Shown here piece by piece: positions 1-64,000 of a stretch of DNA of 64,000 bases. The notes under the pieces were generated by a model, which searched no databases, was not told where the DNA came from, and saw only the letters and a list, made by a program, of their open reading frames with translations. How positions within the stretch are numbered: position 1 is the first letter of the stretch; every line of letters begins with the position of its first letter. Position numbers and translations under genes: made by a program. The stretch spans positions 17,501 through 81,500 of the forward strand of contig CAYGFH010000003.1 in the NCBI GenBank assembly GCA_964349125.1, in the 5' to 3' direction. This DNA is from an uncultured Gammaproteobacteria bacterium. Its GTDB lineage: Bacteria > Patescibacteriota > Microgenomatia > UBA10105 > UBA927.

Positions 1-3000
1 GTAACGCTCGGGACACAGGCACACTCAGAGTATTGAAAAATGTGGACTTGAACGGTGACGGCGATTATACAGATCAGGGAGAAACAGGAGCCACCAATTG
101 GGAATGGCAGGCAAATACATCAACATTCACCGGTATGACAGGAGATACAGCGATCACAGTACCTACCGGCACATACGCACTCACGGAAACGATGAAATCA
201 AACTTTCACTTTGTCAGTTTACAGTGTACCGGAGGAACTTTGACAGATAACAGCGTCGCAGTCACCACAGGCGCAACTGTCGTGTGTACATTTACAAACG
301 CTCGAGACACTGGGACGATACAGGTGGTCAAAGATGTAGATCCAAATGACAGTGGTGCAACAGGGTGGAATTTTTCTATCTCAGGAGCAACGGCGAATAC
401 AGCAAACGATCTTCAGGATGAAGAAAGCTCCAGTGTATTTACATCCATGACAGGTGCATACACAATCACCGAATCAGCACACACCGGCACAAATGCAGAT
501 CATTATGACACCACTTATAGCTGTGTTGACGGAGATCTGGTGGTTGCGACTGGCAGCGGGATGACCACAAGCGAATTTGCGCTTCAAACAGGCAAGAACA
601 TCGTGTGTACATTCACAAATACTTTGAAGCGCGGCACGATCATAGTTGAAAAGCAGATGGTTGGTGGCACAGGAAGCGCCCAGTTCACAGGTGATGTTGC
701 AGGAACCATCGTGACCAACGGCGGCGAGATACAAACATCAAATATTCTTCCGGGTACATACACCTCAGTTGAATCAGCTATGACTGGATGGGACCTGACT
801 GCACTTTCCTGTGATGATGGGAGAAGCACAACGCCCAGTACCACCGATATCCAGACTCGAACCGCAACATTTAAGGTCGATCCGGGCGAAACTATCGTCT
901 GTACATTTACCAACACCAAGCGCGGACAGTTAACTGTGTACAAATTCACAGATCCGCAAACGGATACCACAACAGCATTTGATATCACCGCAACGGGATC
1001 AGGTACCATTACAGCTCCCGCTGGTCGTACAATCACCGGAGGGTCTTCACAAGTCTATGAAGTGACACCGGGATCATACTGGATATCGGAATCAGTCGAG
1101 GCCGGATGGGCACAGACTGGCAACACATGTGTCAATGTATCTGTGGCTGCAGGAGCATCTGAAAGTTGTACCATAACCAATACGAAATTAGGCAACGTCA
1201 CAGTCGTCAAATATCATGATGAAAACGCCGATGGAGTGATGAATGGTGCTGAGGCAACATTGAATGACTGGGAGATGGTATTAAACGGCACCATGAATCA
1301 ATGGACCGGAGCTCAAAACGAAGGACAGGTTACATTTAGTGATCTGATGCCGGGAAACTACACGCTGAGTGAATCACTGCAAGACGGGTGGTATCAATCA
1401 AATATTGCCTGTGGTCAGGAAACGGGTACGGATGCTGACAATTCTCATACAGTAGTATTGGGTGCGGGAGAGAACATTACCTGCTACGTAGGCAATTATC
1501 AAAGCGGTTCAATCGTAGTAACGAAGCGGGTGGTAAATCCGGATGGTGGCGAGGTTGTCGATACATCCACCGAATTCCCATTTGCAGTCGGCGGCAGCTC
1601 GGATACTCCGACTCTTACCGATGATGAGTCCCATACATTTGTTGTGGCTCCGGGACTTCACACAGTTACTGAAACGACAAATGAAAATTATGATTTCGTC
1701 GGATGTTCCGAAGGAATTGCAGGCGATACATTTGCCGGCACCACTGTGACAGTGACGAGCGGCCAGACAGTAAACGTAGACTGTACGAACAAACAAAAGA
1801 AAGCGACAATCACAGTCGTAAAAGATGTGGTGAAGTATGACGGATCGACTGTTGATGATACCCATGAGTTTGAAGTTACACTGGATGGCATAGCAAAACC
1901 GTTTGCGGAAGGATCAAACGCTGTCTATAGTGTCAATCCGGGTACCTACTCAGGTATTGAATCAGCAGATCCCGCGTATACACTCGTAACAAATGACAGT
2001 CCTGCAACAGTATCATCTAACGGCACTGCCACAATTACGATAGTAAATCGACAAAATCCTGGAACAATTTCAGGATATAAATTTAAGGCTGACGGTGTAA
2101 CTGCGATTGCAAATTGGCTCGTGGAACTGTGGAGCTGTGCATCTGATTTCACAGGATGTGTCCTTGGAGACAGTACGACCACAAATGAGAACGGCTTTTA
2201 TAGCTTCACAAATCTTGTGACCGGATTTTATAAAGTCATGGAAGAATTGGTGAATACCTACACACCGGTTGGTGTGACTGAGTATGATCAACAGATCAGT
2301 CCGGGTACTGTGAGTGAAAACAACAACTTCGCAAACTTCAAAAATATAGATATCACAGCATGTAAGGTCAAGGATGCCGATGCGGATCTTGAAACCACAC
2401 AAGATCAAACTACTGTTTCATCATGGGATATGACACTTATTGTCGATGGCGTGGCACAGGAAACGTCCTATCCCACCGGTAAAGATGGCTGTTATACCTG
2501 GGAAAATCTGGGTCCCGACCATACCTATGGCGTGTCTGAGGAGTCCCGATCAGGATGGGCTGCGCTTGGTGATACCTCTGTTTCTTTTGGCGAACCAGAA
2601 GACGGCGTAAATGAATCCCACACGTTCTACAACACAGAGCTTGGGAGTATCCACGGTATGAAATGGCATGACATCAATGGAAACGGACAGCAGGATGAAA
2701 TTGGCACAGTCTTAAGTGGGTGGATGATAAATTTGTATAAAGACAATGGCGAATCCTATGAACTTGTAGACACCATGGATACAGACAGTGGCGTGGATCA
2801 CTATGGATGGTATTGGTTCGAAGATTTGTACCCGGGAAAGTATCGGGTGTGTGAAGAAAATCAATCAGGCTGGTCACAAACGTACCCGACACTGAACAAT
2901 GGCTGTCATGATGTGACATTGCCGGACGGTAACTCGGGTGGATTCCCTGAGGTTCAAAATGCGACATTTGGCGCAACATATAATTTTGGCAACCAGGAGC

Positions 3001-3995
3001 ACGGCATGATTCGTGTGTACAAATATGACGATGTGAACGGAAATGGCCAAAAGGATGAAGGCGAAGAGTATTTGAGCGGTTGGGAAATGAATCTTTCTGA
3101 TGGCGAGTCCCAAACAACACAAACGACCGGAGAAGATGGCTTTACCGACTTTGAAGACCTTGTGCCGGGAGCCTACGTGCTGAGCGAAACGCTTGAGCAG
3201 GGTTGGAACCAGACCGGTATTTCCTGCCAATCAAACCAGACACGTATTGATCGGGATTCACAGCTGACACTTGGGGTAACGCGCGTTCACGCTCAGGAGG
3301 AGACGAATAGTGAAAACATCGATCTGGATGCAAGTGAAACCGTGACCTGTGAGGTGGGAAATCAATACATCCAGCCTAAATTGTTAATCGAAAAAACAAA
3401 TAATGCTGCCGGAGATAAAGCACCGGGATCTGATGTCCAGTTTACGCTTACGATCACAGCTGTGGATAATGATGTACTTGGCGTCTCGGTCAGAGACTTG
3501 CCATCCAAAGGGTTCGCGTATCGGTCAGGCAGCTGGTCTGCAAAGAAAAACGGTGTACCGTTTGCCGTCAGTGAGCCGACGTATGCATCTCCAGGAACAT
3601 GGACATTGGGGGATATGAACGTTAATGACGTTATTGAACTCATATACACTGCAGATATTGCGACAGACCAGCAATCAGGAACGTACCGCGATCTGGCATG
3701 GGCAGCTGGCACAAATGTACTCTCAGATGAAGTTGTGGCAAATGATGAAACAGGCGTATTTGTAGGTACAGATGTGACGGTAGTACGGGGAAATGATGCA
3801 TCCACTGGAGTCAATGTTGTTACAGAAAAAACAGGAGAGGTATTGGGAGCATCGACAGAGCTTCCATCCACGGGAGCTTCACAATTCTGGCTTGGAGTAT
3901 CCGGTATTGGCTTGATGCTTGGTATTGCCAGTATGCTCTACGGGGCATCACTGAATAAACCGGCAAAGAAAGGAAAGAGGAAACTCCATGCGTAA
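1..3995 (+). CDS. Giant repetitive cell-surface adhesin, 5' end cut by the window edge. It has about 11 tandem Ig-like (Cna B / SpaA / prealbumin-like) domains plus a DUF11-like domain, and ends in an LPSTG sortase sorting signal.
   Basis: The frame is open from nt 3, and the upstream residues NARDTGTL match the internal repeat motif CTFTNARDTGTIQVVKD, so the gene continues 5' of the window. A recurring unit (CTFTN..G.I.V.K...G.Y...E...GW) appears about 11 times. The C-terminus is ELPSTGASQF followed by a hydrophobic helix and a KKGKRK tail, which is the tripartite cell wall sorting signal. Confidence 0.7.
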   Translation, partial: NARDTGTLRVLKNVDLNGDGDYTDQGETGATNWEWQANTSTFTGMTGDTAITVPTGTYALTETMKSNFHFVSLQCTGGTLTDNSVAVTTGATVVCTFTNARDTGTIQVVKDVDPNDSGATGWNFSISGATANTANDLQDEESSSVFTSMTGAYTITESAHTGTNADHYDTTYSCVDGDLVVATGSGMTTSEFALQTGKNIVCTFTNTLKRGTIIVEKQMVGGTGSAQFTGDVAGTIVTNGGEIQTSNILPGTYTSVESAMTGWDLTALSCDDGRSTTPSTTDIQTRTATFKVDPGETIVCTFTNTKRGQLTVYKFTDPQTDTTTAFDITATGSGTITAPAGRTITGGSSQVYEVTPGSYWISESVEAGWAQTGNTCVNVSVAAGASESCTITNTKLGNVTVVKYHDENADGVMNGAEATLNDWEMVLNGTMNQWTGAQNEGQVTFSDLMPGNYTLSESLQDGWYQSNIACGQETGTDADNSHTVVLGAGENITCYVGNYQSGSIVVTKRVVNPDGGEVVDTSTEFPFAVGGSSDTPTLTDDESHTFVVAPGLHTVTETTNENYDFVGCSEGIAGDTFAGTTVTVTSGQTVNVDCTNKQKKATITVVKDVVKYDGSTVDDTHEFEVTLDGIAKPFAEGSNAVYSVNPGTYSGIESADPAYTLVTNDSPATVSSNGTATITIVNRQNPGTISGYKFKADGVTAIANWLVELWSCASDFTGCVLGDSTTTNENGFYSFTNLVTGFYKVMEELVNTYTPVGVTEYDQQISPGTVSENNNFANFKNIDITACKVKDADADLETTQDQTTVSSWDMTLIVDGVAQETSYPTGKDGCYTWENLGPDHTYGVSEESRSGWAALGDTSVSFGEPEDGVNESHTFYNTELGSIHGMKWHDINGNGQQDEIGTVLSGWMINLYKDNGESYELVDTMDTDSGVDHYGWYWFEDLYPGKYRVCEENQSGWSQTYPTLNNGCHDVTLPDGNSGGFPEVQNATFGATYNFGNQEHGMIRVYKYDDVNGNGQKDEGEEYLSGWEMNLSDGESQTTQTTGEDGFTDFEDLVPGAYVLSETLEQGWNQTGISCQSNQTRIDRDSQLTLGVTRVHAQEETNSENIDLDASETVTCEVGNQYIQPKLLIEKTNNAAGDKAPGSDVQFTLTITAVDNDVLGVSVRDLPSKGFAYRSGSWSAKKNGVPFAVSEPTYASPGTWTLGDMNVNDVIELIYTADIATDQQSGTYRDLAWAAGTNVLSDEVVANDETGVFVGTDVTVVRGNDASTGVNVVTEKTGEVLGASTELPSTGASQFWLGVSGIGLMLGIASMLYGASLNKPAKKGKRKLHA

Positions 3996-4977
3996 TTTTG
4001 TCTCATCACTATCTGCAATTTTCGTTTCACTCGTGCTTTCCGGCACAGTGTATGCGGCCGTACCTAATCTGAGTATCAGGTTGCAGCAACCGAAAACACC
4101 AACGAATATTTCGGACCTCAAAATCACAGTGGTCACATTGGACCGGTTAGACAGAAATGTAACAGTAAAGTGCTATAAAAAGGGCCCATCAGACGGTTCG
4201 TTCAGCCAATTTGGATCCGATATGGTGGTTATTCCCGGTGGAAACAGTGTTACCTGTGATACAAATTCGGGCATCATGAATACGAACGGTACATACGAGT
4301 TTCAGGCCACTGCACAGGCAGATGCCGATCTGGAAACCAGCCCCATTGTCTCCGTGTCTTACAACACGAGCGGCCCGGGGACACCAGTTAATTACGGCAA
4401 AGAGCGGATGAATGTGTGTGACTATAAAATCAAATTCAGAACCGCTGATGATTCTGGGAAAACAGTAAAAGTAGAAGTATACCGCTCTGAGAACACATCA
4501 TTTGACCTGAATAACGGCTCCCGGGTGGACACCATTGTGATCGGTTCGAGCACCGATGGGCAATCCGTCACCACACCACCGCAGTGCGATAAAGACTACT
4601 ACTTTGCGGTGCGCGCTTTTGATACAAATGGAAACGGATCGGGCGCGGTGGGAGATAGTGTCATAAAAACAACCACTACGACCACAACCACCTCTACAAC
4701 AACGGGCGCAGCGTCAGGTGCTTCCGGAACATCAGGTGGCGCTTTGGCTTCCGGCAGTTCAGGAAACGTGCTCGGACGCCAAACTGAAGTGGATGCTGAC
4801 ACAACAGGCAGTGAAGGCGAAGTAAAAGGAGATGCGACTCCAAGCGCAACGCCAACGGCTGAAGTTGCCGAATCTGAAGAAAAGCCGCCATACGCAAAAA
4901 CTATAGCAATTGTTGCAGGCATTATCCTATTTGGTATATTGGCATTTCTGTTTCGAAAAAAGCCAACCGTACAGTAA
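3988..4977 (+). CDS. Secreted surface protein with two Fn3/Ig-like domains, a Thr-rich linker, and a C-terminal YAKT motif followed by a TM helix and basic tail. It is a putative sortase substrate.
   Basis: The N-terminal signal peptide ends in VYA-AVP. There is a TTTTTTTSTTTGAASGASG linker. The C-terminus is PPYAKTIAIVAGIILFGILAFLF-RKKPTVQ. The start overlaps the upstream stop by 8 nt. Confidence 0.5.
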   Translation: MRNFVSSLSAIFVSLVLSGTVYAAVPNLSIRLQQPKTPTNISDLKITVVTLDRLDRNVTVKCYKKGPSDGSFSQFGSDMVVIPGGNSVTCDTNSGIMNTNGTYEFQATAQADADLETSPIVSVSYNTSGPGTPVNYGKERMNVCDYKIKFRTADDSGKTVKVEVYRSENTSFDLNNGSRVDTIVIGSSTDGQSVTTPPQCDKDYYFAVRAFDTNGNGSGAVGDSVIKTTTTTTTTSTTTGAASGASGTSGGALASGSSGNVLGRQTEVDADTTGSEGEVKGDATPSATPTAEVAESEEKPPYAKTIAIVAGIILFGILAFLFRKKPTVQ

Positions 4978-4982
4978 AAACT

Positions 4983-5597
4983 GTGAAGGTTTCTTCTATG
5001 CGCACTGCCCGTATGTTTATAGCTGTCGGTTTTGTAGTATCTGCACTCTCTCTTGGTATCTTGCTACTCACGTTTTGGCCTGTCTTGAAGGTTGAATTCG
5101 GATATGTAGCCAAGCAGGCCGGGATCCAGTTATCGATAACCAAACCACCCAAAGACATTGTCCCTATAGATCCTGATTTTGGGATCGTTATTCCAAAGCT
5201 TGGCGCCAATGCCAAAATTATCCCAGACGTGAACCCTTATTCCGAATCAGCCTATCAGAGGGCACTCTCAAAGGGCGTAGCACATGCCAGAGGGACCGTC
5301 TATCCTGGAGATGTGGGAAATGTATTTTTATTTGCGCATTCATCGGTTGATTTTTATGAGGCGCTCCGGTTTAATTCTGTGTTTTATCTTATCTCAAAGC
5401 TAGAGAAAGGAGATGAAGTAATTCTTTATCATAACTCCCATAAATTTGTTTACATAGTAACCGAAAAACGTATAGTTTCATCGACCGCAGTCGAGTATTT
5501 ATCGCGCGAAACTAAAAACAAGCTGCTTACTATGATGACGTGCTGGCCACCCGGTACAACCCTGAAACGATTGGTTGTACAGGCTGAGCTTCGATAG
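4983..5597 (+). CDS. Sortase family transpeptidase
   Basis: An N-terminal TM anchor is present. The catalytic His sits in VFLFAHSS. The TLxTC-type active-site motif LLTMMTCWPPG is followed by a conserved Arg (KRLVVQ). Confidence 0.75.
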   Translation: MKVSSMRTARMFIAVGFVVSALSLGILLLTFWPVLKVEFGYVAKQAGIQLSITKPPKDIVPIDPDFGIVIPKLGANAKIIPDVNPYSESAYQRALSKGVAHARGTVYPGDVGNVFLFAHSSVDFYEALRFNSVFYLISKLEKGDEVILYHNSHKFVYIVTEKRIVSSTAVEYLSRETKNKLLTMMTCWPPGTTLKRLVVQAELR

Positions 5598-5715
5598 TGC
5601 CTCAAAACTGCATATTCTTATATTTGTGCTTAGAGTATGTGTTCACTGTATACTGCCTTCTCGTGTATATAGATATATATCTTTTATTCTATATATTGAT
5701 TCCAATTTATATATA

Positions 5716-5744
5716 TTGACATATTTGTATACACATGTTATTAT
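5716..5744 (+). promoter_or_regulatory. Sigma70-like promoter, TTGACA-17nt-TATTAT, inside an extremely AT-rich intergenic island (5598-5787) upstream of the PT-rich surface protein gene.
   Basis: TTGACA at 5716-5721, a 17 nt spacer, and TATTAT at 5739-5744. A GAGGAGG Shine-Dalgarno sits at about 5768-5774, ahead of the ATG at 5788. Confidence 0.4.
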
Positions 5745-5787
5745 AGGCTTAATATAAACCCCTGCCGAGGAGGTTTGTTTTTTTTAT

Positions 5788-6456
5788 ATGAACAAAACTA
5801 ATCTGAAAATCTCAGCCTTGATTGGAGCTATCTTGGCGGTCGCGACTATGGTTTCGACAAACACACCAGCTCAAGTTGCTGCAGCAGTTGATAAAATTCT
5901 TTGGTGTCATTGTGAACCAAATGGTAATTGTCAAACGCTTGAACTTCCCTCCGCAGCATTGCAGAATGCCGGACATATGGATGCAAGTGGGAATCCACTT
6001 CATGCAGGTGATTCAGCTGGCTCATGCCCGGATATTTCTCCAACTGTGACACCTACCGTGACACCAAGCGTGACGCCTTCTGCTACACCAAGTGTCACAC
6101 CATCACCGACACCGGTCGATGAATGTGATAGTGAAAAGGAATGCGAACCAACACCTACTGTGACTCCAACAGTGACGCCGGTTCCTACAACTCCTCCGAA
6201 TACCGGAGGACCGGGAGATGGTAAATCAGATGGAAGATCTGACGGCCGATCAAGTTGCCCAGAATGTACACAGGCGCCAATTGGTGGCGGTCAAGTACTC
6301 GGAGCATCAACAGAGGGTCAGGTCTTGGGTGCATCAACTGACTATGCCAAAACAGGTGGCACAGTGAATATGCTCATGAACCTACTCGGTTCAGTCGGAG
6401 CATTTTCAACTGCATCAGGTATCGCAATGATTCTAAAGAAAAAAAATCAAATCTAA
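5788..6456 (+). CDS. Secreted Cys-rich surface protein with a Pro/Thr-rich stalk and a C-terminal YAKTGG motif followed by a TM helix and KKK tail. It is a putative sortase substrate.
   Basis: A signal peptide is present. The stalk contains (TPTVTPSVTPSATPSVTPSPTP) repeats. The C-terminus is DYAKTGGTVNMLMNLLGSVGAFSTASGIAMIL-KKKNQI. Confidence 0.5.
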   Translation: MNKTNLKISALIGAILAVATMVSTNTPAQVAAAVDKILWCHCEPNGNCQTLELPSAALQNAGHMDASGNPLHAGDSAGSCPDISPTVTPTVTPSVTPSATPSVTPSPTPVDECDSEKECEPTPTVTPTVTPVPTTPPNTGGPGDGKSDGRSDGRSSCPECTQAPIGGGQVLGASTEGQVLGASTDYAKTGGTVNMLMNLLGSVGAFSTASGIAMILKKKNQI

Positions 6457-6480
6457 ATTGCTTACATAAGTACACAAAAA

Positions 6481-6505
6481 GGAGTCTGGAAACAGACTCC
6501 TTTTT
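6481..6505 (+). terminator. Rho-independent terminator (GGAGTCTG-GAAA-CAGACTCC followed by TTTTT)
   Basis: A perfect 8 bp GC-containing stem with a GAAA tetraloop is followed by a T-run, directly after the stop of the 5788-6456 gene. Confidence 0.55.
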
Positions 6506-6538
6506 GGTAGTATAAGGCTGTATACTAAATATATAGTT

Positions 6539-7105
6539 ATGAAAAAAAAGCGCGGAGATATAAACCGATCTCATTCTTTACTTTTTCCTTACACACTCCT
6601 TGCCCTGGGAATCTGCTTACTGACACTGTGGGGTACACATGTGTATTTTCGAACACGATCATTGACGTTAAACGAAGCCATATTGGCTACCCTTGAGCAA
6701 GCACCACAACATGCTGAGCTTCCTGTTCGCATCCATATTCCATCAATTACCACAGTCGATATAGTGAGAGCAGGGAAGATCAACGGTGAATGGACAATCT
6801 CAGAACATGCTGCAAATTTTGTGATGCAATCAGCAACGCCCGGAACACCCGGGAACTCCATTATTTATGGTCATAATACATACAATATTTTTGCAAACCT
6901 GATTCGCACCAAACGAGGTGATCGGGTCACCGTATACATGTCAAACGGCACTATACTCACCTACACTGTCGTTGACATACAGGAGGTTACACCGGACAGG
7001 ACAGACCTGTTAAAATCCACGGTCACTGAGGTACTTACCATATATACCTGCTCAGGGTGGTTGGATAGTAAACGATTCGTCCTGCGTGCCGTTCCTACGT
7101 TGTAA
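6539..7105 (+). CDS. Sortase family transpeptidase (second paralog)
   Basis: An N-terminal TM segment is present. The His is in IIYGHNTY. The active-site motif is VLTIYTCSGW, with a downstream Arg (VLRAVP). Confidence 0.75.
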   Translation: MKKKRGDINRSHSLLFPYTLLALGICLLTLWGTHVYFRTRSLTLNEAILATLEQAPQHAELPVRIHIPSITTVDIVRAGKINGEWTISEHAANFVMQSATPGTPGNSIIYGHNTYNIFANLIRTKRGDRVTVYMSNGTILTYTVVDIQEVTPDRTDLLKSTVTEVLTIYTCSGWLDSKRFVLRAVPTL

Positions 7106-7195
7106 TACTGAGAGAGGTCCGACATCACCAGGACCCGGTAACTTCGACACATATTTTCTGGAATGAAGAGGCTCTTGTGAGGTATACTACGATGT

Positions 7196-7711
7196 ATGGA
7201 GTACGGCGTTTTTATACTTGTCCAGATTTGTTTTGCGATATACCTCGTGTACTACATAATTGCATTTCTCTCCGGCGCACCGTACGTACCATCCACAAAT
7301 CCGACATCTGACTCCATGATCCGACTTGCGCGCCTTTCTTCCCGAAAACGCGCATATGATCTTGGTTCAGGTGACGGCAAGCTGTTACCGCGCATCGCAG
7401 CTACAGGAGCTCACGCAATTGGTATAGAAATAAACCCGCTGTTGGTGCTGTTTAGCACTATACGGTCCTGGTTGTCTCCCTACAGAAACTCCATCTCAGT
7501 CAGATGGGGCAGTTTTTGGGCGACAACATTTGCCGATGCGGATGTTGTATTTGTATATCTGTTACCGCTTCGTATGGAAAAGTTGGAAAAAAAACTGGCA
7601 AAAGAATGCAAAAAAGGCACAATCGTGGTTTCCAACAGTTTTTTGTTTCCACATTGGAAAATCCTGCGTCAAGACACTGTGAACCACGTATATGTGTATA
7701 AAATAGCATGA
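7196..7711 (+). CDS. Small membrane-anchored class I SAM-dependent methyltransferase
   Basis: An N-terminal hydrophobic helix is followed by the SAM-binding motif I, YDLGSGDGKLL, and then AHAIGIEINP. Confidence 0.45.
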   Translation: MEYGVFILVQICFAIYLVYYIIAFLSGAPYVPSTNPTSDSMIRLARLSSRKRAYDLGSGDGKLLPRIAATGAHAIGIEINPLLVLFSTIRSWLSPYRNSISVRWGSFWATTFADADVVFVYLLPLRMEKLEKKLAKECKKGTIVVSNSFLFPHWKILRQDTVNHVYVYKIA

Positions 7712-7743
7712 GGCAAGAGTGGTAAACTTGACCCATATGCCAC

Positions 7744-8331
7744 GTGCGATACAATCAGGCTATGGAAACACAATTTGACGGACAACAGGAAGGTGAGCGG
7801 ATACTCTACACGGTACATGAGCACCCGCTGACAGCATACATATCCTATGTGACAATCATTGCCGTGGGGCTTTGTATTTTCGCCTTTACCGCACTTATTT
7901 CCTCCACATTTCCCGATGCTTCGACACTTGTGTGGGCGATTGGTATTCTATTTGGACTACTCGAGCTTGCAGTAGGTGTCCTGTGGACGAAACGTCATCA
8001 TGAACAGTCTGTCGCATATATCACAGACCGGCGCATTATGAGATTTGAAGCTGTATCGCCGTTTTTTGTAGCCAAAAGAGCACTATTCTGGAATGAGGCG
8101 CTGAAAGCCAAGGCAGTCACGAAAAATATTTTTTGGAAGCTCCTGAACATCGGGATGGTCGTCGTGGAGACCCAGGTTCCTGATCAGGGCGAAGTACGGT
8201 TGGGGAATGTGTATTACTATGACGATCTGGTGAATTATATAGATAAAATTCTGTTTTTGTTTAAAAATTCGCCAAGGGAAATTTCTTCACTTAAGCCATT
8301 TGTCCCCAAACCAAAAGGGAAACGGGATTAA
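7744..8331 (+). CDS. Membrane protein with a bacterial PH-like (bPH_2 / YdbS-like) domain
   Basis: Two TM helices are followed by an ITDRRIMRFE...VETQVPDQGEVRLGNV region typical of bPH_2 domains. This is a weak assignment. Confidence 0.35.
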   Translation: MRYNQAMETQFDGQQEGERILYTVHEHPLTAYISYVTIIAVGLCIFAFTALISSTFPDASTLVWAIGILFGLLELAVGVLWTKRHHEQSVAYITDRRIMRFEAVSPFFVAKRALFWNEALKAKAVTKNIFWKLLNIGMVVVETQVPDQGEVRLGNVYYYDDLVNYIDKILFLFKNSPREISSLKPFVPKPKGKRD

Positions 8332-8355
8332 CCAATTTTCCCACCAGCACAATCC

Positions 8356-8384
8356 TTGACCCGACAGAGCTGTCGTCGTATACT
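8356..8384 (+). promoter_or_regulatory. Sigma70-like promoter TTGACC-17nt-TATACT for thrS
   Basis: TTGACC at 8356-8361, a 17 nt spacer, and TATACT at 8379-8384, about 260 nt upstream of the thrS ATG. Confidence 0.45.
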
Positions 8385-8390
8385 ACAGAT

Positions 8391-8647
8391 AATCTTTTCG
8401 ATTGTCCGCCTTCGGCGAGACAGGCATGAGGAGTCACTACCCTCACAGAAAAGCGCGCAATCTGCGAAGTGATTGATATTGAGATCACCGAATTTCAGAT
8501 GGAACCGCCCCGAAAGGAGCTCTGAATGACTGGTGATTTTTTTGATGGTTGCTTGATAGGCGAATTCTGATTCGCGAATCTAGAAACCATCAATCCAGTG
8601 AGGTACACCGAACTGGAGTCATTGTATTAATACAGTAAGGGGGTACT
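8391..8647 (+). promoter_or_regulatory. Long structured thrS 5' leader with a terminator/attenuator hairpin (8482-8543) followed by U7. It is a candidate Thr-specific T-box riboswitch.
   Basis: An extended imperfect hairpin runs AGATCACC...TTCAGA...TCTGAA...GGTGAT and is followed by TTTTTTT. Its 5' strand contains UGGAACCGCC at 8500-8509, which resembles the T-box antiterminator core UGGNACCGCG. An ACC (Thr) triplet lies in a candidate specifier region near 8435. Confidence 0.35.
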
Positions 8648-10402
8648 ATGTCAGACACAGACAAGCTAAATAACCTACGTCATTCAGCCGCACATCTACT
8701 TGCGGCTGCTGTCATGGAGATATGGCCGCACACGAAACGCACCATAGGGCCCGCTATTGAACACGGATTTTACTACGACTTCGATTTCGGTGATGTCAAA
8801 GTCTCAGAGGACGATTTCCCAAAGATTGAAGCAAAAATGAAAGAGCTTGTTAAGTCATGGAAATCATTCGATAGACGAGAGGTAACCAAAGATGAAGCGC
8901 TGTCACTATACTCGTATAATCAGTACAAACAGGAACTCATTGAGGAATTTGCATCAGAGGGACAGTCCCTTACTGTCTATACCTCTGGCACGTATGAGGA
9001 TTTATGCAGGGGAGGACATTGCCCGCATCCGAATAATGACCTCAAGCATTTCAAACTCCTTTCTATCGCGGGCGCGTATTGGAGAGGCAGTGAAAAAAAT
9101 AAAATGCTGACGCGCATATACGGCACCTGTTTTCCAAAAGCCGTGGAATTAGAAGAGCATCTGAAACTACTCGAAGAGGCTAAAAAACGGGATCACAGAA
9201 AGCTTGGGGCTGACCTGGGTCTGTTTGTGTTTTCCGATCTGGTAGGACGGGGACTTCCTCTCTGGACTGCAAAAGGTGCGACGGTGCGACGCGAACTGGA
9301 ACGGTTTGTCGTCGATGAAGAGGTCAAACGCGGGTATTCACACGTATACACCCCAGATATAGCCAACCTAGAGCTCTACAAGACCTCTGGACACTATCCG
9401 TACTATAAAGACACCATGTATGCCCCTATCACCATTGAGGATGAAGACTATATGCTGCGTCCCATGACGTGTCCGCATCATTTTGAGCTCTATAAATCTA
9501 AGCCTCACAGTTACCGCGAGTTGCCGATACGGTTTGCTGAACTGGCCAAGCTGTACCGGTTTGAAAAATCCGGTGAGCTTACCGGCTTAATGCGTGTCAG
9601 AAGCTTTTGTCTGGCTGATGCCCATATTATTGCGCAGAAAAGTCAGGCTACGGCCGAAATCAACGGAGTGCTGGATCTTATAGATTATCTGGCGCAATCA
9701 TTTGGCCTAAAACCGACAGTGAACTACCGGTTCCGACTTTCTCTTGGTGACAGATCTGATGAGAAGAAATACTTCAAAGACGACGCTTCGTGGGATCAGG
9801 CAGAAGAGGTCCTCCGAGGAGTGCTCAAAGAACGGAAAGCGGATTTCTATGAAGCGCCGAATGAAGCTGCATTTTATGGCCCAAAGATTGATGTGCAAAT
9901 GAAAAACATCGTCGGAAAAGAAGAAACCGCGTTCACAGTGCAGTATGATTTTGTCATGCCAAAACGCTTTGCTCTGGAATATACGACAGAAAGCGGGACT
10001 AAAGAAGAACCCATCGTCATCCACAGATCGTCCATAGGCGCCATAGAGCGAACCATCGCATTTCTCATTGAATTCTATGGGGGAGCGTTCCCACTCTGGC
10101 TTGCACCGACCCAAGCGGTCATCATCCCGATTGCCGAGCGCCATGCCGAGGCTGCGAAATTAGCCTCAGACGCCCTCTTGGCACGGGGAATTCGGGTGGA
10201 AGTGGATGGCAGGAGCGAATCCATGCAAAGCAAGATTCGCGATAATACTTTACAAAAAGTGCCATACTTAGGTATAATAGGGGATCGGGAAGCTGGGGCA
10301 GGCGAATTGTCTGTCAGAACCAGAAGTGGTGAAGATCTCAAAACGATGAGTATTGAGGCCTTTATCACCCGATTGACAAGCGAGATTGAGCATAAACTTT
10401 AA
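8648..10402 (+). CDS. thrS: Threonyl-tRNA synthetase (N-terminal TGS domain absent)
   Basis: The N-terminus is HSAAHLLAAAVMEIWP...GPAIEHGFYYDF, the start of the N2 editing domain. Class II motifs, RDHRKLG, and the anticodon-binding domain are present. It is 584 aa against about 640 typical. Confidence 0.9.
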   Translation: MSDTDKLNNLRHSAAHLLAAAVMEIWPHTKRTIGPAIEHGFYYDFDFGDVKVSEDDFPKIEAKMKELVKSWKSFDRREVTKDEALSLYSYNQYKQELIEEFASEGQSLTVYTSGTYEDLCRGGHCPHPNNDLKHFKLLSIAGAYWRGSEKNKMLTRIYGTCFPKAVELEEHLKLLEEAKKRDHRKLGADLGLFVFSDLVGRGLPLWTAKGATVRRELERFVVDEEVKRGYSHVYTPDIANLELYKTSGHYPYYKDTMYAPITIEDEDYMLRPMTCPHHFELYKSKPHSYRELPIRFAELAKLYRFEKSGELTGLMRVRSFCLADAHIIAQKSQATAEINGVLDLIDYLAQSFGLKPTVNYRFRLSLGDRSDEKKYFKDDASWDQAEEVLRGVLKERKADFYEAPNEAAFYGPKIDVQMKNIVGKEETAFTVQYDFVMPKRFALEYTTESGTKEEPIVIHRSSIGAIERTIAFLIEFYGGAFPLWLAPTQAVIIPIAERHAEAAKLASDALLARGIRVEVDGRSESMQSKIRDNTLQKVPYLGIIGDREAGAGELSVRTRSGEDLKTMSIEAFITRLTSEIEHKL

Positions 10403-10910
10403 ACATTATCGGATCAATTATCAGATCACCAGCGCGGAACTCCGCGTGCTTGACGAAGACGGCAAGCAAATTGGTGTAATGAGCAAACTGGAAGCTCTCC
10501 AGAAAGCGAAAGAATTGAATTTTGATGTGGTTGAGGTAAATTCAAAAGCCAGTCCACCTGTCGCAAAGCTGATTGATTTTAAAAAGTTTAAATATCAGGA
10601 AGCCAAAAAAGAACGGGATAGCAAAAAGAATCAGAAAAATGTGGGAGTCAAAGAAATACGACTCCGACCGTTTATCGGCCAACATGATTTTGATACCCGG
10701 GTTGCCAAGGCAAACGATTGGTTAGCCCATGGCGATCAGGTGAAAATAGTGGTGTTTTTCAAGGGAAGAGAGATTACGAGAAAAGAATTTGGGTTTGAAG
10801 TCATGAAAAAACTCATGGCGGCACTCGGGGCTGTGAAAATAGTCCGGGAGCCAAGAATTGAAGGAAAAACGCTGACGGCCATGGTAATAGCCGATAAGAA
10901 GAAAGAATGA
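10386..10910 (+). CDS. infC: Translation initiation factor IF-3
   Basis: INYQITSAELRVLDEDGKQIGVM aligns with the IF-3 N-terminus. The gene overlaps the thrS stop, and its start is non-ATG (TTG at 10386, or in-frame ATA/ATC at 10392/10413), consistent with the unusual start codons known for infC. Confidence 0.85.
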   Translation: MSINFKHYRINYQITSAELRVLDEDGKQIGVMSKLEALQKAKELNFDVVEVNSKASPPVAKLIDFKKFKYQEAKKERDSKKNQKNVGVKEIRLRPFIGQHDFDTRVAKANDWLAHGDQVKIVVFFKGREITRKEFGFEVMKKLMAALGAVKIVREPRIEGKTLTAMVIADKKKE

Positions 10911-10957
10911 CAATATTCCTATACGGATATATTGATTTATAAAAAGAAAGTAGGAAC

Positions 10958-11155
10958 ATGACTAAGGTAAAAACAAAAAAAATTGTACGAAAACGATTTA
11001 AACTGACCAAGAACGGTAAGCTTGTCCATCGAGGACAGGGTGCACGACACATACGAAGCAAAAAGAGTAAGGCACGACAAAGAAGGCAGGACGCGCCACA
11101 TCAGGTAACAAATACCAGAATAGCCCGAAAGGTAAAACGATTTTTAGAAACTTAA
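10958..11155 (+). CDS. rpmI: 50S ribosomal protein L35
   Basis: MTKVKTKKIVRKRFKLTKNGKLVHRGQGARHIRSKKS is a typical L35 sequence. Confidence 0.85.
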   Translation: MTKVKTKKIVRKRFKLTKNGKLVHRGQGARHIRSKKSKARQRRQDAPHQVTNTRIARKVKRFLET

Positions 11156-11170
11156 GAAGGAGCATATATT

Positions 11171-11521
11171 ATGAGAGTTAAACGAGGAGTATCATCACAC
11201 GCAAAACATAAGAAATTGTTGGTAGCCAACAAAGGCTATCGCATGACAAAGCGCAGATTGGTCCGCGTGGCCAAGCAGGCGTATCTTCATGCTGGAGAAC
11301 ATGCATTTGCAGGTCGAAAACTCCGAAAGAGAGAATTCCGATCACTCTGGATTTCCAGAATATCAGAATCAGTGAAACAAAATGATATGACCTACAGTTT
11401 GTTCATAAATAAACTGAAAAAAGCCAATGTCGAAATTGATCGTAAAATGCTTGCGAACCTGATCATCGATCATCCGGAAGCATTTACCGCAGTGTTTAAT
11501 ACGGCAAAATCCGTACACTAA
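11171..11521 (+). CDS. rplT: 50S ribosomal protein L20
   Basis: MRVKRGVSSHAKHKKLL...AYLHAGEHAFAGRKLRKREFRSLWISRI is an L20 signature. Confidence 0.9.
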   Translation: MRVKRGVSSHAKHKKLLVANKGYRMTKRRLVRVAKQAYLHAGEHAFAGRKLRKREFRSLWISRISESVKQNDMTYSLFINKLKKANVEIDRKMLANLIIDHPEAFTAVFNTAKSVH

Positions 11522-11548
11522 CCCGCGGGATACATCCGACATACGAAA

Positions 11549-11572
11549 ATCCCGCTACGGCGGGATTTTTTT
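11549..11572 (+). terminator. Rho-independent terminator after rplT (ATCCCGC-TACG-GCGGGAT followed by TTTTTTT)
   Basis: A perfect 7 bp stem with a tetraloop and a T7 run sits 28 nt after the rplT stop. Confidence 0.7.
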
Positions 11573-11665
11573 GTTGATCAGTTAGCAAGCGAATTCACAT
11601 TCGCCAGTTTACTGTCAACAATCCAGCAATGCTGGAATCTTTGATTACATAAGGCAAATGAATTC

Positions 11666-12727
11666 TTGATAATGCGGGGTTTGCAACATATACTTATGAA
11701 CATGACCGGCGATATTCTATCAGCGCAAAATATGCAAAGTTTACTCCTTGAAATACAGGGGAATGCACTGACTGAGATACATGCAGGGAAGAAATCAGCG
11801 GATATTTTACGAACCGAACTGCTCGGCTCCAAAAGTGAATTCACACGTGTGTCACGTAACATAGCACATATTCCAAAAGAGGATAAAGCGCAAATCGGTA
11901 TATTTATAAATCAGGTGAAGCAAAGCATAGAAGACGCAATTGGGAATATGGAGACAGGACCTGCCCAAAAGAGCCACGCAGAATGGGTGGATGTCACGAT
12001 GCCCGGTGTTCTCCCGATACAGGGACATTTGCACCCTACGACACTCGTCATACAGGAGATGAATCAAATATTTGCAAAAATGGGATTCAGTGTCGCCGAC
12101 GGACCGGAAATTGAGACGGATGAATACAACTACAACAGATTGAATCTGCCTCTTGATCATCCTGCGCGAGACCTGCAGGATTCACTCTATATTGAGGAAC
12201 CAAACTGGCTCCTTCGTACGCATACTTCCTCTGTAGAGAGCCACTTGTTAGCGGAAGTCGCCCCACCGTTTCGCTATGTCATCCCTGGGAAAGTGTACCG
12301 GTTTGAGAATGCAAATGCCACGAATAACATAATGTTTTACCAGTACGAGGGCATGGCGGTAGGCACTGATATTACGCTGGCACAACTCAAGGGCACTCTC
12401 GATCAGTTCGTAAAGCAATTTTTCGGATCGGACAGAGAAACCAGATTCCGCTGTAAGTATTACCCGCAAGTCGAGCCGGGTGTTGGGGTGGATATCAGCT
12501 GTATTTTTTGCGCAAAAAAAGGATGTACCGTCTGCAAAGGAAGAGGATGGATAGAGATGCTTGGAGCAGGGATGGTGCATCCGAATATGTTTACACGCGC
12601 CGGACTTGATCCCAATGTGTACTCGGGGTTCGCCTGGGGTATGGGCCTGGACCGAATCGTGATGCAGCGCTACGGTATCCGTGATATCCGTTCGTTATAT
12701 AACGGTGATATTGGGTATAGTGAATAA
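11666..12727 (+). CDS. pheS: Phenylalanyl-tRNA synthetase alpha subunit
   Basis: HPTTLVIQEMNQIFAKMGFSVADGPEIETDEYNYNRLNLPLDHPARD and the C-terminal FAWGMGLDRIVM are present. The start may be at 11666 or at a downstream ATG such as 11696. Confidence 0.9.
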   Translation: MIMRGLQHILMNMTGDILSAQNMQSLLLEIQGNALTEIHAGKKSADILRTELLGSKSEFTRVSRNIAHIPKEDKAQIGIFINQVKQSIEDAIGNMETGPAQKSHAEWVDVTMPGVLPIQGHLHPTTLVIQEMNQIFAKMGFSVADGPEIETDEYNYNRLNLPLDHPARDLQDSLYIEEPNWLLRTHTSSVESHLLAEVAPPFRYVIPGKVYRFENANATNNIMFYQYEGMAVGTDITLAQLKGTLDQFVKQFFGSDRETRFRCKYYPQVEPGVGVDISCIFCAKKGCTVCKGRGWIEMLGAGMVHPNMFTRAGLDPNVYSGFAWGMGLDRIVMQRYGIRDIRSLYNGDIGYSE

Positions 12728-12730
12728 TAT

Positions 12731-14755
12731 ATGAATGTACCATTGGATTGGCTAAAAGACTATGTAAAACTTCCGAAAACGGAAGTCGAGTTAACGGATA
12801 AACTGACCATGGTTGGTCATATGCTGGATAAACGGAAAGAAGTCGCAGGACAGGTCGTTATTGATCTGGAGCTTCGGGGAAATAGGGCGGATATGTTCGG
12901 ACTAATCGGGGTGGCGCGTGATATGTCCGCCATATTTAAAACTCCGCTACACTTACCCAAAATAGCGTCGCTGCCGAAGACTGATCCAACCAGCCCGCTC
13001 GTTAAGGCTGAATCAAGCGTAAAAGGATTAGTGAAGCGGTATATTGCAGTCAAACTGAATGTCGTCGTGGCACCGTCGCCAAAATGGTTGGCGGACAGAC
13101 TGGGGGCCTATGGAATAGAGCCAATAAACAACGTGGTGGATGTCACTAATTATGTCATGATTGAAACCAGTCACCCAATGCACGCCTTTGACTATGACTC
13201 ACTTGCCGGCGGCACGCTGCACCTTCGCCGAGCAAAACACCATGAATCGTTTGATACAATTGCGCAAGGGACAACACTTCGGCTCACTGCCGAAGATATT
13301 GCCATTTGTGACACAAAGATAGTGCAGTGCCTTACCTGCATTGGCGGGGCGGCATCAAAGGTGACGGAGAAAACCAACACTATACTTCTGGAAACGGCTG
13401 TGTATGATGCTGCATCCAGCAGAAGAACAGCACGCAGACATAAAGTCGCTACGGAGAGCGGTAACCGCCATGAAAAACATCAGGACCCCGAAGAACTGCC
13501 GTTTGCACTCGCCCGTGCGGTGGAACTTCTCAAAGACGTAGCCAACGCTTCAGTGCAGGGTAGTGTATCTGATTATTATCCGAATCCCGTTACGGCACTG
13601 ACTATTGATTTCTACCCGAAGACACTCAAAAGATTGGTGGGAATTGAAATACCCCAGAAAGAGATTACGTCGATTCTGGCCGCGCTTGGATTTCACGGGG
13701 AGATACACGGTGAAAAAATACAGGTTACTGTACCAACTTTTCGTACTGATATCTTACAAGAGGCAGATATAGTCGAGGAAATTATTCGAATTTACGGGTA
13801 CGAACGGATTCCGGTCCAGACCCTGTCTGGTGAATTACCCAGAGTGAGTACACCGGCTCATATCCTATTCCAAGAAAAAATCAGAATAGCACTCCACACG
13901 CTCACACTCAACGAAGTGATTACCTCTTCACTTCTTGCCAATGCGGGTATATCTACATTTGAAACTCACGGCAAGTTTGATCCACATATTACGCTTATCA
14001 ATGCACCCGACCCGGAAATTTCAGCGCTTCGACCTTCGTTGTTACCAAACTTGCTTGAATATGCGAAGCATAGTCTGGGATATAGACAACAGCGCATTTC
14101 GTTATTTGAAATAGGCAACATTTACACTCAGCCAATACCAAAGCACTACGCGGAAGCTATGAGTGTCGGGATGATTATGGGAGGGTTGACACCGTCATCG
14201 TGGAGCAGACCATCACAACCGCTCACATTTTTTGATCTCAAAGGTGTAGTGGAAGCACTGCTTTCACAACTCGGCATACAAACAAACATGAAGCCTATAA
14301 GTACACATCCGAGTCTGTCACACCCGAGCTTGAGTATATACGTCGGAAAAACTATTGTGGGTCACATAGGTCAAATTGACGCGAGCATATTGAAACTGTA
14401 TGGCATCACAGACCCCATGTACTACGGCGAACTGTCTGTTAAAAGCCTTCAGGACGTGCCATCCCAGAACGAGCAGCCGTACACGATAGCTCCCCTCTAT
14501 CCTCCTATTCTGGAAGACTTCTCATTCACAGTGCCTGATCAGTTTGAAATCGGGCCATGTATCACTGCCTTATCTGCCATCCACCCCTCTATAGAGTCCA
14601 TACAGTTATTGGATGTGTACCAGAATAAACGTATGCTTCGTGTTACGTACAGTAACCCTGCAAAAACGTTGTCAAATGAAGATATTGCTCCTGTCCGGAA
14701 AAAATTGATTGCTCTAGCCCAGGAAAAATTTTCACTCATCCTTAAAACAGCATAA
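12731..14755 (+). CDS. pheT: Phenylalanyl-tRNA synthetase beta subunit, short form lacking the N-terminal EMAP/Trbp111-like tRNA-binding domain
   Basis: The N-terminus aligns with the bacterial PheT start, then jumps directly to the B3/4 region (NRADMFGLIGVARDMSA). The protein is 674 aa against about 795 for canonical bacterial PheT. B5 and FDX-like anticodon-binding regions are present. Confidence 0.85.
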   Translation: MNVPLDWLKDYVKLPKTEVELTDKLTMVGHMLDKRKEVAGQVVIDLELRGNRADMFGLIGVARDMSAIFKTPLHLPKIASLPKTDPTSPLVKAESSVKGLVKRYIAVKLNVVVAPSPKWLADRLGAYGIEPINNVVDVTNYVMIETSHPMHAFDYDSLAGGTLHLRRAKHHESFDTIAQGTTLRLTAEDIAICDTKIVQCLTCIGGAASKVTEKTNTILLETAVYDAASSRRTARRHKVATESGNRHEKHQDPEELPFALARAVELLKDVANASVQGSVSDYYPNPVTALTIDFYPKTLKRLVGIEIPQKEITSILAALGFHGEIHGEKIQVTVPTFRTDILQEADIVEEIIRIYGYERIPVQTLSGELPRVSTPAHILFQEKIRIALHTLTLNEVITSSLLANAGISTFETHGKFDPHITLINAPDPEISALRPSLLPNLLEYAKHSLGYRQQRISLFEIGNIYTQPIPKHYAEAMSVGMIMGGLTPSSWSRPSQPLTFFDLKGVVEALLSQLGIQTNMKPISTHPSLSHPSLSIYVGKTIVGHIGQIDASILKLYGITDPMYYGELSVKSLQDVPSQNEQPYTIAPLYPPILEDFSFTVPDQFEIGPCITALSAIHPSIESIQLLDVYQNKRMLRVTYSNPAKTLSNEDIAPVRKKLIALAQEKFSLILKTA

Positions 14756-14786
14756 ACGTACGGGTAAACACCTGCCAATCTGATAT

Positions 14787-16022
14787 ATGAATTCTCACAT
14801 CCTTTTAGGTATTTCAGGAGGCATAGCCGCGATAAAGATACCGGATCTGCTGACACTGCTGTATGCACAGGGAATTACAACGAATGTGATTGAAACAGAA
14901 AGCGCAACACGTATACTTCCACCCGAGAATATTCAAAAGATTACTGGGTCACCTGTATACACGACAATGTACCCTGCTGATTTTGACCCCAGCGCTATCC
15001 TCAAGCAGCGGAGTGTAGAACATATTCGAATTGCCGATCGCGCGGGTATATATGTGATTGCGCCGGCGACGGCCAATTGTCTGGCAAAATTGGCTGCAGG
15101 CATCTCAGACGATTATCTGACGACTGTAGCACTCGCAGTAACATGCCCCGTGCTTATATGTCCGTCTATGAACACGAATATGTGGCAACACCCAGCAACA
15201 CAAAAAAATGTACGGACACTCAAATCGCTCGGATACCATATACTTCCACCAGATAGGGGCAGCCTCGCGTGCGGATATGACGGAGAGGGTAGGTTGCCGA
15301 GCGTGGATGTCATTGCGGGTGAGATCACCCGTATCCTTTCACAAAGGAGTGCACTTCTTGGTTTGCGAGTTGTAGTTACTGCGGGTGGCACAACTGAAAA
15401 TATAGACCAGGTCCGCACTATCTCCAACCGAAGTTCAGGGAAAATGGGCATTGCCATTGCAGAGGCGTGTTTTCTGGCAGGGGCGACAGTGACCCTTTTG
15501 CGCGCAATGACGAGTGTGGAATCCCGTTACAGCATTCGCGAGTTCACATTTGAGACGACCGGCGATCTTGAAGCTCTTTTGGACGTACATATTCCACAAT
15601 CTGATATTTGCTTTCACGTCGCTGCTGTGTCAGATTTCTCTGTACAGGCACCGCTTTGGGGTAAACACTCAAGCAAACATCCTGTCACAGTACAATTAGA
15701 GCCGCGAAAAAAATTGTTGGATCATATGAAACGCATGAACCCGACACTGTTTCTTGTGGCATTTAAAGCTGAATATGATCTTACAGATACCGAGCTGGTG
15801 ACCGTTGCCACTCATAGGATGGAGGAGAGTGGCGCTGATATGATTATTGCCAATGATGTCGGGAAAAAAGGCATTGGCTTTCAGTCGGATACCAACGAGG
15901 TAATCCTCATCGCAAAACATAAAAAAGCTGAGATCCTTCCACGTGCGTCAAAAACCGAAATTGCCCAACAAATTGTGACAAGACTCTGCGCACTTATGGA
16001 GTCGGGGAGGGCGTCTCGGTAG
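14787..16022 (+). CDS. coaBC: Bifunctional phosphopantothenoylcysteine decarboxylase / phosphopantothenate-cysteine ligase
   Basis: The N-terminal flavoprotein domain has ILLGISGGIAAIK...PATANCLAKLAAGISDDYL. The C-terminal CoaB domain has VVTAGGTTENIDQVRTISNRSSGKMG. Confidence 0.85.
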   Translation: MNSHILLGISGGIAAIKIPDLLTLLYAQGITTNVIETESATRILPPENIQKITGSPVYTTMYPADFDPSAILKQRSVEHIRIADRAGIYVIAPATANCLAKLAAGISDDYLTTVALAVTCPVLICPSMNTNMWQHPATQKNVRTLKSLGYHILPPDRGSLACGYDGEGRLPSVDVIAGEITRILSQRSALLGLRVVVTAGGTTENIDQVRTISNRSSGKMGIAIAEACFLAGATVTLLRAMTSVESRYSIREFTFETTGDLEALLDVHIPQSDICFHVAAVSDFSVQAPLWGKHSSKHPVTVQLEPRKKLLDHMKRMNPTLFLVAFKAEYDLTDTELVTVATHRMEESGADMIIANDVGKKGIGFQSDTNEVILIAKHKKAEILPRASKTEIAQQIVTRLCALMESGRASR

Positions 16023-18609
16023 GAGTGGGTGATGCGTACGGTGTATTTACACCAATATGCCGTTCAGCGTCTGCGGTCTTACCTGCTTCATCAGTAACCT
16101 TTGCCCGAATAACGTGTGATCCGTTGGGTATGTTGAGGGTCTCTGTGAATTTTGCATCGGAGCGCTCTTTTACCTTTGTCCCATCGACAAACAGTTCAAC
16201 TTTGGATATAGAACGCATACTTGATGCTTCTATTTTGAACGTCACATCGTTGGAATTCACCTGTGCTCTCTCATCAGGCTCACGAAATGCGATATTTATT
16301 TCTTCTCCTCCCGCGTATGTTTCCTTTGGCGGATGATATTTACTGTCTCCCTGTGTGGCTATCCACGCGTCGATACCTTCCTGCCATCGGTTTTTGTTAT
16401 CGCCTGATACGGGATCGCTTTCTGTGAATACAATAAACTTTTTGAGATCATACTCACCTTTGTTAATCTCCACAGAATTTGCAAGTTTATTATTTTCCTT
16501 CCGGGAAACTTTTATGGTCTGATAAATGGGGGATGCATTGGTCGGTTCGGTTCCCCTAATAAATCTCTCTTTCCGAGTCGGACTTCCTTCCACCGGTTGC
16601 CCGCCGCTTAACGCATCGATATCCATTTCCAATATCGAATCAGGTCGTACAAACGGTTCATCGGATTTACCTTTGAGTGCCTCCTGAATAATACGATTCC
16701 ATATGGGAGCCGCGCCTGTTATACCTGACGCAAGTGTCTGGCTCATGGGAGAATTGTCATTATTGCCAACCCAGGCACCCACCACAACAGACGGTGTGTA
16801 CCCGATGGTCCAGTTATCTCGTTTATCATCGGTGGTACCTGTTTTTACCCCTACGGATTTACCCGGAATAACAAGGTATGATTTTGGTCCGAATACCTCT
16901 TTGCGTGCATCGTTGTCAGACAACATATCATTGATAAGATACGCAATGTCATCAGCCATGACTGACCGAAGGGGAGGCGCTTTGTACTGATAGAGCACGG
17001 CGCCCTTGGAATCCTCTACCTTTAATATCGACACCGGGTCTATTCGTTTTCCTTCTGTGGCAAACACTCCAAATGCACTCGTCAAATCAAGAAGGGTAAC
17101 CTCACCGCCACCCAGCGTGAGTGACAATCCTATGCGTTTGAGATTTTCATCAGTGGGCTCAAGTGTTGGCAGCCCCATATCGTACGCGAGGCGAAGCACA
17201 TCTTTGACTCCAACCAGCGCGCTGAGCTTTACCGCCACCGTGTTTATGGAGTTACCCAGTGCATAGCGAAGTGTCACGGGCCCCATAAATTTGCCGTTAT
17301 AATTTTTTGGATTATATTCTGGCTTCTTGGGGTCACCTGACGGATATTTTGTATCCACATCCATAAGCAGGGAAGCCGCTGTGTAGCCTTTCTTGAGAGC
17401 TGCTGCGTAGGTGATCGGTTTGATTGTTGATCCAGGTTGCCGAAGTCCTTGTGTGACAACATTAAATTTAAATCCGCTGCTATCGGTCGCACTGTAATCC
17501 TTAGAACCCACCATAGCGAGTATCTCGCCGGTTCTTGGGTCCAAGACCACGGCAGCGCCATTTGATACCTTAAGATTTTTGGCTTTCGTTACCTCTTCCT
17601 TTACGATGCCTTGGGATTTTTCCTGCAGCTTCCAATCCAATGTCGTGGTAACTCTGAGGCCACCACCTTCAACTTTACTCGCACCGAATTTTTCGACCAG
17701 CTGTTCCTTGATGTACGCGATAAAATGAGGAGCCTTGAGACTGTCTGAATCTTCCGCAAATTTAATAGTTTCCAGTTGTTTTTTTGCATCGGCTTCCTGT
17801 GTCGGGGTGATATATCCGTCTTCACGCATACGGCGAAGTACCTGCTCCGTGCGCCACACGTACGCTTTGGGGACACCGCTGAACGGTGAATACTGAGAAG
17901 GGGATTGCGGTAATCCAGCGAGGATCGCGCTTTCAACCAATCCTAAACCTTTTACCGGTTTATTAAAATAATACTGTGATGCTGATTCGACGCCTACTGC
18001 AGTACCGCCGTATGGAGCTTCATTGAGATACATGAGGAGAATATCATCTTTCTTATACTTACGCTCTATCTGGATAGAGAGTATAGCTTCCTTTATCTTT
18101 CGCGGCAGTGACCGTTCGTTAGTTAACAGTACATTTTTTACCAGCTGTTGCGTGAGAGTGGATCCTCCCTGGCAGCGGTGCAGTACCACACATGCCAATG
18201 CTCCTCGCGTGATTCCTGCGATGGAAAATCCCTGGTGTTTGTAGAAATCCTTATCCTCGACTGCAATAGTGCCTAGTTTTAGATAATTTGGAATATCCTC
18301 ATACTTCACCGGCAATCTATTTTGATCCTGATAAATGTCGTAAAGTGTTTCGCCATTTCTATCCAATATTACTGTAGATAATCCGTCCGTTCGGCGAACT
18401 TTATCCGGTCTGGGCAGATCTTTCGCATACCAGGCAAACAGTATTCCAACGCCCAGCATACCGACAACGAGTGCTCCGAACGCTACAACGGCAATGGTTG
18501 CCCACGTAGCGGTTTTGATTTTGTGGTACCCAATTACTTTTTGTAATTGCCGTTTATTGAAGACATCGAGCATATAGATTATTGTAGGCCGATTTGACCG
18601 ATTTGACAA
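15994..18609 (-). CDS. Class A penicillin-binding protein (PBP1A-type transglycosylase/transpeptidase) with a C-terminal Ig-like extension and a Pro/Thr tail
   Basis: It has an N-terminal TM helix. The GT51 motifs are EDKDFYKHQGFS, GGSTLTQQLVKN and RKIKEAILSIQIERKY. The transpeptidase motifs are STIKP, SxN and KTGT. The C-terminus is PYASPTPTETPSPTP. Confidence 0.85.
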   Translation of the reverse strand: MSNRSNRPTIIYMLDVFNKRQLQKVIGYHKIKTATWATIAVVAFGALVVGMLGVGILFAWYAKDLPRPDKVRRTDGLSTVILDRNGETLYDIYQDQNRLPVKYEDIPNYLKLGTIAVEDKDFYKHQGFSIAGITRGALACVVLHRCQGGSTLTQQLVKNVLLTNERSLPRKIKEAILSIQIERKYKKDDILLMYLNEAPYGGTAVGVESASQYYFNKPVKGLGLVESAILAGLPQSPSQYSPFSGVPKAYVWRTEQVLRRMREDGYITPTQEADAKKQLETIKFAEDSDSLKAPHFIAYIKEQLVEKFGASKVEGGGLRVTTTLDWKLQEKSQGIVKEEVTKAKNLKVSNGAAVVLDPRTGEILAMVGSKDYSATDSSGFKFNVVTQGLRQPGSTIKPITYAAALKKGYTAASLLMDVDTKYPSGDPKKPEYNPKNYNGKFMGPVTLRYALGNSINTVAVKLSALVGVKDVLRLAYDMGLPTLEPTDENLKRIGLSLTLGGGEVTLLDLTSAFGVFATEGKRIDPVSILKVEDSKGAVLYQYKAPPLRSVMADDIAYLINDMLSDNDARKEVFGPKSYLVIPGKSVGVKTGTTDDKRDNWTIGYTPSVVVGAWVGNNDNSPMSQTLASGITGAAPIWNRIIQEALKGKSDEPFVRPDSILEMDIDALSGGQPVEGSPTRKERFIRGTEPTNASPIYQTIKVSRKENNKLANSVEINKGEYDLKKFIVFTESDPVSGDNKNRWQEGIDAWIATQGDSKYHPPKETYAGGEEINIAFREPDERAQVNSNDVTFKIEASSMRSISKVELFVDGTKVKERSDAKFTETLNIPNGSHVIRAKVTDEAGKTADAERHIGVNTPYASPTPTETPSPTP

Positions 18610-18851
18610 CCTTATGATATGATCCTTTATACAAGTTAATAGAAATGCATTGATGGAGATTCAAGTAGACTGTATACAGTGACACATGAGAGAGCAGGCG
18701 GTTGGTGCAAGACCTGACGAATGTATACGGATCGAAATACCCTCCTGAGCATCCCGACGAACAAACACGAGTAGTCGAGGACGGGTATGCCCGTAACAGC
18801 ACTATACTGTGTTGCCTTTTGCAAAGCAGTGAATGAAGGCTATGGATCAAT

Positions 18852-18877
18852 AACCCGCCTCCGGCCGGGTTTTTTTG
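18852..18877 (+). terminator. Intrinsic terminator-like hairpin (CCCGCC-TCC-GGCCGGG) followed by T7
   Basis: A GC-rich hairpin at 18852-18869 is followed by TTTTTTT at 18870-18876. It is on the plus strand although no plus-strand CDS ends here, which implies an untranslated plus-strand transcript. Confidence 0.5.
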
Positions 18878-18920
18878 TACATAGCGAAGTAAGGTGGTAC
18901 CGTCCTCTTTTATAAGAGAA

Positions 18921-18965
18921 CCCTTATATTCACCCCGTTTTGGGGTGTGTATAAGGGTTTTTTTA
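18921..18965 (+). terminator. Second compound hairpin plus U-run, 16 nt upstream of the RBS of the PRTase-like gene. It looks like an attenuator or expression platform.
   Basis: CCCTTATA...ACCCCG-TTTT-GGGGTG...TATAAGGG is followed by TTTTTTTT at 18958-18965. GGAGG at 18972-18976 and the ATG at 18981 follow. Confidence 0.45.
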
Positions 18966-18980
18966 TTATTTGGAGGATAT

Positions 18981-20036
18981 ATGAATACTATTTTTTGGAT
19001 GACAGATGAATTGTTTGCCAAATCCAGGGCAGAAGATTGGAATGCGGTAAAAAAGGCAAGTGAGGAGTTGATTTCTCTGATAGGGAATGAACGTTTCTCT
19101 CACACTATAATTTCGCCTGATAGCTGTATAGGACCGCTTGTACGATCACTTGCAGGTCATCAGTTTAGTGCTGTCGTTGATTTGACTGACAACGGATGGT
19201 TATCTCAGGGGCTTGAGAGTGCACTCTCGCGCGGTACGCCGATTATAACTGATCTCCATATCAGCCGCGTGAGAGAGATCAGTGATCCAACACTCCCCAC
19301 GTCGGGGCATATAGTTCGCACACCACTTGAAGATGTCGTGAGCCTCAGGCAGACTGTTGATTTTTCCCGATCGCTGATACTTGACGATGTATCATTTAGC
19401 GGCAAGAGCAGTGAGTTAGTTATGAGAATATTGGGTCTGGATCCGAGACACACAACCCACGGCTTTCTGATAACAAATACAGGAGACTTGGGGCCTAAAA
19501 CAGACGGAGCGTGGTCCCGGCTGTCAAAAGAAGGCGCAAGGATTCATACTGGGGCGGTCATAAATACTTCGGAAGGTGACGACGGATGGCACATCAAGGA
19601 TTTTGTCCGACATGAACATTTGGATCGTGCTCTCGGGCTTATTCCGGTTATCCACGAACTTTTCAAAGATTCGCGTGGAAATAGAGATATGCTCCAGATG
19701 CTTTTTTCGATGGATTGTACCCGATCCTTATTGTTTCCACACGCGGTTTCTGGTGGAGCCCTCGCAGGGGTGGACGAAGCACAATTTATACGTACAGCGC
19801 AGTTTAGAGGTGAGGGAATGCATACAACAAATCCGAACCTGCTTACATCACCTGCGTTCCTGGAACATATATCGACCGATTCATTCGCGCGACATATCAA
19901 TGAGGTCAGCGATATACTGAATGGCATACAGCAGCTGACAAATCTTCCGGAGGGTAACCGTGATTCGATCGAGGGAATACGTCGTATCGTGGAATCAGAA
20001 CTTCATCAGTCTTCACCAGAAAGAAGGCAACTATGA
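18981..20036 (+). CDS. Phosphoribosyltransferase-like (PRTase-fold) protein with N- and C-terminal extensions
   Basis: LILDDVSFSGKSS matches the PRPP-binding motif (hydrophobic x4-DD-V-x-[ST]-G-x-[ST]) of type I PRTases. The start is set at the ATG at 18981 with a GGAGG SD. The six-frame ORF start at 18894 is an upstream extension that spans the terminators. At 352 aa it is much longer than a canonical PRTase. Confidence 0.4.
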   Translation: MNTIFWMTDELFAKSRAEDWNAVKKASEELISLIGNERFSHTIISPDSCIGPLVRSLAGHQFSAVVDLTDNGWLSQGLESALSRGTPIITDLHISRVREISDPTLPTSGHIVRTPLEDVVSLRQTVDFSRSLILDDVSFSGKSSELVMRILGLDPRHTTHGFLITNTGDLGPKTDGAWSRLSKEGARIHTGAVINTSEGDDGWHIKDFVRHEHLDRALGLIPVIHELFKDSRGNRDMLQMLFSMDCTRSLLFPHAVSGGALAGVDEAQFIRTAQFRGEGMHTTNPNLLTSPAFLEHISTDSFARHINEVSDILNGIQQLTNLPEGNRDSIEGIRRIVESELHQSSPERRQL

Positions 20037-20884
20037 ACCCTGAATTGATTCATATTCCGGAACAGCAGCGTCACAAGCCGCAGATCTTTCTTTGTGATTT
20101 TGATATGACACTTGCGCATGTATATGCGTTTTCGCCGACATGGCAAACACATGTGCCGGTACTGGACCATGAGTTGGTGAGTATGTTGACGGTGCCTGAC
20201 CAATTACTCTGTATCGCGACAGCCAGAGGAGCCAGGGAACCTGTCTCATGGGTAATCGGTCACAGACTTCTTGATCCGAAGGTCCCACTCGTCGTAGAAA
20301 ACGGCGCAGCGCTCTTGTGGAACAGAACTGCTCTATCAAAGCCACCTGCTATTGAACTGCTTATCACTGACCAAGAAGCAACGTTGATTGAGCAGCTAGG
20401 GCGCGATATACAATCAGTGATCCACACCATACCCGCAGTGTCAAAGGATCATGCGGTGCTTATGCGTCCGAATAGGGTAGCATCCATTGAGCTTCGCGCC
20501 GAACACAAAAATACGCACCACGGAACTCCCCAAGAGTACGGGAATATATCCGATTTTCTGCTGACACAGTTCCCGGAAATCGAAACACTGTGCACCATCT
20601 CGACGACAGGAAGTTCGCTGACCATAGAACCAAAGTCGGCAGACAAGAAAGCCGGGATACTTGCTGCGATGAAGCGGGCACATATTGATACAGCAGTAGT
20701 ATTTCCTATCGCTCTTGGAGATAACAGGAATGATACCCCACTGTTTACCCTTGCAAGGGAAATGGGCGGAATTGCCATAGGAGTTTCCACGGACGTTGAC
20801 AAAAGCGCGTGTGATCTCGTTTTTGAAGCAGGAGAGGCGACTACAAAACAAATCGTACAACACATTCAATCACTCTGCCTATGA
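20033..20884 (+). CDS. HAD-superfamily phosphatase (IIB-like)
   Basis: Motif I is DxDxT in LCDFDMTLA, and motif IV is GDxxND in LGDNRNDTPLF. It overlaps its neighbours in ATGA fashion, indicating translational coupling. Confidence 0.6.
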   Translation: MNPELIHIPEQQRHKPQIFLCDFDMTLAHVYAFSPTWQTHVPVLDHELVSMLTVPDQLLCIATARGAREPVSWVIGHRLLDPKVPLVVENGAALLWNRTALSKPPAIELLITDQEATLIEQLGRDIQSVIHTIPAVSKDHAVLMRPNRVASIELRAEHKNTHHGTPQEYGNISDFLLTQFPEIETLCTISTTGSSLTIEPKSADKKAGILAAMKRAHIDTAVVFPIALGDNRNDTPLFTLAREMGGIAIGVSTDVDKSACDLVFEAGEATTKQIVQHIQSLCL

Positions 20885-21783
20885 CAACTTTTTTACTGGA
20901 TACAGACATAGGTACAGATGTGGATGATGCACTCGCTCTTTGCTTTATGCTGGAGAAAAAATCGAAACGATTGCTGGGTGTGATCACCACAAATGGGCCG
21001 ACGAAAACTCGTGCACAGATTGCCAAAACTATTCTGGGACTCAAAGGTTTCCTGCGCATACCCGTATTTCGCGGACAATCAACTGCTCGCACGAACGGTA
21101 TTACCCCATTTGTGACCGGTAACGAGTCTATTGGGATTGAGAGTCAGTCGCATGCATTCCCACTGCGATCGATCCTTCCGTTAATACTTTCCGAGCCCGA
21201 TGGTAGCATTGTGTATATTCTGATTGCTCCCGCTTCCACATGTTCAGCGCTACTGGAAATACCTATGATTCGAAAGAAAATAAAATCTGTAGTGATTATG
21301 GGTGGCGTCATCGCATCTGATCCGACAAAACCCAAGCAAGAGCACAATATCGCGGCCGACCCTGCGTCTTTTTCACGAATATGTGCGTTTCGGATACCTG
21401 TTTTTCTCGTTCCGTTGAACCTGACGCTACCGCACGTATTTCCCGAACGTGCGATTGAAGAGATTTCCCGGTCAGGCTTGCCGCTTGCATCAAAGATGCA
21501 TCTTTGGATTAAACTATGGCGCTCATTTACCCTCACGTTTGGTGAGAAAGACCATTGGTTTAAAAATCGCGTCCTCTTGCACGACCCCATCACTTGCATT
21601 GCCGCCATGCGTAAAAGCGCATTTAGGTGGCAGGATATGGCCGTGACAACGACGCAGGAAGGAGAACTAAAGATAGGGAAAGGTGGCACCGTACGAATTG
21701 CCACAGCAATAAAAAGAGGCGAAATTGCCAAACTGATATCACAGGTTGTATCGAGTATAGTTACGCATAAAAATATGGTATAG
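20881..21783 (+). CDS. Inosine-uridine preferring nucleoside hydrolase family protein
   Basis: The N-terminal LLDTDIGTDVDDALALCF carries the DxDxxxDD Ca2+-binding signature of IU-nucleoside hydrolases. Confidence 0.8.
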   Translation: MTTFLLDTDIGTDVDDALALCFMLEKKSKRLLGVITTNGPTKTRAQIAKTILGLKGFLRIPVFRGQSTARTNGITPFVTGNESIGIESQSHAFPLRSILPLILSEPDGSIVYILIAPASTCSALLEIPMIRKKIKSVVIMGGVIASDPTKPKQEHNIAADPASFSRICAFRIPVFLVPLNLTLPHVFPERAIEEISRSGLPLASKMHLWIKLWRSFTLTFGEKDHWFKNRVLLHDPITCIAAMRKSAFRWQDMAVTTTQEGELKIGKGGTVRIATAIKRGEIAKLISQVVSSIVTHKNMV

Positions 21784-21794
21784 TAGGAAGAATT

Positions 21795-22997
21795 ATGGAT
21801 GATATTGAACGATTACTGACACGGGGAGTTGATACGGTTTATCCGACCCGAAAGGCGCTAGAGGAGGTCCTTCGTTCCGGTAAGAAATTGACGCTCTACC
21901 AGGGGTTTGATCCGACAGGCACACAGTTGCACATAGGTCACATGGTTGGATTTCGAAAGCTACGACAATTTCAGGACCTAGGACACCATGTAATTTTCCT
22001 GATAGGGGATGGTACGGGGTTGGCTGGTGATCCATCCGGCAAAATGAAAGCACGTGGACGGTTCATGACCCGAGAGGAATTGCGCGATAATGCGAAAGCG
22101 TACCTGATGCAGGCCGGAAAAATTGTACGATTTGATGGAGAGAATCCTGTTGAAATACGATATAACGGGGATTGGCTCACAAAGCTGCAACTTCAGGATA
22201 TCCTCGATCTTGCAGGACATTTTACGGTGCAGCAGATGATCGAACGGGATATGTATCAGGTTCGTCTCAAGGCGAATGAACCCATTAACCTTCGCGAATT
22301 TTTATACCCACTACTTCAGGGATACGATTCTGTCGCGATGGATGTGGATTTGGAGCTCGGCGGGAGTGACCAAATGTTTAACATGCTTGCAGGCCGTACG
22401 CTTATGAAAGCGATGAAAGGCAAAGAGAAATTTGTCATGACAGCGCCGTTACTAGCTGATGCGAAGGGAGTAAAGATCGGCAAGTCAGAAGGCAATGTCA
22501 TAGGACTTATAGATGCACCCTCTGATTTCTATGGCAAAATTATGTCTCTCGGCGATGATGCCATCCTACCGTGCTTTACACTACTCACAGATACCGAACC
22601 GGGTGAACTTGATCAAATAAGGACAGCTATTGCCACAGGAACACAAAATCCTATGGTATTTAAAAAACGCCTTGCGTTTGAACTGACAAAAGCCCTCAAT
22701 ACAGAAGCTGATGCGACACAGGCCCAACTCGATTTTGAAACCAGGTTTCAAAAAGGTGATGCGGCTGGAAGTAACATACCGGAAATTGCATTGTCGACGC
22801 TTCCTTTGGATGGAACTCTTATTGACTACCTGGTTGCCGTACAATTCGCCAAAAGTAATTCTGACGCGAGACGTCTAGTGGAACAAAACGCTGTTAAGTA
22901 CAATGATACAGTCATGCATAATCCCAAAGTGCCTATGCATATAAAACCCGGTGATATATTCCAAGCCGGGAGAAAAGCTGTTAAGATAACCGCATAA
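21795..22997 (+). CDS. tyrS: Tyrosyl-tRNA synthetase
   Basis: YQGFDPTGTQLHIGHMVGF is the HIGH motif, KIGKSEGN is the KMSKS-like motif, and a C-terminal S4-like domain is present. Confidence 0.85.
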   Translation: MDDIERLLTRGVDTVYPTRKALEEVLRSGKKLTLYQGFDPTGTQLHIGHMVGFRKLRQFQDLGHHVIFLIGDGTGLAGDPSGKMKARGRFMTREELRDNAKAYLMQAGKIVRFDGENPVEIRYNGDWLTKLQLQDILDLAGHFTVQQMIERDMYQVRLKANEPINLREFLYPLLQGYDSVAMDVDLELGGSDQMFNMLAGRTLMKAMKGKEKFVMTAPLLADAKGVKIGKSEGNVIGLIDAPSDFYGKIMSLGDDAILPCFTLLTDTEPGELDQIRTAIATGTQNPMVFKKRLAFELTKALNTEADATQAQLDFETRFQKGDAAGSNIPEIALSTLPLDGTLIDYLVAVQFAKSNSDARRLVEQNAVKYNDTVMHNPKVPMHIKPGDIFQAGRKAVKITA

Positions 22998-23006
22998 TAG
23001 AAACAG

Positions 23007-23026
23007 ATTCCCGCCTACGCGGGAAT
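23007..23026. repeat. Perfect 8 bp hairpin ATTCCCGC-CTAC-GCGGGAAT immediately after the tyrS stop, with no U-run. It is a sequence relative of the rplT terminator hairpin.
   Basis: Compare 11549-11566 ATCCCGC-TACG-GCGGGAT. The shared core is TCCCGC(C)TACG(C)GCGGGA. Confidence 0.4.
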
Positions 23027-23041
23027 GACAGGAGTAAACAT

Positions 23042-23143
23042 ATGAATTTCTTCAGAAAACATGAACGGCTGTGGAAGGGAATAGTGATTGCTTCATCAAT
23101 CGCCCTTATCGCATCTTCATTTTTACCGCTGTTATCGTTGTAA
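23042..23143 (+). CDS. Candidate small hydrophobic protein (33 aa, single predicted TM helix)
   Basis: A strong SD (ACAGGAG) sits 7 nt upstream of the ATG at 23042. The product is MNFFRKHERLWKGIVIASSIALIASSFLPLLSL. It is absent from the ORF track because it is shorter than 60 aa. Confidence 0.3.
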   Translation: MNFFRKHERLWKGIVIASSIALIASSFLPLLSL

Positions 23144-23269
23144 TACGCGGCAGCTAAACCGAATCTTTCCGTTATCTCATTGCTGTGGGATCTTCTGTAT
23201 ATTTGTACTGATATTTTTAAATCTTCAGAACAAGAGCAATTGGGAAGCAAAACTTGCTATAATCGATGC

Positions 23270-25309
23270 ATGGATCTGACGCTTGATACTCCAGTTCGTT
23301 TTATCCCTCGTGTCGGACCTGTAATGGGCGAGAAATTAGAATCCCTCGGGATTGTCACCATCCGGGACTTTCTGTATCATATCCCGTTTCGGTACGATGA
23401 TTTTTCGCTCGTATCAAAAATTTCCGAGGTGCAGCCTGGGGAAACCGTCACAATTCAGGCTGAGGTGGCATCATTCAGTGCTTTTATCACAAAAAACGGC
23501 AAGAAACTTCAGGAAGCAAAAGTCACTGACGATACGGGCAAACTATCTGTCATCTGGTTTAATCAACCGTTTTTGCGATCGGTCATCCTCCCGGGATCAA
23601 CGATACGCCTGTCCGGACCCGTATCATGGTTTAACCATAAATTGGTACTCAACGCACCGCAATATGAGATTGTGTCCGGAGAAACCGGTGACTCACTCCA
23701 TACCGGTCGACTTGTTCCGATTTACCCTGAAACAGCCGGGATATCCTCGAAATGGATGAGAGGGCGCATTCATTTTCTGCTGGAGTCATTACGATCTGTT
23801 ATCGAGGATCCTATACCAGAGTCCATCAGATCACAGTATACTCTGCCAAATTTGTTCGATGCCCTTACTCAGATACACTTCCCGGAAGATATACAAAAGG
23901 CAGACTCCGCCAAAAAAAGACTTGCCTTTGATGAACTTTTAATACTACAGCTTTTGGCCTATACGCAAAAGCGGGAGAGAATGGCCATAACGAACGCGTA
24001 TATTTGCAAAACACCCACGAAGAAAATTGAAGCTATCATCAAATCGCTTCCATTTACCCTCACCGATGATCAAAGGACCGCGATAGATGAAATAACCGGT
24101 GACTTGTCAAAAGAAGTTCCCATGAATCGACTTCTTGAGGGTGACGTGGGATCAGGGAAAACAATTGTCGCTGCAATAGCCATGTTCAGCGCATTTCAAA
24201 ACAATCTGCAATCTGTCCTTTTGGCGCCCACACAGATACTGGCAGAACAGCACTACAGATCGCTAACGGCTGTGTTGGGTACTAGCGGTGTGGATATCCG
24301 ACTTATGACCGGTAACACCAAGGATCGAACGCCGGCGACCATTACCATCGGGACACACGCCGTACTTTCTGATGACGTGCACTTTAGCAAACTTGGTCTG
24401 GTGGTCATCGACGAACAGCATCGGTTTGGGGTAAAACAACGATCGAAACTGACGGATATGGTCACTAAATCAGCGCATGTACCACATCTTCTAACGATGA
24501 CAGCCACTCCGATTCCAAGGACACTCGCCAAAACTGTGTTTGGAACGCTCGATATCAGCAGACTCAAGACTATGCCGCGCGGGAGAAAACGGGTCAAGAC
24601 TTGGGTAATAAGGGACCAGAAGCGAAAGAATGCATATGAGTGGATACGCTCACAAATCATAGAACTTCATGTGCAGGCATTTATCGTATGTCCGCTTATC
24701 GAGGATTCGGAGAACTTTTCGGAGGTGAAAGCGGTCAAGACCGAATTTGAACAGCTTAAACGGGTCTTTCCGACGCTCAAATTGGGACTTATTCACGGGA
24801 AGCTCTCTGGTAGCGAGAAAAGTGCGATATTGCAGCAGTTCCGGGATGGCGAGTTTGATATATTGGTCGCAACTCCTGTTGTTGAGGTAGGTATCGATAT
24901 CCCAAATGCCACAATCATCGTCATAGAAGGCAGCGAGAGGTTTGGATTGGGTCAACTCCATCAGTTACGGGGAAGAGTCGGCAGAAGTGAAAAGGAATCC
25001 TACTGTTTACTGTTTACCTCAACAACCCAATCAGAACCTGTAACTCGCCTCAAAGCCATGGAAACAATGTACGATGGGGCAGAGCTTGCTGAGGTAGATA
25101 TGAAGCTCAGAGGACCTGGAGATATTTTGGGCAGCCGTCAACACGGTACGGCTTCGATGAAAATTGCATCGTATATGGATGTTAAGGCAGTGAACGACAC
25201 ATATGATGCAGTCAAACTCATCACAAAAGACGATCCGGAACTGACAAATCTTCCCCTCTTGAGGGAAATGGTAAAAAAGAGTAAAATAGAAACTATACAA
25301 CAGGATTAA
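23270..25309 (+). CDS. recG: ATP-dependent DNA helicase RecG
   Basis: Helicase motifs are present: GDVGSGKT (Walker A), DEQHRFG, TATPIPRTLA and QLHQLRGRVGRS. The start was moved to the ATG at 23270 (MDLTLDTPVRFIPRVGP), which matches RecG N-termini. The 23180 TTG start appears to be an upstream extension. Confidence 0.9.
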   Translation: MDLTLDTPVRFIPRVGPVMGEKLESLGIVTIRDFLYHIPFRYDDFSLVSKISEVQPGETVTIQAEVASFSAFITKNGKKLQEAKVTDDTGKLSVIWFNQPFLRSVILPGSTIRLSGPVSWFNHKLVLNAPQYEIVSGETGDSLHTGRLVPIYPETAGISSKWMRGRIHFLLESLRSVIEDPIPESIRSQYTLPNLFDALTQIHFPEDIQKADSAKKRLAFDELLILQLLAYTQKRERMAITNAYICKTPTKKIEAIIKSLPFTLTDDQRTAIDEITGDLSKEVPMNRLLEGDVGSGKTIVAAIAMFSAFQNNLQSVLLAPTQILAEQHYRSLTAVLGTSGVDIRLMTGNTKDRTPATITIGTHAVLSDDVHFSKLGLVVIDEQHRFGVKQRSKLTDMVTKSAHVPHLLTMTATPIPRTLAKTVFGTLDISRLKTMPRGRKRVKTWVIRDQKRKNAYEWIRSQIIELHVQAFIVCPLIEDSENFSEVKAVKTEFEQLKRVFPTLKLGLIHGKLSGSEKSAILQQFRDGEFDILVATPVVEVGIDIPNATIIVIEGSERFGLGQLHQLRGRVGRSEKESYCLLFTSTTQSEPVTRLKAMETMYDGAELAEVDMKLRGPGDILGSRQHGTASMKIASYMDVKAVNDTYDAVKLITKDDPELTNLPLLREMVKKSKIETIQQD

Positions 25310-25352
25310 GTCACATGTATGTCATGTGATTTGTTTTTTGTTATATCGATAT

Positions 25353-25550
25353 ATGGCACCATTACCAAAGAGAAGACATAGTACACGAAGAGGCGGCAAG
25401 CGAAAAGCTTCCATAGCACTTAAGGCTATCGGTTTAGACCGATGTCCAAACTGTGGCGTGCTTCGAATTCCCCATACAGTCTGCAAATCTTGCGGATTTT
25501 ACAATGGAAAAGAAGTTATAAAGCATAAAAGTACAGTGACCAAAAAGTAA
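25353..25550 (+). CDS. rpmF: 50S ribosomal protein L32
   Basis: MAPLPKRRHSTRRGGKRKA...CPNCGVLRIPHTVCKSCGFYNGKEV is L32 with a Cys4 zinc ribbon. The start is the internal ATG of the longer track ORF. Confidence 0.8.
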   Translation: MAPLPKRRHSTRRGGKRKASIALKAIGLDRCPNCGVLRIPHTVCKSCGFYNGKEVIKHKSTVTKK

Positions 25551-25633
25551 GGTGTCGGTGCATTCGCGCGTCAAATACCATTTTTTGTTGATACGCTGGT
25601 CCATAGACACCTCCCAAAAAAAGCGTAGGCATC

Positions 25634-25987
25634 ATGAAAACCTCAAACGATCCACGGCACCAGAAACGGGTTGACCTCATGCAGAAACTGTTTTCCATCA
25701 GCTTTGGACAACCAGATACGGATAGCGAAATTGCGAATATCATCACGAGAATGGCAGAAATAGACGAAAAAATTCAGAAATCCGCAACGGAGTGGCCCCT
25801 TCCAAAAATTGCCAAAATTGATTTGGCAATTCTCCGCCTCGCTGTGTACGAGCTCACAATTGCTAAATCCGAACCGCCCAAAGTGTTGATCGACGAGGCT
25901 GTGGAACTTGCAAAAGCGTATGGGAATGAACACAGCCCCAAATTTATAAACGGAGTGTTGGGAAGCATTTTGAAGGAGCTATCATGA
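25634..25987 (+). CDS. nusB: Transcription antitermination factor NusB
   Basis: [13 protein letters not shown]...[14 protein letters not shown]...INGVLGSI is a NusB signature. Confidence 0.85.
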
Positions 25988-26673
25988 TGACACTGGACGA
26001 ACTGCAAAAATCATTAGGAATCACATTTACCGACACTTCACTGCTTGAACGCGCGTTTATCCATAGATCATACCTCAATGAGGCGAAACACATTCGCGTA
26101 TCAAATGAGCGTTTAGAGTTTTTAGGTGATGCAGTCCTTTCTTTTCTCACATCTCACTTTTTGTATGAAACGTATCCCGATTATCCTGAAGGCACTCTGA
26201 CAAATATCCGATCCTCACTGGTAAAAACAAATAGCCTCGCTGAAACAGCCAAAACGCTTCATCTGGGAGATGTACTGAAACTCAGTCATGGAGAGGAAGC
26301 ATCAGGAGGGCGGGCAAATCCGTCACTTCTTGCAGACAGTTTCGAAGCCCTTTTGGGTGCGTTATTCCTGGATCAGGGCATAGATGCCGCAAAAGTATTT
26401 CTCACCAAGTACCTGTTCACAAAAACGACGGACATTATAGACAAAAAGGCCTACATTGATTATAAGAGTCTGCTTCAGGAAATTATCCAGCAGGAATCCC
26501 GTGTATCACCCACCTATCATGTGACAAAAAGCGAAGGGCCAGATCACGCCAAGACATTTTGGATCCAAGTGACCGTGGGAACAACCGTATTGGGAGCCGG
26601 AGAGGGCAAATCAAAACAGGAAGCAGAGCAGGCTGCGGCGCACGCGGCGCTTGAGAAGCTGGGTAAAACATGA
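25984..26673 (+). CDS. rnc: Ribonuclease III
   Basis: [11 protein letters not shown] is the RNase III signature. A C-terminal dsRBD is present ([21 protein letters not shown]). Confidence 0.9.
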
Positions 26674-26685
26674 TATGATACGACA

Positions 26686-26910
26686 ATGTTAAAGATCAGG
26701 CTCGCACAAACAGGCACGAAAAATAGAAAATCATACCGCATTGTCGCCATAGAGGAAGGCAAGCGTCGTGATGGAAAAAATGTCGAGGTCCTCGGATTTT
26801 ATAATCCTCTGGTAAAACCAGCTCAGGTAAAAATTGATAAAAAAAGGATGGACTATTGGGTAAGTGTGGGAGCACAGGTCACGGATGCTGTCGCCAAACT
26901 CATTAAATAA
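26686..26910 (+). CDS. rpsP: 30S ribosomal protein S16
   Basis: MLKIRLAQTGTKNRKSYRIVAIEEGKRRDGKNVEVLGFYNP. Confidence 0.9.
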   Translation: MLKIRLAQTGTKNRKSYRIVAIEEGKRRDGKNVEVLGFYNPLVKPAQVKIDKKRMDYWVSVGAQVTDAVAKLIK

Positions 26911-26915
26911 TACAC

Positions 26916-27170
26916 ATGAAAGATACTCTGCTGTTTATTCTCCAGAAGCTCGTTGACCATCCTGAAGATGTTGTCATAACTGACTCTAAAGATGGCGATA
27001 GTACTATTTTAACCATCAACGCCAATCAGGAAGACATCGGCAAAATAATCGGCAAGAGCGGTCGCATTATAAAAGCACTCCGTGATATCATTAAGCTCAT
27101 GGCCACAAAAGAACAGACATACGTAGATGTAGTTATAGCAGAGCCGGAACGGCCAGCCACAACAGAATAA
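26916..27170 (+). CDS. KH-domain RNA-binding protein (YlqC/UPF0109-like)
   Basis: The GxxG KH motif is IGKIIGKSGRIIKALRDI. The position between rpsP and trmD is conserved. Confidence 0.7.
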   Translation: MKDTLLFILQKLVDHPEDVVITDSKDGDSTILTINANQEDIGKIIGKSGRIIKALRDIIKLMATKEQTYVDVVIAEPERPATTE

Positions 27171-27198
27171 CATATAGTCAGGACATCCACGCCCGTGT

Positions 27199-27882
27199 AT
27201 GCAAATTAGCGTTATAACACTATTCCCACAGATGTTCGAGCAGGTCTTTTCCCAATCGATAATCAAGCGAGCTCTCAGCAAAAATCACGTATCTATTTCG
27301 TATATCGCTCTACGACAATTTGCAACGGATGCGTATGGATCTGTTGATGATCGACCATACGGCGGGGGACATGGTATGGTTCTGCGCGTTGATATTCTAG
27401 ATAACGCTATAGAATTTGCCAAAAACTCTATGAAGGCGCCCCACGTCCATACCGTACTTTTGGACGCATCGGGCACACCGTACAAGCAAAAAATCGCGCA
27501 GACGCTTGCAAGCCGGGACAGTATGATACTTGTGTGCGGGCATTACGAAGGAGTAGACGCCCGTGTTTTTTCTCTCGTTGATGAATGTATTTCCATCGGG
27601 GATTATGTATTGACCGGAGGTGAAATTCCCGCAATGGTACTTATAGACAGTGTTGTAAGGTTGCTTCCCGGTGTTCTTTCTAAAGAAATAGCGACACAGG
27701 ATGAGTCATTTTCTGCTGATGAAAAGCTTTTGGAGTATCCACAATACACGAGGCCTGATGATTATAAATCCATGAAAGTACCTGAAATACTTCTAAGAGG
27801 AAATCATGGCGAAATCGCCAAATGGAGAAAAGCGAAAGCCGCTGAAAAAACAGTCAAATACAGGCCTGATCTTACAAGCTAA
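27199..27882 (+). CDS. trmD: tRNA (guanine37-N1)-methyltransferase
   Basis: MQISVITLFPQMFE...GGGHGMVLRVD...LVCGHYEGVDARV is a TrmD SPOUT signature. Confidence 0.9.
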   Translation: MQISVITLFPQMFEQVFSQSIIKRALSKNHVSISYIALRQFATDAYGSVDDRPYGGGHGMVLRVDILDNAIEFAKNSMKAPHVHTVLLDASGTPYKQKIAQTLASRDSMILVCGHYEGVDARVFSLVDECISIGDYVLTGGEIPAMVLIDSVVRLLPGVLSKEIATQDESFSADEKLLEYPQYTRPDDYKSMKVPEILLRGNHGEIAKWRKAKAAEKTVKYRPDLTS

Positions 27883-28624
27883 ATGGATCTTCGCGTTGGA
27901 TAGTTTCAACAGGTATTACGCTTTCTTCGTTGGCTACAGGAATGCTGTCCTTTCCAAGCACGGGCATATTCACTACCCGCTCGATTACCGCTTGATCACT
28001 TTCAGTTAACGATTCCACTACTTGAGAAGCTGATCCTAGGTTTGTCGGCAGTGGCGCATAGTAGGCATCCATGCCCATATGTACGGAGAAAGTTTCTTTT
28101 TGATCAAAACTGATGGAAAAATGTCTTATTCTGAAAAACCGACGTACTAATACCGACCGCTCAATAAACGTACGAATTTGATCGTATGTGCCAGTCACAG
28201 TCAGTGTAAATGGCAGGAAGCTACTACCTACCTTACGTTCATCATTTGTGAGTCTCTTGGCAGACTCAGTTGCTATAGAACCCGGTTTTGTCAGCATGAA
28301 GTTCGAGAGTGTCACACCGGTTTCTTGACTAAGCCCGTCAATTGTTGCAAACACTGACGTGAGCGACTTGTCAGTCGGAACAGCAAATGATAATTCTGTT
28401 AAATATGACTTGTATGTTTCTTCATCTATGCTCTCAAGAATGGATACTTTTTGTCGAAGAACAGTAATTTGGTTCGTTAAATCAATCACATTTTTACGCA
28501 TAGAAATAATCGATGTAAACGCGGGCAATATGCCGGCAAAAACACCAATTACGATAATTACAATGATGATAAAAGATACCCCAAATCCCTGATATCGTTT
28601 TATTAACCGTTTATATGAGTTCAT
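27872..28624 (-). CDS. pilO: Type IV pilus assembly protein PilO-like
   Basis: It has an N-terminal TM helix, a coiled-coil region and a periplasmic domain. Its position downstream of the pilM-pilN homologs fits the canonical pilMNO order. Confidence 0.55.
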   Translation of the reverse strand: MNSYKRLIKRYQGFGVSFIIIVIIVIGVFAGILPAFTSIISMRKNVIDLTNQITVLRQKVSILESIDEETYKSYLTELSFAVPTDKSLTSVFATIDGLSQETGVTLSNFMLTKPGSIATESAKRLTNDERKVGSSFLPFTLTVTGTYDQIRTFIERSVLVRRFFRIRHFSISFDQKETFSVHMGMDAYYAPLPTNLGSASQVVESLTESDQAVIERVVNMPVLGKDSIPVANEESVIPVETIQREDPFSL

Positions 28625-29178
28625 AATGTCGTAAATACCGCATAAAATGATATGGCTATTTCAAAATCTCCTGTTTTTAAAATTTGAAACGATACCAATT
28701 GGGGGTTTTTGATTTTATTTGTCTCTGTATTTAGTTTCATAGCGTCAACTATTCGTAAAATATCTTCCAAGGAATCACTTCTTATAATAAGAGCAATCTT
28801 GTCCTGCTCGTCAACTGTGATTGAAGATAGAAACGGGGGCGCTACGAACGAGCTAACCAAGTTAAGCATTTGAATCCACGGTTTTTGGTTTCCGAGTGCC
28901 TTTTCTACTGTTTTTGTCCTATCTTTAATTGCTAATAAATATGCTTCTTTATTTTTGAGTGAATTCACCCGTGTAATCAGATCAGCCTTTTCTGCTTCTT
29001 CCCGATTTTGCTGATAAAAGTATAGACCATACACGCTGGCTGTTATAACCGCTACACAAATAAATCCAATCAGCGCGAAAATAGCGGCCTTACGCACGCT
29101 TGCATCAATTGCGTCTATCTCGGGTGATGCATTCGCCTGCGTATGAATTAAATTGATAGTATGTTGATTTGCAGCCAT
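28621..29178 (-). CDS. pilN: Type IV pilus assembly protein PilN-like
   Basis: A single TM helix (AAIFALIGFICVAVITASVYGLYF) is followed by a coiled coil. There is a 4 nt overlap with pilO. Confidence 0.55.
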   Translation of the reverse strand: MAANQHTINLIHTQANASPEIDAIDASVRKAAIFALIGFICVAVITASVYGLYFYQQNREEAEKADLITRVNSLKNKEAYLLAIKDRTKTVEKALGNQKPWIQMLNLVSSFVAPPFLSSITVDEQDKIALIIRSDSLEDILRIVDAMKLNTETNKIKNPQLVSFQILKTGDFEIAISFYAVFTTL

Positions 29179-29198
29179 ACCGATTTACAGTCTCAGTG

Positions 29199-30218
29199 TC
29201 AGCGCAGCGCAAGGCCGACGGCGATGCTGAAGTTTGCCCCTTCTGTATTCAAGACATTAAATCTCGCATCCTTAGCAATACCTACCCATGGGTTCGCGAG
29301 TTGCACCTCACAATTGAGGGCTTGTGCCATGTATATAACCATTCCGGGAAGTCTTGCGGTACCGCCACTTAATATAACGGTATCGACATGTTCTTCTTTG
29401 TATTTCTCAGAGTAAAAAGCCATTGCGCGCTTTATTTCCTGAATAATTGTATCCATGATTGGTTTGGCTGCAGCAATAATTTTTCCTTCAAGTTTATCCT
29501 GTTGTAATCCATACGCTCGCTTATATTCCTCCGCTTGCGTCAGATTGAAATCCAAATTCTGAGCAATAGCGCGAGTGAGTGCTTCACCTCCCGTGCTAAC
29601 AGACCTCGTGAACATCAATATACCGGAGCGCAGGATCGCTATATCTGTTGAGAGCGCACCAAGTGATACAATCATAACCGTGCGAACGTTCGGAAGCGAT
29701 CTACCGACAGCGCGTGAAGTTGCGATAATTTCAGTTTCGGCCGATACAGCATTTAGCTCTGCCAGCTCCATAATGCTGACGTATTTATCTACTAGCGCCT
29801 TTGGTGCTGCCACCAACAGCACTTCCATTTTATTTGTTTGGGTATTCTTACCATCCTGTAACACAGTAAAATCGACATTTACCTGATCCAAGGGCAATGG
29901 AATATACTGCTCCGCTTCCCATTTGATAGCGGAAGTAAGCTCACGCGGCGAAAGTTGTGGCACTTCGATGACGCGTGTAAATACTTTCGACTCGGGTAAA
30001 GCTAAATTTACTGTGCGGGTTTTTGTGCCGGTGCTTTGGATAAGTTGCTTTATAGCAACAGCCAGTGACTCTGTATCTGCCTGCAAAGATGAGGTGAGAG
30101 CTTTTTGCGGAGTGGGCATACTTCCCGCCGCCACAAGTGCAACCTGATCTCCTTCACGGGCGAGCTCAATCAGTTTTATTGAATGTGATCCGATGTCCAA
30201 TCCGGCAATAGTATTCAT
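29199..30218 (-). CDS. pilM: Type IV pilus assembly ATPase-fold protein PilM
   Basis: It has an actin-like fold. The N-terminus is MNTIAGLDIGSHSIKLIEL and the second domain carries VDIGALSTDIAI. Confidence 0.8.
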   Translation of the reverse strand: MNTIAGLDIGSHSIKLIELAREGDQVALVAAGSMPTPQKALTSSLQADTESLAVAIKQLIQSTGTKTRTVNLALPESKVFTRVIEVPQLSPRELTSAIKWEAEQYIPLPLDQVNVDFTVLQDGKNTQTNKMEVLLVAAPKALVDKYVSIMELAELNAVSAETEIIATSRAVGRSLPNVRTVMIVSLGALSTDIAILRSGILMFTRSVSTGGEALTRAIAQNLDFNLTQAEEYKRAYGLQQDKLEGKIIAAAKPIMDTIIQEIKRAMAFYSEKYKEEHVDTVILSGGTARLPGMVIYMAQALNCEVQLANPWVGIAKDARFNVLNTEGANFSIAVGLALR

Positions 30219-30233
30219 AGGGCAGTTTCGACA

Positions 30234-31094
30234 CTATTTTCGCAGTACTCCTTCACTATACAACGCAGCGTCAAATATTGTCGATGGGGAACGATACTGC
30301 TGGTAGACGATGATCTTCCTGTTCGTGCCACCCACTGTGGTACCTGTGGATTCTATAATGTATCCCTGAGCAGGTAGAATCGTTGCTCCAGCATCAACAA
30401 CGAGCTTGGAGTCGTAGTATACCGGTCGCAGACGCAACGCTATGAGAGTATCGACTGCAGGGTTAATCACTTCGGTAGGATTCATTGTTGCGAACGTCAC
30501 TGTTGCTCTATAGTCAGTTCCAGTAGTTCCTCCGCAGCCACCCACTGTGTAGGTTCCTGCGAAGTTATTTGCTGTTGTCCTGGAAACAGTATCCGGATCA
30601 AAAGTGGCTTTCGCCGTTTTATATATCCCTGCTTTCTTATATAAAAGCGTGGCCACAATTGCCGGAATTTCGGTCTCTGATTTTTTTGACCAGCAAAAAC
30701 TTATGGATCCTGATGTATATGTCGGCGTTTCCAGGAGATTACCATTTGATTGGTCATGGTCAACTAACCAAATTGTTTCGGTATTACCTTGTAGAGTTTT
30801 TTTGGGAAGCTCATACAGCCCTAGTGCACCACTCATGGTGGAAACATTAACGTTATATGATACACCAGCTGAAAGTGTAATCGTTCCATTGGTGCTAGAA
30901 GCGGAGAGAAGCGCTTGTTCGATACCTGCTTCAGCAGCACTAAACGCGCGTGCTGATTCTTCTACATCTCTTGTTATCGACGCATCATTTGTAGTACGCG
31001 ATATTAGGGATAACGCAACGGTAGTTGCTATAGCCAGTACTAAGAGTGTAATAAGCACAATTTGGCCAGAATTTTGTTCTTCCATATATTTCAT
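30234..31094 (-). CDS. Secreted/TM pilus-associated protein (PilX_N-like N-terminus), function unknown
   Basis: The N-terminus is MKYMEEQNSGQIVLITLLVLAIATTVALS and lacks a GFTLxE prepilin motif. The start is placed at the ATG at 31094. The track start at 31151 is a GTG inside the upstream gene end. Confidence 0.35.
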   Translation of the reverse strand: MKYMEEQNSGQIVLITLLVLAIATTVALSLISRTTNDASITRDVEESARAFSAAEAGIEQALLSASSTNGTITLSAGVSYNVNVSTMSGALGLYELPKKTLQGNTETIWLVDHDQSNGNLLETPTYTSGSISFCWSKKSETEIPAIVATLLYKKAGIYKTAKATFDPDTVSRTTANNFAGTYTVGGCGGTTGTDYRATVTFATMNPTEVINPAVDTLIALRLRPVYYDSKLVVDAGATILPAQGYIIESTGTTVGGTNRKIIVYQQYRSPSTIFDAALYSEGVLRK

Positions 31095-31137
31095 ATGTAT
31101 AAAATTATTGTAATAAGGTTCATCCGAATAATCAACC

Positions 31138-31698
31138 TTAATTGCGAACACTCACTGTCGTTTCGAATGTCTGGCTGGCGGTACCAAATGAATCATTCGG
31201 AGACCCAATTTGACGCAGTGTATACGTAACCTTTACACGCGATGGTTGATCAGGTGATGATGTGCAAGTAAATACCAACGAAGCACCAGAACACGATGCA
31301 CTTCCCAATGATACATTTTTACTTGTTAAATAATCAGATTGACCGGAGTAGGCACTGGTTGATGCTATACGCGTAGCTCCTGTGGATGCATCGAGGGAAC
31401 AGCCAAAGGTGGTCATCTGTCCGTCCGGATTGGTAATTTGGATGGATGATGCCTGTGAGCCATTGGTTGTGCATGCAGAATTGATTTCATGGGAGGCACG
31501 GATCATACGTGACATCGTGTCCATGGCGAATTGCCCATTTTGTTTCATATCTTTAAGCAACTCGGTTTTCGTGTTTACTCGGGTTGTAGTAAAAAAGACC
31601 TGAGAAATAAGAATACCAATGACAGCCATGATTGCTGTAGTGATCATAATTTCCAAGAGTGTGAATCCGTATTTCTGCCGTTTTAGAGTTTTTTGCAT
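31138..31698 (-). CDS. Prepilin-type minor pilin / pseudopilin
   Basis: KYGFTLLEIMITTAIMAVIGIL is a class III signal peptide with the G-FTLLE cleavage/methylation motif. Confidence 0.65.
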   Translation of the reverse strand: MQKTLKRQKYGFTLLEIMITTAIMAVIGILISQVFFTTTRVNTKTELLKDMKQNGQFAMDTMSRMIRASHEINSACTTNGSQASSIQITNPDGQMTTFGCSLDASTGATRIASTSAYSGQSDYLTSKNVSLGSASCSGASLVFTCTSSPDQPSRVKVTYTLRQIGSPNDSFGTASQTFETTVSVRN

Positions 31699-31705
31699 AT
31701 GTGCG

Positions 31706-32179
31706 TTATTTCCACTGTGTTAACTGTGTCGTCAGTGTGACAGATTGAACTTTGGCATTTTCAATAAATGAAACAGTCGAGACAACAGTTCTACTGCTGC
31801 CCGTTCCAGAAAATGTAAGCAGCCGTGTATACACAGTATCCGCAGTTGTTTTTTTGGAATCACAGGAAGAGGTGGTTGTGGCCACCAAGGGAGTTTGGGC
31901 GCTCGCGTCATAGCAATAGTCACCTGAGTAGGTGCTGAGTGTTGCCCAACTTTGATCACGAAGGGATCTGGCGTACTCAATCCCTTCTTCTGCGAGTTTC
32001 ACTGCCTGATCACGAGACCTTCCGCTTTGGGATGTCTTTAACGATGCGGTAGTTCCCGCTATGAGTCCCGTAACAAGCAATACCACCACACTGATGGATA
32101 TAATGGCTTCAACGAGTGTTTGACCAGATTGTGTAACACGATGTGTGCTCATATTATTGTATGCCTGAATCAGATACAT
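31706..32179 (-). CDS. Minor pilin-like protein with an atypical prepilin motif (G-QTLVE)
   Basis: TQSGQTLVEAIISISVVVLLVTGLIAG carries the conserved Glu+5 but has Gln in place of Phe/Tyr at +1. An alternative start at 32152 (MSTHRV...) would abut the upstream gene. Confidence 0.45.
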   Translation of the reverse strand: MYLIQAYNNMSTHRVTQSGQTLVEAIISISVVVLLVTGLIAGTTASLKTSQSGRSRDQAVKLAEEGIEYARSLRDQSWATLSTYSGDYCYDASAQTPLVATTTSSCDSKKTTADTVYTRLLTFSGTGSSRTVVSTVSFIENAKVQSVTLTTQLTQWK

Positions 32180-32621
32180 CCCCGTTTTTTCCTAGCTGCA
32201 CAATATACTGTTTCCCATTTCCTGTCAGAGTCAATGTAGCGGTACTGCCGAGGTTTGTACCCCTTGAGAGCACATAAAAGGTAACAGGATTAGGAGAGGG
32301 GAGAGCACTGAGTGTGATGCCTGAGGGATACGTCACGGTCGTCACATCGCCGGTTGCCACACCGTTGCAATTGGCACCATACGTATATCCAGTGGATGTA
32401 AATGTCATATTCCATCCAGTCAGCGTGCTGCATACTCCAAACGGCTTCACTCCTGTGGACGCTTTCGTTTGAACAAAGCGAATATCGTTTTTGAGTGTGA
32501 GAGCTGCCTGCTTTAATATTTGAGTGGTGTTGTAGGAATTGTAGTTCACTATAACCATTCCTGTGACCACCAACCCAACGCTGACTGCCACCATGAGTTC
32601 AATGAGCGTAAACCCTTTCAT
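32154..32621 (-). CDS. Prepilin-type minor pilin
   Basis: MKGFTLIELMVAVSVGLVVTGMVIV. The start is taken at the internal ATG, giving ATGA coupling with the upstream pilin stop. Confidence 0.65.
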   Translation of the reverse strand: MKGFTLIELMVAVSVGLVVTGMVIVNYNSYNTTQILKQAALTLKNDIRFVQTKASTGVKPFGVCSTLTGWNMTFTSTGYTYGANCNGVATGDVTTVTYPSGITLSALPSPNPVTFYVLSRGTNLGSTATLTLTGNGKQYIVQLGKNGDVSDSGIQ

Positions 32622-33073
32622 GGATTTTTTAAACCATAATTGCATGAGCTGTGAATGGAGGTGCAAGTACTTTGGGTGGTTCCTGCTGGAAGCGTTTCAA
32701 GATGCGCGCAGATGCAGTACGAGGTGTACTGACCACTTGTTGCTGTCGTCTGATAGTAATACGCGTTATCCTCATTTGGATCGGCCGGTATCGACGGCAT
32801 ATACGAACCTGTCACCAACGCGGCACTCAGACCGGCAGCATCAGCAAACGCGCCTGCGCCAACCACACGCGGATATTCACCTGGGTAGGTGGAATTATCT
32901 GAGCGGTACATTTCAAGAGCACTGCGAATTTGCTCCAAATCGCCCTTTCGTTTTACATCACGCGAGCGTTTATTTACCGACGAAAACGACACCAGACCAA
33001 TGGTCGTTAACACCGCTATGATCGTCGCGGATACCAACACTTCAAGCAGGGTAAATCCTTGTCGTTTGTTCAT
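32618..33073 (-). CDS. Type IV pilin (PilA/PulG-like)
   Basis: MNKRQGFTLLEVLVSATIIAVLTTIGLVSF, and KGDLEQIRSALEMYRSDNSTYP is typical of pilin alpha1-helices. The C-terminal Cys pair is a D-region disulfide. Confidence 0.7.
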   Translation of the reverse strand: MNKRQGFTLLEVLVSATIIAVLTTIGLVSFSSVNKRSRDVKRKGDLEQIRSALEMYRSDNSTYPGEYPRVVGAGAFADAAGLSAALVTGSYMPSIPADPNEDNAYYYQTTATSGQYTSYCICAHLETLPAGTTQSTCTSIHSSCNYGLKNP

Positions 33074-33076
33074 ACG

Positions 33077-33514
33077 TTATTGCAGCTGACTTACGCAATA
33101 GTGTGTTTTTGATGCAGCTCCATAATTACAACTTGAATTCGAGTTATCAGCCGCCGCAGATTCCATATCAGCGCAGAAACAATACTCTGTTGCAGAGCAT
33201 GTTGGGTTGGTATACGGATCTCCCTGTGGATCGGTTGGTATCCCCGCGGGAAGATATACCGAACTTATACTGGAGCAACTAGTAGGATAAGAAGCAGTTG
33301 CGCTATCCGCATAATACTGCTCAAAAGCGTTTTGTATAGCCTTTAGATCACCTCTCCGTCTGGCATCTCTGGATTTGGATTGCGCTGTTGAGTACGATGC
33401 GAGGCCTATTGACACTAAAATACCTATAATGGCGATAACGATCAGCACCTCTAGCAGTGTGAATCCTTTTTTAGCGGCGGATAACGGCGTGTGCTTTAAA
33501 AATAGATATTCCAT
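33077..33514 (-). CDS. Type IV pilin (PilA-like)
   Basis: AKKGFTLLEVLIVIAIIGILVSIGLASYS...RGDLKAIQNAFEQYY, with a C-terminal Cys pair. Confidence 0.7.
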   Translation of the reverse strand: MEYLFLKHTPLSAAKKGFTLLEVLIVIAIIGILVSIGLASYSTAQSKSRDARRRGDLKAIQNAFEQYYADSATASYPTSCSSISSVYLPAGIPTDPQGDPYTNPTCSATEYCFCADMESAAADNSNSSCNYGAASKTHYCVSQLQ

Positions 33515-34254
33515 ACTTGTATCAACTGACGATCAAAAACAACTGCTACCAATAAGCCAAGCAATAAAAAAGGCCCAAACGCAATTTTACTTTTGAGCGT
33601 TTTATTCTTCGTTAGAATTAGTATGACACCGACCAAAGCGCCCGTCAAGAACGCTGTGTAGAGAGCAAACAATATCCCTGGATATCCAAGTAATAGGCCG
33701 AGCATTGCTGACAATTTTACATCACCAAATCCCATGCCTTTTCCCTTCGTGCCATACCAAAGTGCATAAAAAAATGATACTGCACCGATCGCTGATGCGC
33801 CGTGGAGCACTATACTAGAAGCATCCTGTTTGGTCATTAGAACATAGATAATTGACGCAATACTTCCTATACCAACCATCTCATCCGGAATAATCTGATA
33901 TTTATAATCTGCGACAAGCATAACAATTGATGCTGAATATATTGCGGCGGCTGCGATATATGCAAGCCCAAATGGAATCGTGGTATACAACAGAACATAT
34001 CCAAAGGCAGTCACAAGTTCTATCAGGGGATACTGAAGAGAAAGGGAACGATGGCATCTTCGGCATTTTCCAAACTGAATGAGAAACGATACCACGGGTA
34101 TAAGTTCGTACCATCGGAGTGTTTTTTTGCAATAATCGCAGTGTGACCGTCCCCATAACACGCTTTCACCACTCTCCAGGCGATCAATAAGTACATTCGA
34201 GAACGATCCGAACAAGAGTCCAAAACAAAATTGAACAATCCACATACAACCCAT
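33496..34254 (-). CDS. pilD: Prepilin peptidase (A24 family)
   Basis: An N-terminal CxxC...CxxC zinc-binding region (CDYCKKTLRWYELIPVVSF...CRRC) is followed by polytopic membrane helices. The catalytic Asp is in the GFGDVKL motif. Confidence 0.8.
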   Translation of the reverse strand: MGCMWIVQFCFGLLFGSFSNVLIDRLESGESVLWGRSHCDYCKKTLRWYELIPVVSFLIQFGKCRRCHRSLSLQYPLIELVTAFGYVLLYTTIPFGLAYIAAAAIYSASIVMLVADYKYQIIPDEMVGIGSIASIIYVLMTKQDASSIVLHGASAIGAVSFFYALWYGTKGKGMGFGDVKLSAMLGLLLGYPGILFALYTAFLTGALVGVILILTKNKTLKSKIAFGPFLLLGLLVAVVFDRQLIQVWNIYF

Positions 34255-34301
34255 ACTACACTACTTGTCTTCACCTAGCAAAGCAATTACACTTAGTCAT
34301 C

Positions 34302-36476
34302 ATGCGGCGGAATATCCTGTACGATTTACTTGCGTTGCTCTGCATCACGATACCACTTATTTTATTTTTTCTTCGTTTCGTATATCCTGTCCCTCAACTG
34401 ATTATCACTCCAGATTTTGGACAGAGCGATGCTATTACTGGGTTTACTACAAAATTCATCTATAGCCAGGCGCTTTCAAATGGCACAATCCCATTTTGGA
34501 GTTCGCATATTGGAGGGGGCTACCCACTCTATGCCAACGGTGGAGTGGGGGTGTGGTATATACCGAATATATTGCTCTTTTATTTTTTGCCAGCTGAGCT
34601 GGGATACTTGGCATCTCTCTTTATATCCATGTTGCTTTTGGGATGGGGAATGTACGCGTGGCTGCGCGCTTTATCCCTAGATCGAATGGCATCACTGTTT
34701 GCAGGTGTCACAATAGCACTGTCAGGATATGTGATTGTCCAGTTTACCCATCTGACAATAGTGCAAAGTGTATCCCTTTATCCTTGGATCTTGTATGCAA
34801 GTCAATGCATAGTGAAAAGAGCCGAAAAAAAATACATACTTTTGCTTGCTGTTGTGTACGCACAGTTGTTATTTATCGGATTCGCACAAAGTATTTTTAT
34901 CACAACGCTCTCAATGATTGGATATGTTGCCTGGTTTTCAACTGCTCTGCATACACGTTTGCGATCGTTTATATCCATAGGCATCGCAACAATTATAGGC
35001 TTGTTACTGTCCGCGGTTCATTTGCTTCCCGCCATGGAATTTTTAGGACAGATCCAATCAAATGGCATTTTTGAACCGGGTGCGGCCACGCTCTTTTCAT
35101 ACCCGCTATCTCATGTAATTACGTTATTGGATCCATATCTTCGCGGAAACCCTGCCAACGGGACATTCCAACACGTGTTTGCATCAAACGGCAGTATATT
35201 TTGGGAAAACACAGCGTACATTGGCATTCTCCCGTTGCTTCTATGTGTGATTGCGCTACTGCGATACCTGACTGGTATCAACACACACGCATCAAAACGG
35301 AGCAATACCGACCTCTACAGTTTTTTTTCCTGTGCACTGGTAGCGGCGTTCTTTCTGATGACTGGAAAACATTCGCCCATTTATTTTATATTCTCATTTT
35401 ATCCTTTTTCACTATTCCGGGTGCCATCAAGATTTATTTGGGTATTTATCGTTTCGCTCGTGGTGATTGCGAGCATATCATTCGGCCGCGAACTCGAGTC
35501 CATCAAAAAGAAACGCACCAAGATACTCGTCGGGTGTTTACTTATCCTCATACAAATACTCAATAGTTTATATTTGTTTTCTGCCTATCATAATACAGAA
35601 CCTGCCCGTGAGTGGCTCCGTGACCCTTCGCTTGTAGCGCATATGAGGGAAGGGTATACATTGACAATAGGTGGGGAGTCTTTGTATAACAGCATTTATC
35701 AAACGCAGGGGTGGGTTCGGATGAACAATCAGGACAGACCCTCATACACACTCCGAAATACATTTACTCCAGATAAAAATTCACTGTGGGGCATATCACA
35801 GATACATGATTATTCCGGAAGAGAGCTGAAACGATCCAAGATTATGAGCGATCTATTAGCACAAGCTATGGCCATTGGTAATTCTTATGCAACCATTAGT
35901 GCAACGGGAGAAAAGTTGTTGTCGCTGTATGGTATCTCGAATGTTATCAGCACTCTTCCCTTAACGCATACGGCACTATCTCAAAAAGCAGCACTTTCTC
36001 ACCCGCGCGCCGAAATCACATTGTTTGATAACCCACATAGCTTGCCAAAGGCATATATTGCCCAAGAGACAATACAAGTGGAGACAATGAGTCAAGCAGT
36101 GGGGGCACTAGTTTCTGATTCATTCATACTTGGGAAAACAGCGTTGATTGACCGAGATATTCATGCATCCCTAGCCGGAGCACTTGCATCACTGACCATT
36201 GAATCGCGCCGAGACGGTCATTTTGAATTATCCCTGACACCTGTTGACCATGAATCTCTCGTTGTCGTGACTGAAAATTACTATCCGGGATGGCGTGCTA
36301 CTGCGGACGGAAAAACTATCGAACTAATACCGGTAAATGTCTCTCAAATCGGTCTTCTTGTTCCAAAGCATACAGCACGCGTAACGCTTGATTTTCTACC
36401 AACATACTTTATACCCGGACTATGGATAAGTGTGGTGACGTTCGTAATTATAGTGATTGCAGCAATACTTCTTTAG
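34302..36476 (+). CDS. Large polytopic membrane protein, YfhO-like. It is a putative GT-C fold glycosyltransferase.
   Basis: At 724 aa it has more than 12 predicted TM helices and large extracytoplasmic loops. The architecture resembles the YfhO / GT-C family. It has no sequence link to a specific substrate. Confidence 0.4.
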   Translation: MRRNILYDLLALLCITIPLILFFLRFVYPVPQLIITPDFGQSDAITGFTTKFIYSQALSNGTIPFWSSHIGGGYPLYANGGVGVWYIPNILLFYFLPAELGYLASLFISMLLLGWGMYAWLRALSLDRMASLFAGVTIALSGYVIVQFTHLTIVQSVSLYPWILYASQCIVKRAEKKYILLLAVVYAQLLFIGFAQSIFITTLSMIGYVAWFSTALHTRLRSFISIGIATIIGLLLSAVHLLPAMEFLGQIQSNGIFEPGAATLFSYPLSHVITLLDPYLRGNPANGTFQHVFASNGSIFWENTAYIGILPLLLCVIALLRYLTGINTHASKRSNTDLYSFFSCALVAAFFLMTGKHSPIYFIFSFYPFSLFRVPSRFIWVFIVSLVVIASISFGRELESIKKKRTKILVGCLLILIQILNSLYLFSAYHNTEPAREWLRDPSLVAHMREGYTLTIGGESLYNSIYQTQGWVRMNNQDRPSYTLRNTFTPDKNSLWGISQIHDYSGRELKRSKIMSDLLAQAMAIGNSYATISATGEKLLSLYGISNVISTLPLTHTALSQKAALSHPRAEITLFDNPHSLPKAYIAQETIQVETMSQAVGALVSDSFILGKTALIDRDIHASLAGALASLTIESRRDGHFELSLTPVDHESLVVVTENYYPGWRATADGKTIELIPVNVSQIGLLVPKHTARVTLDFLPTYFIPGLWISVVTFVIIVIAAILL

Positions 36477-38415
36477 ATGTCACATGGGTTCTATATTCAT
36501 TGAAATATTGTTCCGCTTTTTTCATATCTTTGACACAATCACGGTAGGTGATTGCCAAAAAATATATACCTGTAACTTTCGGCGATAAACTGATTTGCTT
36601 TGCCTGTAATAAATCTGTTACCGCCTGTTCACAATGTCCCACTACGGCTTCACTCACACCTTTATACATATACGCTTCATCCAGTGATGTGTCACCACCA
36701 TAGTGAATTGCTACGGTAAATTGTTCTATGGCAGCAGGGTGACGATGGTTTTTTTGCAACCATTTACCATATTCAATCCTTGCGACCGAATAAATATCAC
36801 GAACGTCAGAAAGGAGCAGATGATTGAAACGGGACAGAATACCAAACGAAGGGTCATGGAGTGACTCCCAAATTTTTCGCTGCACTTCAATATGCTGTTC
36901 GATTTTTGGACGCTGTTGTTCGGTAGATACTTCATACACTAATCCAAACGGAATCCATGTCCACGGAGATCTAATGGGTAGCATTGTATTTGAAAACACA
37001 CGGAATGATTTTGTATTACCCGTGATAAATTCCTCTACTGCGCCAGTTGAAGTGCTTGGCATGTGAATACGTGGAAATTCTTTTTTTAGGCGATCACGGT
37101 TATCTTTTGAATTGAGTTTTGATGCATGTATCACAGCCACATCGGGCCTAATATGAAGTGCATACCGGACATACTGTGTAATAAATAACGGAGTATCTCG
37201 ACTCAACAAAACAATGCTGTTTGGCGGTAACGGCTGCAGAATATCCAATCCTAAATTTTCCGCCGTCTTATCCTCTGAATAGCCGCTAAATTTACTTACT
37301 GTTGAGTAGCCTATAAATACGGGATAAATAAACAGTATAAGGCTCAATCCTGTGATAAATATTCGGGAAACCGAAATACTGGTGATTTTTTTTTCGATGC
37401 GGCGAAGTATGTCTGCATATCCCACGCCTATGCATATACTTAACAGGACGTAGGATGGTAGCATGAATCGTTCGAACGTGCCAAGTGTAAATCGATACAG
37501 TATCGGAAAACTTGCGTAAAAATAGAATACCGGCCCTACGCAGATAAATGCCAATAGAAACACCCTGCCAACCTGTCTGCGAGCGCGAAGAAGAAATACG
37601 AGTCCGATAAAGGCGAGAATACAACCTAACCATAAAAAATCACTAAAGATATACTGGATATATGTTTGCACATTAAGCAAACGCTGTATGGGTAATTGAC
37701 CAATTATATTTGCAGATTGAAATGTCCCATAATCTGCTCTGGTAATCAGTCGAATACCATTCGATACTGAAACTGCAGGATTCCAAATAAGTGGCGACGA
37801 CCCGAGCGGGGGAAATAGGATGTACAAGTAGGGGAGTAATCCCACTATGAATAATCCAAGAATCCAAGCAATACGTGTTCGAATCTCGCGTCGAAAGACA
37901 TAATAGGCATATACGCATGATGGTATAAAAAAGAGGATAACGTGATGGTGGGTGAGTGATAATCCAAATAACAAGCTAAACACATACACATAGACAGATT
38001 TTTTTGTCCTGATCCATTCCAATACACACCTTAACAGGAGCACCATAAACAGATCGAGCAACGCAAATACTTCAGGCGTCACACTGTATAGAAAGAACAC
38101 ATAGTTCCCGGCTAACACTGCTGCTGCATAGTAGGACGCAAGACGTGAACGGGTGAGTCGATACACAATACTGCCAACTTCAAAAAGAACGAACGCATGA
38201 GTTGCCGATGACAGTAGTGCAACTCTCCAAGCGGGCGTAAAAAACGGAACAGACTGCAATAGCCACCCAAAAAAAGTATAAAGAGGATATCCCGGAGGGT
38301 GCGGTACACCAAATGTAGCAGCAGCAGTAACAAGGTCACCACTATCACCTGCACTAATCCCCTGTGCCTGAAAGTAGGCAAAGAGTATGAAACTGGCTAT
38401 TGAGAACAAAACCAT
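36448..38415 (-). CDS. DUF2723 / TMEM260-like membrane glycosyltransferase (GT-C) with a C-terminal TPR-like domain
   Basis: The N-terminal loop motif is GDSGDLVTAAATFGVPHPPGYPLYTFFGWL. DSGD...HPPGYPLY is the hallmark of DUF2723 / TMEM260 O-mannosyltransferase-like proteins. About 10 TM helices are followed by a soluble C-terminal helical-repeat domain. Confidence 0.55.
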   Translation of the reverse strand: MVLFSIASFILFAYFQAQGISAGDSGDLVTAAATFGVPHPPGYPLYTFFGWLLQSVPFFTPAWRVALLSSATHAFVLFEVGSIVYRLTRSRLASYYAAAVLAGNYVFFLYSVTPEVFALLDLFMVLLLRCVLEWIRTKKSVYVYVFSLLFGLSLTHHHVILFFIPSCVYAYYVFRREIRTRIAWILGLFIVGLLPYLYILFPPLGSSPLIWNPAVSVSNGIRLITRADYGTFQSANIIGQLPIQRLLNVQTYIQYIFSDFLWLGCILAFIGLVFLLRARRQVGRVFLLAFICVGPVFYFYASFPILYRFTLGTFERFMLPSYVLLSICIGVGYADILRRIEKKITSISVSRIFITGLSLILFIYPVFIGYSTVSKFSGYSEDKTAENLGLDILQPLPPNSIVLLSRDTPLFITQYVRYALHIRPDVAVIHASKLNSKDNRDRLKKEFPRIHMPSTSTGAVEEFITGNTKSFRVFSNTMLPIRSPWTWIPFGLVYEVSTEQQRPKIEQHIEVQRKIWESLHDPSFGILSRFNHLLLSDVRDIYSVARIEYGKWLQKNHRHPAAIEQFTVAIHYGGDTSLDEAYMYKGVSEAVVGHCEQAVTDLLQAKQISLSPKVTGIYFLAITYRDCVKDMKKAEQYFNEYRTHVTSKEVLLQSL

Positions 38416-38449
38416 CTACGCCTTTCGGGTTAGCAGGATAGAGTACACG

Positions 38450-38959
38450 CTACTGGACACAATAACTACACGTATTCCCATTAGTAGGATCCTGAGACAA
38501 GCAAGTAGCCATGTCATCAGTTAAGCCTCCAGTTGAGTAAATGGTATTTGGGTCTACCTGGAAGCTCTTTGATTCAGGAGTAAAACATACGGCAACGTGC
38601 GTCGGATCTGTAGCAGTAACATAGATTTTATTTAAATTTCCGGTTCCTGCAAGAGACATAAACTTATCTTTTAACTCGCCAGCTGCAATAAGCTTATCCA
38701 CTTGGGAGGATAGGGATAATATTGACCCTCCAGTATTCCCAGTACCCCACGGGAATTCAGCCTTGATGGCATAATAACGAAGGTTTGCATTATAAAACTC
38801 AGAAACAGTATTTCTTTGGGATGTATCACGGCCTTTTTTCAACTGCTCAAACGGATCGATGGTCGCAAGAAGTCCTACTGCAAGTGCACCCAGAAGTGCG
38901 ATAACGATAAGAAGCTCAATAAGCGTAAATCCCTTTTTCATTGTGGCAGTGTATTTCAT
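38450..38959 (-). CDS. pilA: Type IV pilin (major pilin candidate)
   Basis: MKKGFTLIELLIVIALLGALAVGLLATIDP...KGRDTSQRN, with a C-terminal disulfide (C...C). The alternative start at 38941 gives a 6-residue leader. Confidence 0.7.
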   Translation of the reverse strand: MKYTATMKKGFTLIELLIVIALLGALAVGLLATIDPFEQLKKGRDTSQRNTVSEFYNANLRYYAIKAEFPWGTGNTGGSILSLSSQVDKLIAAGELKDKFMSLAGTGNLNKIYVTATDPTHVAVCFTPESKSFQVDPNTIYSTGGLTDDMATCLSQDPTNGNTCSYCVQ

Positions 38960-39022
38960 AAATTACCTCTTCTTTATGTGTATCACCTCCCAAAGCTTAG
39001 TGTCAATAGCCCATATACTGGC

Positions 39023-40234
39023 TTATTTAAATTGACTCGTCAGATTGTAAATAGGTGTGATAACCGAAATGACGATAAACCCTACACCAACGCCCAAAAA
39101 TACCATAATGAGCGGCTCGATAGCAGTAGTAAGCCCTTTTACCAAATGCTCCGATTCTGATTCAAAATAGTTGGAGAGTTTTGTAAGTGTATCATCAAGT
39201 TTTCCCGTTTCCTCACCAACCTTCATCATTTGAGACACAATAGGTGGGAAGACTGCGTACTGGGAGAATGTTTCGCCCAATGGAAACCCTTTTTCCACTT
39301 TCTTTGATATTTCCGTGATCGCGTTTCTAAATAATACATTACCAAGTGATTCCTTCAGAATCCTAAGTCCTTCGAGAATGTGTATGCCGGAAGCGATTAA
39401 CATTCCAAGAGTCCTGGTAAACTCTACCAAAATAATTTTTTTCTGTAGCTCGCCGAAGAGGGGTATTTTCAGTATCAGTGTATCTACAACAAGCTCACCT
39501 TCCGGAGTCTTTCGCCACCTACGAAATGCCTCCACTGCGCCAAAGCCGAGTATAAGTAATAGCCACCAGTAATGGACAAAGAACCCTGAGACACCCATGA
39601 GAATTTTAGTTGATGTTGGCAAATCGATATTAAAGTCCTTGTACAAATCCGTGAGCTTCGGCACCACCACCGTCATCATGACAAACGTCACGATAGTCAT
39701 ACCTATGATGATGATGATAGGGTATATCATGGCGCCTGACACTTTACTCTTAAACTCTCGTTGCCCCTCCATAATATTTGCAAGACGATTCATTACCTGG
39801 TCAAGGGTACCAGAGGATTCCCCTGCACGTACCAGTGCTATAAACGTAGGCGGAAATAAGTCTGGGTATTTTCCCAGTGAATCAGCAAGCGTGCCACCAC
39901 CCACTATCTGGTGCTCGACTTCCTGCAGCATAGTGGCAAATACTGGATTGGATGTTTGGCTGCGCAAGATTGTTAACGCCTCTGGCAAAGAAAGGCCGGC
40001 CGTGACCATGGTCGATAATTGACGGGTGAAATTGACTATATCGGTAAAACTTACTTTGTTAAATTGATTTTTGAATCCACCAAAGGCGAACGTATCAGAA
40101 TTTTCTTTTAGCTCAACTACAAAGAGCTGCTTGTCATGAAGTAATCGTGAAGCTGTGGAATGATTTGGAGCCTCTACCAATCCGGTAAGGATTTTTCCGT
40201 CACCACCCCGAGCTTTATATCGAAATATACTCAT
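39023..40234 (-). CDS. pilC: Type IV pilus inner-membrane platform protein PilC (GspF family)
   Basis: It has two T2SS_F domains, three TM helices, and the conserved GLSLPEAL / SGTLDQVM motifs. Confidence 0.85.
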   Translation of the reverse strand: MSIFRYKARGGDGKILTGLVEAPNHSTASRLLHDKQLFVVELKENSDTFAFGGFKNQFNKVSFTDIVNFTRQLSTMVTAGLSLPEALTILRSQTSNPVFATMLQEVEHQIVGGGTLADSLGKYPDLFPPTFIALVRAGESSGTLDQVMNRLANIMEGQREFKSKVSGAMIYPIIIIIGMTIVTFVMMTVVVPKLTDLYKDFNIDLPTSTKILMGVSGFFVHYWWLLLILGFGAVEAFRRWRKTPEGELVVDTLILKIPLFGELQKKIILVEFTRTLGMLIASGIHILEGLRILKESLGNVLFRNAITEISKKVEKGFPLGETFSQYAVFPPIVSQMMKVGEETGKLDDTLTKLSNYFESESEHLVKGLTTAIEPLIMVFLGVGVGFIVISVITPIYNLTSQFK

Positions 40235-40242
40235 ACGAATTA

Positions 40243-41295
40243 TTATTGCCTCAGTAATCTTCCAAGTTCTTCGGGACGTACGGCATATGCTGTAGCTATT
40301 TCCACGCTAATTCTGCCTTCTTTCACAGCATTGGACAACGCGGTTTCAAGTGTCCGCATACCCAATTCACCTGATGTTTGAATAATATTATCAAGCAAAT
40401 GTGTCTTCCCATCACGGATCGTCGTGCGCACAGCCGGTGTCCCAGTCATAATTTCAGCAACGGCCATGCGACCGCCCCCTAATGATGGAACCAACCGCTG
40501 TGACAAGACACCCTCAAGCACTTGAGCTAGCTGCATGCGAATCTGCACTTGCTGATTTTCAGGGAATACATCGACGATGCGATCAATGGTCTGTGACGCT
40601 GAATTTGTGTGCAATGTTGCAAATACTAAATGTCCTGTTTCGGCAATGGTTATAGCTGCCTGAATCGTTTCCAGGTCTCGCATTTCGCCGATAAGTACCA
40701 CATCAGGATCTTCCCGAAGGACACTGCGAAGGGCCACATTCCACGAGTGAGTGTCCTGATGCATTTCGCGCTGTGACACAATAGACATGACTTTAGGATA
40801 TATGTACTCGATAGGATCCTCTATTGTAATTATGTGATGTGATTGTGTTTCGTTTATCTTATTAACCATCGCGGCCAACGTGGTTGATTTACCGTGTCCC
40901 GTCGGACCGGTAACTAATATAAGTCCCTGCCGTAAAGCACAAAATTCATGACATATTGCCGGCAGGCCCAGCTGATCGATTGTCCTAATCGTGTTCGGTA
41001 TTAATCGGAAATCGGCTGCAATTGTGCCTCGCTGGTAGTAAATATTTGACCGGAAACGTCCGCCCTGACTTGCTATGGAAAAATCAATTTCTTTGTTTGT
41101 TAAAAACTGGTCTTTTTGTGCATCGGTAAATATTTGGAATACAAGATCTTGAACATCCTGTGCAGAAAGAGGGGAGCTACCCTCGATAGGCTGTAGTTTC
41201 CCCGAAACGCGAATCATGGGAAAATATCCCACGATTAAATGAATGTCTGATGCCGATACGCGTACTGCTTCTGAAAAGTAAGAGTGTATATCCAT
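40243..41295 (-). CDS. pilT: Type IV pilus retraction ATPase PilT
   Basis: GLILVTGPTGHGKSTTLAAMVNKIN is Walker A. The Asp box, the His box and the ATLHTNSA motif are present. It is 350 aa. Confidence 0.85.
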   Translation of the reverse strand: MDIHSYFSEAVRVSASDIHLIVGYFPMIRVSGKLQPIEGSSPLSAQDVQDLVFQIFTDAQKDQFLTNKEIDFSIASQGGRFRSNIYYQRGTIAADFRLIPNTIRTIDQLGLPAICHEFCALRQGLILVTGPTGHGKSTTLAAMVNKINETQSHHIITIEDPIEYIYPKVMSIVSQREMHQDTHSWNVALRSVLREDPDVVLIGEMRDLETIQAAITIAETGHLVFATLHTNSASQTIDRIVDVFPENQQVQIRMQLAQVLEGVLSQRLVPSLGGGRMAVAEIMTGTPAVRTTIRDGKTHLLDNIIQTSGELGMRTLETALSNAVKEGRISVEIATAYAVRPEELGRLLRQ

Positions 41296-41299
41296 AGTA

Positions 41300-43021
41300 T
41301 TAATCCTGCGCTACGCGCAGTACCTCCTCTATTGTTGTAATGCCTTCCAATGATTTCAAGTATCCATCCTGCTTCATAGTGACCATACCATCTTTGATAA
41401 CCTGTGCTTCAATTTCATTCATAGCCGCCCGCTTCATAATAAGTTTCCCAATGATGTCAGATACCGGAAAAACCTCAAATAACGCGACGCGACCATAGTA
41501 CTTCGCTCCGTTACACGACGGGCACGGGGCATTGTTTACGACACCTTTTCCACGGTAGAGGACAATCGGTTTATCTGCAGGGATCAGTTGACCCAAGACC
41601 GACCGCATATCCGCGACGATAGTCTCGTCCGGCGTATACTCCTCACGGCATTGCGGACATATTTTTCGCGCAATACGTTGTCCGACAATCCCTGAGAGTG
41701 CAGATGCGATAAGAAATGGTTCCGCACCCAAATCCATTAACCGAGGAATAGCGCCCGCGGCATTATTCGTATGGAGCGTTGAGAAGACCAAGTGTCCAGT
41801 AAGCGACGCTTGTATAGCAAGCTCAGTCGTTTCGCGGTCGCGAATTTCTCCCACTAGAATAATATTGGGATCTTGTCGTAAAAACGACCGCAGACCCGTA
41901 GCAAACGTCAGCCCTGCCTGCGGATTTATCTGCACCTGGTTTACGCCGGAAATCTGGTATTCCACAGGATCTTCCAGTGTCATGATATTCACTTTAGAGC
42001 TGTTGAGCTTTGCAAGCACAGAATACAATGTGGTGGTTTTACCTGAACCGGTAGGACCTGTTACCAGAATAATGCCGTGAGGTCTGGTAATTGTGGTATC
42101 CAAATTTTTAAGCGCCAAACCACGAAGTCCCAATTCCTGCATGGTAGGAATGCCACCTGATTTTTTAAGCAAACGCATAACGATTTTTTCACCATGGACA
42201 GTCGGGAGTGTGGATACACGTAAATCGACTTCTGACTCTCCCATTTTAAAGTTAAATCGACCATCCTGAGGGATGCGCTTTTCATCGATCTTCATGTTGC
42301 CTAATATCTTTATTCTGGATACGACAGCATCATGAAGTCGTTTTGGCAGTACTAACCGTTCCTGTAAAATGCCGTCTACTCGGTACCTGACACGGGTATC
42401 TCCATCCTGAGGCTCAATGTGTATATCGGAAGACCGCAGTCGTACAGCCTGTTCTAGTGCGGCGGATACGATCTGGGCAATAGGTGCTTCTCTGATAACG
42501 TCTCCCAGATGTCCTGCCTCGTATGTTTTAATTTCTGAAGTTTCTGTTTCTTTAAGTGCGGCAGTGACATCATCTCCCAGGTTTTGTGTATACGCTGCCT
42601 CGATCGCTCCGAGGATATCTTCTTTGACACCCATAAATGCTCTGACAGATTTGCCTGATTTTTTTTCCAAAAATTCAATTATCTGGAAGTCCAACGGATC
42701 GATCATTGCCACAGAAAGATTGTTTGTTGCAGCATCAAACTGGAAGGGGAGTAGGGTATACCTCCTAATAACCGGCTCGGGAATATAATTGACTATATCC
42801 GGCGCGATTGCACGACCTGCAAGAGTCACAAACGGTATACCCAATGTTTTTGCCCGTGCCTTAGATAAATCAAGCTCTGATACAGCACGCTTCCGTTTAA
42901 GAATGGATTCTATACTTTCACCACTGGAGAGAGACTCTGTAGTGACATTATCCGCATCAATACGTGAGATGCGGTGATCTTCGACAAGGACATTGAGAAT
43001 TTCTTGGGCAGTGGCAGACAT
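41300..43021 (-). CDS. pilB: Type IV pilus extension ATPase PilB (GspE family)
   Basis: An N-terminal T2SSE_N domain is present. The Walker A is GIILVTGPTGSGKTTTLYS. The CPQC...CPSC tetracysteine motif is present. It is 573 aa. Confidence 0.9.
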   Translation of the reverse strand: MSATAQEILNVLVEDHRISRIDADNVTTESLSSGESIESILKRKRAVSELDLSKARAKTLGIPFVTLAGRAIAPDIVNYIPEPVIRRYTLLPFQFDAATNNLSVAMIDPLDFQIIEFLEKKSGKSVRAFMGVKEDILGAIEAAYTQNLGDDVTAALKETETSEIKTYEAGHLGDVIREAPIAQIVSAALEQAVRLRSSDIHIEPQDGDTRVRYRVDGILQERLVLPKRLHDAVVSRIKILGNMKIDEKRIPQDGRFNFKMGESEVDLRVSTLPTVHGEKIVMRLLKKSGGIPTMQELGLRGLALKNLDTTITRPHGIILVTGPTGSGKTTTLYSVLAKLNSSKVNIMTLEDPVEYQISGVNQVQINPQAGLTFATGLRSFLRQDPNIILVGEIRDRETTELAIQASLTGHLVFSTLHTNNAAGAIPRLMDLGAEPFLIASALSGIVGQRIARKICPQCREEYTPDETIVADMRSVLGQLIPADKPIVLYRGKGVVNNAPCPSCNGAKYYGRVALFEVFPVSDIIGKLIMKRAAMNEIEAQVIKDGMVTMKQDGYLKSLEGITTIEEVLRVAQD

Positions 43022-43117
43022 ACTCGTACTGTACTATTATTGCATATATATTTACAATAACCGTACCTCTATTATTGATGTAACTGCAAAAAAAATGCAA
43101 GGCATGTCTAAAAAAAT

Positions 43118-43810
43118 ATGATCCAATCAAAGATTATACTAGCAGAGACAGATGCCCAACGGCGGCAATATATCACACGCGAACTTTCATCTGCCAGCAT
43201 AAACTCTGCTGATATAGTGTATCTCGAACGGATTGATGATAAAGAACACATTGGTATTTCACAGGTGCGTGATTTTGCTCGCCAGATGATACTTTCTCCA
43301 ATGGTATCCAGCAGTAGGGTAGGCGTAATATCAAACGCACAATTACTCACAATCGAGGCACAAAATGCATTGTTAAAAATTATTGAAGAACCTCCAAAAC
43401 ATGCATTATTTATTCTTGGATCCCACTCATCTGACGCGTTATTGCCCACTGTAGTATCTCGATGTCAAGTTATACAGGCTCCCGAACAAGCCAAAGCCAG
43501 TATGTCTGTATCAGAACCAATCGCTCCAACAGATCAATTGGAACTACTTATTCAATCCAGACCAAGTGTCATTATCAGCACAATCCAACCCATCGCCACA
43601 GATCGATTAGTTGCGAGGCAGTGGGCAATCGCGGCGATTCAAACCACACGTGGTTTGCTGTTGTCTGAAGTATCGGCAGGAAAAAATCCCCGCAGACTTA
43701 AACGACTGCATAGAATAATACGGGCACTCGAACAAGCCAGGAAAGAGTTGGACGTGAATGTTACACACAGGTTCGCACTTGAACATGTTTTTCTCTCGGT
43801 GGTGGACTGA
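43118..43810 (+). CDS. holB: DNA polymerase III delta-prime-like clamp-loader subunit (short form)
   Basis: ALLKIIEEPPKHALFILGSHSSDALLPTVVSRCQV matches the conserved delta-prime sensor region. It has no intact P-loop. Confidence 0.55.
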   Translation: MIQSKIILAETDAQRRQYITRELSSASINSADIVYLERIDDKEHIGISQVRDFARQMILSPMVSSSRVGVISNAQLLTIEAQNALLKIIEEPPKHALFILGSHSSDALLPTVVSRCQVIQAPEQAKASMSVSEPIAPTDQLELLIQSRPSVIISTIQPIATDRLVARQWAIAAIQTTRGLLLSEVSAGKNPRRLKRLHRIIRALEQARKELDVNVTHRFALEHVFLSVVD

Positions 43811-43831
43811 AGAACCCTACGGGGATCCATC

Positions 43832-44455
43832 CTACGCTTCATTGGCATTTTTTTTCTGCCTTGAACTCACGTGACCCTCCATATCAATTTTATAGATAAG
43901 CAATTCCCCTGTTTTAAGCTCAACTTTTTCTATATCACTATCTGAAATGTTTTCTAAAAATTTTATAAGCGCCCGAAGACTATTTCCGTGCGCCACCACT
44001 AGAACGCACTCACCCGACATAAGAAAGGGCAGTATGGATTCGGTATAATACGGGATAACCCGATCATATACCTGCTTCAAATTTTCACCTTGTGGGACAA
44101 CAGTATCCCACCCTCTACGAAGTGCTTTGTATCCTGATTCGCCCAATTCAGCCTGAACCTGGGTTTTGTTTTTCCCAGTATATATCCCATAATCACGTTC
44201 GTTTAGTGCACTGTTTTTTGCGATTGGTATCTGCGAATATCCTAACTCCTCCAAGATAATGAATAGTGTCTGTTGCGCACGAGATAGTTCGGATGTAAAT
44301 GCACGAGAAATAGCTCTGTTTGTGAGTTGTTTTGCTGCCTTAGCTGCTTCAATTTTCCCGTTATCAGACAATCCTATATCGGTAAGGCCTGTCCATACGT
44401 TTTGTGCATTCCACAACGATTCACCATGACGGACAAGAATAAGAGTGCCATGCAT
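43832..44455 (-). CDS. gpmA: 2,3-bisphosphoglycerate-dependent phosphoglycerate mutase
   Basis: LILVRHGESLWNAQNVWTGLTD is the RHGE catalytic His motif. The start is taken at the internal ATG. The track start at 44485 extends into pgk. Confidence 0.85.
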   Translation of the reverse strand: MHGTLILVRHGESLWNAQNVWTGLTDIGLSDNGKIEAAKAAKQLTNRAISRAFTSELSRAQQTLFIILEELGYSQIPIAKNSALNERDYGIYTGKNKTQVQAELGESGYKALRRGWDTVVPQGENLKQVYDRVIPYYTESILPFLMSGECVLVVAHGNSLRALIKFLENISDSDIEKVELKTGELLIYKIDMEGHVSSRQKKNANEA

Positions 44456-44465
44456 ACTGATACGA

Positions 44466-45659
44466 TTATGACACATGCAGGCCATTTTTCAACGTCTCAA
44501 TGGTTGGTAAGGTTCCTTTCTCAATAAACTCCAACATAGCGCCGCCACCTGTGGAAATCAGAGAGATTTTTGATAGGATAGCAGAATCTGTGATAGTGGA
44601 AATAGTATCCCCTCCACCTACAATACTCCGGCATTCAGTTCCTGCGATGTCCTCACAGGCTTGCCTCGTACCTATCGAGAACCTGGCATCTTCGTATAAC
44701 CCGAGAGGACCGTTCCAGATTATGGTTTTCGCCCCCCGTATTATTGTGCGCAGCTCAGTTCTGGCAACAGGTCCTACATCATAAATACCCATTCCCATAG
44801 GTACTTTGTCATAGGGAAACACCATTGGTTTTGTTGTTCTCTCTATGTTACTAACAACCACATCGCTAGGAAGCAACAATCGGGAAGGAACACGAGTCGC
44901 TTTCCAGAGGACACTTCTGGCCATTTCTATCATTTCATAATCCACCTTCGATACGCCCACTCCTATACCCCATGTCGCAAAGAAGGTGTTTGCTATGGCG
45001 CCTCCCAAATATATAGTATCGGCGACCTCCAATAACTTATCAATTACGCGAATTTTCTCGGGTGTCTTCCCACCCCCGATTATGACCAACAAAGGACGTT
45101 CAGGCTCTTTTACAGCGTGCGATATCATCTCTATTTCCCGCGCAAACAATAATCCTGCATATGAAGGAAGGTATGCGGTTATGCCGACAGTTGAGGCATG
45201 TGTCCTGTGGGCGGCTCCAAAGGCATCATTCACATAGATATCCCCAAGCCTTGAGAGTTTTTTTGCAAATACCGGATCGTTTAATTCCTCTCCCTTTTGA
45301 AAACGGATATTTTCGCACAATACGACTGACCCCGGCGGCAATGCGCGAATATCAGAAACCGCTTCATCTTCGAGGTATGAATCTATGAAAAATATATCTT
45401 TTTTCAACAACTTCGATAACCGTTTTGACACGCCCGATAGGGACAGTGACGGGTCCGCCTCACCTTTTGGACGTCCGAGATGGGAAAGCAAGATAACGAT
45501 TGCTCCATGGGCGATCAAATATTCAATGGTGGGTAATGCTTCGCGAATGCGTTTATCATTTGCTATCTCATTATCTGCAGTCAACGAAACATTAAAATCC
45601 ACTCGCACAATGACGCGCTTTCCCGAAACGTGTATGTCTTGAATTTTGGGAATTTCCAT
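44466..45659 (-). CDS. pgk: Phosphoglycerate kinase
   Basis: RVDFNVSL...ILLSHLGRPKG...GGGDT are PGK signatures. Confidence 0.9.
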   Translation of the reverse strand: MEIPKIQDIHVSGKRVIVRVDFNVSLTADNEIANDKRIREALPTIEYLIAHGAIVILLSHLGRPKGEADPSLSLSGVSKRLSKLLKKDIFFIDSYLEDEAVSDIRALPPGSVVLCENIRFQKGEELNDPVFAKKLSRLGDIYVNDAFGAAHRTHASTVGITAYLPSYAGLLFAREIEMISHAVKEPERPLLVIIGGGKTPEKIRVIDKLLEVADTIYLGGAIANTFFATWGIGVGVSKVDYEMIEMARSVLWKATRVPSRLLLPSDVVVSNIERTTKPMVFPYDKVPMGMGIYDVGPVARTELRTIIRGAKTIIWNGPLGLYEDARFSIGTRQACEDIAGTECRSIVGGGDTISTITDSAILSKISLISTGGGAMLEFIEKGTLPTIETLKNGLHVS

Positions 45660-45660
45660 A

Positions 45661-46662
45661 CTATATTTTTATTGCACAATGTACCGCCATATCAACAAGA
45701 CGGTTGGCATAGCCCCATTCATTATCGTACCAGGCCGTCACATGGATGAGGGTACCGGAAACAACATCTGTCAAAAAAGGATCGACGACAGCAGAGTGCG
45801 GGTTACCGATATAATCTGTTGAGACCAATTCCTCCGCTGCGACATCCAAAATACCGTGCAGCATAGCCTGTTTGGCATGCTCAAACGCAGCGTTGACAGT
45901 TTCAGGGGATACCGACTTGGATACTTCAACAACGAGATCTATGAGTGATACGGTTGGGGTAGGAACCCGCACGGCACGGCAGGGCAATACACCTTTGAGA
46001 TGGGGGAATAGCTTAGCAACATCTTTTGCCGATCCACTGGTAGCCGGAATCAGATTTACCAACGCACTTCTCCTATCACGAATACCTTTTGGCTGGGAGT
46101 TGTCCAGAAGATTCTGAGAGTCGGTTGCTGCGTGAACAGTCGTCATGGATCCGCGTATCACACCGAACTGTTCATCTAACACGGAAAGGACAGGAGCGAT
46201 GCAATTTGTGGTGCACGAAGAGTTCGATACGATCTGTTCTCCGGACCACTTCTGGTGGTTAACCCCCATCACAAATGTCGGTGTATCATCTTTGGCCGGT
46301 GCAGATATGACCACTTGTGTCACACTGTCTCGCATATGCGCACGTGCTGTATCCGTTGTAGTAAATTTCCCTGTACACTCAAGCACAGTCTCTACTTTGA
46401 GTGACTGCCATGGGATTTTTGAAGGATCTTTTTCACGAAAGCAGGCGACTGAATTGCCATCGATACCTATGGATGAGTCTGTATATGTTACCGCGCGGGA
46501 GAATGTTCCCTGTACCGAATCATGTGAAAGCAAATACGCGTGGGACTCAGGTGCCGCGCCGCTGTTGATTGCGACAAGTTCCACATCAGTTCGTCCCAGT
46601 ATCACACGGGCGGCATTTCGACCAATCCTGCCAAATCCATTGATGCCTATTTTTCGTTTCAT
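45661..46662 (-). CDS. gap: Glyceraldehyde-3-phosphate dehydrogenase (type I)
   Basis: The N-terminal Rossmann motif is IGINGFGRIGRN, and the catalytic motif is SNSSCTTNCIAPV. Confidence 0.9.
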   Translation of the reverse strand: MKRKIGINGFGRIGRNAARVILGRTDVELVAINSGAAPESHAYLLSHDSVQGTFSRAVTYTDSSIGIDGNSVACFREKDPSKIPWQSLKVETVLECTGKFTTTDTARAHMRDSVTQVVISAPAKDDTPTFVMGVNHQKWSGEQIVSNSSCTTNCIAPVLSVLDEQFGVIRGSMTTVHAATDSQNLLDNSQPKGIRDRRSALVNLIPATSGSAKDVAKLFPHLKGVLPCRAVRVPTPTVSLIDLVVEVSKSVSPETVNAAFEHAKQAMLHGILDVAAEELVSTDYIGNPHSAVVDPFLTDVVSGTLIHVTAWYDNEWGYANRLVDMAVHCAIKI

Positions 46663-46664
46663 AG

Positions 46665-48773
<2,109 letters not shown>

Positions 48774-48800
48774 CGCATATTAATTTGTGAAAGGAGTTAT

Positions 48801-49313
48801 ATGAATCTAAAAAACATTAAACCAGGTAAAAATCCTCCAGAAGACGTCAATGTCATTATCGAAATCCCTGAAGGATCGATGATAAAGTATGAGCTGGATA
48901 AGGAAGCAGGTGTTATCGCTGTGGACCGTTTTGTTCGCACAACGATGGGGTATCCCGCTAATTACGGATTTGTGCCAAATACGACAGCCGGAGATGGGGA
49001 TCCAGTCGATGTTCTGGTGCTCTGCAGCCAGCCGCTCCATCCGGGAGTCATGATAAACGTCACTCCCATTGCCATGCTTGAAATGGAAGATGAGTCAGGG
49101 AAAGACGAAAAAATTATTGCGGTACCCAGTGAAAAATCTGACCCAATGTATGGTGTGATGAAAGATCTCGGCGATATTTCTGAGCATGTGAAAGCAAAAA
49201 TTAAACACTTCTTTGAGCACTACAAAGAGCTTGAACCCGGCAAATGGGTGAAACTCAATGACTGGAAAGGCAAAAAAGAGGCTATGGCAGCAATTTTGGA
49301 GGGGATTAAATAA
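48801..49313 (+). CDS. ppa: Inorganic pyrophosphatase (family I)
   Basis: [14 protein letters not shown]...DGDPVDVLV is the family I PPase signature. Confidence 0.9.
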
Positions 49314-49346
49314 TTTATAATTATAAATTTTTAATTAGACACGGAT

Positions 49347-51908
49347 ATGGCAGACATCGGTAAAATCAATACATCAGATATATCAGTAGAAATGCAGAAG
49401 TCCTACTTGGACTATGCCATGTCTGTTATCGTGGCCCGCGCATTACCTGATGTACGCGATGGAATGAAACCGGTGCACCGGAGAATCCTCTACGCCATGC
49501 ATCAGATAGGGCTTCACCACAGTGCCAAATACAAAAAGAGCGCATCAGTAGTCGGAGAAGTATTGGGTAAGTACCACCCACATGGAGACAGTGCGGTATA
49601 CGAAGCCATGGTTCGACTCGCGCAGGATTTTACCATGCGCTACCAATTGGTAGACGGGCAGGGAAACTTTGGATCAGTTGACGGCGACCCCGCAGCAGCC
49701 ATGCGGTATACGGAGGCCAGGCTTGCGGGCATATCAGACGAGATGCTCTTAGATATTGAGAAAGAAACAGTTGATTTTATTCCAAATTTCGATGGCACGA
49801 TACAGGAACCTGTGTACCTTCCGGCCAAGTTGCCAAACCTGCTTCTCATGGGTAGTGAGGGTATCGCCGTTGGTATGGCGACAAAAATCCCGCCACACAA
49901 TCTCTCCGAAGTTATCGATGCTATTACGAAACTTATCAGTAAAACGAAGATAGAAGATACACACAGCGATACGCAGAAAGTCGCAGCAGCCAAAAAAGCC
50001 ACTGAAGAAATCACACAGACGGCAACAACTGACGCCCGCTTTAATTTTGTATTTGATGTGACAGTCGATGACCTGATGGAGCATATCCAGGGACCGGACT
50101 TCCCGACCGGGGGAGCTATCTATGATATTAATGAAATAAAATCTGCATACGCAACGGGACGGGGAAAGATAGTTATGCGCGGAAAAGCAGATATTGAAGA
50201 TATCGGGAACGGTAAATCAGCTATTATCATTACGGAACTCCCGTACCAGGTAAACAAGGCACAACTCGTGGCAAAGATTGCTGATCTGGTCAAAGATAAA
50301 GCCCTAGAAGGAATATCTGACCTACGTGATGAGTCTGACCGTAGAGGAATCCGAATTTATGTAGAACTAAAGCGTGACGCACGACCAAAGCAGGTTCTCA
50401 ATAACCTATTTAAACAAACAGCACTTCAAACGACGTTCCCGGTGAATACCGTTGCTCTCGTTGATAATACCCCTCAAACGTGCAGCCTGAAACTTATCCT
50501 TGAAGAGTATGTTAAACACCGCCATGATGTGGTGAGAAGAAGAAGTGAGTTCGAACTTCGACAGGCCCGAGCGCGTGAACATATACTGGAAGGGCTCAAA
50601 ATTGCCGTCGATCACATCGATGAAGTTATCGCCATCATAAAGAAAAGTAAGGATGCAGATGAAGCAAAAAAGAAATTAATGGAGCGATTTGGTCTTTCTG
50701 ATATCCAGACTACGGCCATTCTTGACATGCAGCTTCGCAAACTCGCGGCTCTTGAGAGACAGAAGATTGAAGATGAACTTGCAATGATCAGAGAAACAAT
50801 AGCATATCTCGAAGATTTGCTTGCCCATCCGGTAAAAATCCTCAAGGTGATCTCCGACGAACTGGCCAAACTGAAAGAAAAGTATGGGGATGAGAGAAGA
50901 ACAAAAGTATACAAGAGCAAAGTCGGTGAGTTTAGTGAAGAGCAGCTTATCGCCAATGAAGACGTTATTATCACCATGAGTGAATCTGGATACATCAAGA
51001 GACTTCCCAAGTCCACCTTTAAAATGCAGGAACGGGGAGGCAAGGGAGTGATCGGCATGGCAACAAAAGAAGAGGATTCCATAGATAAGATCGTTGCTGC
51101 ACAAACCCACGATAACATGCTCTTTATCACAGATCGCGGACGAGTATACCAGGTACGTGTATGGGATATCCCGGAGACTTCCAGACAGGCAAAGGGACAG
51201 GCCGTTGTCAACCTTATAAATACCGAATCAGGTGAAAAGGTGACCTCAGTATTGGCATATTCTCTCAAGCGTGCGGAACAGAAAGAACAGGGTGTCCAGT
51301 TTATAATCATGGCCACAAAAAATGGCACAGTCAAAAAATCAAAACTGTCGGAATATGAAAATATTCGAAGAAGCGGTATCGTTGCCATTAAATTAGAGAA
51401 AGGCGATGAACTCGCTTGGGCACGCCTTACCAGCGGATCAGATGATATCCTCCTGGTGTCACATGAAGGAAAATCCATCAGGTTCTCCGAGAGTGAAGTG
51501 CGCCCAACAGCACGAGATACGATGGGTGTACGGGGAATTTTGCTCAAATCCCCTGACTATGTCGTCAGCGTCGATATGATAAACGAAGAGACCAGAAAAG
51601 GGGATTTCCTTACCATAATGGAAAAAGGAATCGGTAAGAAAACAGCAATCAAAGATTTCCCGAAGCAAAAACGCGGAGGACAGGGTGTGAAGGTTGCTGA
51701 GGTCAAGGATAAAACAGGCAAAGTGGTGGTATCACAAATCGTGCCTGCGGATACGGAAAGCGTGATCCTGACATCCACAAAAGGACAAGTGGTGAAACTG
51801 CCGATTAACTCGATTCCACATTTGGGACGGGCAACTAGCGGCGTTATCCTTATGCGGTTCACGGACAAAGGCGATACCATCGCCGCTGCGACATGTCTGA
51901 CTAAATAG
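49347..51908 (+). CDS. gyrA: DNA gyrase subunit A
   Basis: [29 protein letters not shown]...[10 protein letters not shown] carries the catalytic Tyr. The C-terminal beta-pinwheel repeats are present. Confidence 0.9.
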
Positions 51909-52210
51909 TGCATCTCTGAAACCAAAACGTATACCTATCAGGGAATCATAGCATCTCAAAAAGAGCATTCATCAGCGTTGATTGGTGAACTTGCTGATCT
52001 GGATAATTATATGCACGATAATCCCGATTTGGTCACTCCCGATCTCGTAATGTTACAGGTACTGTCTATCCAAGCTACTAGCCTGCTGAACGCATTTTTA
52101 GATACTCTTCAAAAAAATGAAGACACAGCCTAAAAGCGAGAGGCGTAGCGAATTTGACGGCATAGGTCAATCATCAGTCAGTTCACCGGTGTTTTACCCA
52201 CACCCGTATA

Positions 52211-52972
52211 TCAGGGCACTAGCTCGAAGGTGACTGTGAGAGTCTTCGTGACCGTACCGGTTCCGGGTTCTATGCCGCCGCCACCTCCGCCACCGCCTTC
52301 CATTCTATATACAGGCATTGATTGATATCCTTCAATGACACTTGACACTGCGCCGAGCTTTTTATTCGATGCCCTGGCTATTTGAATTGCCTTGTCCTTT
52401 GCGTTTTTAAGTGCGGCATCGATAAGGGAATTTTCCGCTTCGCCCGTTTCATCAAGCACAAAGTTGGGCCCGTAGATATTTGTGGCACCACTCTTTGTGA
52501 GGATATCAGTCAAACCCTGAGCAGCATCCACATTGGTCAGTGTTATTTCGACAGTGTTATTCACCCTCCATTGCCCCTGGCGGACTTTCTGCCTGCCGTC
52601 TTCATAATACGTTTCTTCATTTTGGTAGACATTGAGATTTTGTGTTTTGATGTTATCGCTTGTCACACCAAATGTTTTTACCGCTTCGATGATTGCGGTT
52701 ACCTTTTTATTTACTTCGCTCATTGCGGTGTCCTTATTATCCGATATCGCATTTACACCTGCTGAGAAGGTAGCCTTTTGATTTTTTTGTTTTGTCTTGG
52801 CTTCTCCGACAACAGTGACGTAGTCTCCCTGGGAGAGCTTCACTTTTCCCCACAGGATATTTCTCCACGGAATAATATATGCAGCAACCATACAGGTCAT
52901 CCCAAGTATGATCGCGATCAGTACAATATCAAGTCTAGAATTTTTTGCGTCCATAGCTACCTCCACTTCCAT
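52211..52972 (-). CDS. SIMPL-domain (DUF541 / YggE-like) protein, membrane-anchored
   Basis: An N-terminal TM helix is followed by a SIMPL domain (...KTQNLNVYQNEETYYEDGRQKVRQGQW...). A C-terminal Gly-rich stretch is present. Confidence 0.65.
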   Translation of the reverse strand: MEVEVAMDAKNSRLDIVLIAIILGMTCMVAAYIIPWRNILWGKVKLSQGDYVTVVGEAKTKQKNQKATFSAGVNAISDNKDTAMSEVNKKVTAIIEAVKTFGVTSDNIKTQNLNVYQNEETYYEDGRQKVRQGQWRVNNTVEITLTNVDAAQGLTDILTKSGATNIYGPNFVLDETGEAENSLIDAALKNAKDKAIQIARASNKKLGAVSSVIEGYQSMPVYRMEGGGGGGGGIEPGTGTVTKTLTVTFELVP

Positions 52973-53076
52973 CGTATGAAGATTGCAGACCCTTTGTCAA
53001 TGACAATCTGGAGTGCCTCGGCGTCGATATCCTAAAAATTGCCAACCGTCACAAAATAAGAGAGAATACACTAGAT

Positions 53077-53946
53077 ATGATTCTTGATGGAAAACTGATA
53101 GCAGAGAGGATTCTCGATTCAATTGCGCGCTCGGTCACATCGCTTAGGGACAAAGGAATCACTCCCACGCTCAGTGTCATTTTGGTGGGGGACGATCCCG
53201 GATCATTGTCATACATAAAACAGAAGCAAAAAACAGCAGATAAAGTCGGTATACGCGTCATTTTCGAACATTTTTCCGATACGATAGCGCCAGATATTTT
53301 GGCATCCGCGATCGCACACTACAATGCGGATGATGAGGTACATGGGCTTATCATCCAACGACCTGTTCCTACATATATCGGAGATACGGGTGATATCCTA
53401 CAAACCGTCATCCCCGCTAAGGATGTTGACGGATTTCATCCACAATCACCGTTCCAGGTTCCTGTGGCGAAAGCGGTACTCACGCTTCTGTCCAGCGCGC
53501 ATTCAACACTTCTATCACAAGGATTGGTGCATGGCGAATTTCTACCGTGGCTTCAGGCTCAGAATATCTCGGTAGTCGGTAGGGGAGAGACGGCCGGTAA
53601 ACCAATAGCTAATGTACTAATGACATACAAGTGCTCCCCAACTGTCATACATTCCCGCACAGAACATCCCCAACAGATTCTAAAACAGTCGGATATCATT
53701 ATTAGCTGCGTGGGAAAACGCGAGGTCGTCAAAAAATCGTATATATCAAACGGAGCGATACTCATATCTGTAGGAATTTGGCGTGATGCAGATGGAAAAC
53801 TGCACGGGGATTATGAATCTGACGATATCGAACAGGTTGTCGCGTTTTACACACCCACACCCGGTGGCGTAGGCCCGGTAAATGTTGCATGCCTTATGCA
53901 AAATGTTCTGGAAGCCTGTATACTACAAAAAGATCTACATAAATAA
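53077..53946 (+). CDS. folD: Bifunctional 5,10-methylene-tetrahydrofolate dehydrogenase / cyclohydrolase
   Basis: MILDGKLIAERI...VVGRGETAGKPIANVLM...PGGVGPVNVACLMQN are FolD signatures. Confidence 0.9.
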   Translation: MILDGKLIAERILDSIARSVTSLRDKGITPTLSVILVGDDPGSLSYIKQKQKTADKVGIRVIFEHFSDTIAPDILASAIAHYNADDEVHGLIIQRPVPTYIGDTGDILQTVIPAKDVDGFHPQSPFQVPVAKAVLTLLSSAHSTLLSQGLVHGEFLPWLQAQNISVVGRGETAGKPIANVLMTYKCSPTVIHSRTEHPQQILKQSDIIISCVGKREVVKKSYISNGAILISVGIWRDADGKLHGDYESDDIEQVVAFYTPTPGGVGPVNVACLMQNVLEACILQKDLHK

Positions 53947-53963
53947 AGAAGGGGGAAACATCT

Positions 53964-54701
53964 ATGAAAGATATAAGCGGTGCAGTTATAGTTTTTTTCA
54001 TTGCGCTTTTTGCATTTATTAAACTCGCGGGACCAATTCCGCTTTCTATTTCGAGCGTTGTTACCAATAAAACAGATTCCTTTACCGTGACAGGCGAAGG
54101 AAAGGTATCACTCTCGCCGGATATCGCAAAGATCCAGGCTGGAGTCACAGCTCAAAGCTCATCGGTAAAACAGGCGCAGCAGGATATAAATAAAAAAATA
54201 AACGCAATATCAGACGCAATTAAAAAATTGGGCGTCGATACAAAAGATATTCAGACAGCACAATATTCGGTGCACCCGCAGTATGATTACCGTGACGGTA
54301 GACAGAAAATAACTGGATATGAAGCCGCCACCACATTATCCATAAAAGTGCGAGATATGGAAAAGGCAAATGATGTCATTGATGTGGCTACGGCAAACGG
54401 CGCAAATCAGATCGGTGGAATATCCTTCGATGTTGATGATCGTACAAAGGTGGAGAACGAAGCCCGTGCGAAAGCCGTGGAAGATGCCAAGAAGAAAGCC
54501 GAAATGGCAGCAAAAACAGCAGGATTCACGCTTGGGAGAGTTATTAACTATAACGAAAACACCGGTGGTGATATGAGACCCGTTCCTATGATGTACGCCA
54601 AGACTGAAATGGCAGGAGCAGCAGACCAAGTTGCATCAACAATAGAACCGGGAAGTCAGGATATCATGGTAACTGTGTCTCTCAGTTACGAAATACGATA
54701 A
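53964..54701 (+). CDS. SIMPL-domain (DUF541) protein, second paralog
   Basis: An N-terminal TM/signal is present, and ...TAQYSVHPQYDYRDGRQKITGYEA... parallels the paralog at 52211-52972. Confidence 0.65.
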   Translation: MKDISGAVIVFFIALFAFIKLAGPIPLSISSVVTNKTDSFTVTGEGKVSLSPDIAKIQAGVTAQSSSVKQAQQDINKKINAISDAIKKLGVDTKDIQTAQYSVHPQYDYRDGRQKITGYEAATTLSIKVRDMEKANDVIDVATANGANQIGGISFDVDDRTKVENEARAKAVEDAKKKAEMAAKTAGFTLGRVINYNENTGGDMRPVPMMYAKTEMAGAADQVASTIEPGSQDIMVTVSLSYEIR

Positions 54702-54743
54702 TCACAAAACCGAGAGCAGTACCTGTTTAGAGGAAACGGAAGG

Positions 54744-56033
54744 CTAACTTCGGATAAGTTTGTACCCGCGGGTTACAACGGTTTCGATGCTGTATGGGCT
54801 GGATTGAGACTTCAGTTTGCTTCGAAGTCTCGCTATGAGACGGTCAACCGCCCAATCTGATACACCCATCTCGTGGCTCTCAGGCCATACCGTATCAATT
54901 ATGGCTTCCCGTTCACAGAGTTGCCCGACATGAGATTCCAGGTAGCTAAATAATGCAAATTCTTTTTTGGTGAAGTCGCGTCCAAGCTGTGTGTTTCGTG
55001 AAAGTGAGTTCACATACGACGCAAACAATGGGCTAAAAAACGTGGGCTTACCGTCCGTACCCTGCACAATGCCGGTGTTCCACAGATACACCGCATGCTC
55101 TTTTTCCACGGTAGATATAGGACCACCTTTGTTTATTTGAATCACTATATCTTTCTCATGTTTTGTAAGGCTATCAAACAATTCCTCGGACTGGAATACA
55201 ATCTGCTCGTCCAATGGGAGTAATTCGATGAACGCGTCTTCAGACGCATCTCCAGCCTCTTCGTGCAGGCGTATGAGCGCATACTGCACAAACTGCACAT
55301 ACCCACCCGATACCTCCAGTATACGATCCAGCAACTTGGCAGATGGAGCTACATGATACTGTTCAATCAGTGTCTGTGCGACGATCTTCATATCGCCGTC
55401 AGTGGCAACAGGCAGATACATATCTTTGGTAAATACTGACAAAAATTGTTTTTTGAATATGGTTGGAGATAAGTCAGGAAGGGCTCGGTGGCTAGTAAAT
55501 ACATAGGATAGTTGTTGTTTTACTGAATCACGAAGACCTAACAGGTTACTGAAGAAATCCTGTGTGAACACTTCTGAGAGCCTGTCGAAGCGTATGAGAA
55601 ACAACGTCGGATACAATCCAGCCGCAATAATCGTTTCTATCACTTTCCGTACGCTATCAAGTGTAAAAAAATGATCCTTCAGCTGTATGCTTTGGACAAA
55701 CAATTTTCGGCATGCTTTCTTATCGGTCTCAGACAGACTGGAATGCTCAGCGGCATCAACAACCCGAGTCAGTAACAGTGTCCAAAACGCGCTTAAATTG
55801 CGCTCAATGAGATCATTTAAATCCACCTGCACAAATAATTGCGGTTGATTAGTCCGTATGTACGTGGATGGGACTTGTGGATGGTTGATGAAAAACCTGA
55901 GAAAATTACTGATACCCACACGTTTCATCCCGACGAGTACGACTGATTTCTGTTGCTGTATATAGTGTCCCAATTGTTCTGCTTCTTTTTTTCTGAATTC
56001 TATCGGATAGGTTGTTTCAGTCACCTGTTTCAT
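54744..56033 (-). CDS. Transcriptional regulator with an N-terminal AAA/ORC-like NTPase-like domain (degenerate Walker A) and a C-terminal OmpR/PhoB-type winged-helix DNA-binding domain
   Basis: The C-terminal LFSYLESHVGQLCEREAIIDTVWP...VDRLIARLRSKL...TVVTRGYKLI is a trans_reg_C domain. The N-terminal VVLVGMKRVGISNFL is P-loop-like but lacks GK[ST], and LFLIRFDRL is Walker B-like. Confidence 0.6.
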   Translation of the reverse strand: MKQVTETTYPIEFRKKEAEQLGHYIQQQKSVVLVGMKRVGISNFLRFFINHPQVPSTYIRTNQPQLFVQVDLNDLIERNLSAFWTLLLTRVVDAAEHSSLSETDKKACRKLFVQSIQLKDHFFTLDSVRKVIETIIAAGLYPTLFLIRFDRLSEVFTQDFFSNLLGLRDSVKQQLSYVFTSHRALPDLSPTIFKKQFLSVFTKDMYLPVATDGDMKIVAQTLIEQYHVAPSAKLLDRILEVSGGYVQFVQYALIRLHEEAGDASEDAFIELLPLDEQIVFQSEELFDSLTKHEKDIVIQINKGGPISTVEKEHAVYLWNTGIVQGTDGKPTFFSPLFASYVNSLSRNTQLGRDFTKKEFALFSYLESHVGQLCEREAIIDTVWPESHEMGVSDWAVDRLIARLRSKLKSQSSPYSIETVVTRGYKLIRS

Positions 56034-56294
56034 AGCCGTATTGTAGCATGATTTGCGTTTGACTCAAACGACACTCATGTTACCTACCATTCCACTCAAG
56101 ACACGTACCTTCTCGAGCCATATGATACTGATGTGTTCATGAAAATATTGTGATGTTCAGAATTTATCATTTTCACCTGATCGTGCCTGTTGTCAGATGG
56201 ATGTCAGAGAAAAAATACCTCTTAGTCAAGCGAGATGGGCTGTTGTAATCCACAATACAACATACACAGCTCCAGCTGTGAATTTTTTTGATAT

Positions 56295-58085
56295 ATGAGA
56301 AGCGCAGAATACGATCATTTGGGGAGTCTCGCAAACGCTCATAGCCAGGAAGGGCTCTGGAGCAATCGGGGGTTGCACCCTCGGGCACCGTTAGAGGATA
56401 TTTCGCACACTCCAGTACAAACGCTCCTTGATCAGGCACAATACAATGTATATGAAAGCATAAAAAGCCCTGAACACCTTCCTCCCAACGGTACTGTAGT
56501 GTATGTACGCACACATGAAACAGTTTCCGGAAGTAGGGTGAATATACCGGTTATACAAAGGTCGCATATACCTAAAATAGATCCCGAATCAATACAGAGG
56601 GCAAAAGACGCATTTGGACTTCATACTGACGCAGAATTTCAAGGGATATTGGATGAACGTGTGAGAATGAGATTGAATCATGTGGGACGATCTGAATTAG
56701 CTGAAAAACGCGGTGAAAAAACAGTTGCTGAGCTTATACATACAATAATGAATTTTGATCAAATATGGACCCATGATTTTGACGGAACACTGACTTATTC
56801 CAAAATTTTACGAACCAAAGAAGGCAAGCTTGACGTCAAAGAATATTATAGAAGAGGTGATATCCAAACGCTGATGAATCTTGATGCGATTATTGTGAAA
56901 TCTCTCTTGGGTATTCCGCAGCATATTTGTACAGGAAAAGGATGGAATTTTAGGATTGTGAAAGAGTATATGAGGGAACGAACCGCGCAACTCGCGGAAG
57001 CATTTGGCATGCAAAAACGCATGCATGACGGTGCGTTACAATCGCTTCTGGACAGAAATCGTGGTGTATTTCTTGCAATTTCTGTAGGCAACGGTGCTGA
57101 TACCGAAGAAATTATGAGGAATGAAAAGTTGGTACACAAAGTCTTACCAATTTCGGCTTGGGAGGGAATGGCTAAACATGCCGATTTGCTCAGGAAATCA
57201 ACGAAAAAAGAGAGAATTGAACAAATTGAAAGAGTTAAAGGCATTCATGGATATGTACCGTATAACGTTGAAGCGGATACGTATAAACCTGTTGATCCTA
57301 AAAAATGTACAAACGTTGTGCATCGGGTAATAAAGAAACCTTTGACTCAACGAAATTACAATAAACGTGAAATTTCGCCGAAGTTTACGGCAGAAGAAAC
57401 CGCTCACATCCAGAAGTTGCAACGCGCAGTTCAGGATCATGCGTTATTTGAGGAAGATCAGAATACAAAATGTAACTATGTCATTAATTTTGAAGCCATA
57501 ATAGCTAATCAGGATGGCATACAGGATGAATGGAAGAAGGCAACCGGTGTTACCATACGATCAGTAGATGATTTCATGAGGGCATTCAGACGATTATCAA
57601 AAGATTGGAATATAAAATCGTATGTCAATGAAGCGCATGGCACCATTTACGTTGATATTAACCCTCCACGCATGCATAAGGGAGTAAGCGCCAGACTGGT
57701 AAAGAATGCCGCGCAATTTTTTATGCGACGTGATCTCGAAAAAGCAGGAATATCCCCTAAAATGGCGCCAAAACTGATGACGTTTACAATGGCAGACGGA
57801 CATGTCATCGGTATACAGAATGACAGTGATCTGCTACACAGGACGCGGGGTGCTGTCGTAACCAAAAAGAAAGAACGATATCACAAACCTGATGCCAAGG
57901 GATACCCAGTATACTTGAGTGATATCCTGGGTATTGAGGATCCACTGACTCATGCGTACACGTATCTATATGACACAACACTGTTGAGTTGCCCGACCCC
58001 GATAGGAACTTTTGTTGAAGACGTGGTCCATAATCTGAATGATGAACATGTCAGAAATATGAAAAGATATAAGAGAAGAACATAA
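56295..58085 (+). CDS. Hypothetical 596 aa protein with a HAD-like DxDGT motif, first gene of the sugar-kinase / Leloir operon
   Basis: It has no TM segments. WTHDFDGTLTY at about residue 160 resembles HAD motif I, as in phosphomannomutase or cN-II type HADs. A possible motif IV-like SVGNGAD lies about 100 aa later. The rest has no recognisable family. Confidence 0.45.
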   Translation: MRSAEYDHLGSLANAHSQEGLWSNRGLHPRAPLEDISHTPVQTLLDQAQYNVYESIKSPEHLPPNGTVVYVRTHETVSGSRVNIPVIQRSHIPKIDPESIQRAKDAFGLHTDAEFQGILDERVRMRLNHVGRSELAEKRGEKTVAELIHTIMNFDQIWTHDFDGTLTYSKILRTKEGKLDVKEYYRRGDIQTLMNLDAIIVKSLLGIPQHICTGKGWNFRIVKEYMRERTAQLAEAFGMQKRMHDGALQSLLDRNRGVFLAISVGNGADTEEIMRNEKLVHKVLPISAWEGMAKHADLLRKSTKKERIEQIERVKGIHGYVPYNVEADTYKPVDPKKCTNVVHRVIKKPLTQRNYNKREISPKFTAEETAHIQKLQRAVQDHALFEEDQNTKCNYVINFEAIIANQDGIQDEWKKATGVTIRSVDDFMRAFRRLSKDWNIKSYVNEAHGTIYVDINPPRMHKGVSARLVKNAAQFFMRRDLEKAGISPKMAPKLMTFTMADGHVIGIQNDSDLLHRTRGAVVTKKKERYHKPDAKGYPVYLSDILGIEDPLTHAYTYLYDTTLLSCPTPIGTFVEDVVHNLNDEHVRNMKRYKRRT

Positions 58086-58092
58086 GTAACAA

Positions 58093-59196
58093 ATGATTGA
58101 CAAACTCATAGAGCAGAAGTACAGTGTGAACATTATGGATTTACAAACTATCACAAAAAACTTTGTACAAGAGCTTCAGGATGCCAACACTGGCAAAAAA
58201 ACCAGTCTGCCGTTTATAGTCCATGAAATTCCTGGGGCCTCAATCGTCCCTGAGGGGAAAACATTTCAGGTACTCAAAATCGGCGGATCGATACTCCAAA
58301 AATCCAGAGTCGTATCAGAGGGTGGAAAAACAATTATTAAAACATTGGAAGAAGAACAACTCCCCGTATTTACCACTAAAGATTTGTTTCTTTCTACGAT
58401 GGATAAACATATTGATCCGGATCTCGAATATCTCGCCCTCAATTTTGCATACCCGATGACACCTGTCATGCGAGATGGCGTACTGGACGGTATACTCACC
58501 AATGGAACAAAAGAGCATGCATTTCAGGGACTGGTTGGCCAAGCTGTGGGTGAAACCATAGAGTTATATATCCAGAGTAAGTACAATCGAAAGATTCGCG
58601 TGGCAGTTGCCAATGATACGATCTGCCTAACAATGGCGGGACTCAGTAAGTATCCTGCGACATCCATAGCAGGGGGAATTGTGGGAACGGGATTGAATTT
58701 TGCGTTTTTCCTCGACCATACGCATCTGGTCAACCTCGAAGCCGCAAATTTTGATAAATTTGAGCAGTCTGAAGAGGGCAAGCAAATCGATGCGCAGTCA
58801 CTCACACTCGGGAGATCCCTGTATGAAAAAGAAACCGCAGGGGGATACCTCTACTATCATCTCAATTTACTGCTGACCAAGAATCAGATTAAACACCCGT
58901 CTATAGAGAGTACAAAACAATTGGACCGGTTAGCCCGCGGAAATATCCAAAAGGTGTCGAAACTCGCCAGATCTCTATTTGAACATTCCGCGTCACTCAT
59001 AGCGTGTGAAGTGGCCGGCATAACAAATTATGCCAAGAGGGATATGACCTTTGTCATGGAGGGCAGTCTGTTTTGGGTCGGCTGGCACTATAAAGAAATG
59101 GTCGAAGAAAAGGTAAAACAGTTGACCCCCTATACGGTACAGTTCGAAGAGATAAAAGACTGTGGCATTATCGGGGCTGCAAAGCTCATTTCGTAA
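58093..59196 (+). CDS. Hexokinase-family (eukaryote-type actin-fold) sugar kinase
   Basis: AVANDTICLTMAG matches the hexokinase AIVNDTVGTL motif, GGIVGTGLNFAFF matches GIIVGTGTNACY, the C-terminal VMEGSLFWVGWHYKEM matches AVDGSVY..P, and GIIGAAKL is present. Confidence 0.75.
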   Translation: MIDKLIEQKYSVNIMDLQTITKNFVQELQDANTGKKTSLPFIVHEIPGASIVPEGKTFQVLKIGGSILQKSRVVSEGGKTIIKTLEEEQLPVFTTKDLFLSTMDKHIDPDLEYLALNFAYPMTPVMRDGVLDGILTNGTKEHAFQGLVGQAVGETIELYIQSKYNRKIRVAVANDTICLTMAGLSKYPATSIAGGIVGTGLNFAFFLDHTHLVNLEAANFDKFEQSEEGKQIDAQSLTLGRSLYEKETAGGYLYYHLNLLLTKNQIKHPSIESTKQLDRLARGNIQKVSKLARSLFEHSASLIACEVAGITNYAKRDMTFVMEGSLFWVGWHYKEMVEEKVKQLTPYTVQFEEIKDCGIIGAAKLIS

Positions 59197-59202
59197 GAAC
59201 GT

Positions 59203-60462
59203 ATGGACAAAGCCGTGCGACTACCTAACAAAGAATTCGATTTACCTTCGCGCATCACAAGAGAATCAGAGCATTTTGCCAACCTATTCGGGACACGTCC
59301 CACCGTCATCGCCAGAGCACCAGGCCGGGCGGAAATTCTGGGCTGTCATACTGATTACAATTGGGGATACGCCCTTGCTGCAGGGATCAACAAAAGCACG
59401 CTCACCTTTATGAGCAAGCGGGAGGATAACACCATCGCGCTGTTCTCGAACTCGTACCCTCAAAACACACCCGTGATCTTTTCTATAGATTCTCTGGTAC
59501 GGGATGAAGAACTGACATGGCCAAACTATAGTAAAGCGGTAGTTCGTGAGCTTCTTCGCAACCAGTACACAGTAGGAGGCGCAAATATCCTCATAGACAG
59601 TACCGTGCCAAAATCAGGAGGTGTATCCAGTTCCGCAGCGCTGGAACTTGCCATCGCTTATGGTCTTTTGGCACTCTATGATCAGGAAATTGATGTGACA
59701 AAGATCGCCCTGTTATGTAAAAATGCCGAAAACAGTGATCTGGTAAAAAGCCCGTGCGGTTTTCTGGATCAGGGAGCTTCGGCATATGCCAAAGATGACG
59801 GCATGGTATTTATGGATTTTTTGCCGTCCGGCACATCTCCGGTTTCTGCTATTGATGTTATACCTGCACAATTCTCTACATCCGCTTCGTTCGTAATACC
59901 TGTTGATCCCACGTTGGAGCGCCAATTGGGTGAATCCGGGTATGTGGTTCGAAGACAAATGTGTGAGGAGAGCTGGCCATTTTGGTCTCAGGTGCTCGGA
60001 CGCGAAATAAAAAGCTTACGTGACGTTTCGTACGATGAGTTCATGACACACCGGGATGCGCTCGAGAAACATAACCCGATCATGCGCATGCGTGTGGAAC
60101 ACATCATCACGGAAAATAAACGAGTGCTGGACGCTGTGGAGGCACTGAAACAAAAAGATATCGAGACATTTGGCAAACTCTTAACCGAAGCCGGAAGAAG
60201 CTCCCTCGAACTGTATCAGCTCGATGAAAACACACCACAACTCACATTTTTGGTTGAAAAAGGAAGGGATCTCCCCGGGGTGATCGGAATGCGCAATATG
60301 GGCGGCGGATTTTCTGCGATTGCACTCGCATTGGTCAAAGATGAGCAAATGAAGGAATTCCAATCCACGTTGTCCTCTCTGTATATGGCAGAGTTTGGAA
60401 GAACACTTGAGTTTATCGAGTTTACCCCAAGCCAAGGGGCTTCAGTACTCGTACAGCCATAG
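59203..60462 (+). CDS. galK: Galactokinase (GHMP kinase)
   Basis: ARAPGRAEILGCHTDYNWGYAL is the galactokinase signature, and PKSGGVSSSAALELA is GHMP motif II. Confidence 0.85.
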   Translation: MDKAVRLPNKEFDLPSRITRESEHFANLFGTRPTVIARAPGRAEILGCHTDYNWGYALAAGINKSTLTFMSKREDNTIALFSNSYPQNTPVIFSIDSLVRDEELTWPNYSKAVVRELLRNQYTVGGANILIDSTVPKSGGVSSSAALELAIAYGLLALYDQEIDVTKIALLCKNAENSDLVKSPCGFLDQGASAYAKDDGMVFMDFLPSGTSPVSAIDVIPAQFSTSASFVIPVDPTLERQLGESGYVVRRQMCEESWPFWSQVLGREIKSLRDVSYDEFMTHRDALEKHNPIMRMRVEHIITENKRVLDAVEALKQKDIETFGKLLTEAGRSSLELYQLDENTPQLTFLVEKGRDLPGVIGMRNMGGGFSAIALALVKDEQMKEFQSTLSSLYMAEFGRTLEFIEFTPSQGASVLVQP

Positions 60463-60469
60463 TGTAAGT

Positions 60470-61489
60470 ATGATAGATTTTACTAAACCTCACCGAAGAA
60501 GAAATCCATTGATAGGGGAGTGGGTATTGGTGTCTCCTCACCGGGCAAAGCGCCCCTGGCAGGGGAGTATAGAGCCCACACAACCAGCACAAGCACCAGA
60601 GTATATGGAGGACTGTTATCTGTGTCCTCACAATACCAGGTCAAACGGGGAGAAAAATCCTGACTACACCAAAACATTCGCGTTTACCAACGACCATGCT
60701 TCGTTGCTCCCTGACGCTCTAGGAGATTCTCCGGAAGATACCGATTTGCTATACGCAGTGCAGGAGCGGGGGCTCTGTCGTGTCATCTGTTACTCGCCAA
60801 AGCACAATACAACCATGGCGGATTTATCTGTGGATGAAATCAAAGAAATAGTCCTCACATGGAAAAATGAGTATGAAACCATCGGGAAAATGGATCAAAT
60901 ATCCTATGTTCAAATATTTGAAAACAAAGGCCCTCTTATGGGAGCAAGCAGCCCCCACCCACATGGACAAATATGGGCAAACGAACACTTGCCGACGATT
61001 GTCCAAAAAGAACAACAGCATCAATTGGCATATAACCGGGAACATTCATCTCCGTTGCTCCTTGCATATGTACAGAGGGAACTGGAGAAACAGGAACGAC
61101 TTGTCATTGAAAATGAAGCATTTGCAGTCGTGGTACCGTTTTGGGCAACATGGCCATATGAGACGATGGTCTTACCAAAACGGCATATCCGATCCCTGAG
61201 CGATATGAGAAGTACAGAGCACACCCAGCTTGCGGACATATTAAAACGGCTCACATCCCGCTATGATAAGCTTTTTTCCACACCATTTCCGTACTCAATG
61301 GGCATCCACCAAAAACCAACGGATAGAGAAGAACATCCCGAATGGCAATTCCATATGCACTTTTACCCGCCGCTCCTTCGAAGTAGTACAATAAAAAAGT
61401 ATTATGTAGGGTACGAAATGATGGCTGAAGGACAACGGGACATATCGCCTGAGTCAGCAGCAAAAACGTTACAGGAGATCCATGACTGA
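60470..61489 (+). CDS. galT: Galactose-1-phosphate uridylyltransferase
   Basis: RRNPLIGEWVLVSPHRAKRPWQG, the CxxC zinc site (CYLCP), and the HPHGQIWA HxHxQ active site are present. The start is taken at the ATG at 60470, after the galK stop. Confidence 0.85.
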   Translation: MIDFTKPHRRRNPLIGEWVLVSPHRAKRPWQGSIEPTQPAQAPEYMEDCYLCPHNTRSNGEKNPDYTKTFAFTNDHASLLPDALGDSPEDTDLLYAVQERGLCRVICYSPKHNTTMADLSVDEIKEIVLTWKNEYETIGKMDQISYVQIFENKGPLMGASSPHPHGQIWANEHLPTIVQKEQQHQLAYNREHSSPLLLAYVQRELEKQERLVIENEAFAVVVPFWATWPYETMVLPKRHIRSLSDMRSTEHTQLADILKRLTSRYDKLFSTPFPYSMGIHQKPTDREEHPEWQFHMHFYPPLLRSSTIKKYYVGYEMMAEGQRDISPESAAKTLQEIHD

Positions 61490-62468
61490 TACCCAGTTTT
61501 CATCGACAATAGAACATACAGAAGTGTACGGTACGGTTGTTACGTTACGCTACACGCCATCGTCCGACGGAAAAAAACCCATTACCGTATCCGTAGCCCC
61601 CGATCGGGGGAGCAATATGTTTGCTTTTCGGTATGGGGAGAGTGACATTATCTATACAGAACCAGAACTTCTAAAGACCTGTGGATTTACGGGAAATTTT
61701 GTTCTGTTTCCCACACCCAACAGAGTCAAGGATGCACAGTACACGTGGCATGGTCGAACCGTCAGACAGAAAAAACACACCGAGGCACGGATACTCCATG
61801 GACTCGTGTACGATGAGTCCTGGCAGTTCGATGCCCCGATCGTTTCCGACGATGCTGTTTCAGTAACTACGTTCATATCCATCACAGGGCAATCGTCTCT
61901 ATATGAGTCTTATCCATTTTTATCTACATTGAGGCTTTGCTATACACTTCGATCCAGTGGAGTCACTGTTACATATACAGTGAATAATGACGGGGATGAG
62001 GACATGCCGTTTGGGTTTGCCTTGCATCCGTATTTTTCCCTCCTATCCGGCAGTGAAAACACATACATATCCGTACCTGCAAAAAGCTGGATGGAATCAC
62101 CCAGCGATACGTTACTGCCAACTGGAAATCTTATAGACGTTTCCGGTAAACCCTATAATATAAATACTCCACGGCCTATAGCAGAATTATCGCTTGATCA
62201 TGTGTACACAGACCTGGTGCCCAGGCAGTATGCGACTATCGAATACAGGACACTCGGCCTACGGCTATCACTTCTCACCACGGAAGATTTCACGCATACG
62301 GTGGTGTATACCGGTCACAAAAATGCGGTGTGTATCGAAAATCAAACGTGTTCCACAGACGCCGTTAACCTTTCAAACCGCGGGTACATACGGGAATCGC
62401 ACGTACTCACACTCAAGCCGGACGCCACACACAAAGGAACTATTTCATATACCATCAATTCCTTATAA
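61482..62468 (+). CDS. galM: Aldose 1-epimerase (galactose mutarotase-like)
   Basis: FALHPYF is the aldose-epimerase motif. It has a beta-sandwich family size. There is an ATGACTGA overlap with galT. Confidence 0.7.
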   Translation: MTDTQFSSTIEHTEVYGTVVTLRYTPSSDGKKPITVSVAPDRGSNMFAFRYGESDIIYTEPELLKTCGFTGNFVLFPTPNRVKDAQYTWHGRTVRQKKHTEARILHGLVYDESWQFDAPIVSDDAVSVTTFISITGQSSLYESYPFLSTLRLCYTLRSSGVTVTYTVNNDGDEDMPFGFALHPYFSLLSGSENTYISVPAKSWMESPSDTLLPTGNLIDVSGKPYNINTPRPIAELSLDHVYTDLVPRQYATIEYRTLGLRLSLLTTEDFTHTVVYTGHKNAVCIENQTCSTDAVNLSNRGYIRESHVLTLKPDATHKGTISYTINSL

Positions 62469-62588
62469 ATCGATTTTGCTCCTATACAAGATAGCCGATC
62501 TAAGAATATCCTTGACCAGGCCCTACCCTGATATGATCCTCCTGCTATCACTCATGCCCACGATTTCAACAGATTAAAACCTATAGTA

Positions 62589-62617
62589 TTGACTCGCAGC
62601 TCACATTCAGATATACT
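62589..62617 (+). promoter_or_regulatory. Sigma70-like promoter TTGACT-17nt-TATACT upstream of the 62621 gene
   Basis: TTGACT at 62589-62594, a 17 nt spacer, and TATACT at 62612-62617. Confidence 0.4.
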
Positions 62618-62620
62618 TTT

Positions 62621-63454
62621 GTGGCTAAATTGCCGTTGTTATACGTTTCATGTTTCTATTCATACATACACGTTATGGGTGCAGAACAACCAACATCATT
62701 TGAGGGGTTTGAACAAGAAGCATATCAGCTATTATTCAAGCCAAGGATATCAGAGGCATTTCTTTCCAGGTCGACTGTGAACTGGGAATTAATTACTGAT
62801 ATTGGCGATGATGGTGTAGCGTTTCATTTTTTCCAGACTAGGAATTCATTTCAGGTTACAGATGTAGCAAACGCTCTATTTAACGATGGGAGTGATCTGT
62901 ATATCGCATCATATGAGAACGGCCAGATACATCCGGTAGCACAAATTAAACGTGGAAATATGCTTGCTCGATTGATAGAGCGCTTTGATCTCGCAACGCA
63001 TAATCTAAAATATTACCATCACGCCCTCGCATCTGACTGGCTTTTATATACATCACTTGATGAGGAGTTCGCTCTCCTTCACAAACATCACACGTGTATT
63101 GAACTAGAAGATAATTGGGTGAGTGTTTTTACAAATTACCAATTCGCTAAGGAACATACTCGGTTCATCAATTCAACTAACTTAACCTGGAAACACCCCT
63201 GGATACCTAAAGGGTCAACTATAACATCCAAATATCCCACTCTAGTAAAAAATCCTGATGTGCGCGGTAACGGATTTACACCATATGGTAATAAAAATGG
63301 CATAGTTCCTATAGAGATCGATAATACTGACACTATTATGTTTGCCTGCTCTGTAACTGACTCCGGACTTGTTATCCCAGCCCGTCCGATTCATGAGGAT
63401 TATCGAGAATCCATGTATAGGTTGTATATGAATGCGCACAGCGCAAACGAGTGA
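62621..63454 (+). CDS. Hypothetical protein (no recognisable domain)
   Basis: An open frame of 277 aa. An alternative start lies at 62675 (MGAEQPT...). It follows the gal operon. Confidence 0.4.
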   Translation: MAKLPLLYVSCFYSYIHVMGAEQPTSFEGFEQEAYQLLFKPRISEAFLSRSTVNWELITDIGDDGVAFHFFQTRNSFQVTDVANALFNDGSDLYIASYENGQIHPVAQIKRGNMLARLIERFDLATHNLKYYHHALASDWLLYTSLDEEFALLHKHHTCIELEDNWVSVFTNYQFAKEHTRFINSTNLTWKHPWIPKGSTITSKYPTLVKNPDVRGNGFTPYGNKNGIVPIEIDNTDTIMFACSVTDSGLVIPARPIHEDYRESMYRLYMNAHSANE

Positions 63455-63466
63455 GAACAAATCGTA

Positions 63467-63955
63467 TTACAGGTCATATGCAGGCAATTCTGATGGCCTG
63501 AATCTAGGTGTTTTAGTCCAGAGTTTTTGACGTGGAGATCTAAAGTGCTGTAACTGATCAAACACATCCTGATGCACACTCACAACTGATCCATTCAGTA
63601 AAAATTTCTGTTTATTTCTTGCTGTGAGTGACTGAATAAATGACTCGCGTATTATAGCGTCAAAATACCCGGTTGGTTTTCCCGTACTACGTGATAATTC
63701 AGAAACCAGCGGGGCAAGAAACAAATAACTTAACCCATGATCATACTCACCCAATACCCACTCAAGTGATCGCTTAGGGGTGTGCGCACTTAATATCCGG
63801 TTAGACGCAAAGTCTTTTGTCAGAATATCTCCGCGAATTGTTTGCAGTACGCTATCCCACACATAGTAAAAATTAGCCCCGTGCATTTCAAACGCCAATC
63901 CTGTATGTCCCTTTTCAGGGTCCTCAAGTGATAAGAAGTAATTCCACGCTGACAT
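63467..63955 (-). CDS. Hypothetical protein (no recognisable domain), convergent with the 62621 gene
   Basis: A 162 aa open frame. The frame may continue upstream toward the window end. Confidence 0.35.
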   Translation of the reverse strand: MSAWNYFLSLEDPEKGHTGLAFEMHGANFYYVWDSVLQTIRGDILTKDFASNRILSAHTPKRSLEWVLGEYDHGLSYLFLAPLVSELSRSTGKPTGYFDAIIRESFIQSLTARNKQKFLLNGSVVSVHQDVFDQLQHFRSPRQKLWTKTPRFRPSELPAYDL

Positions 63956-64000
63956 AATCGGCTGAATCAGGCGGGTACTGATAAATTCGTCCTGTCCCGA

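Follow-up and report, generated by a model that had tools for sequence, protein, structure and literature searches.

Two separable sortase gene units in a Patescibacteria genome, one probably pairing a non-proline sorting signal with its own unclassified sortase

Introduction

Specialised sortases can be encoded in dedicated cassettes, as for the class B enzyme SrtB with its NPQTN substrates and for the class GN "marine" sortase (TIGR03784) with its own target. In vitro, the class E sortase SrtE1 cuts LPETG as well as LAETG, and its beta6/beta7 loop carries a 21-residue insertion relative to class A (PMC5148588). Here, we analysed a 64-kb stretch of DNA (the window) from a Patescibacteria (Microgenomates/Gottesmanbacteria-like) genome. 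A sequence-only reading had described an adhesin ending in LPSTG, two sortase genes (here Srt1 and Srt2) and two secreted proteins with YAKT (here P2 and P4), all of which are present, and in both P2 and P4 YAKT indeed precedes a hydrophobic segment and a basic tail. We find it probable that the region comprises two separate sortase systems, with P4 and Srt2 forming a dedicated pair and the YAKT of P2 being a chance match.

Results

The adhesin ORF starts beyond the 5' edge of the window (Table 1); on another contig of the same organism (L029), the gene call is 2409 aa. The protein ends in VLGASTE-LPSTG followed by 27 uncharged residues and the basic tail KPAKKGKRKLHA, and a VLGA[ST]T[ED]-LPSTG tail also ends the adhesins of L012, L022, L023 and L028. 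The start of P2 overlaps the adhesin stop by 8 nt, and the position of P2 between the adhesin and Srt1 is kept in relatives. Srt1, for which the gene caller places the start at ATG 4998 (199 aa), has the clade signature RGVAHA[RK]GT...F[AS]HSS ... MTCWPPGT..KRL. Its orthologs (216-250 bits) lie downstream of adhesin(LPSTG)-P2 in L012, L022 and L023 and downstream of P2 alone in L003, and in L028 adhesin(LPSTG)-P2 is followed by a 199-aa sortase with MTCWPPGT..KRL as in Srt1. Srt1-type sortases have LPSTG adhesins as neighbours in 5/5 cases (window, L012, L022, L023 and L028; Fisher test, 28 vs 0 against 0 vs 5, p = 4e-6 with genome relatedness ignored), and the adhesin-P2-Srt1 three-gene unit is conserved upstream of thrS-infC-rpmI-rplT-pheST. 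We infer that Srt1 is the enzyme for the LPSTG adhesin, such that the giant SpaA-repeat adhesin with its canonical LPSTG, the membrane protein P2 and Srt1 would make up one system, System A.

Table 1 Features of the adhesin-sortase region, in window coordinates
Feature	Position	Strand	Support
Giant surface adhesin, C-terminal 1320 aa, SpaA/SdrD_B prealbumin-like repeats	33..3995	+	Pfam SpaA_2, SdrD_B, SpaA, SpaA_4, SpaA_3
LPSTG sorting motif of adhesin	3861..3875	+	Preceded by VLGASTE
P2, 329 aa membrane-anchored accessory protein	3988..4977	+	Homologs, AF2, Foldseek, synteny
P2 YAKT, Y302-T305	4891..4902	+	No Gly after; first turn of TM helix
Srt1 sortase	4983..5597	+	Pfam Sortase 84 bits; H119/C187/R196
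Promoter-like site TTGACA-17-TATTAT	5716..5744	+	11/12 consensus matches, TG extension
P4, 222 aa	5788..6456	+	203 homologs at E<=1e-3; alignment A1
P4 YAKTG sorting motif, Y186-G190	6343..6357	+	A187, T189, G190 invariant in 32 sequences
Perfect 14-bp inverted repeat CAAAAAGGAGTCTG gaaa CAGACTCCTTTTTG	6475..6506	+	Between P4 and Srt2
Srt2 compact sortase	6539..7105	+	Pfam Sortase 70 bits; alignment A3; H112/C171/R179

P2 consists of a signal peptide, two FN3/Ig-like beta-sandwich domains, a Thr/Ser/Gly-rich disordered linker, a C-terminal TM helix and a basic tail, and ends in PPYAKT-IAIVAGIILFGILAFLF-RKKPTVQ. In the AF2 model (pLDDT 79 overall, >90 in the domains), the TM helix is predicted at residues 302-323 with YAKT inside it and no polar spacer, and the best Foldseek matches are FN3 pairs and RbmA. 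A homolog search at E<=1e-3 returned 187 matches, of which the best 120 were listed; YAKT is found in 0 of the 119 P2 homologs listed and no conserved motif precedes the TM segment among them, the nearest (83% identity) having YGKT and others SKKT, SIKT, KKV or nothing alike. Because YAKT is unconserved and P2 is a plain type-I membrane protein, P2 does not appear to be a second substrate, and its YAKT is best read as a chance occurrence where an ordinary membrane helix begins. This coincidence is argued from missing conservation and not from probability, because identical tetrapeptides beside both TM segments are a priori improbable (~1e-4, a rough estimate). Based on these homologs and the model, P2 would remain a plain membrane-anchored protein with tandem FN3-like domains that is not a sortase substrate.

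P4 is composed of a signal peptide, a small Cys/His-rich domain, a Pro/Thr linker, the conserved module GDGxSDGRSDGRSSCPECT...GQVLGAST and the sorting signal, and searches of Pfam and NCBIfam found no domain in it. It ends in VLGASTD-YAKTG followed by 26 uncharged residues and KKKNQI. Alignment A1 (32 diverged homologs, 22% mean column identity) has five invariant columns, M1, A187, T189, G190 and G204, and VLGAxT directly upstream of the signal is almost invariant. The C-terminal 77 aa as query gave 87 cluster representatives at E<=1e-3. Across 114 anchored tails, position 1 is F in 43, L in 28, Y in 21 and M in 15 (107 for F/L/Y/M) and position 2 is A in 105; LAATG is the second most common signal variant in the P4 family, in which Y and K vary and A, T and G are fixed. 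From these tails, the YAKTG of P4 appears to belong to a signal that recurs throughout the lineage, [F/L/Y/M]-[A, less often G or S]-x-T-G, and that is defined by a small residue other than proline at position 2, a feature shared with class E LAXTG. Rather than the isolated new pentapeptide that had been proposed, YAKTG is a member of an [F/L/Y/M]-A-x-T-G continuum that includes LAATG. Between Srt1 and P4, a gap of 190 bp contains the promoter-like site, which would fit a P4-Srt2 cassette transcribed on its own; such sites are as numerous in the region as expected from shuffled sequence. The inverted repeat downstream of P4 may form an attenuating hairpin.

Srt1 and Srt2 are 26% identical over 97 residues; both match Pfam Sortase and have the His/Cys/Arg triad, and the chain of each ends just past the last catalytic strand and lacks a C-terminal anchor. 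Beyond these two, no sortase and no further sorting-signal-like tail was found in the 64-kb window. In Srt2, a catalytic domain of ~125 aa follows a TM helix at the N-terminus, and the clade signature is YTC[ST]G[WFL][LF]DSKRF. Against the curated sortase class models, Srt2 reached no class threshold, the top NCBIfam model being class F at 40 bits (cut-off 166); for Srt1, the top model was class C at 57 bits (cut-off 160). The AF2 model of Srt2 (pLDDT 86) has a beta6/beta7 loop of ~13 residues, and Foldseek recognised a generic sortase fold without favouring any class, the top matches including class C enzymes. We conclude that Srt2 represents an unclassified compact sortase clade that occurs one-to-one with substrate genes.

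A substrate-seeded genome scan, with the pre-signal module and not the pentapeptide as query, returned 21 loci; L021 was spurious (a 14-residue match), leaving 20 genuine loci. An Srt2-type gene lies directly downstream on the same strand in 20/20 of these, truncated in L003, and L005, L008 and L017 contain tandem pairs. For 4/4 Srt2 homologs that were looked up, the upstream gene ends in MAETG, LATTG, FAKTG or LASTG followed by a TM segment and a basic tail, and the passenger domains of these genes bear no relation to P4. In a metagenome scan with sortase motifs as the only seed (434 relatives, 80 kept, 59 distinct evaluable loci), ~50/59 loci have an upstream, mostly overlapping gene with an [LFYM]-[A/G]-x-[T/A]-G tail, 6/59 lack a TM-tailed gene upstream of the sortase and 3/59 have tails outside the classes of the search pattern. 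Pro at position 2 was found in none of the Srt2-paired tails in the genome, homolog and metagenome loci examined. A tail lies next to a sortase in ~75/84 evaluable loci, and these loci are phylogenetically related, some being near-duplicates, such that the counts overstate independence. In Patescibacteria, genes with the P4-type signal nearly always adjoin that of an unclassified sortase of their own.

The two gene sets are separable units. In L022 and L023, adhesin-P2-Srt1 is followed directly by a homolog of the window gene at 7196-7711, with no P4-Srt2 cassette. In L028, the closest relative (P2 83% identical), a P4-Srt2 cassette is present at the matching site on the opposite strand, and its passenger domain differs from that of P4 while the tail module is kept.

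Discussion

Our working model is that the P4-Srt2 cassette, inserted after Srt1, constitutes a second, two-gene system (System B). P4 would be exported via its signal peptide, with its C-terminal hydrophobic segment and KKK tail retaining it in the membrane; Srt2, anchored by its N-terminal helix, would use H112/C171/R179 to cut YAKTG between T189 and G190, after which the cleaved P4 would be passed to the cell wall. It is gene adjacency that suggests Srt2 as the dedicated enzyme for the YAKTG-type signal, the T|G cleavage and the acceptor. The observations of the sequence-only reading are thus partly confirmed and its interpretation is partly supported: a dedicated sortase-substrate pair is backed for P4 and the downstream Srt2, a pairing that recurs across Patescibacteria, and not for P2 as a second substrate.

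We consider it exceedingly unlikely that P2 and P4 are both substrates of a sortase pair recognising a new YAKT-centred pentapeptide. That neighbouring genes both encode YAKT ahead of a hydrophobic segment and basic tail suggested two independent occurrences of one motif, and the sole close relative with the cassette beside P2 has Y-G-K-T in P2; against this, only the YAKTG of P4 is conserved, the P2 motif has no counterpart among the 119 listed homologs, lacks the Gly and the spacer and lies within the predicted TM helix, P2-Srt1 pairs exist in genomes whose P2 has no such motif, and A, T and G alone are fixed in the family of P4. It is also very unlikely that the locus is a pilus island with the adhesin as tip, P2 and/or P4 as polymerised shaft or base and one sortase as a class C-like polymerase. 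The SpaA-type domains of the adhesin, class C as the best, though weak, model for Srt1, the class C enzymes among the Foldseek matches of Srt2 and a Lys near the mature N-terminus in the P4 subfamily (DKI.WCH), a nucleophile in principle, would fit such an island. However, sorting signals are present in the adhesin and P4 only, P2 has an FN3-like and not a CnaA/CnaB fold, the passenger domain of P4 swaps among cassettes and so fits a shaft pilin poorly, class C scores are 57 (Srt1) and 32 (Srt2) bits against a cut-off of 160, neither sortase has a C-terminal anchor, and the gene sets are separable; the earlier likening to pilus islands is therefore not upheld.

That a single housekeeping sortase, Srt1 or one encoded at another site in the genome, anchors LPSTG and YAKTG proteins alike, with Srt2 serving in release or shedding or using a different acceptor, is unlikely, if less so. 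The VLGAST element lies upstream of both signals, and Ala-accepting sortases can take Pro at position 2 too: because SrtE1 takes both LPETG and LAETG, cross-processing of YAKTG by Srt1 is possible (PMC5148588). This reading is countered by the tight reciprocal pairing of non-proline tails with Srt2-clade genes, often in overlapping frames, and by the many cassette loci with no Srt1-type gene within 10 kb. Finally, the P4 tail could be a permanent membrane anchor, with A-x-T-G capping a helix or serving as a site for glycosylation or a different protease and the adjacent sortase unrelated. The hydrophobic segment of P4 is weakly hydrophobic and unusually conserved (N198, G204, G211), which suggests roles beyond transient retention, and is atypical for a generic stop-transfer anchor; we regard this explanation as highly improbable in view of the tripartite sorting-signal architecture of the tail, the position of the P4 signal, equivalent to that of LPSTG, after the shared VLGAST element and the sortase adjoining the tail in most evaluable loci.

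Among known systems, class C Gram-positive pilus islands share with the window a large adhesin with SpaA-like repeats beside a sortase and small secreted proteins, but the window has no second pilin-type substrate, the P2 fold is not pilin-like, class C scores are far below threshold and the gene sets can be separated. Class F (NF033748) resembles Srt2 as a compact enzyme and is its best-scoring class model; yet, at 40 bits against a cut-off of 166, Srt2 is not a member by the curated model. In the class E/LAXTG system (Streptomyces coelicolor SrtE1/SrtE2, Corynebacterium; PMC5148588), too, Ala takes the place of Pro at position 2 and the T-G bond is retained; the LAATG of the P4 family fits the pattern of that system, whose substrates are likewise small surface proteins. 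Against the class E model (cut-off 160), however, Srt2 reaches 28 bits, and no other class model fits the 20 Srt2-clade members as poorly; its modelled beta6/beta7 loop has ~13 residues rather than the 21-residue insertion of SrtE1; position 1 of the P4-type signal is F/Y/M as often as L, position 2 can be G/S, and the Srt2 clade is one-to-one with its substrate in Patescibacteria and not Actinobacteria.

The SrtB and class GN cassettes are like P4-Srt2 in that a specialised sortase lies beside a single substrate with a non-canonical signal and the LPXTG system is separate. The motif and the enzyme clade of P4-Srt2 differ from theirs (29 bits on TIGR03784, cut-off 158), and, unlike them, Srt2 cassettes exchange the passenger domain freely and keep the tail module and the sortase as a pair.

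Gene order and C-terminal tails in the window

Five consecutive plus-strand genes in the window encode the adhesin (the giant SpaA-repeat surface protein), the secreted protein P2, the sortase Srt1, the secreted protein P4, and the sortase Srt2; 3' of Srt2 lie two small genes followed by thrS, infC, rpmI, rplT, pheS, and pheT. The C-terminal tails given in the sequence-only reading for the adhesin, P2, and P4 agree exactly with the sequence. Specifically, the adhesin ends in VLGASTE-LPSTG-27 uncharged residues-KPAKKGKRKLHA, P2 in PPYAKT-IAIVAGIILFGILAFLF-RKKPTVQ, and P4 in VLGASTD-YAKTG-26 uncharged residues-KKKNQI. The adhesin and P4 have all parts of a tripartite sorting signal, i.e. a signal peptide, a pentapeptide ending in T-G, a short spacer, ~20 uncharged residues, and C-terminal K/R; P2 does not, as its YAKT has no following Gly and no polar spacer and lies within the membrane helix. 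No further sortases or sorting-signal-like tails were found within the 64-kb window. A third YAKT is present in an unrelated ORF (…MMYAKTEMAG…), distant from membrane segments, and demonstrates that YAKT does occur by chance in this window.

Coordinates of genes and elements, in the numbering of the window or of the related locus
Feature	Sequence	Position	Strand	Remark
Adhesin ORF	window	33-3995	+	SpaA/SdrD_B prealbumin-like repeats; cut by window edge
P2	window	3988-4977	+	329 aa
Srt1	window	4983-5597	+	sortase; gene-caller start 4998
P4	window	5788-6456	+	222 aa
Pre-signal segment of P4	window	6220-6342		P4 residues ~145-185
Inverted repeat	window	6475-6506		perfect, 14 bp, 4-nt loop; between P4 stop and Srt2 start
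Srt2	window	6539-7105	+	sortase, 188 aa
Cassette (P4-Srt2 gene pair)	window	5598-7195		counterpart of the L028 cassette
Cassette	L028	8931-11326	-	opposite strand to window
ORF with third YAKT	window	53943-54701		unrelated ORF
P2	L003	10616-11602
P2	L012	17401-18423
P2	L022	10001-10948
P2	L023	10001-10972
P2	L028	7318-8313
Shortened Srt2-type gene	L003	10316-10588		90 aa; membrane helix only
Locus with variant signal LSTTSG	L010	9353-10225

P4 carries a conserved Ala-type signal and P2 does not

A search with P4 found 203 homologs at E<=1e-3. Aligning 32 diverged family members (mean column identity 22%) showed M1, A187, T189, G190, and G204 to be invariant, and the VLGAxT element directly upstream and N198 within the hydrophobic segment to be nearly so. 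We combined the homologs with an exhaustive HMMER search using the last 77 residues of P4, which returned 87 cluster representatives at E<=1e-3, and tallied 114 anchored tails. Position 1 of the signal is F (43), L (28), Y (21), or M (15), position 2 is A in 105 tails (S in 4, P in 3), and position 3 is free; therefore, YAKTG is a single instance of [F/L/Y/M]-A-x-T-G. LAATG, the second commonest variant, fits the published class E pattern LAXTG, and one subfamily has VLG-LSTTSG in place of the usual signal. Neither the tail nor the remainder of P4 matches any Pfam or NCBIfam model.

Of note, the pre-signal segment of the P4 family (GDGxSDGRSDGRSSCPECT...GQVLGAST), which includes a CxxC pair, is nearly as conserved as the signal itself, and N198, G204, and G211, polar or small residues of the hydrophobic segment, hardly vary. 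VLGAST also precedes the LPSTG of the adhesin. Judged by these conservation patterns, the sorting signal may extend beyond the pentapeptide. Many family members have the N-terminal Cys/His-rich domain together with the SDGRS module and no anchor, ending instead in short, conserved C-termini such as ...CGWK, ...VGWK, or ...CGNK (P0006, P0010, P0012, P0019, P0023, P0039, P0042, P0044, P0055, and others).

For P2, we obtained 187 homologs at E<=1e-3, and among the 120 matches listed YAKT is absent from the other 119: the homolog at 83% identity has YGKT at this site, and more distant homologs have SKKT, SIKT, KKV, or unrelated residues. Because the TM helix spans residues 302-323 in the AlphaFold model, it starts at the Y of YAKT. 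The ectodomain consists of two beta-sandwich domains, with tandem FN3 pairs and the Vibrio matrix protein RbmA as top structural matches. Based on the unconserved motif, the helix position, and the FN3-like ectodomain, we conclude that P2 is a type-I membrane protein and no sortase substrate. We also considered that its YAKT is a degenerate sorting signal and rejected this on conservation and topology; the motif in P2 is a coincidence. Thus, the proposal that YAKT is a sorting motif in both proteins holds for P4, in which A, T, and G are conserved, and is lost for P2.

P2 recurs as a conserved third partner, encoded between the adhesin with LPSTG and the Srt1-type sortase; its two FN3-like domains are followed by a disordered linker and then a C-terminal TM helix. 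PamR of a CPR pilus has been described as RbmA-like, with two FnIII domains and a C-terminal helix (2026 preprint, 10.64898/2026.03.03.709456); judged by this verbal description of PamR alone, its architecture agrees with that of P2.

Ala-type tails are paired with Srt2-type sortases

Srt1 and Srt2 are 26% identical over 97 residues, and two clades can be told apart among the collected sortases by their signatures, i.e. IIY[GA]HN and YTC[ST]G[FWL][LF]D[SQE]KR for the Srt2 type and RGVAHA[RK]GT...F[AS]HSS and MTCWPPGT..KRL for the Srt1 type. In a substrate-side scan of one genome per species, we used SDG[RG]SSCPE and G[QD]VLGA[ST]TD from the pre-signal module as seeds and excluded the pentapeptide. 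The scan returned 21 loci, of which L021 was dropped as a spurious 14-residue match, leaving 20 genuine loci; those with informative titles belong to Gottesmanbacteria, Levyibacteriota, Paceibacterota, or "Patescibacteria group". The sequence-only reading had proposed to look in related genomes for co-occurrence of such tails with the second sortase clade, and this co-occurrence is present in 20/20 genuine loci. In each, an Srt2-type sortase gene on the same strand comes directly after a gene whose product has an [F/Y/L]-A-x-T-G tail (LSTTSG in L010), either overlapping it or at a distance of <= ~90 bp.

The pairing was also evident from the sortase side. Four Srt2 homologs located by exact sequence all have an upstream secreted protein that ends in MAETG, LATTG, FAKTG, or LASTG followed by a hydrophobic segment and a basic tail, and the passenger domains (the parts N-terminal to the tail module) of these proteins are unrelated to P4. 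A metagenome scan with sortase motifs as the sole seed gave 434 relatives, of which 80 were kept and 59 were distinct and evaluable. Upstream of the sortase gene, ~50 of these 59 loci have a gene, in most cases overlapping that of the sortase, with an [LFYM]-[A/G]-x-[T/A]-G tail, three have a TM tail outside the classifying pattern, and six have no TM-tailed gene; Pro at position 2 was found in none of the 59, and it is likewise absent from all tails adjoining Srt2-clade genes in the genome loci and beside the four homologs. Comparing Srt2-type and Srt1-type genes beside non-proline and LPSTG tails (28 vs 0 against 0 vs 5) gives a Fisher p of 4e-6, which is only indicative because the counts come from related, partly near-identical genomes. 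Cleavage, the assignment of enzyme to signal, and the acceptor are predicted from conservation and adjacency.

Several loci depart from the simple arrangement. Signal variants beside Srt2-clade sortases are LSTTSG, LGATG with Gly at position 2, and LAAAG with Ala replacing Thr (L010; L070/L073/L079, L081, L084, L088, L091-L093; L041, L044, L048, L096, L100-L106); LAAAG would eliminate the Thr that is normally the thioester-linked end. Three loci (L005, L008, and L017) have two substrate-sortase pairs in tandem, e.g. a LAFTG-sortase pair and then a LAATG-sortase pair, with the two sortases from different Srt2-type subclades. In L003, the Srt2-type gene 3' of a YAATG protein is shortened while the P2-Srt1 pair nearby is intact; this is probably a cassette in decay. 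Many contigs with this system are titled "uncultured Gammaproteobacteria bacterium" (L001, L002, L005, L006, L008-L012, L017, L018, and L020); because the gene content matches Patescibacteria loci, these titles are probably wrong.

An inserted two-gene cassette rather than a pilus island

The order adhesin(LPSTG)-P2 followed by a Srt1-type gene is shared by the window, L012, L022, L023, and L028. L022 and L023 are syntenic with the window (trigger factor, DUF5660, adhesin, P2, Srt1, a homolog of window 7196-7711, and thrS onward), and P4-Srt2 is missing from this neighbourhood in both. L028, the closest relative, has the cassette at the same spot and on the opposite strand, together with an extra 267-aa gene; in its counterpart of P4, the tail module is 82% identical and is joined to another N-terminal domain. 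This inversion and this domain difference suggest that the cassette may be mobile and that passenger domains may be swapped. A search for flanking repeats around the cassette (5400-7400) gave only short, probably chance repeats and no clear insertion scars. Because the gene sets are separable, the region consists of an adhesin-P2-Srt1 unit, which is conserved, and an inserted cassette of two genes. In the window, the 190-bp gap that precedes P4 contains a strong promoter-like site with a TG extension and 11 of 12 consensus positions matched. In most relatives, P4-type and Srt2-type genes overlap or nearly touch, unlike the spacing in the window, where the inverted repeat separates P4 from Srt2; this repeat may be an attenuator setting the substrate-to-enzyme ratio.

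The layout had also been likened to a sortase-assembled pilus island, and for this we found no support. Such an island would have two or more pilin subunits, each bearing a sorting signal and a CnaA/CnaB-type fold with a pilin-motif Lys; here, signals are present on the adhesin and P4 only, P2 has an FN3-like instead of a CnaA/CnaB-type fold and no conserved signal, and the passenger domain of P4 is small, Cys-rich, and interchangeable. Neither Srt1 nor Srt2 reaches a class C-level score, and both enzymes end within ~8 residues of the catalytic Arg strand and, therefore, have no class C C-terminal membrane anchor. Class C enzymes have a lid with a DP(F/W/Y) motif over the active site; the Srt1 sequence reads IDPDFG directly before the first strand of the catalytic domain, and in the Srt2 model the stretch from the TM helix to strand 1 contains no lid. 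The separability of adhesin-P2-Srt1 and P4-Srt2 also speaks against a single island. A recent preprint on a CPR pilus describes a chaperone-usher-like system that is not sortase-based.

Significance of the P4-Srt2 system

Altogether, the earlier observation is partly confirmed and its interpretation partly supported. The finding loses scope in that the YAKT of P2 is a coincidence, and gains scope in that the P4 motif represents a widespread Ala-type sorting signal of Patescibacteria that is associated one-to-one with an unclassified compact sortase. More specifically, the Srt2 clade could be a distinct, unnamed Patescibacteria sortase class for [F/L/Y/M]-[A/G/S]-x-T-G that reads an extended signal (VLGAST, the pentapeptide, and the conserved polar-studded membrane segment) and is carried with the tail as a portable two-gene display cassette with swapped passenger domains, a proposal to which we give slightly less than an even chance. 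If true, episymbiotic bacteria would have a modular route to change their surface proteins, and the enzymes would be orthogonal to LPXTG sortases for protein ligation.

Sortases are widespread in the Candidate Phyla Radiation (CPR): over half of its genomes encode them, and among Microgenomates they are near-ubiquitous (PMC6744442). A literature search, with most subscription journals outside it, returned no description of sorting signals or sortase classes in Patescibacteria/CPR and nothing relevant on Ala-type signal variants such as YAKTG. The locus shows two parallel systems in one lineage, the canonical LPSTG for the giant adhesin and an Ala-type signal with its own compact enzyme. If this is confirmed, the non-proline signal type would extend past Actinobacteria to a structurally different enzyme, a simple rule would allow surface-displayed proteins to be predicted for uncultured bacteria that live attached to hosts, and small sortases of possibly orthogonal specificity would become candidates for protein engineering. 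The finding adds incrementally to a mechanism that is already well understood and does not amount to a new one.

Comparison with known sortase classes

Both enzymes match the Pfam Sortase model (PF04203, peptidase C60; cut-off 26.6 bits) with 84.1 bits for Srt1 and 69.7 bits for Srt2, and have the catalytic triad His/Cys/Arg with a TxxTC-type Cys motif (H119/C187/R196 in Srt1; H112/C171/R179 in Srt2, invariant in 20 Srt2-clade sequences). In the Srt2 model (pLDDT 86), an N-terminal helix precedes a minimal, eight-stranded sortase barrel. With this model, Foldseek returned 110 PDB matches at E<=0.001, the best 50 of which are all sortases; because class C, A, D, and E structures score near-equally, the class of Srt2 is not assignable from structure. 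Sequence searches of Srt1 and Srt2 against the PDB returned weak, class-mixed matches only, and neither enzyme reaches a curated NCBIfam class threshold: Srt2 scores 40 bits for class F (NF033748, cut-off 166 bits; its best class), 32.3 for class C (NF033745, cut-off 160 bits), and 28.2 for class E (NF033747, cut-off 160 bits), and Srt1 scores 15.8, 57 (its best class), and 44.1, respectively. Twenty Srt2-clade members behave alike against the class models, with class E weakest (best class E E-value 1.7e-8).

Class E enzymes recognise LAXTG, with Ala proposed to be read via a Tyr in the beta3/beta4 loop (Tyr229 of SrtE1), and, compared with class A, have 21 additional residues inserted between beta6 and beta7 (PMC5148588). 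The Srt2 system shares with class E the Ala at position 2 of the substrate signal and differs in model score and in having no long beta6/beta7 loop: because beta6 (139-150) ends at residue 150 and beta7 (164-171) starts at 164, the modeled loop has ~13 residues. At one position in the beta3 region, a candidate counterpart of SrtE1 Tyr229, the Srt2 clade has F/Y/H/W, i.e. an aromatic residue or His. With class B or GN systems, P4-Srt2 would share the dedicated pair of neighbouring enzyme and substrate. By the tests run, the P4-Srt2 system is a member of none of class E, B, and GN; on its substrate feature and adjacency, it would be class E-like in the non-proline signal and class B/GN-like in the pairing.

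Follow-up and report, generated by a model that had tools for sequence, protein, structure and literature searches.

The thrS operon and its leader

The window, by which we mean the whole stretch of 64 000 nt of DNA that was analysed, carries an operon of the order thrS-infC-rpmI-rplT, of which thrS is the first gene. The thrS product contains the Pfam domains tRNA_SAD, tRNA-synt_2b and HGTP_anticodon, and the genes that follow encode IF3, L35 and L20. The nearest homologues were found in Patescibacteria/Gottesmanbacteria; the organism is a member of the Patescibacteria (CPR), and the expectation of the initial annotation that T-box control at this locus would be phylogenetically informative holds good. 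The features of the leader and the operon are collected in Table 1.

A good sigma70 promoter had been proposed about 260 nt upstream of thrS and was recovered here, the thrS ATG at 8648 lying 264 nt past the end of the -10 element. Transcription would start near 8391. In all homologues inspected, a promoter of the form TTGAC...TAnnnT stands at a constant distance ahead of the first helix. The leader folds unusually strongly between 8390 and 8660 (z = -4.4). It had been described as ending in a hairpin, and the hairpin and its U7 are present, but about 93 nt with three further hairpins intervene before the Shine–Dalgarno sequence (SD). These hairpins are missing in the relative L161, where the SD and the AUG lie about 20 nt past the U tract. 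When they were checked as repeats or mobile elements, together with a further hairpin in J1, no second copy of either was found in the window or in the fetched loci. The sole ATG-started frame in the leader, from 8426, reads MRSHYPHRKARNLRS up to its stop codon, and no run of Thr codons is present in any frame of the leader; both statements are based upon reading by eye.

Table 1. Features of the thrS leader and operon, in window coordinates
Feature	Position	Strand	Details
Promoter, sigma-70-type	8356–8384	+	TTGACC (8356–8361), 17-nt spacer, TATACT (8379–8384); 10/12 matches
5' domain	8394–8453	+	P1 (CUUUUC 8394–8399 / GAAAAG 8448–8453) around J1 8400–8427, specifier hairpin and J2 8445–8447
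Extra hairpin in J1, lineage-specific	8402–8423	+	UUGUCCGCCUUCGGCGAGACAG; seen in the fold of the window
Specifier hairpin	8427–8445	+	Stem U8427/GAGG 8428–8431 with CCUC 8441–8444/A8445; loop 8432–8440
Specifier	8436–8439	+	Thr codon ACU 8436–8438, then conserved purine A8439
Stem IIA/B-type pseudoknot	8454–8475	+	IIA CGC 8454–8456 / GCG 8464–8466; loop CAAUC 8458–8462 / GAUUG 8471–8475
Purine-rich linker	8476–8482	+	AUAUUGA; family consensus AAAU-K-R-A-G
Terminator hairpin	8483–8538	+	P0 GAUCACC 8483–8489 / GGUGAUU 8532–8538; J5' 8490–8493 and J3' 8527–8531 enclose A1-bulge-A2
T-box discriminator-like core	8494–8526	+	A1 UUCAGA 8494–8499 / UCUGAA 8521–8526; A2 GCCCC 8507–8511 / GGAGC 8516–8520; GAAA loop 8512–8515
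7-nt bulge	8500–8506	+	UGGAACC, between A1 and A2
U7 tract of intrinsic terminator	8537–8543	+	U6–U8 right after P0 in 19/19 family members
Extra leader, particular to this window	8544–8636	+	About 93 nt; three hairpins between terminator and SD
thrS with SD	8637–10402	+	SD AAGGGGG 8637–8643; thrS 8648–10402, 584 aa
Operon terminator	11547–11572		3' of rplT

A conserved structure with a nested terminator

The leader belongs to an RNA family with 19 distinct members, which lie upstream of thrS in Gottesmanbacteria/Chisholmbacteria-like Patescibacteria. When 18 leaders were aligned with plain MAFFT, P0 and the 3' arms fell out of register, as the GAUCACC/GGUGAUU and GUACCGUU/AACGGU types are aligned on their common ACC, and the covariance model (R1) was therefore built from nine well-aligned members, with the rest re-aligned to it. 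R1 finds 10 further independent members at 57–87 bits (E-values of 1e-9 to 1e-15), all of them on the sense strand and immediately upstream of thrS. Pairing was found in 96.3 % of 589 cells, compared to 75 % in shuffles and 41–47 % with slid partners, and compensatory (double) changes at 27 of 31 pairs, these counts being based upon an alignment that had been fitted to the structure by the covariance model itself; the covariation score was 0.674, against 0.10–0.16 for slid partners. Applied to the plain MAFFT alignment, RNAalifold picked up no more than P1, the specifier hairpin, the pseudoknot pairing and A1. An ordinary structured 5' UTR, whose terminator happens to hold UGGAACC, would fit the lack of an Rfam match to the leader. 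However, 19 distinct homologues share this architecture with strong covariation, and the family grades into leaders that are detected by RF00230, which makes a chance likeness scarcely credible.

Within the 5' domain, P1 is paired in 95.6 % of cells and shows compensatory changes at five of its six pairs. The specifier hairpin is paired in 100 % of cells, with three of four pairs compensatory (GAG/CUC, GAAG/CUUC, CCAG/UUGG and CCGU/ACGG), and presents the specifier in a terminal loop, the length of which is 7 nt in L106 and 9–11 nt in most members. All 18 sequences of the MAFFT alignment have the same first two codon letters and the same trailing A (columns A47, C48 and A50), while the third letter is either C (ACC in 14 members) or U (ACU in the window, L161, L001, L162 and L086), so that every change is synonymous for Thr. 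The initial annotation had anticipated a Thr codon in this region, and one is indeed displayed in the hairpin loop as ACU-A; the ACC that had been singled out (8439–8441), however, straddles the loop and the 3' side of the stem, and alignment with 18 homologues places the specifier 3 nt further upstream. A long Stem I of the GNRA/K-turn type is absent. The Stem-I-like unit instead comprises P1 (6 bp), an internal loop and a hairpin of 4–5 bp, and has neither a distal AG bulge nor a distal-loop platform. Its asymmetric junction is conserved (J1 ...GCAU; J2 AAA, GAA or GGA) and lies off the standard K-turn consensus, as judged by inspection only. The extra J1 hairpin of the window is missing from most relatives, among them L161 with its 96 % identical ThrRS; at the same insertion site, L008 carries an unlike hairpin.

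The pseudoknot follows P1 closely. Its IIA stem, of 3 bp, starts 0–1 nt after the 3' strand of P1 with no hairpin between them, and a Stem II with an S-turn purine string is absent. In each of the 19 members the loop and the downstream strand are complementary over 3–7 bp, the loops having 17 distinct sequences, and the mean score was 4.9 for cognate pairs compared to 3.1 for non-cognate pairs. No local hairpin, and so no Stem III, was seen between the pseudoknot and A1 in the family. At the Stem III position the purine-rich AAAU-K-RAG string and often an AA are kept, and the intervening 6–9 nt pair over a long range as P0. A string of similar type, AAUGAAG, also precedes Stem III in a canonical T-box that lies elsewhere in the window (18641–18928). 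The linker before the 5' strand of P0 is short (5–11 nt), and the path from the pseudoknot to A1 measures 14–23 nt (mean 19); in the relative L042, which has neither P0 nor Stem III, it is 18 nt by hand count.

The long imperfect hairpin with U7 that had been reported inside the 5' UTR was confirmed. The segment 8481–8540 has an MFE of -20.1 kcal/mol (z = -3.2), and 0 of 200 shuffles fold as well; a simple terminator scan misses this hairpin because it accepts only uninterrupted stems with loops of 3–8 nt. All seven pairs of P0 show compensatory changes, and P0 is paired in 98.5 % of cells. By a ViennaRNA estimate it contributes about -12 kcal/mol on top of the inner element in the window, and about -11 to -15 kcal/mol in members that allow it to be isolated cleanly, which is much to keep open.

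The 5' arm of the hairpin carries UGGAACCGCC at 8500–8509, and the likeness of its UGGAACC to a T-box bulge, also noted by the initial annotation, stands. The bulge is flanked by two covarying helices, A1 (six of six pairs compensatory) and A2 (five of five), and while these change, it is kept as UGGAACC in 17 of 19 members and as UGGAAAC in two. The basal G.U sensor pair of A2 is absent, the window having G8507-C8520 and the corresponding family column (132:157) GC in 10 members, UA in five, UG in three and AU in one. The two strands of P0 come from the linker 5' of A1 and from the stretch on the 3' side of A1, and the A1-bulge-A2 element is thus nested inside the terminator.

This nesting bears directly upon how the leader could switch. 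An antiterminator that sequesters the 5' arm of the terminator had been predicted, yet A1-bulge-A2 forms the top of the terminator hairpin and no competing fold was found. An all-against-all column-pair scan of the alignment revealed no conserved alternative helix, only trivial purine/U-tract pairings. A pairing of GUGAU (8469–8473) with AUCAC (8484–8488), picked out by eye in the window, is not kept in relatives. Since A1-bulge-A2 is compatible with the terminator, the classical logic is inapplicable. A classical T-box, in which a UGGAACC antiterminator stabilised by tRNA-Thr competes with the terminator for common strands, would account for the bulge, the Thr codon, the terminator and the thrS context, all of which are present, and other Patescibacteria (L014, L042, L058, L068 and L072) do have such leaders ahead of thrS. 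For the leader studied here we regard it as very improbable, because A1, bulge and A2 lie inside the hairpin and are compatible with it, neither strand of P0 has a conserved alternative partner, and RF00230 gives no match.

Relation to T-boxes and to other modes of thrS control

The initial annotation proposed a Thr-specific T-box attenuator and a search with the Rfam T-box model. RF00230 gave no match at its gathering threshold (93 bits) across the window, and none even at E≤10 in 8250–8750; nor did it match the nested-type relatives L004, L005, L040 and L065. Across the window and 19 loci, Rfam at gathering returned nothing for the nested type, and no other family matched in the leader. The same window holds a classical T-box at 18641–18928, which scores 80.1 bits with RF00230 (E 7e-18), just under the threshold, and which uses UGGU where the thrS leader uses UGGA.

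The family is tied to T-boxes through L042, which combines a 5' domain as in the family (R1 58.5 bits) with a classical terminator overlapping A2'/A1' and a weak RF00230 match (29.4 bits, E 0.012). Other Patescibacteria thrS leaders, which have Stem III, score 36–43 bits with RF00230 (E 4e-6 to 3e-4), and the family thus grades continuously into leaders that this model can detect. The P1/specifier-hairpin/pseudoknot 5' domain and the UGGAACC bulge are common with L042, which places the leader close to L042/L118, and L014, L058, L068 and L072 have a 7-nt YYACCAA specifier loop and UGGA in common. In contrast to the nested leader, the terminators of L042/L118, L014, L058, L068 and L072 overlap A2'/A1' and give mutually exclusive folds. 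Most of the Patescibacteria thrS leaders on the classical platform also keep Stem III and the A2 basal G.U pair (G.U in L014, L058, L068 and L072).

Compared to class I T-boxes (RF00230; B. subtilis tyrS, thrS and glyQS), the thrS leader shares a promoter-proximal position ahead of an aminoacyl-tRNA synthetase gene, a cognate codon plus purine in a loop, a IIA/B pseudoknot, a purine-rich string before the discriminator, a 7-nt UGGN-ACC bulge between A1 and A2, and a U-tract terminator. It differs in lacking a long Stem I (AG bulge, distal platform), a Stem II S-turn and a local Stem III, in an A2 basal pair that is not G.U, and in a terminator that encloses A1-bulge-A2 rather than consuming its 3' strands. 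Class II T-boxes, with an ultrashort Stem I (Actinobacteria ileS), are described as translational (Sherwood et al. 2015, cited in PMC7778990 and PMC7583486). With these the leader shares a truncated Stem I, a specifier in the terminal loop, the IIA/B pseudoknot and the lack of a platform for the tRNA elbow, and in five relatives the regulated helix likewise abuts the start codon. However, class II depends on a Stem II S-turn and keeps Stem III, neither of which the thrS leader has, and it works through a sequestrator and antisequestrator with common strands and without a U-tract terminator, whereas the output here is a terminator. The SD of the window comes some 100 nt further downstream, and no SD sequestrator competes with A1/A2.

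Two further modes of control at thrS were compared. Leader-peptide attenuation of the thr-operon type resembles the proposal in its position upstream of thrS and in coupling read-through to the charging of tRNA-Thr. Sister Patescibacteria carry Thr-rich leader ORFs upstream of thrS, with runs of 4–7 Thr codons and a terminator, and their equivalent position supports a regulatory need at thrS; an ORF of this kind is missing from the leader of the window. The E. coli thrS translational operator is also an autoregulated thrS leader with hairpins. There, ThrRS binds mimics of the anticodon arm, the loops of which are anticodon-like (NGU). In the thrS leader, by contrast, the loop shows the codon ACY, to which the anticodon is complementary, and a terminator is the output. 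No conserved NGU loop was seen in the family. A ThrRS-operator reading was rejected on the grounds that the loop carries a codon and not an anticodon, and an L20-leader reading on the grounds that Rfam gave no match to the L20 leader. A Phe leader upstream of pheS, suggested by weak RF01859 matches in relatives, was also discarded, as nothing but the rplT terminator was found at that place in the window.

It is conceivable that the leader is a relic of a T-box, now acting without tRNA as a constitutive, leaky terminator or an RNA-stability element, or under the control of a protein such as ThrRS, L20 or IF3, with its T-box motifs as leftovers. Stem III, the Stem II S-turn and the G.U pair are lost, the terminator does not compete with A1/A2, and the window carries the extra hairpins at 8544–8636. 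The operon, furthermore, encodes L20 and IF3, both of which autoregulate in other bacteria. We nevertheless consider this unlikely. The bulge and the codon-plus-A are essentially invariant over a divergence of ThrRS to about 57 % identity, while every surrounding helix covaries, and the third codon letter changes only synonymously. The loops carry ACY and not NGU, and neither the L20 leader nor any other Rfam family is matched.

Two of the three outcomes that the initial annotation had named as counting against a T-box were in fact obtained, and it is the comparative evidence that rescues its idea in an altered version. What survives of it is a T-box-related attenuator in the 5' UTR with a Thr codon; the RF00230 match, the competing antiterminator and the long Stem I do not. 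Taken together, this evidence suggests that the thrS leader (about 150 nt, approximately 8391–8543) is a small and far-diverged offshoot of the T-box lineage, which most likely senses uncharged tRNA-Thr and probably controls read-through into thrS-infC-rpmI-rplT. Neither the window nor about 8 kb past its right end yielded any tRNA gene, and none of 169 fetched loci holds one for tRNA-Thr; from the window and all loci together, ARAGORN reported only Val, Asp, Phe and Leu tRNAs.

A proposed tRNA-Thr switch and its implications

By analogy with classical T-boxes, the anticodon of tRNA-Thr would pair with ACU/ACC and its free 3' end (N73-CCA) with UGGA, the A of which would match a discriminator U73, as the initial annotation expected. 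P0 spares the 3' strands of A1 and A2 and takes up the segment at the Stem III position and the segment 3' of A1, which is unlike known T-box platforms. As the terminator wraps around the tRNA-binding element without competing with it, the way of switching has probably not yet been described. The default state would be off, with P0, A1 and A2 terminating transcription together with the U tract. In the on state, which we propose with moderate to low confidence, tRNA held fast at the specifier as well as at the bulge would keep P0 open and allow RNA polymerase to read through. An aminoacylated tRNA would leave its 3' end undocked, upon which the linker would be released and P0 could form. The roles of the purines flanking Stem III and of the tRNA–A1 stack in this proposal are drawn from a review (PMC7583486), which also describes the antiterminator alone as binding tRNA poorly without Stem III. 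Also in favour of the proposal are the lack of another conserved helix and the length of the path from the pseudoknot to A1, set beside that in L042. In five relatives (L007, L083, L151, L166 and L168) the thrS AUG directly follows the U tract and J3' is SD-like, which points to the opening of P0 as the step that must be controlled.

Judged by secondary structure, however, a bound tRNA is expected to stabilise the hairpin rather than to disrupt it, and this counts against the proposal. So does the loss of several parts regarded as essential in characterised T-boxes, namely the Stem I distal platform, the Stem II S-turn, the Stem III hairpin and the G.U wobble of A2 that senses the aminoacyl group. 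A tRNA docked on the bulge could instead act sterically, in that it and the 5' domain would keep the long hairpin from being formed within the exit channel of RNA polymerase or moving into it. The bulge lies only about 13–17 bp above the base of the hairpin, and the lack of a competing helix is in keeping with such hindrance. However, the argument is a purely geometric speculation and leaves unexplained why the 5' strand of P0 is always at the Stem III position with a linker of 5–11 nt; we accordingly give it only a slight chance of being correct. Under the proposed clamping of tRNA at both ends, the leader may represent a new class of T-box riboswitch, possibly the first in Patescibacteria/CPR, in which Stem III and the G.U sensor are lost, the terminator sequesters the linker at the Stem III position and not the antiterminator strands, and the tRNA keeps this linker extended or latched, as a tension-type geometric switch that works without an alternative secondary structure. 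We put this class forward as a serious but tentative possibility, somewhat short of probable.

The classic example of an RNA that senses which tRNA it binds, and whether that tRNA is charged, is the T-box. To our knowledge, every T-box characterised so far uses two hairpins with common strands, and Stem III and the G.U pair for sensing the amino acid. Since the family has retained no more than the specifier loop, the pseudoknot and the UGGNACC bulge, the functional core of a T-box would prove to be considerably smaller, and the nested bulge would show a second route from tRNA docking to termination. A literature search, of incomplete coverage, returned no paper combining T-boxes with Patescibacteria or CPR. 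Rfam 15 misses the nested leaders entirely and leaves the T-box at 18641–18928 below threshold, which suggests that T-box regulation is under-counted in CPR genomes. With the family described here, riboswitches that sense tRNA would also be known from the Patescibacteria, ultrasmall and host-dependent bacteria in which gene regulation is almost unexplored.

The thrS leader and the T-box lineage

The leader of thrS is, on comparative sequence grounds, a T-box variant, judged new against Rfam 15 and a literature search of incomplete coverage. The sequence observation behind the initial annotation, which had proposed a Thr-specific T-box attenuator, was confirmed: the window carries a sigma70-type promoter (TTGACC-17-TATACT, 8356-8384), a leader hairpin (8481-8540, -20.1 kcal/mol, z = -3.2), a U7 tract (8537-8543) and UGGAACCGCC at 8500-8509. 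The whole leader was also more structured than shuffles (z = -4.4). Its interpretation was partly supported. The 7-nt bulge, flanked by the covarying helices A1 and A2, is the T-box signature, and the IIA/B pseudoknot and codon-plus-purine motif are likewise T-box features (PMC7583486), but several family-defining features are missing, as the window leader has no Stem I platform, Stem II, Stem III hairpin or G.U sensor pair (G8507-C8520 instead).

Rfam 15 gave no match at gathering threshold across the whole 64-kb window, and none at E<=10 in 8250-8750, so the leader is not recognized by RF00230, the Rfam T-box model. RF00230 is not blind in this genome, because it gives 80.1 bits (E 7e-18) to a classical T-box at 18641-18928; this lies just under the 93-bit cut-off, so that element is missed at gathering. 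The link to T-boxes instead runs through two related thrS loci, L042 and L118, which have the 5' domain in common with the family described below (58.5 bits with its model, R1) and a classical terminator using A2'/A1' (the 3' strands of A2 and A1), and which match RF00230 weakly (29.4 bits, E 0.012). RF00230 scores rise to 36-43 bits in further thrS leaders from Patescibacteria, which possess both Stem III and the G.U pair. This chain of homology, together with the shared motifs, argues that the window leader belongs to the T-box lineage.

Features of the thrS leader and operon (window positions)
Feature	Position	Remark
P1	8394-8399 with 8448-8453	encloses specifier hairpin
Specifier hairpin stem	8427-8431 with 8441-8445	
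IIA stem	8454-8456 with 8464-8466	
Pseudoknot	8458-8462 with 8471-8475	IIA loop with downstream partner
Linker	8476-8482	
P0 5' strand	8483-8489	
Junction J5'	8490-8493	
A1	8494-8499 with 8521-8526 (A1')	
Bulge	8500-8506	UGGAACC
A2 hairpin	8507-8520	
Junction J3'	8527-8531	
P0 3' strand	8532-8538	then U7
thrS	8648-10402	threonyl-tRNA synthetase, 584 aa; tRNA_SAD, class II core and anticodon-binding domains
Intrinsic terminator	11547-11572	after rplT, closing thrS operon

In the classical T-box (18641-18966, forward strand) Stem I is long, the bulge reads UGGUACC (18896-18902), and a separate terminator, which overlaps A1', runs into a U7 tract (18960-18966); the specifier codon is probably UAC (Tyr). 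The gene downstream (18981-20036) encodes 351 aa with a PRTase-like LILDDVSFSGKSS motif and without a match to any Pfam or NCBIfam family. Next come genes for a HAD hydrolase and an inosine-uridine nucleoside hydrolase, which makes this an unusual T-box regulon.

A covarying leader family and its genomic setting

Upstream regions of thrS in relatives showed a common leader. Nine clean members were aligned, their structure was written and a covariance model (R1) was built and searched against 169 sources (0.88 Mb). R1 retrieved its own nine inputs, as expected by construction, and added ten independent members at 57-87 bits (L151, L086, L083, L163, L001, L168, L166, L065, L106 and L165), all matches being on the sense strand and ending just upstream of thrS. 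Weaker matches (24-58 bits) were to thrS leaders whose 3' half is classical, and beyond thrS leaders nothing in the 0.88 Mb scored better than E ~0.7. In the 19-sequence model alignment, which had been fitted to the structure, 96.3 % of cells pair (75 % in shuffles, 41-47 % with slid partners), both-sided changes occur in 27 of 31 pairs and the covariation score is 0.674 compared to 0.10-0.16 for slid partners. From an unfitted MAFFT alignment, RNAalifold independently found helices P1 and A1, together with the specifier hairpin and the pairing of the pseudoknot. For the pseudoknot, 17 distinct loop sequences occur, and the downstream partner of each is complementary to it.

Specifier codons in the family are synonymous Thr codons only: the first two letters (A, C) and the following A are invariant, and as third letter 14 members have C and five have U (the window, L161, L001, L162 and L086). 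ACC at 8439-8441, the specifier first proposed, is not at the homologous position; the alignment, and an L001 specifier region (ACU-AUC) without an ACC alternative, assign this role to ACU at 8436-8438.

The leader does not end at the terminator hairpin, as had been thought, since a ~93-nt insertion with three further hairpins (8544-8636) precedes the SD. This insertion and a UUCG-type hairpin inside junction J1 (8402-8423) are absent from L161 (ThrRS 96 % identical) and have no copies elsewhere; they may add a further level of control over translation or stability. In the MFE fold, 8438-8444 is base-paired to the SD region.

Gene order in the window is thrS, infC, rpmI, rplT, then pheS. The nearest ThrRS homologues and 160 related loci, from genomes and metagenomes, are Patescibacteria/CPR, mostly Gottesmanbacteria, Levybacteria and relatives. 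By domain annotation the window ThrRS lacks the N-terminal TGS domain, which is also missing in most relatives, and some close homologues (P0008, P0042, P0045; ~755 aa) have an extra PF04073 (YbaK/prolyl-tRNA editing-type) domain. A tRNA-Val(GAC) gene, a frequent neighbour in Patescibacteria, lies 0.1-2 kb upstream of thrS in 36 of 168 related loci; the 64-kb window holds no tRNA genes, and hence none beside its thrS. RF01859 (Phe leader) weakly matched regions upstream of pheS in L040 (5396-5512) and L004 (5422-5533) at 28-32 bits against a 55-bit cut-off, and the equivalent window region contains only the rplT terminator. Upstream of thrS in L010 (~2170-2500), a run of N is surrounded by odd tandem repeats of short units, ACAGGGA and CATGTC, with no recognizable leader.

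The nested terminator and its proposed control

The terminator 5' strand of a classical T-box is made from the 3' strands of A1 and A2, whereas here P0, the outer helix of the terminator hairpin, joins sequence on the 5' side of A1 to sequence on its 3' side, so that the entire A1-bulge-A2 element forms the upper part of the terminator. The terminator-antiterminator competition previously envisaged was not found, as a scan of all column pairs gave no conserved alternative helix. P0 shows compensatory changes in all seven pairs, adds about -11 to -15 kcal/mol in members where it could be cleanly isolated, and is always followed by U6-U8. Its 5' strand occupies the place of Stem III in classical T-boxes, is preceded by an AAAU-K-RAG purine string and is followed by a short, often A-rich junction; an AAUGAAG-type string likewise precedes Stem III in the window's classical T-box. 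For this expression platform, the predicted structure is well supported and the mechanism unproven.

Between pseudoknot and A1 the single-stranded segment measures 14-23 nt (mean 19), and 18 nt (counted by eye) in L042, which has the same 5' domain without P0 or Stem III. A tRNA clamped at specifier and bulge would require this segment to be stretched out or held close to the bulge, and folding it as a 7-10-bp helix stacked below A1 would move its 5' end off bulge and pseudoknot; our proposal, from this geometry, is that P0 cannot form while a tRNA is docked, and vice versa. Uncharged tRNA-Thr would keep P0 open (ON), and with no tRNA, or charged tRNA, P0 would close and transcription halt at U7 (OFF). 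In docking, UGGA of the bulge would be expected to pair with a U73 of the tRNA; no tRNA-Thr gene turned up in the window or the related loci. A purely steric variant of tRNA sensing is possible, as is a tRNA-independent relic. P0 as the controlled step is consistent with five AUG-adjacent relatives and with the putative leader peptides in sister lineages.

In these five relatives (L007, L083, L151, L166 and L168) the thrS AUG directly follows the U7 tract, and J3' inside the terminator is purine-rich and SD-like (GGGAAG, AGGAAG, AGGAGA), which suggests that the same helix may gate translation as well as transcription.

Within the P0 5' strand, all 19 members carry ACC (window 8487-8489; ACU in L008) and then a purine, the triplet pairing with GGU of the 3' strand; the remainder of P0 covaries, and helix register differs between two subtypes. 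Several members read YCACCAAA here, resembling the specifier loop. The motif may represent another specifier-like site, or simple common descent.

Putative threonine leader peptides in sister lineages

At the same position in sister lineages, 100-250 nt upstream of thrS, short ORFs contain 4-7 Thr codons in a row (e.g. MQYAKLTTTTTTTIPA*) and precede a G+C-rich hairpin with a U tract (L012, L015, L017, L020, L024, L026, L034, L035, L037, L045, L052, L062, L063, L074 and L078). They resemble thrS attenuators of the leader-peptide type. Alongside both T-box types, they suggest that Patescibacteria use at least three devices at thrS: the classical T-box, the nested T-box and the Thr leader peptide.

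Follow-up and report, generated by a model that had tools for sequence, protein, structure and literature searches.

What RNA is made from the gap between a divergent PBP1A gene and a tightly packed plus-strand operon, and which signal would that RNA read? The gap lies in a stretch of 64,000 nucleotides, here called the window, and carries a tandem TTGAC repeat, a palindrome and two hairpins that are each followed by a run of T. A first-pass annotation of the locus proposed either a small RNA or a riboswitch leader, the latter sensing a purine, a nucleoside or a PRPP-type ligand ahead of a nucleoside-salvage operon. The present analysis points to a different signal. Plus-strand positions 18641 to 18964 very probably encode a class I (transcriptional) T-box riboswitch, predicted to be specific for tRNA-Tyr, and we place the probability of this reading at about 0.92. 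It rests on a family match, the architecture of the RNA, a conserved specifier, covariation, mutually exclusive folds and gene content, and the binding of tRNA, pausing and control of read-through are predicted functions of this leader.

The gap is non-coding, as had been proposed. Its sole long open reading frame, of 155 aa on the minus strand (18554-19021), does not stay open in the closest relatives, L020 and L001, where several stops interrupt it; it is therefore not a gene. The folding z-score of the gap is -4.55 and, with the T-box match and the covariation described below, sets the region apart from chance.

Identity of the leader RNA

Rfam searches connect the gap to a single RNA family. 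The T-box leader model RF00230 matches positions 18641-18928 on the plus strand with 80.1 bits (E = 9.8e-18) over its full length (1-219), and this is the sole RNA match at E <= 0.001 in the 64-kb window. The terminator adds the remainder up to 18964, giving a leader of the transcription-attenuation class. Because the Rfam gathering cut-off for RF00230 is 93 bits, a default scan misses this leader; at the gathering threshold the whole 64-kb window returned no matches, and the T-box surfaced only with E-value reporting. The sub-threshold score coincides with two long insertions that the RF00230 model leaves unmatched, the linker and Stem III, and these may contribute to the shortfall. Other weak Rfam matches in the gap (a PyrR site, RybB, microRNAs and the rnk leader, at E = 0.36-4.6) were rejected as generic hairpin matches. 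A search of the 64-kb window for tRNA and tmRNA genes found none, so the cognate tRNA-Tyr gene lies outside it.

Comparison with related loci broadens this picture. Fourteen distinct leaders were compared, namely that of the window and 13 others from metagenome-assembled genomes, two of the 13 carrying a Microgenomates or Patescibacteria group label. Rfam detects a T-box at the same position in L001, L002, L003, L005-L010 and L014, with scores of 72.6-110.3 bits; L002 (110.3) and L007 (98.2) exceed the 93-bit cut-off, the eight others score 72.6-90, and of the 12 leaders scanned, 10 do not reach that cut-off. L020, L021 and L024 carry the T-box motif as well. Gene order is conserved as PBP1A (divergent), leader, gene 1, variable cargo, tyrS and recG, with tyrS found in every locus long enough to show it. 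The genomes holding gene-1 loci are labelled Microgenomates group, Patescibacteria group, uncultured bacterium and, in one probably mislabelled case, "Gammaproteobacteria". The first-pass annotation had recommended an Rfam scan and a search for conservation and covariation in relatives; the former yields the T-box when run in E-value mode, and the latter finds the leader kept, with covariation, in 13 other leaders.

Promoters on either side

The TTGAC repeat noted earlier is present as described, overlapping a TTGACA. Its 9-nt unit, CGATTTGAC, occurs twice in tandem at 18590-18607 on the plus strand and supplies two -35-like hexamers, TTGACC (18594-99) and TTGACA (18603-08). Going by their sequence, these repeats would be promoter -35 elements located upstream of the RNA. 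The probable leader promoter extends over 18594-18623 on the plus strand, with TTGACC as its -35, an 18-nt spacer and the extended -10 element TGATATGAT, in which TATGAT occupies 18618-23. A consensus scan gives this site 10 of 12 consensus matches and a TG upstream of the -10, and transcription would start near 18630. Counterpart promoters are found in L010 (12 of 12 matches) and L009. The tandem repeat is conserved in L020 and L001, and in more distant relatives one TTGACA or TTGCTA stands in its place, with about 8 extra spacer bases; duplication of the -35 may therefore restore promoter spacing.

The bases of the tandem repeat also hold the -35 of a divergent, promoter-like site for PBP1A (18581-18609, minus strand), made up of TTGTCA at 18609-04 and the -10 TACAAT at 18586-81. 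At this -10, the plus-strand sequence ATTGTA is invariant in six relatives. The PBP1A ATG, at 18573, lies so close to the -10 site that the PBP1A mRNA is probably leaderless. Gene callers place the PBP1A start at 859 aa in L018 and at 871 aa in L019.

The antiterminator and the terminator

The 3' part of the leader contains two overlapping folds. The antiterminator occupies 18891-18925 on the plus strand, where helix A1 pairs AAGG (18891-94) with CCUU (18922-25) and helix A2 pairs 18902-09 with 18914-21. The T-box family is defined by a 7-nt UGGN-ACC bulge between A1 and A2, with UGGN abutting A1 (PMC7583486), and the leader carries UGGUACC at 18895-18901, right after AAGG. UGGU is present in 14 of 14 leaders. 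The last U, which is the N of UGGN, is complementary to the discriminator base A73 of the tRNA-Tyr(GUA) genes of relatives L009-L012, as read from their sequences.

The second fold is an intrinsic terminator at 18920-18964 on the plus strand, with a hairpin at 18920-58, a U7 tract at 18958-64 and a predicted energy of -33.9 kcal/mol. Since the 3' strands of the antiterminator (18914-25) overlap the 5' strand of the terminator (18920-28), the two structures are mutually exclusive. Every leader has its own terminator overlapping the antiterminator, at -20 to -41 kcal/mol, with unrelated stem sequences. The earlier proposal of a cis-acting leader of the riboswitch class whose last hairpin is the expression-platform terminator of the operon is upheld. 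Reading the sequence further, the Shine-Dalgarno (SD) element GGAGG (18972-76) and the ATG of gene 1 (18981-83), together spanning 18972-18983 on the plus strand, both lie outside the terminator; because the SD is outside the switch, control by the leader would be transcriptional. From the end of the second U tract it is 7 nt to the SD and 16 nt to the ATG, which corrects the earlier placement of the terminator 16 nt before the SD.

One position of the antiterminator departs from the canonical form. A G·U wobble at the base of A2 acts as a steric sensor of the aminoacyl group and is described as critical (PMC7583486); here the basal pair is G18902-C18921. All 14 leaders have G-C at this place, 12 of them determined by script and two (L003 and L014) read from the sequence.

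Stem III and its inner hairpin

The first of the two hairpins raises the most serious competing explanation. Both hairpins with their T7 runs exist on the plus strand, as had been reported; they do not stand as independent terminators, since the first belongs to Stem III. This stem is enlarged and spans 18839-18885 on the plus strand, with an outer helix formed by 18839-44 and 18880-85 and an interior that appears as an insertion in the Rfam alignment. The outer helix, predicted in 12 of the 14 leaders, ends 5 nt ahead of helix A1. Both layers, outer and inner, are independently predicted in those 12, and the inner hairpin alone in L003 and L006. T-box leaders are defined to have purine strings, 5'-RRRxG ... 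AA-3', around Stem III (PMC7583486), and the window leader has GAAGG (18835-39) before it and G-AA-G (18886-89) after it. The two A's on the 3' side are invariant (alignment positions A258 and A259).

Within this stem, a hairpin at 18852-71 (plus strand, -9.6 kcal/mol) is followed by a U7 run at 18870-76. A consensus scan finds this site, but a single such site in 1.5 kb is at the shuffle level (mean 1.1) and by itself does not exceed chance. Conservation is more telling: a hairpin of -8 to -14 kcal/mol with a T5-7 run is kept in 14 of 14 leaders, and T5 is invariant in the 13 that were aligned. Five of the six pairs show compensatory changes, and the covariation score of 0.566 compares with 0.198 in shuffles, none of 500 reaching it; slid controls also score much lower. 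Upstream bases able to pair with the U-run are not conserved, as L001 shows, which suggests that the U-run itself is under selection. For the same reason, a longer A-U helix that would take up the U-run was rejected, as the upstream A's are not conserved in L001. A role as a minus-strand terminator was rejected as well, given that PBP1A, the sole neighbouring gene on that strand, is transcribed away from the site and the minus strand lacks a proper T-run.

The likeliest roles for the element at 18852-76 are pausing, which is favoured, and leaky termination. Alternatively, it could be a true intrinsic terminator, so that the leader holds two sequential stops, the first constitutive or otherwise controlled. 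Such a stop would leave a stable transcript of about 245 nt that includes Stems I and II, for example a tRNA-Tyr-binding decoy, and would fit the small-RNA idea. The U tract abutting its stem, the call by the consensus scan, the hairpin and T-run kept across all leaders and the unconserved pairing partners of the U-run all agree with this explanation, as do insertions of 45-140 nt tolerated right after the U-run in L009 and L014. Against it, the hairpin is a short one, 8 bp and bulged, and sits within the outer Stem III helix, which is predicted in 12 of 14 leaders and abuts A1, and an efficient early stop would leave the conserved sensing module downstream pointless. A passage of PMC6197855, citing Grundy and Henkin 2004, describes Stem III of glyQS as a pause site. 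Moreover, no conserved alternative pairing is available to regulate the hairpin: a candidate, base pairing of its 5' strand (GGCGGUU) to the distal loop of Stem I (AACCCGCC), is imperfect and, examined by eye, fails in L003 and L009. We therefore consider a true first terminator unlikely, while giving it real weight. A free-standing small RNA, as proposed in the first-pass annotation, is not supported, although a short transcript may end at the first hairpin.

Stem I, the specifier and the linker

Turning to the 5' half of the T-box leader, alignment to the Rfam consensus places Stem I at 18647-18750 on the plus strand. The base of the stem is paired GC/GC, and a K-turn (18649-54 and 18746-48, UGA.../...UGA) flanks a GGAG/CUCC helix. 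The specifier loop has AGUA on its 5' side (18664-67) and GAAAUACC on its 3' side (18734-41, read as GAA-A-UAC-C); together with the K-turn at the base of the stem, this gives an S-turn and a codon on the 3' side in the register GAA-N-codon-N. Further up, the AG bulge AGAGA lies at 18689-93 and the distal loop CGGUUGGUGCAAGA at 18699-18712. AGAGA and GGUUGGUGCAA (18700-10) align with the consensus AGAGA...GgUUGGUGaaA and are kept in 13 leaders, so the AG-bulge and distal-loop platform is recognisable at the sequence level. Compensatory changes affect 15 of the 20 predicted Stem I pairs across 13 leaders. In relative L024, Stem I is shortened and without the distal platform.

The consensus register identifies the specifier codon as UAC (Tyr) at 18738-18740 on the plus strand. 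UAC is invariant in 14 of 14 leaders, despite gene-1 proteins that are only 36-84% identical to that of the window, and it agrees with the downstream tyrS and with the tRNA-Tyr(GUA) genes of relatives. The base after the codon is canonically a stacking purine, described as functionally critical (PMC7583486). Here it is C18741; 12 of the 14 leaders carry a C there, and the two exceptions are L024 with A and L003 with U.

This missing purine opens the question of whether the specifier lies one base later, as ACC for threonine. With C, A or U after UAC, the shifted frame reads ACC, ACA or ACU, all of them Thr codons. UAC, however, sits exactly in the consensus register, and a codon in the ACC frame would leave no stacking base between itself and the helix. 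The annotated variants of the operon show tyrS and no thrS homologue, and L009-L012 carry a tRNA-Tyr(GUA) gene inside the T-box unit. A threonine specificity is thus very improbable, and UAC is retained as the predicted specifier.

Downstream of Stem I, the Rfam alignment defines Stem II and Stem IIA on the plus strand within 18753-18796. Stem II pairs 18753-58 with 18774-80 and has an S-turn-like loop (GAA...AGUA); Stem IIA pairs 18782-85 with 18790-93 and leads into an F-box-like CCGUAA at 18791-96. The consensus F-box is CCGUUA, and CCCGTAA is invariant in 11 leaders. For Stem IIB, inspection by eye suggests GUAU/AUAC in the window and AGCG/CGCU in L002, and gives no clear pairing in L009 and L010. 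The minimum-free-energy fold contains an extra linker hairpin, ACUGUGUUGC-CUUUU-GCAAAGCAGU, which separates Stem IIA/B from Stem III and lies at 18806-18830 on the plus strand. The palindrome pointed out earlier, TTTGCAAA at 18818-25, is indeed present and forms the tip of this hairpin. A hairpin in the linker position is predicted in 13 of the 14 leaders with differing sequences, and L003 folds otherwise.

The downstream operon

Four plus-strand genes follow the leader in tight succession. The product of gene 1 (18981-20036) has 351 aa and belongs to a rare unnamed family; its N-terminal part is predicted to adopt a type I PRTase fold. Gene 1 overlaps by 4 nt with gene 2 (20033-20884), a HAD-IIB-like hydrolase (PF08282, 28.3 bits; weak TIGR01484), which in turn overlaps by 4 nt with gene 3 (20881-21783), an inosine-uridine-type nucleoside hydrolase (PF01156, 110 bits). 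After 11 nt comes gene 4 (21795-22997), tyrS, the tyrosine-tRNA ligase (TIGR00234, 322.8 bits; PF00579, 215.7 bits), which matches the specifier. The earlier nucleoside-salvage description of the operon overlooked the terminal tyrS. To our knowledge, none of the three genes ahead of tyrS has a link to tyrosine.

Related loci vary in what they place between gene 1 and tyrS. The cargo is a HAD protein and a nucleoside hydrolase in the window, L001, L020 and L009; HAD, nucleoside hydrolase and an M20 peptidase in L022; HAD only in L021; and a SLOG/LDcluster4 protein in L010 and L024. In L009-L012, a tRNA-Tyr(GUA) gene stands between the T-box and the operon, within the same unit.

Searches of Pfam and NCBIfam assign gene 1 itself to no family, and PDB sequences give no significant match. 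Its homologues number 38 among 5.8 billion proteins and 90 cluster representatives among 1.84 billion. An AlphaFold model built from 37 sequences has a pLDDT of 91, and its PDB fold matches align 111-161 residues, none spanning all 351. The best of these matches are catalytic APRT, XPRT and OPRT. A distant homologue at L004 keeps its HAD and nucleoside hydrolase partners and has neither tyrS nor a T-box. The protein seems to belong to a nucleotide or nucleobase module, which in the lineage of the window lies under a Tyr T-box. All T-box loci share synteny, so the linkage between gene 1 and the T-box may be inherited rather than independently selected.

These genes bear directly on the ligand first suggested for the leader. 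A small-molecule riboswitch for a purine, a nucleoside or PRPP would suit the PRTase-fold, HAD phosphatase and nucleoside hydrolase genes that open the operon, as well as a terminator immediately ahead of the first of them. It is contradicted by the absence from the gap of any match to a purine, PRPP, ZTP, preQ1 or other aptamer family in Rfam even at E <= 10, by T-box modules that account for the whole length and by L004, where the gene-1/HAD/nucleoside hydrolase module occurs with no such leader. With the specifier UAC and the bulge UGGU, the T-box would read tRNA-Tyr instead, and a small-molecule ligand is scarcely credible. Equally implausible is a PyrR-like attenuation in which the PRTase-fold product of gene 1 binds its own leader, as the PyrR match lies far under its 54-bit threshold and is made of two generic hairpins, the same bases are explained by the T-box at E = 1e-17, the best fold matches of gene 1 are catalytic enzymes and L004 has the protein without any such leader.

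Proposed mechanism and significance

In the proposed mechanism, transcription would start near 18630 from the extended -10 promoter. Stem I would then bind tRNA-Tyr: its UAC specifier (18738-40) would pair to the GUA anticodon, and the platform made by the AG bulge and the distal loop would stack on the elbow of the tRNA, with assistance from Stem II and Stem IIA/B. The polymerase probably pauses at the U-run after the inner hairpin of Stem III (18852-76), which would allow time for tRNA docking. An uncharged tRNA could pair its 3' ACCA with UGGU (18895-98), stabilising A1 and A2 and blocking the 18920-64 terminator, and the polymerase would proceed into the operon of PRTase-fold, HAD phosphatase, nucleoside hydrolase and tyrS genes. 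With charged tRNA, the terminator would form and transcription would stop 16 nt before the first start codon.

Several observations speak against the T-box reading. The score is 80.1 bits against a cut-off of 93, and two positions described as critical deviate across the clade, namely the base after the codon (C in 12 of 14 leaders) and the pair at the base of A2 (G-C). A terminator-like hairpin with U7 lies upstream of the sensing bulge and, if efficient, would pre-empt the decision. In addition, tyrS is the fourth gene of the operon rather than the first.

On balance, the leader is a sub-threshold, previously unannotated member of the T-box family, with departures that amount to within-family variation and with the remaining defining features in place. 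A bolder proposal is that the clade represents a lineage-specific T-box sub-type, with an obligatory terminator-like checkpoint in Stem III, altered sensors and a tie between tRNA-Tyr charging and functions beyond tyrS; this is speculative and we hold it to be doubtful. If true, the sub-type would also control a PRTase-fold enzyme together with base-releasing enzymes (HAD and nucleoside hydrolase) or a SLOG protein and, in sister genomes, the tRNA-Tyr gene itself. It could then point to a nucleobase pathway linked to tRNA-Tyr, such as the salvage of a modified base, or to autoregulation of ligand synthesis.

A Tyr T-box before a tyrS operon is ordinary biology in itself. More unusual are the lineage, the conservation of a terminator-like Stem III, the changes at the sensor positions and, in relatives, the tRNA-Tyr gene between the T-box and the operon. 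The leader puts T-box control in genomes that bear a Microgenomates or Patescibacteria group label, and a full-text literature search found no paper pairing the T-box with the CPR, Patescibacteria or Microgenomates group names. It also indicates that default Rfam thresholds miss T-boxes in the lineage of the window, and it turns an unannotated gap into a defined regulator. Furthermore, the clade offers natural variants at two positions deemed critical to the mechanism along with a Stem III of terminator geometry, a set that could be used to test steric-sensor and pausing models. Finally, the leader ties a rare unnamed PRTase-fold family to starvation for tyrosine-charged tRNA.

Comparison with known systems

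The Bacillus subtilis tyrS T-box leader, whose specifier is UAC, is the founding member of RF00230. Compared with that leader, partly on the basis of PMC7583486, the window leader is alike in its predicted tRNA-Tyr specificity, its UAC specifier and its predicted control of tyrS. In each, a long Stem I with its K-turn, S-turn, AG bulge and distal loop precedes Stem II and Stem III, and the Stem IIA/B and F-box of the B. subtilis leader have their likely counterparts in the Stem IIA, the candidate IIB pairing and the F-box-like motif of the window leader. Both combine a UGGUACC bulge with a terminator/antiterminator switch. The differences are equally clear. In the window, tyrS stands fourth, behind three unrelated genes, and the leader has an extra linker hairpin and a Stem III of about 47 nt with a conserved hairpin and U-run. 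Its A2 helix has G-C rather than G·U at the base, a C rather than a purine follows the codon, and its score lies under the Rfam cut-off. Unlike B. subtilis, a Firmicute, the host probably belongs to a CPR lineage, judging by synteny with, and identity to, relatives that bear Microgenomates or Patescibacteria group labels.

The glyQS T-box of B. subtilis, with its kinetic model of a Stem III pause, provides a parallel for Stem III. As presented in a passage of PMC6197855, it too has a hairpin just upstream of the antiterminator that is able to hold the polymerase during tRNA docking. Unlike the window leader, glyQS has no Stem II and its Stem III is short. In the window, a longer helix encloses the hairpin, and the U7 tract behind it gives full terminator geometry; here pausing is a prediction.

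A third group, the translational ileS T-boxes of actinobacteria, has a short Stem I and can be likened to relative L024, whose Stem I is without the distal platform. Insertions in Stem III have been noted for this class (PMC7583486), a feature that recalls the enlarged stem described here. Unlike the actinobacterial ileS leaders, the leader in the window combines a full-length Stem I with an SD outside the switch, so that its predicted control is transcriptional.

A tyrosine T-box preceding the gene for its own ligand

In several relatives of the window, the tyrosine T-box leader is followed by a tRNA-Tyr(GUA) gene. At L009 (positions 4828-5379 of that locus), a strong promoter leads into the Tyr T-box and its terminator, then, after about 11 nt, into the tRNA-Tyr(GUA) gene, a homologue of gene 1 and tyrS; L023 is identical in sequence over this stretch. 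L010 (5503-6001) has the same order from the strong promoter through to tyrS, again with about 11 nt between the terminator and the tRNA gene, and its arrangement recurs in L011 and L012. In all five loci, the tRNA gene carries A73 and does not encode CCA. Because the tRNA gene follows the T-box and a search between the two in L009- and L010-type loci found no promoter-like site, the T-box appears, from sequence, to control transcription of tRNA-Tyr, the gene for its own ligand. Separately, the Phe_leader model has a weak match upstream of the T-box locus in L006, at 4352-4467; it scores 50 bits (E = 2.3e-5), short of the model's cut-off of 55.

Gene 1 and its operon partners

The protein family of gene 1 (window 18981-20036, 351 aa) has no name and is very rare: a set of 5.8e9 proteins contains 38 homologues, and one of 1.84e9 contains 90 cluster representatives. 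Structural modeling predicts a type I PRTase fold for its product, and no PDB match covers the entire model. Where the window has a HAD phosphatase and a nucleoside hydrolase (20033-21783), L010 (7056-7580) and L024 (1845-2360) have an SLOG/LDcluster4 protein, which may be a non-orthologous replacement that releases the free base from a nucleotide.

The syntenic relative L001 (CAYSEV010000011.1) shares 88% identity with the window in PBP1A and 70% in gene 1. This MAG is labeled 'uncultured Gammaproteobacteria'; given this synteny and identity, and since other loci sharing the gene order are labeled Microgenomates or Patescibacteria group, that label is probably wrong.

Sequences flanking the leader

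On the minus strand (window 18571-18609), the divergent PBP1A gene has a conserved -10 element, TACAAT, at 18586-81. Just 7 nt or so separate it from the ATG at 18573 downstream, a spacing that suggests a leaderless PBP1A mRNA. The -35 of this promoter-like site overlaps that of the T-box promoter. At the other end of the leader, GUCCUCU (18902-18908), the 5' strand of antiterminator helix A2, is complementary to UGGAGGA in the Shine-Dalgarno region (18971-18977), and the two are paired in an extended fold. Because this is observed only among relatives that are nearly identical, the pairing may be due to chance or be a secondary translational effect.

Variation in leader architecture

Stem III can accommodate extra hairpins formed by insertions of 45-140 nt, as in L014 (~790-945), L009 (~5105-5155) and L005 (~5800-5870); all three leaders retain its outer helix and its inner hairpin with the U-run. 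The L024 leader (~540-780) has a truncated Stem I, with UAC-A carried in a small loop and both the AG bulge and the distal platform absent; it retains Stem IIA, the Stem III hairpin and U-run, the T-box bulge and the terminator. In its truncation, this leader is similar to actinobacterial T-boxes, whose Stem I is short.

Follow-up and report, generated by a model that had tools for sequence, protein, structure and literature searches.

The region from position 18594 to 22997 of the window, as the whole analysed stretch of 64 kb is called here, probably (at odds of about 60%) constitutes one transcription unit under the control of a tyrosine-specific T-box leader, which links the base, riboside and ribotide chemistry of three predicted enzymes (X, HAD and NH) to the charging of tRNA-Tyr (Table 1). 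The host genome is that of a member of the Patescibacteria (CPR, Microgenomates-like). The arrangement points to an uncharacterised, nucleotide-type chemistry that is tied to tyrosyl-tRNA supply.

Table 1. Features of the tyrosine T-box operon; positions refer to the window.
Feature	Position	Strand	Size	Remarks
Promoter-like site TTGACC-18 nt-TATGAT (with TG)	18594..18623	+		Candidate; 18 nt 5' of the T-box leader
T-box leader (RF00230), Tyr specifier, including terminator	18641..18964	+		Rfam match 18641-18928
Specifier codon UAC (Tyr)	18738..18740	+		Stem I specifier loop GAAAUACC; covariance-model alignment
GC-rich hairpin and U-run	18852..18877	+		Lies within Stem III region
T-box sequence AAGGUGGUACCG	18891..18902	+		UGGU bulge 18895-18898
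Intrinsic terminator AACCCUUAUA...UAUAAGGGUU, then U7	18912..18964	+		ViennaRNA fold, -37 kcal/mol
Ribosome-binding site GGAGG for X	18972..18976	+		From sequence
X	18981..20036	+	351 aa	First gene; ATG start at 18981
X domains				PRTase core, residues ~1-210; family-specific helical domain, residues ~210-351
PRPP/ribose-5-phosphate binding loop LILDDVSFSGKSS (predicted)	19374..19412	+		X residues 132-144
HAD-IIB (Cof-type) phosphatase (HAD)	20033..20884	+	283 aa	Start overlaps the X stop (ATGA)
Divergent IU-type nucleoside hydrolase (NH)	20881..21783	+	300 aa	ATGA overlap with the HAD stop
Tyrosyl-tRNA synthetase (tyrS)	21795..22997	+	400 aa	Starts 11 nt past NH

A tyrosine-specific T-box leader

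The leader upstream of X, which was absent from the original prediction, matched the T-box model RF00230 with 80.1 bits (E 1e-17 in a 600-nt scan and 1e-15 across the whole window), below the curated Rfam gathering threshold (GA) of 93; the orthologous leaders of loci L010 (110.3 bits) and L015 (98.2 bits) exceed this threshold. Its folding z-score is -4.65. The T-A-C columns of the specifier are invariant in 12 aligned leaders, as is the UGGU bulge, and the GC-rich hairpin of the Stem III region occurs in all 12, with arm sequences that differ yet remain mutually complementary. A tRNA with the discriminator base A73 would pair its ACCA end with the bulge; the discriminator is A in the tRNA-Tyr genes of L005, L017 and L031. 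The terminator's 5' arm shares nucleotides with the antiterminator's 3' arm, and the alternative antiterminator fold was obtained in addition to the terminator fold. A match to a PyrR site (23.6 bits; GA 54) was discarded; it is accounted for by the terminator hairpin.

Going by canonical T-box anatomy, uncharged tRNA-Tyr would place its GUA anticodon on the UAC specifier and its free ACCA end on the UGGU bulge; this pairing would stabilise the antiterminator and let RNA polymerase pass the terminator into X, HAD, NH and tyrS, four translationally coupled genes. The Stem I UAC specifier, the T-box sequence with its UGGU bulge, an antiterminator and a terminator that exclude each other, and control of tyrS are all shared with the T-box leaders of aminoacyl-tRNA synthetase genes (RF00230), such as that of Bacillus subtilis tyrS. 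In contrast to those systems, the present leader lies in a Patescibacteria genome, has a GC hairpin and U-run conserved in its Stem III region, and precedes tyrS as the fourth gene, 2.8 kb past the terminator; in relatives of the operon, moreover, the gene for the cognate tRNA-Tyr also comes under the T-box. We know of no T-box regulon that contains the three enzymes preceding tyrS here. No second T-box was found anywhere in the window, which also encodes thrS and pheST.

Gene layout and coupling

The open reading frames and junction sequences bear out the earlier description of three genes joined by ATGA overlaps, with tyrS following after 11 nt: the X/HAD and HAD/NH junctions read CTATGAAC and CTATGACA, both ATGA overlaps, and NH ends with a TAG stop that is separated from the tyrS ATG by the 11-nt spacer TAGGAAGAATT, which leaves no space for a separate tyrS leader. 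A 4-nt overlap of X with its downstream gene is present in most relatives (L009, L017, L005, L011, L029, L030, L031 and L032), and because of this recurrence it is regarded as conserved and not as chance. The length of the X protein, previously given as 352 aa, is corrected to 351 aa. A longer open reading frame from a GTG at 18894 was rejected as the X gene, since this start falls within the T-box leader, whereas the ATG at 18981 is preceded at 5-9 nt by GGAGG. This ribosome-binding site pairs with 18902-18908 in the terminator-form minimum free energy structure, a pairing that may add translational control of X. The promoter-like site upstream of the leader is a candidate and not proof of a promoter, because it is a consensus match only, in a region where 6 such sites were found against 8.8 expected. 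Another, weak promoter-like site at 21733-21761, inside the 3' end of NH, could give tyrS some independent transcription.

The predicted enzymes of the operon

The families assigned originally to HAD and NH held up. HAD matched PF08282 with 28.3 bits (GA 20.9) and TIGR00099/TIGR01484 weakly, and shows motif I (DFDMT) at residue 22 and motif IV (GDNRND) at residue 229. NH matched PF01156 with 110 bits (E 2e-31; GA 34.2) and carries the motifs DTDIGTDVDD, E-H-N and HDP; it shares only 27% identity with the RihC-like nucleoside hydrolase of relatives and falls under all RihA, RihB and RihC equivalog cut-offs. The tyrS product matched TIGR00234 with 322.8 bits (cut-off 113.8), with HIGH at residue 46 and KIGKS at residue 227. 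Glycolysis and sugar kinases are also encoded in the window.

X is the founding member of an unnamed family with the type I PRTase fold. Its earlier assignment as PRTase-like is upheld by its intact PRPP loop and by an hhalign alignment of X residues 129-188 to residues 119-174 of E. coli Apt; the N-terminal region of some 130 aa, previously described as being of unknown fold, corresponds to the usual first half of a PRTase core. For X itself, no sequence match to the type I PRTases of PF00156 reached significance, whereas 13 of 47 members of its family match weakly (best E 1e-4). In these 47 diverse members, D135 and G141 of the loop are invariant and D136 and S140 at least 90% conserved. X has conserved motifs of its own (SRxR, DDGWHxxD and NP), its PPi loop and base-binding residues could not be matched to those of a known PRTase, and no named family of salvage PRTases matches it. 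Compared with the APRT/XPRT/OPRT group (PF00156), it has an extra helix ahead of the PRPP strand and a helical C-terminal domain of 140 residues. From fold and motif only, we infer that X uses PRPP. We consider it highly improbable that X is a non-catalytic regulator or sensor with a PRTase fold, of the PyrR, PurR or ComF kind, that binds PRPP or a nucleotide and modulates the leader RNA, TyrRS or a partner enzyme: the PRPP loop and approximately 15 polar residues stay invariant or nearly so across members of 25% identity, as in an active site, the protein is acidic like its family (median pI 5.8), and neither an HTH nor an RNA-binding domain was found in it.

Conservation of the operon and its tyrosine-specific company

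The genes after X encode a predicted ribose-phosphate-removing activity in all of the roughly 20 distinct loci; it is supplied either by HAD and NH (two unrelated pairs) or by a LOG-like SLOG4/TIGR00725 protein; these three partner solutions are mutually non-homologous. Wherever a related locus includes sequence upstream, it has a T-box in the equivalent place (L003, L005, L007, L009, L010, L011, L013, L014, L015, L017, L022, L029 and L030, with a partial T-box in L004 and L031), and the tyrosine T-box and tyrS are retained down to 25% X identity. Further genes join in some variants: L005/L006/L018-20, L017 and L031 have tRNA-Tyr(GUA) between T-box and X; in L029/L030, SLOG4 and tyrS flank a pterin-4a-carbinolamine dehydratase (PCD) whose catalytic motif is complete; and an M20 deacylase of the ArgE/DapE type is found within the operon in L003, L013, L014 and L011 and adjoining it in the P0038 locus. 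The distant X homologues L012, L024, L025 and L032 are without T-box or tyrS and retain HAD and NH or SLOG4 partners. The T-box link is lineage-bound; its absence from distant homologues means that the tyrosine link could be operon hitch-hiking preserved by synteny.

Possible substrates and functions

X would convert a base (or pre-base) and PRPP to a ribotide, HAD the ribotide to a riboside, and NH the riboside to free base and ribose; the three enzymes would interconvert one heterocycle as base, riboside and ribotide, with the free base as common output, and the cell would tie this chemistry to the charging signal of tRNA-Tyr. Acting on the same unmodified base they would form a futile cycle, which implies that a step is missing or a direction misread. 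The heterocycle is possibly an ordinary purine or pyrimidine; a compound for making or using Tyr-tRNA-Tyr is about equally likely, because the company of the operon (tyrS, tRNA-Tyr, PCD) is tyrosine-specific.

The same five superfamilies (PRTase fold, PfkB kinase in L032, HAD phosphatase, IU-type nucleoside hydrolase and the LOG-like SLOG4) surround X as make up the adenine/cytokinin base-riboside-ribotide network of APRT, adenosine kinase, 5'-nucleotidase, IU-type nucleoside hydrolase and LOG; the X-module enzymes differ in being operonic, translationally coupled and under amino-acid-linked control. The original prediction read the operon as a salvage module; its enzyme families are right, and the reading is probably incomplete, because the substrate is not identified and the context is tyrosine-specific. 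Ordinary scavenging, with HAD as 5'-nucleotidase, NH freeing common bases and ribose, X reattaching a purine or pyrimidine to PRPP, and the tyrS T-box position an inherited accident of gene order, is possible but doubtful. The enzyme families fit the classical network, X is structurally closest to APRT-like proteins, the HAD-IA variants most closely resemble pyrimidine 5'-nucleotidase and the NH variants RihC/RihA, a PfkB kinase is added in L032, the module persists in distant homologues lacking T-box and tyrS, and CPR bacteria depend on salvage. Yet X stands outside all named salvage PRTase families, a universal need would not account for a family limited to about 90 clusters, a cycle on one base would be futile, T-box and tyrS remain in place down to 25% X identity, different Tyr-specific genes (tRNA-Tyr, PCD) were inserted in the same operon, and thrS and pheST in the window have neither T-box nor such passengers. 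All proteins of the module score below the curated cut-offs for characterised equivalogs.

The PCD and M20 genes raise the possibility of a role in tyrosine supply: X and its ribose-phosphate-stripping partner might make or recycle a pterin- or aminopyrimidine-type cofactor for hydroxylation of Phe to Tyr, with PCD regenerating the cofactor and M20 freeing tyrosine from acylated or peptide forms, all induced by uncharged tRNA-Tyr. Riboflavin synthesis has recruited phosphatases of both the HAD-IA and the HAD-IIB type to act on ribitylaminopyrimidine phosphate, and SLOG4/TIGR00725 is related in sequence to the molybdopterin (Moco) carrier protein. The phenylalanine 4-hydroxylase of the Bacillus cereus group is T-box-regulated (PMC2494555), which places a tyrosine T-box over a pterin-dependent route to tyrosine, and the L029/L030 operons hold the pterin-recycling PCD. 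We nevertheless judge this explanation unlikely, as phenylalanine hydroxylase, GTP cyclohydrolase and pterin reductase were seen in none of the loci, type I PRTases take part in no known pterin route, PCD and M20 are limited to subsets and absent from the window's own operon, and the hydroxylase requires O2 while many CPR bacteria are anaerobes.

The constancy of the NMP-to-base partner activity, via HAD and NH or a LOG-like protein, could instead reflect starvation breakdown, in which uncharged tRNA induces cleavage of NMP to base and ribose or ribose 5-phosphate, rebalancing nucleotide pools or harvesting pentose, and X recaptures the bases. An Lrp/AsnC-type regulator adjoins the L032 module, and this family typically senses amino acids; glycolysis and sugar kinases of the window could consume the pentose. 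Such a system is pictured as the transcriptional counterpart of the ppGpp-activated PpnN of E. coli, reported as a nucleosidase of the LOG family that is subject to stringent control (bioRxiv 10.1101/2025.04.13.648610). Both would couple an amino-acid-starvation signal to the conversion of NMP to base and ribose 5-phosphate by a LOG-superfamily protein; however, control of PpnN is allosteric and here transcriptional through the T-box, the partner is of the TIGR00725/SLOG4 and not the PpnN type or, in the window itself, is replaced by HAD and NH, and the PRTase-like partner is obligatory. The choice of tyrosine in particular, the PCD, and the need for X, the most conserved and always the first gene, are left unexplained, and this breakdown is decidedly unlikely.

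Very unlikely, finally, is the salvage of a modified base of tRNA-Tyr, such as queuine (Q34) or isopentenyladenine (i6A37), from modified nucleotides or nucleosides, with the base freed by HAD and NH or SLOG4 and handled by X, although a tRNA-Tyr gene lies directly 5' of X in three operon variants. QueK, of the IU-type nucleoside hydrolase family, releases queuine. Qng1, a queuosine-5'-monophosphate glycosidase, does so as well (PMC9881137). In both cases, as proposed for the operon, a nucleoside hydrolase or nucleotide glycosidase frees a tRNA-Tyr wobble base from its riboside or ribotide; LOG enzymes are reported to cleave i6A-type ribotides. However, T-boxes sense charging and not modification, Q is also present in tRNA-Asp, tRNA-Asn and tRNA-His, tgt, queA and transporter genes occur in none of the loci, known queuine salvage has no role for a PRTase, and SLOG4 is unrelated to Qng1 (DUF2419).

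The tyrS operon and its T-box leader

The operon consists of X (a PRTase-like protein without a family name), a HAD-IIB phosphatase gene (HAD), an IU-type nucleoside hydrolase gene (NH) and tyrS; all four open reading frames lie exactly where the original prediction had placed them, except that X comprises one residue fewer than the 352 then given. The two ATGA overlaps (X/HAD and HAD/NH) and the 11-nt spacing between NH and tyrS were read directly at the junctions, and the earlier family calls for HAD, NH and tyrS stand. The NH protein scores 110 bits against PF01156 (curated gathering threshold, GA, 34.2); it carries the Asp cluster, in a form with a two-residue insertion relative to DxDxxxDD (DTDIGTDVDD), and the His-Asp features of this family, with E-H-N at residue 154 and HDP at residue 234. 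Its scores against the NCBIfam equivalogs RihA, RihB, RihC and UriH (38-57 bits) remain below the respective cut-offs (382-459), so that substrate specificity is not transferable from these enzymes. The HAD protein shows motif I (DxDxT) as DFDMT at residue 22 and motif IV (GDxxND) as GDNRND at residue 229, and matches PF08282 (Hydrolase_3) with its C-terminal part only (28.3 bits, GA 20.9), as a member of the HAD-IIB phosphatases; its scores against the NCBIfam subfamilies are far under the cut-offs. The tyrosyl-tRNA synthetase assignment is based on 322.8 bits against TIGR00234 (cut-off 113.8) and on the class I signatures HIGH at residue 46 and KIGKS at residue 227.

The 370-nt gap between X and a divergent PBP1 gene holds a full-length T-box leader that the original prediction had overlooked, and that a default Rfam scan at the GA of 93 bits had concealed. 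Its score misses this threshold because of insertions in the linker and in Stem III; the E-value was 1e-17 in a local scan and 1e-15 over the whole 64 kb, and orthologous leaders at the same operon position in two related loci exceed the GA (L010, 110.3 bits; L015, 98.2 bits). The UAC specifier codon matches the downstream tyrS; it is invariant in all 12 of 12 aligned leaders and recurs in the related loci L029 and L030. The UGGU bulge fits the A that the tRNA-Tyr genes of L005, L017 and L031 carry at the discriminator position, and the 3' arm of the antiterminator is identical with the 5' arm of the terminator, giving two mutually exclusive folds upstream of the coding region. By every sequence and structure criterion save the curated bit score, the window leader is a predicted classical tyrS T-box. 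A longer reading frame (380 aa) from a GTG at 18894 starts inside the T-box leader and was rejected, since the GGAGG and ATG belonging to X come within 20 nt after the terminator. As tyrS is separated from NH by 11 nt, the leader reaches tyrS only via transcription of X, HAD and NH; the coupling of the four genes and the anatomy of the leader are direct observations. As a caveat to this single route to tyrS, a weak and statistically unremarkable promoter-like match lies in the 3' end of NH. The Rfam scan found no second T-box in the 64-kb window, though thrS and pheST are present; the compact cluster thrS-infC-rpmI-rplT-pheS-pheT (8648-14755), unlike tyrS, has no detectable T-box or other Rfam leader.

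Two further elements of the leader were observed. Within the Stem III region, on the 5' side of the T-box sequence, a GC-rich hairpin is followed by a run of 5-7 U (18852-18877); all leaders of this clade have it, at the same position in L003, L005, L007, L009, L010, L011, L013, L015, L017 and L022, and its arms vary by locus yet stay complementary (CCCGCC/GGCCGGG, ACCGAC/GTCGGT, CACCC/GGGTG, ATCCCC/GGGGAT). This hairpin looks like a second intrinsic terminator or a pause site within the leader. In the minimum free energy structure of the terminator form, GUCCUCU (18902-18908, just 3' of the T-box sequence) pairs with GGAGGAU (18972-18978); with the Shine-Dalgarno region of X paired in this way, the leader might also mask translation initiation.

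Features of the window operon and of related loci carrying X homologues
Feature	Locus	Position	Strand	Remarks
Promoter-like TTGACC-18-TATGAT	window	18594-18623	+	candidate, consensus match
T-box leader RF00230, full-length	window	18641-18928	+	Rfam covariance model, 80.1 bits
Specifier loop GAAAUACC, codon UAC (Tyr)	window	18738-18740	+	covariance-model alignment
T-box sequence AAGGUGGUACCG with UGGU bulge	window	18891-18902	+	
Intrinsic terminator	window	18912-18964	+	-37 kcal/mol, U7
X	window	18981-20036	+	351 aa
HAD protein	window	20033-20884	+	283 aa
IU-type nucleoside hydrolase (NH)	window	20881-21783	+	300 aa
tyrS	window	21795-22997	+	
Partner group (a)	window, L009, L017, L021			HAD-IIB phosphatase, then divergent NH
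Partner group (b)	L003, L010, L012, L013, L014, L024			HAD-IA phosphatase, then RihC-like NH
Partner group (c)	L005, L007, L011, L025, L029, L030, L031			single SLOG4/TIGR00725 protein, LOG superfamily
Partner group (c), variant	L032			SLOG4, HAD-IA phosphatase and PfkB kinase
tRNA-Tyr(GUA)	L005	5878-5963		between T-box terminator and X
tRNA-Tyr(GUA)	L017	4881-4967		between T-box terminator and X
tRNA-Tyr(GUA)	L031	198-284		between T-box terminator and X
Pterin-4a-carbinolamine dehydratase (PCD, PF01329)	L029	5957-6199		between SLOG4 gene and tyrS
PCD (PF01329)	L030	3408-3743		between SLOG4 gene and tyrS
251-aa protein	L011	5448-6203		between X and SLOG4, then M20 deacylase
Operon of L032	L032 (GCA_023270055.1)	6197-9877		divergent Lrp/AsnC-type regulator, then X-like, HAD-IA, PfkB sugar/nucleoside kinase, SLOG4

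Fold and family of protein X

Searched as a single sequence, X matched nothing in Pfam, NCBIfam or the PDB sequences up to E-values of 1-10, and a profile of X searched against the same collections yielded OPRT at an E-value of about 1 as the sole hint. The alignment-based AlphaFold model (pLDDT 91, pTM 0.89), a check that the original prediction had proposed, confidently shows a PRTase fold, with the five-stranded parallel sheet of the type I alpha/beta core. About 140 residues align with this core; since they are distributed across the first ~210 residues, the N-terminal stretch of about 140 residues that had been taken for a region of unknown fold is the first half of the PRTase core. No known fold was recognised for the C-terminal domain. 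The PRPP motif proposed for X holds up: the loop at residues 132-144, LILDDVSFSGKSS, occupies the position of the APRT/OPRT motif and combines a hydrophobic strand, two acidic residues and a small-residue phosphate loop. In the hhalign comparison, X 129-188 falls on E. coli Apt 119-174, spanning the PRPP loop and the next strand, with the X loop aligned to VLVVDDLLATGGT in Apt.

Weak PF00156 matches occur in 13 of 47 X relatives (best E-value 1.2e-4), and X itself has no PF00156 or NCBIfam PRTase match at E <= 1. Residues D67, D135, G141, N166, G168, H204, D207 and P285 are invariant among members down to 24% identity, and those conserved at 90% or more include S95, R96, D136, S140, D201 and N284; this looks like an active-site pattern and would fit a PRTase-like enzyme that has a hood and a lid of its own. 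The model shows X as a predicted type I PRTase-fold protein with a PRPP loop; it would work like the type I enzymes, yet belongs to none of the named PRTase families.

Other readings of X were considered. A PyrR-like attenuator protein was rejected; the weak PyrR-site match is the T-box terminator. X is acidic (pI 5.6; family median 5.8, n=79 members), which argues against a PyrR-type RNA binder; it lacks the basic RNA/DNA-binding surface or added nucleic-acid-binding domain of PyrR, PurR or ComF, Pfam detects no HTH or other nucleic-acid-binding domain, and PyrR and PurR ranked under catalytic PRTases in the fold comparison. A non-haem-iron hydroxylase was rejected as well; the X family has no conserved 2-His-1-carboxylate triad because H204 is its only invariant histidine. 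The combination of a PRTase with a SLOG protein is also known from conflict systems, but a defence function was rejected: the PADLOC defence models match neither X, HAD, NH nor the SLOG4 partner, and the neighbours are housekeeping genes.

Partner genes downstream of X

Thirty-two loci with X homologues were annotated, about 20 of them distinct, and partners were called only where downstream sequence exists. In every such locus, the gene after X belongs to one of three groups (see table). The best match of the HAD-IA phosphatase in group (b) is a pyrimidine 5'-nucleotidase, at a sub-threshold score; identity between the two NH types is only 27%, and no similarity was detectable between the HAD types. 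Together, HAD and NH would convert a nucleoside 5'-monophosphate to base, ribose and Pi; LOG enzymes convert a nucleoside 5'-monophosphate to base and ribose 5-phosphate. That three non-homologous solutions occupy one operon position indicates that what X needs from its partner is (phospho)ribosyl removal, and the predicted activities indicate the free base as the only product common to all three. The X stop codon overlaps the partner start in most operons, so the coupling is conserved; this overlap hints that X and its partner may form a complex. Across these loci, gene content shows a seemingly obligatory partnership of X with ribose-phosphate removal.

The tyrosine link across loci

A UAC T-box precedes X in every Microgenomates-type locus with upstream sequence (L003, L005, L007, L009, L010, L011, L013, L014, L015, L017, L022, L029 and L030; partial copies in L004 and L031). 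In all T-box loci tyrS is the last operon gene, including L029-L031, where X is 25-30% identical to the window protein; the comparison shows a predicted Tyr T-box/tyrS frame that persists across relatives of the X family. The extra genes between leader and tyrS differ by lineage. In L005/6/18-20, L017 and L031, X is immediately preceded by a tRNA-Tyr(GUA) gene; where this gene follows the T-box, the leader would govern the gene that encodes its ligand, an unusual regulatory circuit. In L031, the X start codon is found 1-2 nt past the tRNA 3' end (ACC-T-ATG), and the lack of space for a ribosome-binding site suggests that the X mRNA is leaderless or processing-dependent.

The PCD genes of L029 (GCA_040960765.1) and L030 encode the complete catalytic motif E-x3-HHP...W...H...D, the L029 copy being truncated (80 aa). 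PCD regenerates the pterin that phenylalanine hydroxylase uses; like tRNA-Tyr, it is a tyrosine-specific addition to the operon. Phenylalanine hydroxylase is under T-box control in the B. cereus group (PMC2494555). An ArgE/DapE-type M20 deacylase is part of the operon in L003, L011, L013 and L014. For the 251-aa protein of L011, Pfam, NCBIfam and PDB gave no match; a GNAT-like Q-G-L-G-L-A motif, seen by eye only, hints at an acylation/deacylation pair with the M20 enzyme. In L014, a Phe leader peptide match (RF01859; 3352-3467, 50 bits, GA 55) 1.2 kb upstream of the Tyr T-box is possibly due to chance.

In the most distant X homologues (L012, L024, L025 and L032), T-box and tyrS are absent and the HAD+NH or SLOG4 partners are kept, a pattern that counts against a strict tyrosine role. 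The L032 operon, with the most distant homologue examined, has a divergent Lrp/AsnC-type regulator; such regulators usually sense amino acids. A tyrosine link at this locus was rejected, the class I aminoacyl-tRNA synthetase nearby being TrpRS and not TyrRS. In the T-box-less Patescibacteria clade, a gene for a small methylguanine-DNA-methyltransferase-type DNA-binding protein (PF01035) precedes X-HAD-NH by 0.4-0.5 kb on the same strand (L012 4223-4609; L024 158-478), and in L024 a canonical LOG gene (TIGR00730) lies just downstream on the opposite strand.

Possible function and significance

In the proposed mechanism, uncharged tRNA-Tyr would cause read-through of the terminator, X would transfer ribose 5-phosphate from PRPP to a heterocycle, and HAD and NH would give back the free base. 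Such a cycle is futile if it runs on one unmodified base, and therefore one of three alternatives must hold: X may act on a precursor that changes while on its ribose-phosphate handle; the substrate of the partners may be another incoming form, for example a modified nucleotide of external origin; or the base-to-nucleotide ratio may be what the system sets, as a regulated pool. The enzyme set of the operon mirrors the adenine/cytokinin interconversion network, and its logic resembles that of ppGpp-activated PpnN. The salvage-type reading of the original prediction is borne out for folds and families, but its context was incomplete, and its purpose probably so.

An ordinary nucleobase or starvation role and a role on a tyrosine- or tRNA-Tyr-specific compound carry roughly equal weight. 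The most far-reaching reading is tentative, with a probability of roughly 0.3: X and its ribose-phosphate-stripping partner may form a new phosphoribosyl-chemistry pathway that supplies a base or cofactor to make tyrosine or to use it. In these ultra-small bacteria the T-box operon would then amount to a full "tyrosine sufficiency" regulon, in which uncharged tRNA-Tyr switches the enzyme pathway together with tRNA-Tyr and TyrRS. Making tyrosine would involve pterin-dependent phenylalanine hydroxylation, with PCD; using it would involve a tRNA-Tyr-specific base.

T-box regulons serve to guess the functions of uncharacterized genes because nearly everything behind a T-box supplies the cognate aminoacyl-tRNA. 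T-boxes and the PRTase fold are known kinds; new here is a PRTase-fold family inside a T-box regulon, and this unnamed family is housed in a deeply conserved Tyr T-box operon of Patescibacteria. The threefold replacement of the partner activity by non-homologous enzymes points to a defined series of reactions, in organisms for which metabolism is mainly deduced from absences. The substrate of X, once identified, could expose a new route joining nucleotide-type chemistry to tyrosine or tRNA-Tyr; alternatively, it could show T-boxes as general starvation switches for nucleotide metabolism. The operon context makes the reaction experimentally approachable.

Family size and distribution

Among 5.8 billion proteins, a word-indexed search detected 38 X relatives; the exhaustive profile search, run on 1.84 billion cluster representatives, gave 90, and no canonical PRTase, Pfam domain or named protein was among these matches. 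The metagenome pattern scan for loci used alignment A1, the diverse alignment A2 being too divergent. Full-length members are mostly about 300-370 aa long, and the family constitutes a well-delimited new entry for Pfam-type databases. A literature search, confined to one library, yielded no description of the X family, of its operon, or of T-boxes in Patescibacteria.

The genomes with X relatives are labelled as 'Microgenomates group' or 'Patescibacteria group' MAGs, and the window genes are typical for such organisms: sortase/SpaA surface proteins, type IV pili, glycolysis, the Leloir pathway, and compact ribosomal and aminoacyl-tRNA synthetase clusters. A very large SpaA/SdrD-repeat surface protein with two sortases (33-8331) and a long type IV pilus/T2SS-like cluster (27872-43021; PilM, prepilin peptidase, several N-methyl pilins, two T2SSE ATPases and T2SSF) are typical of epibiotic Patescibacteria. 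L009 (CAYSEV010000011.1) has the same gene order as the window, PBP1 / T-box / X / HAD / NH / tyrS / recG, with protein identities of 60-88% for most genes and 48% for tyrS; its label 'uncultured Gammaproteobacteria bacterium' is probably wrong.
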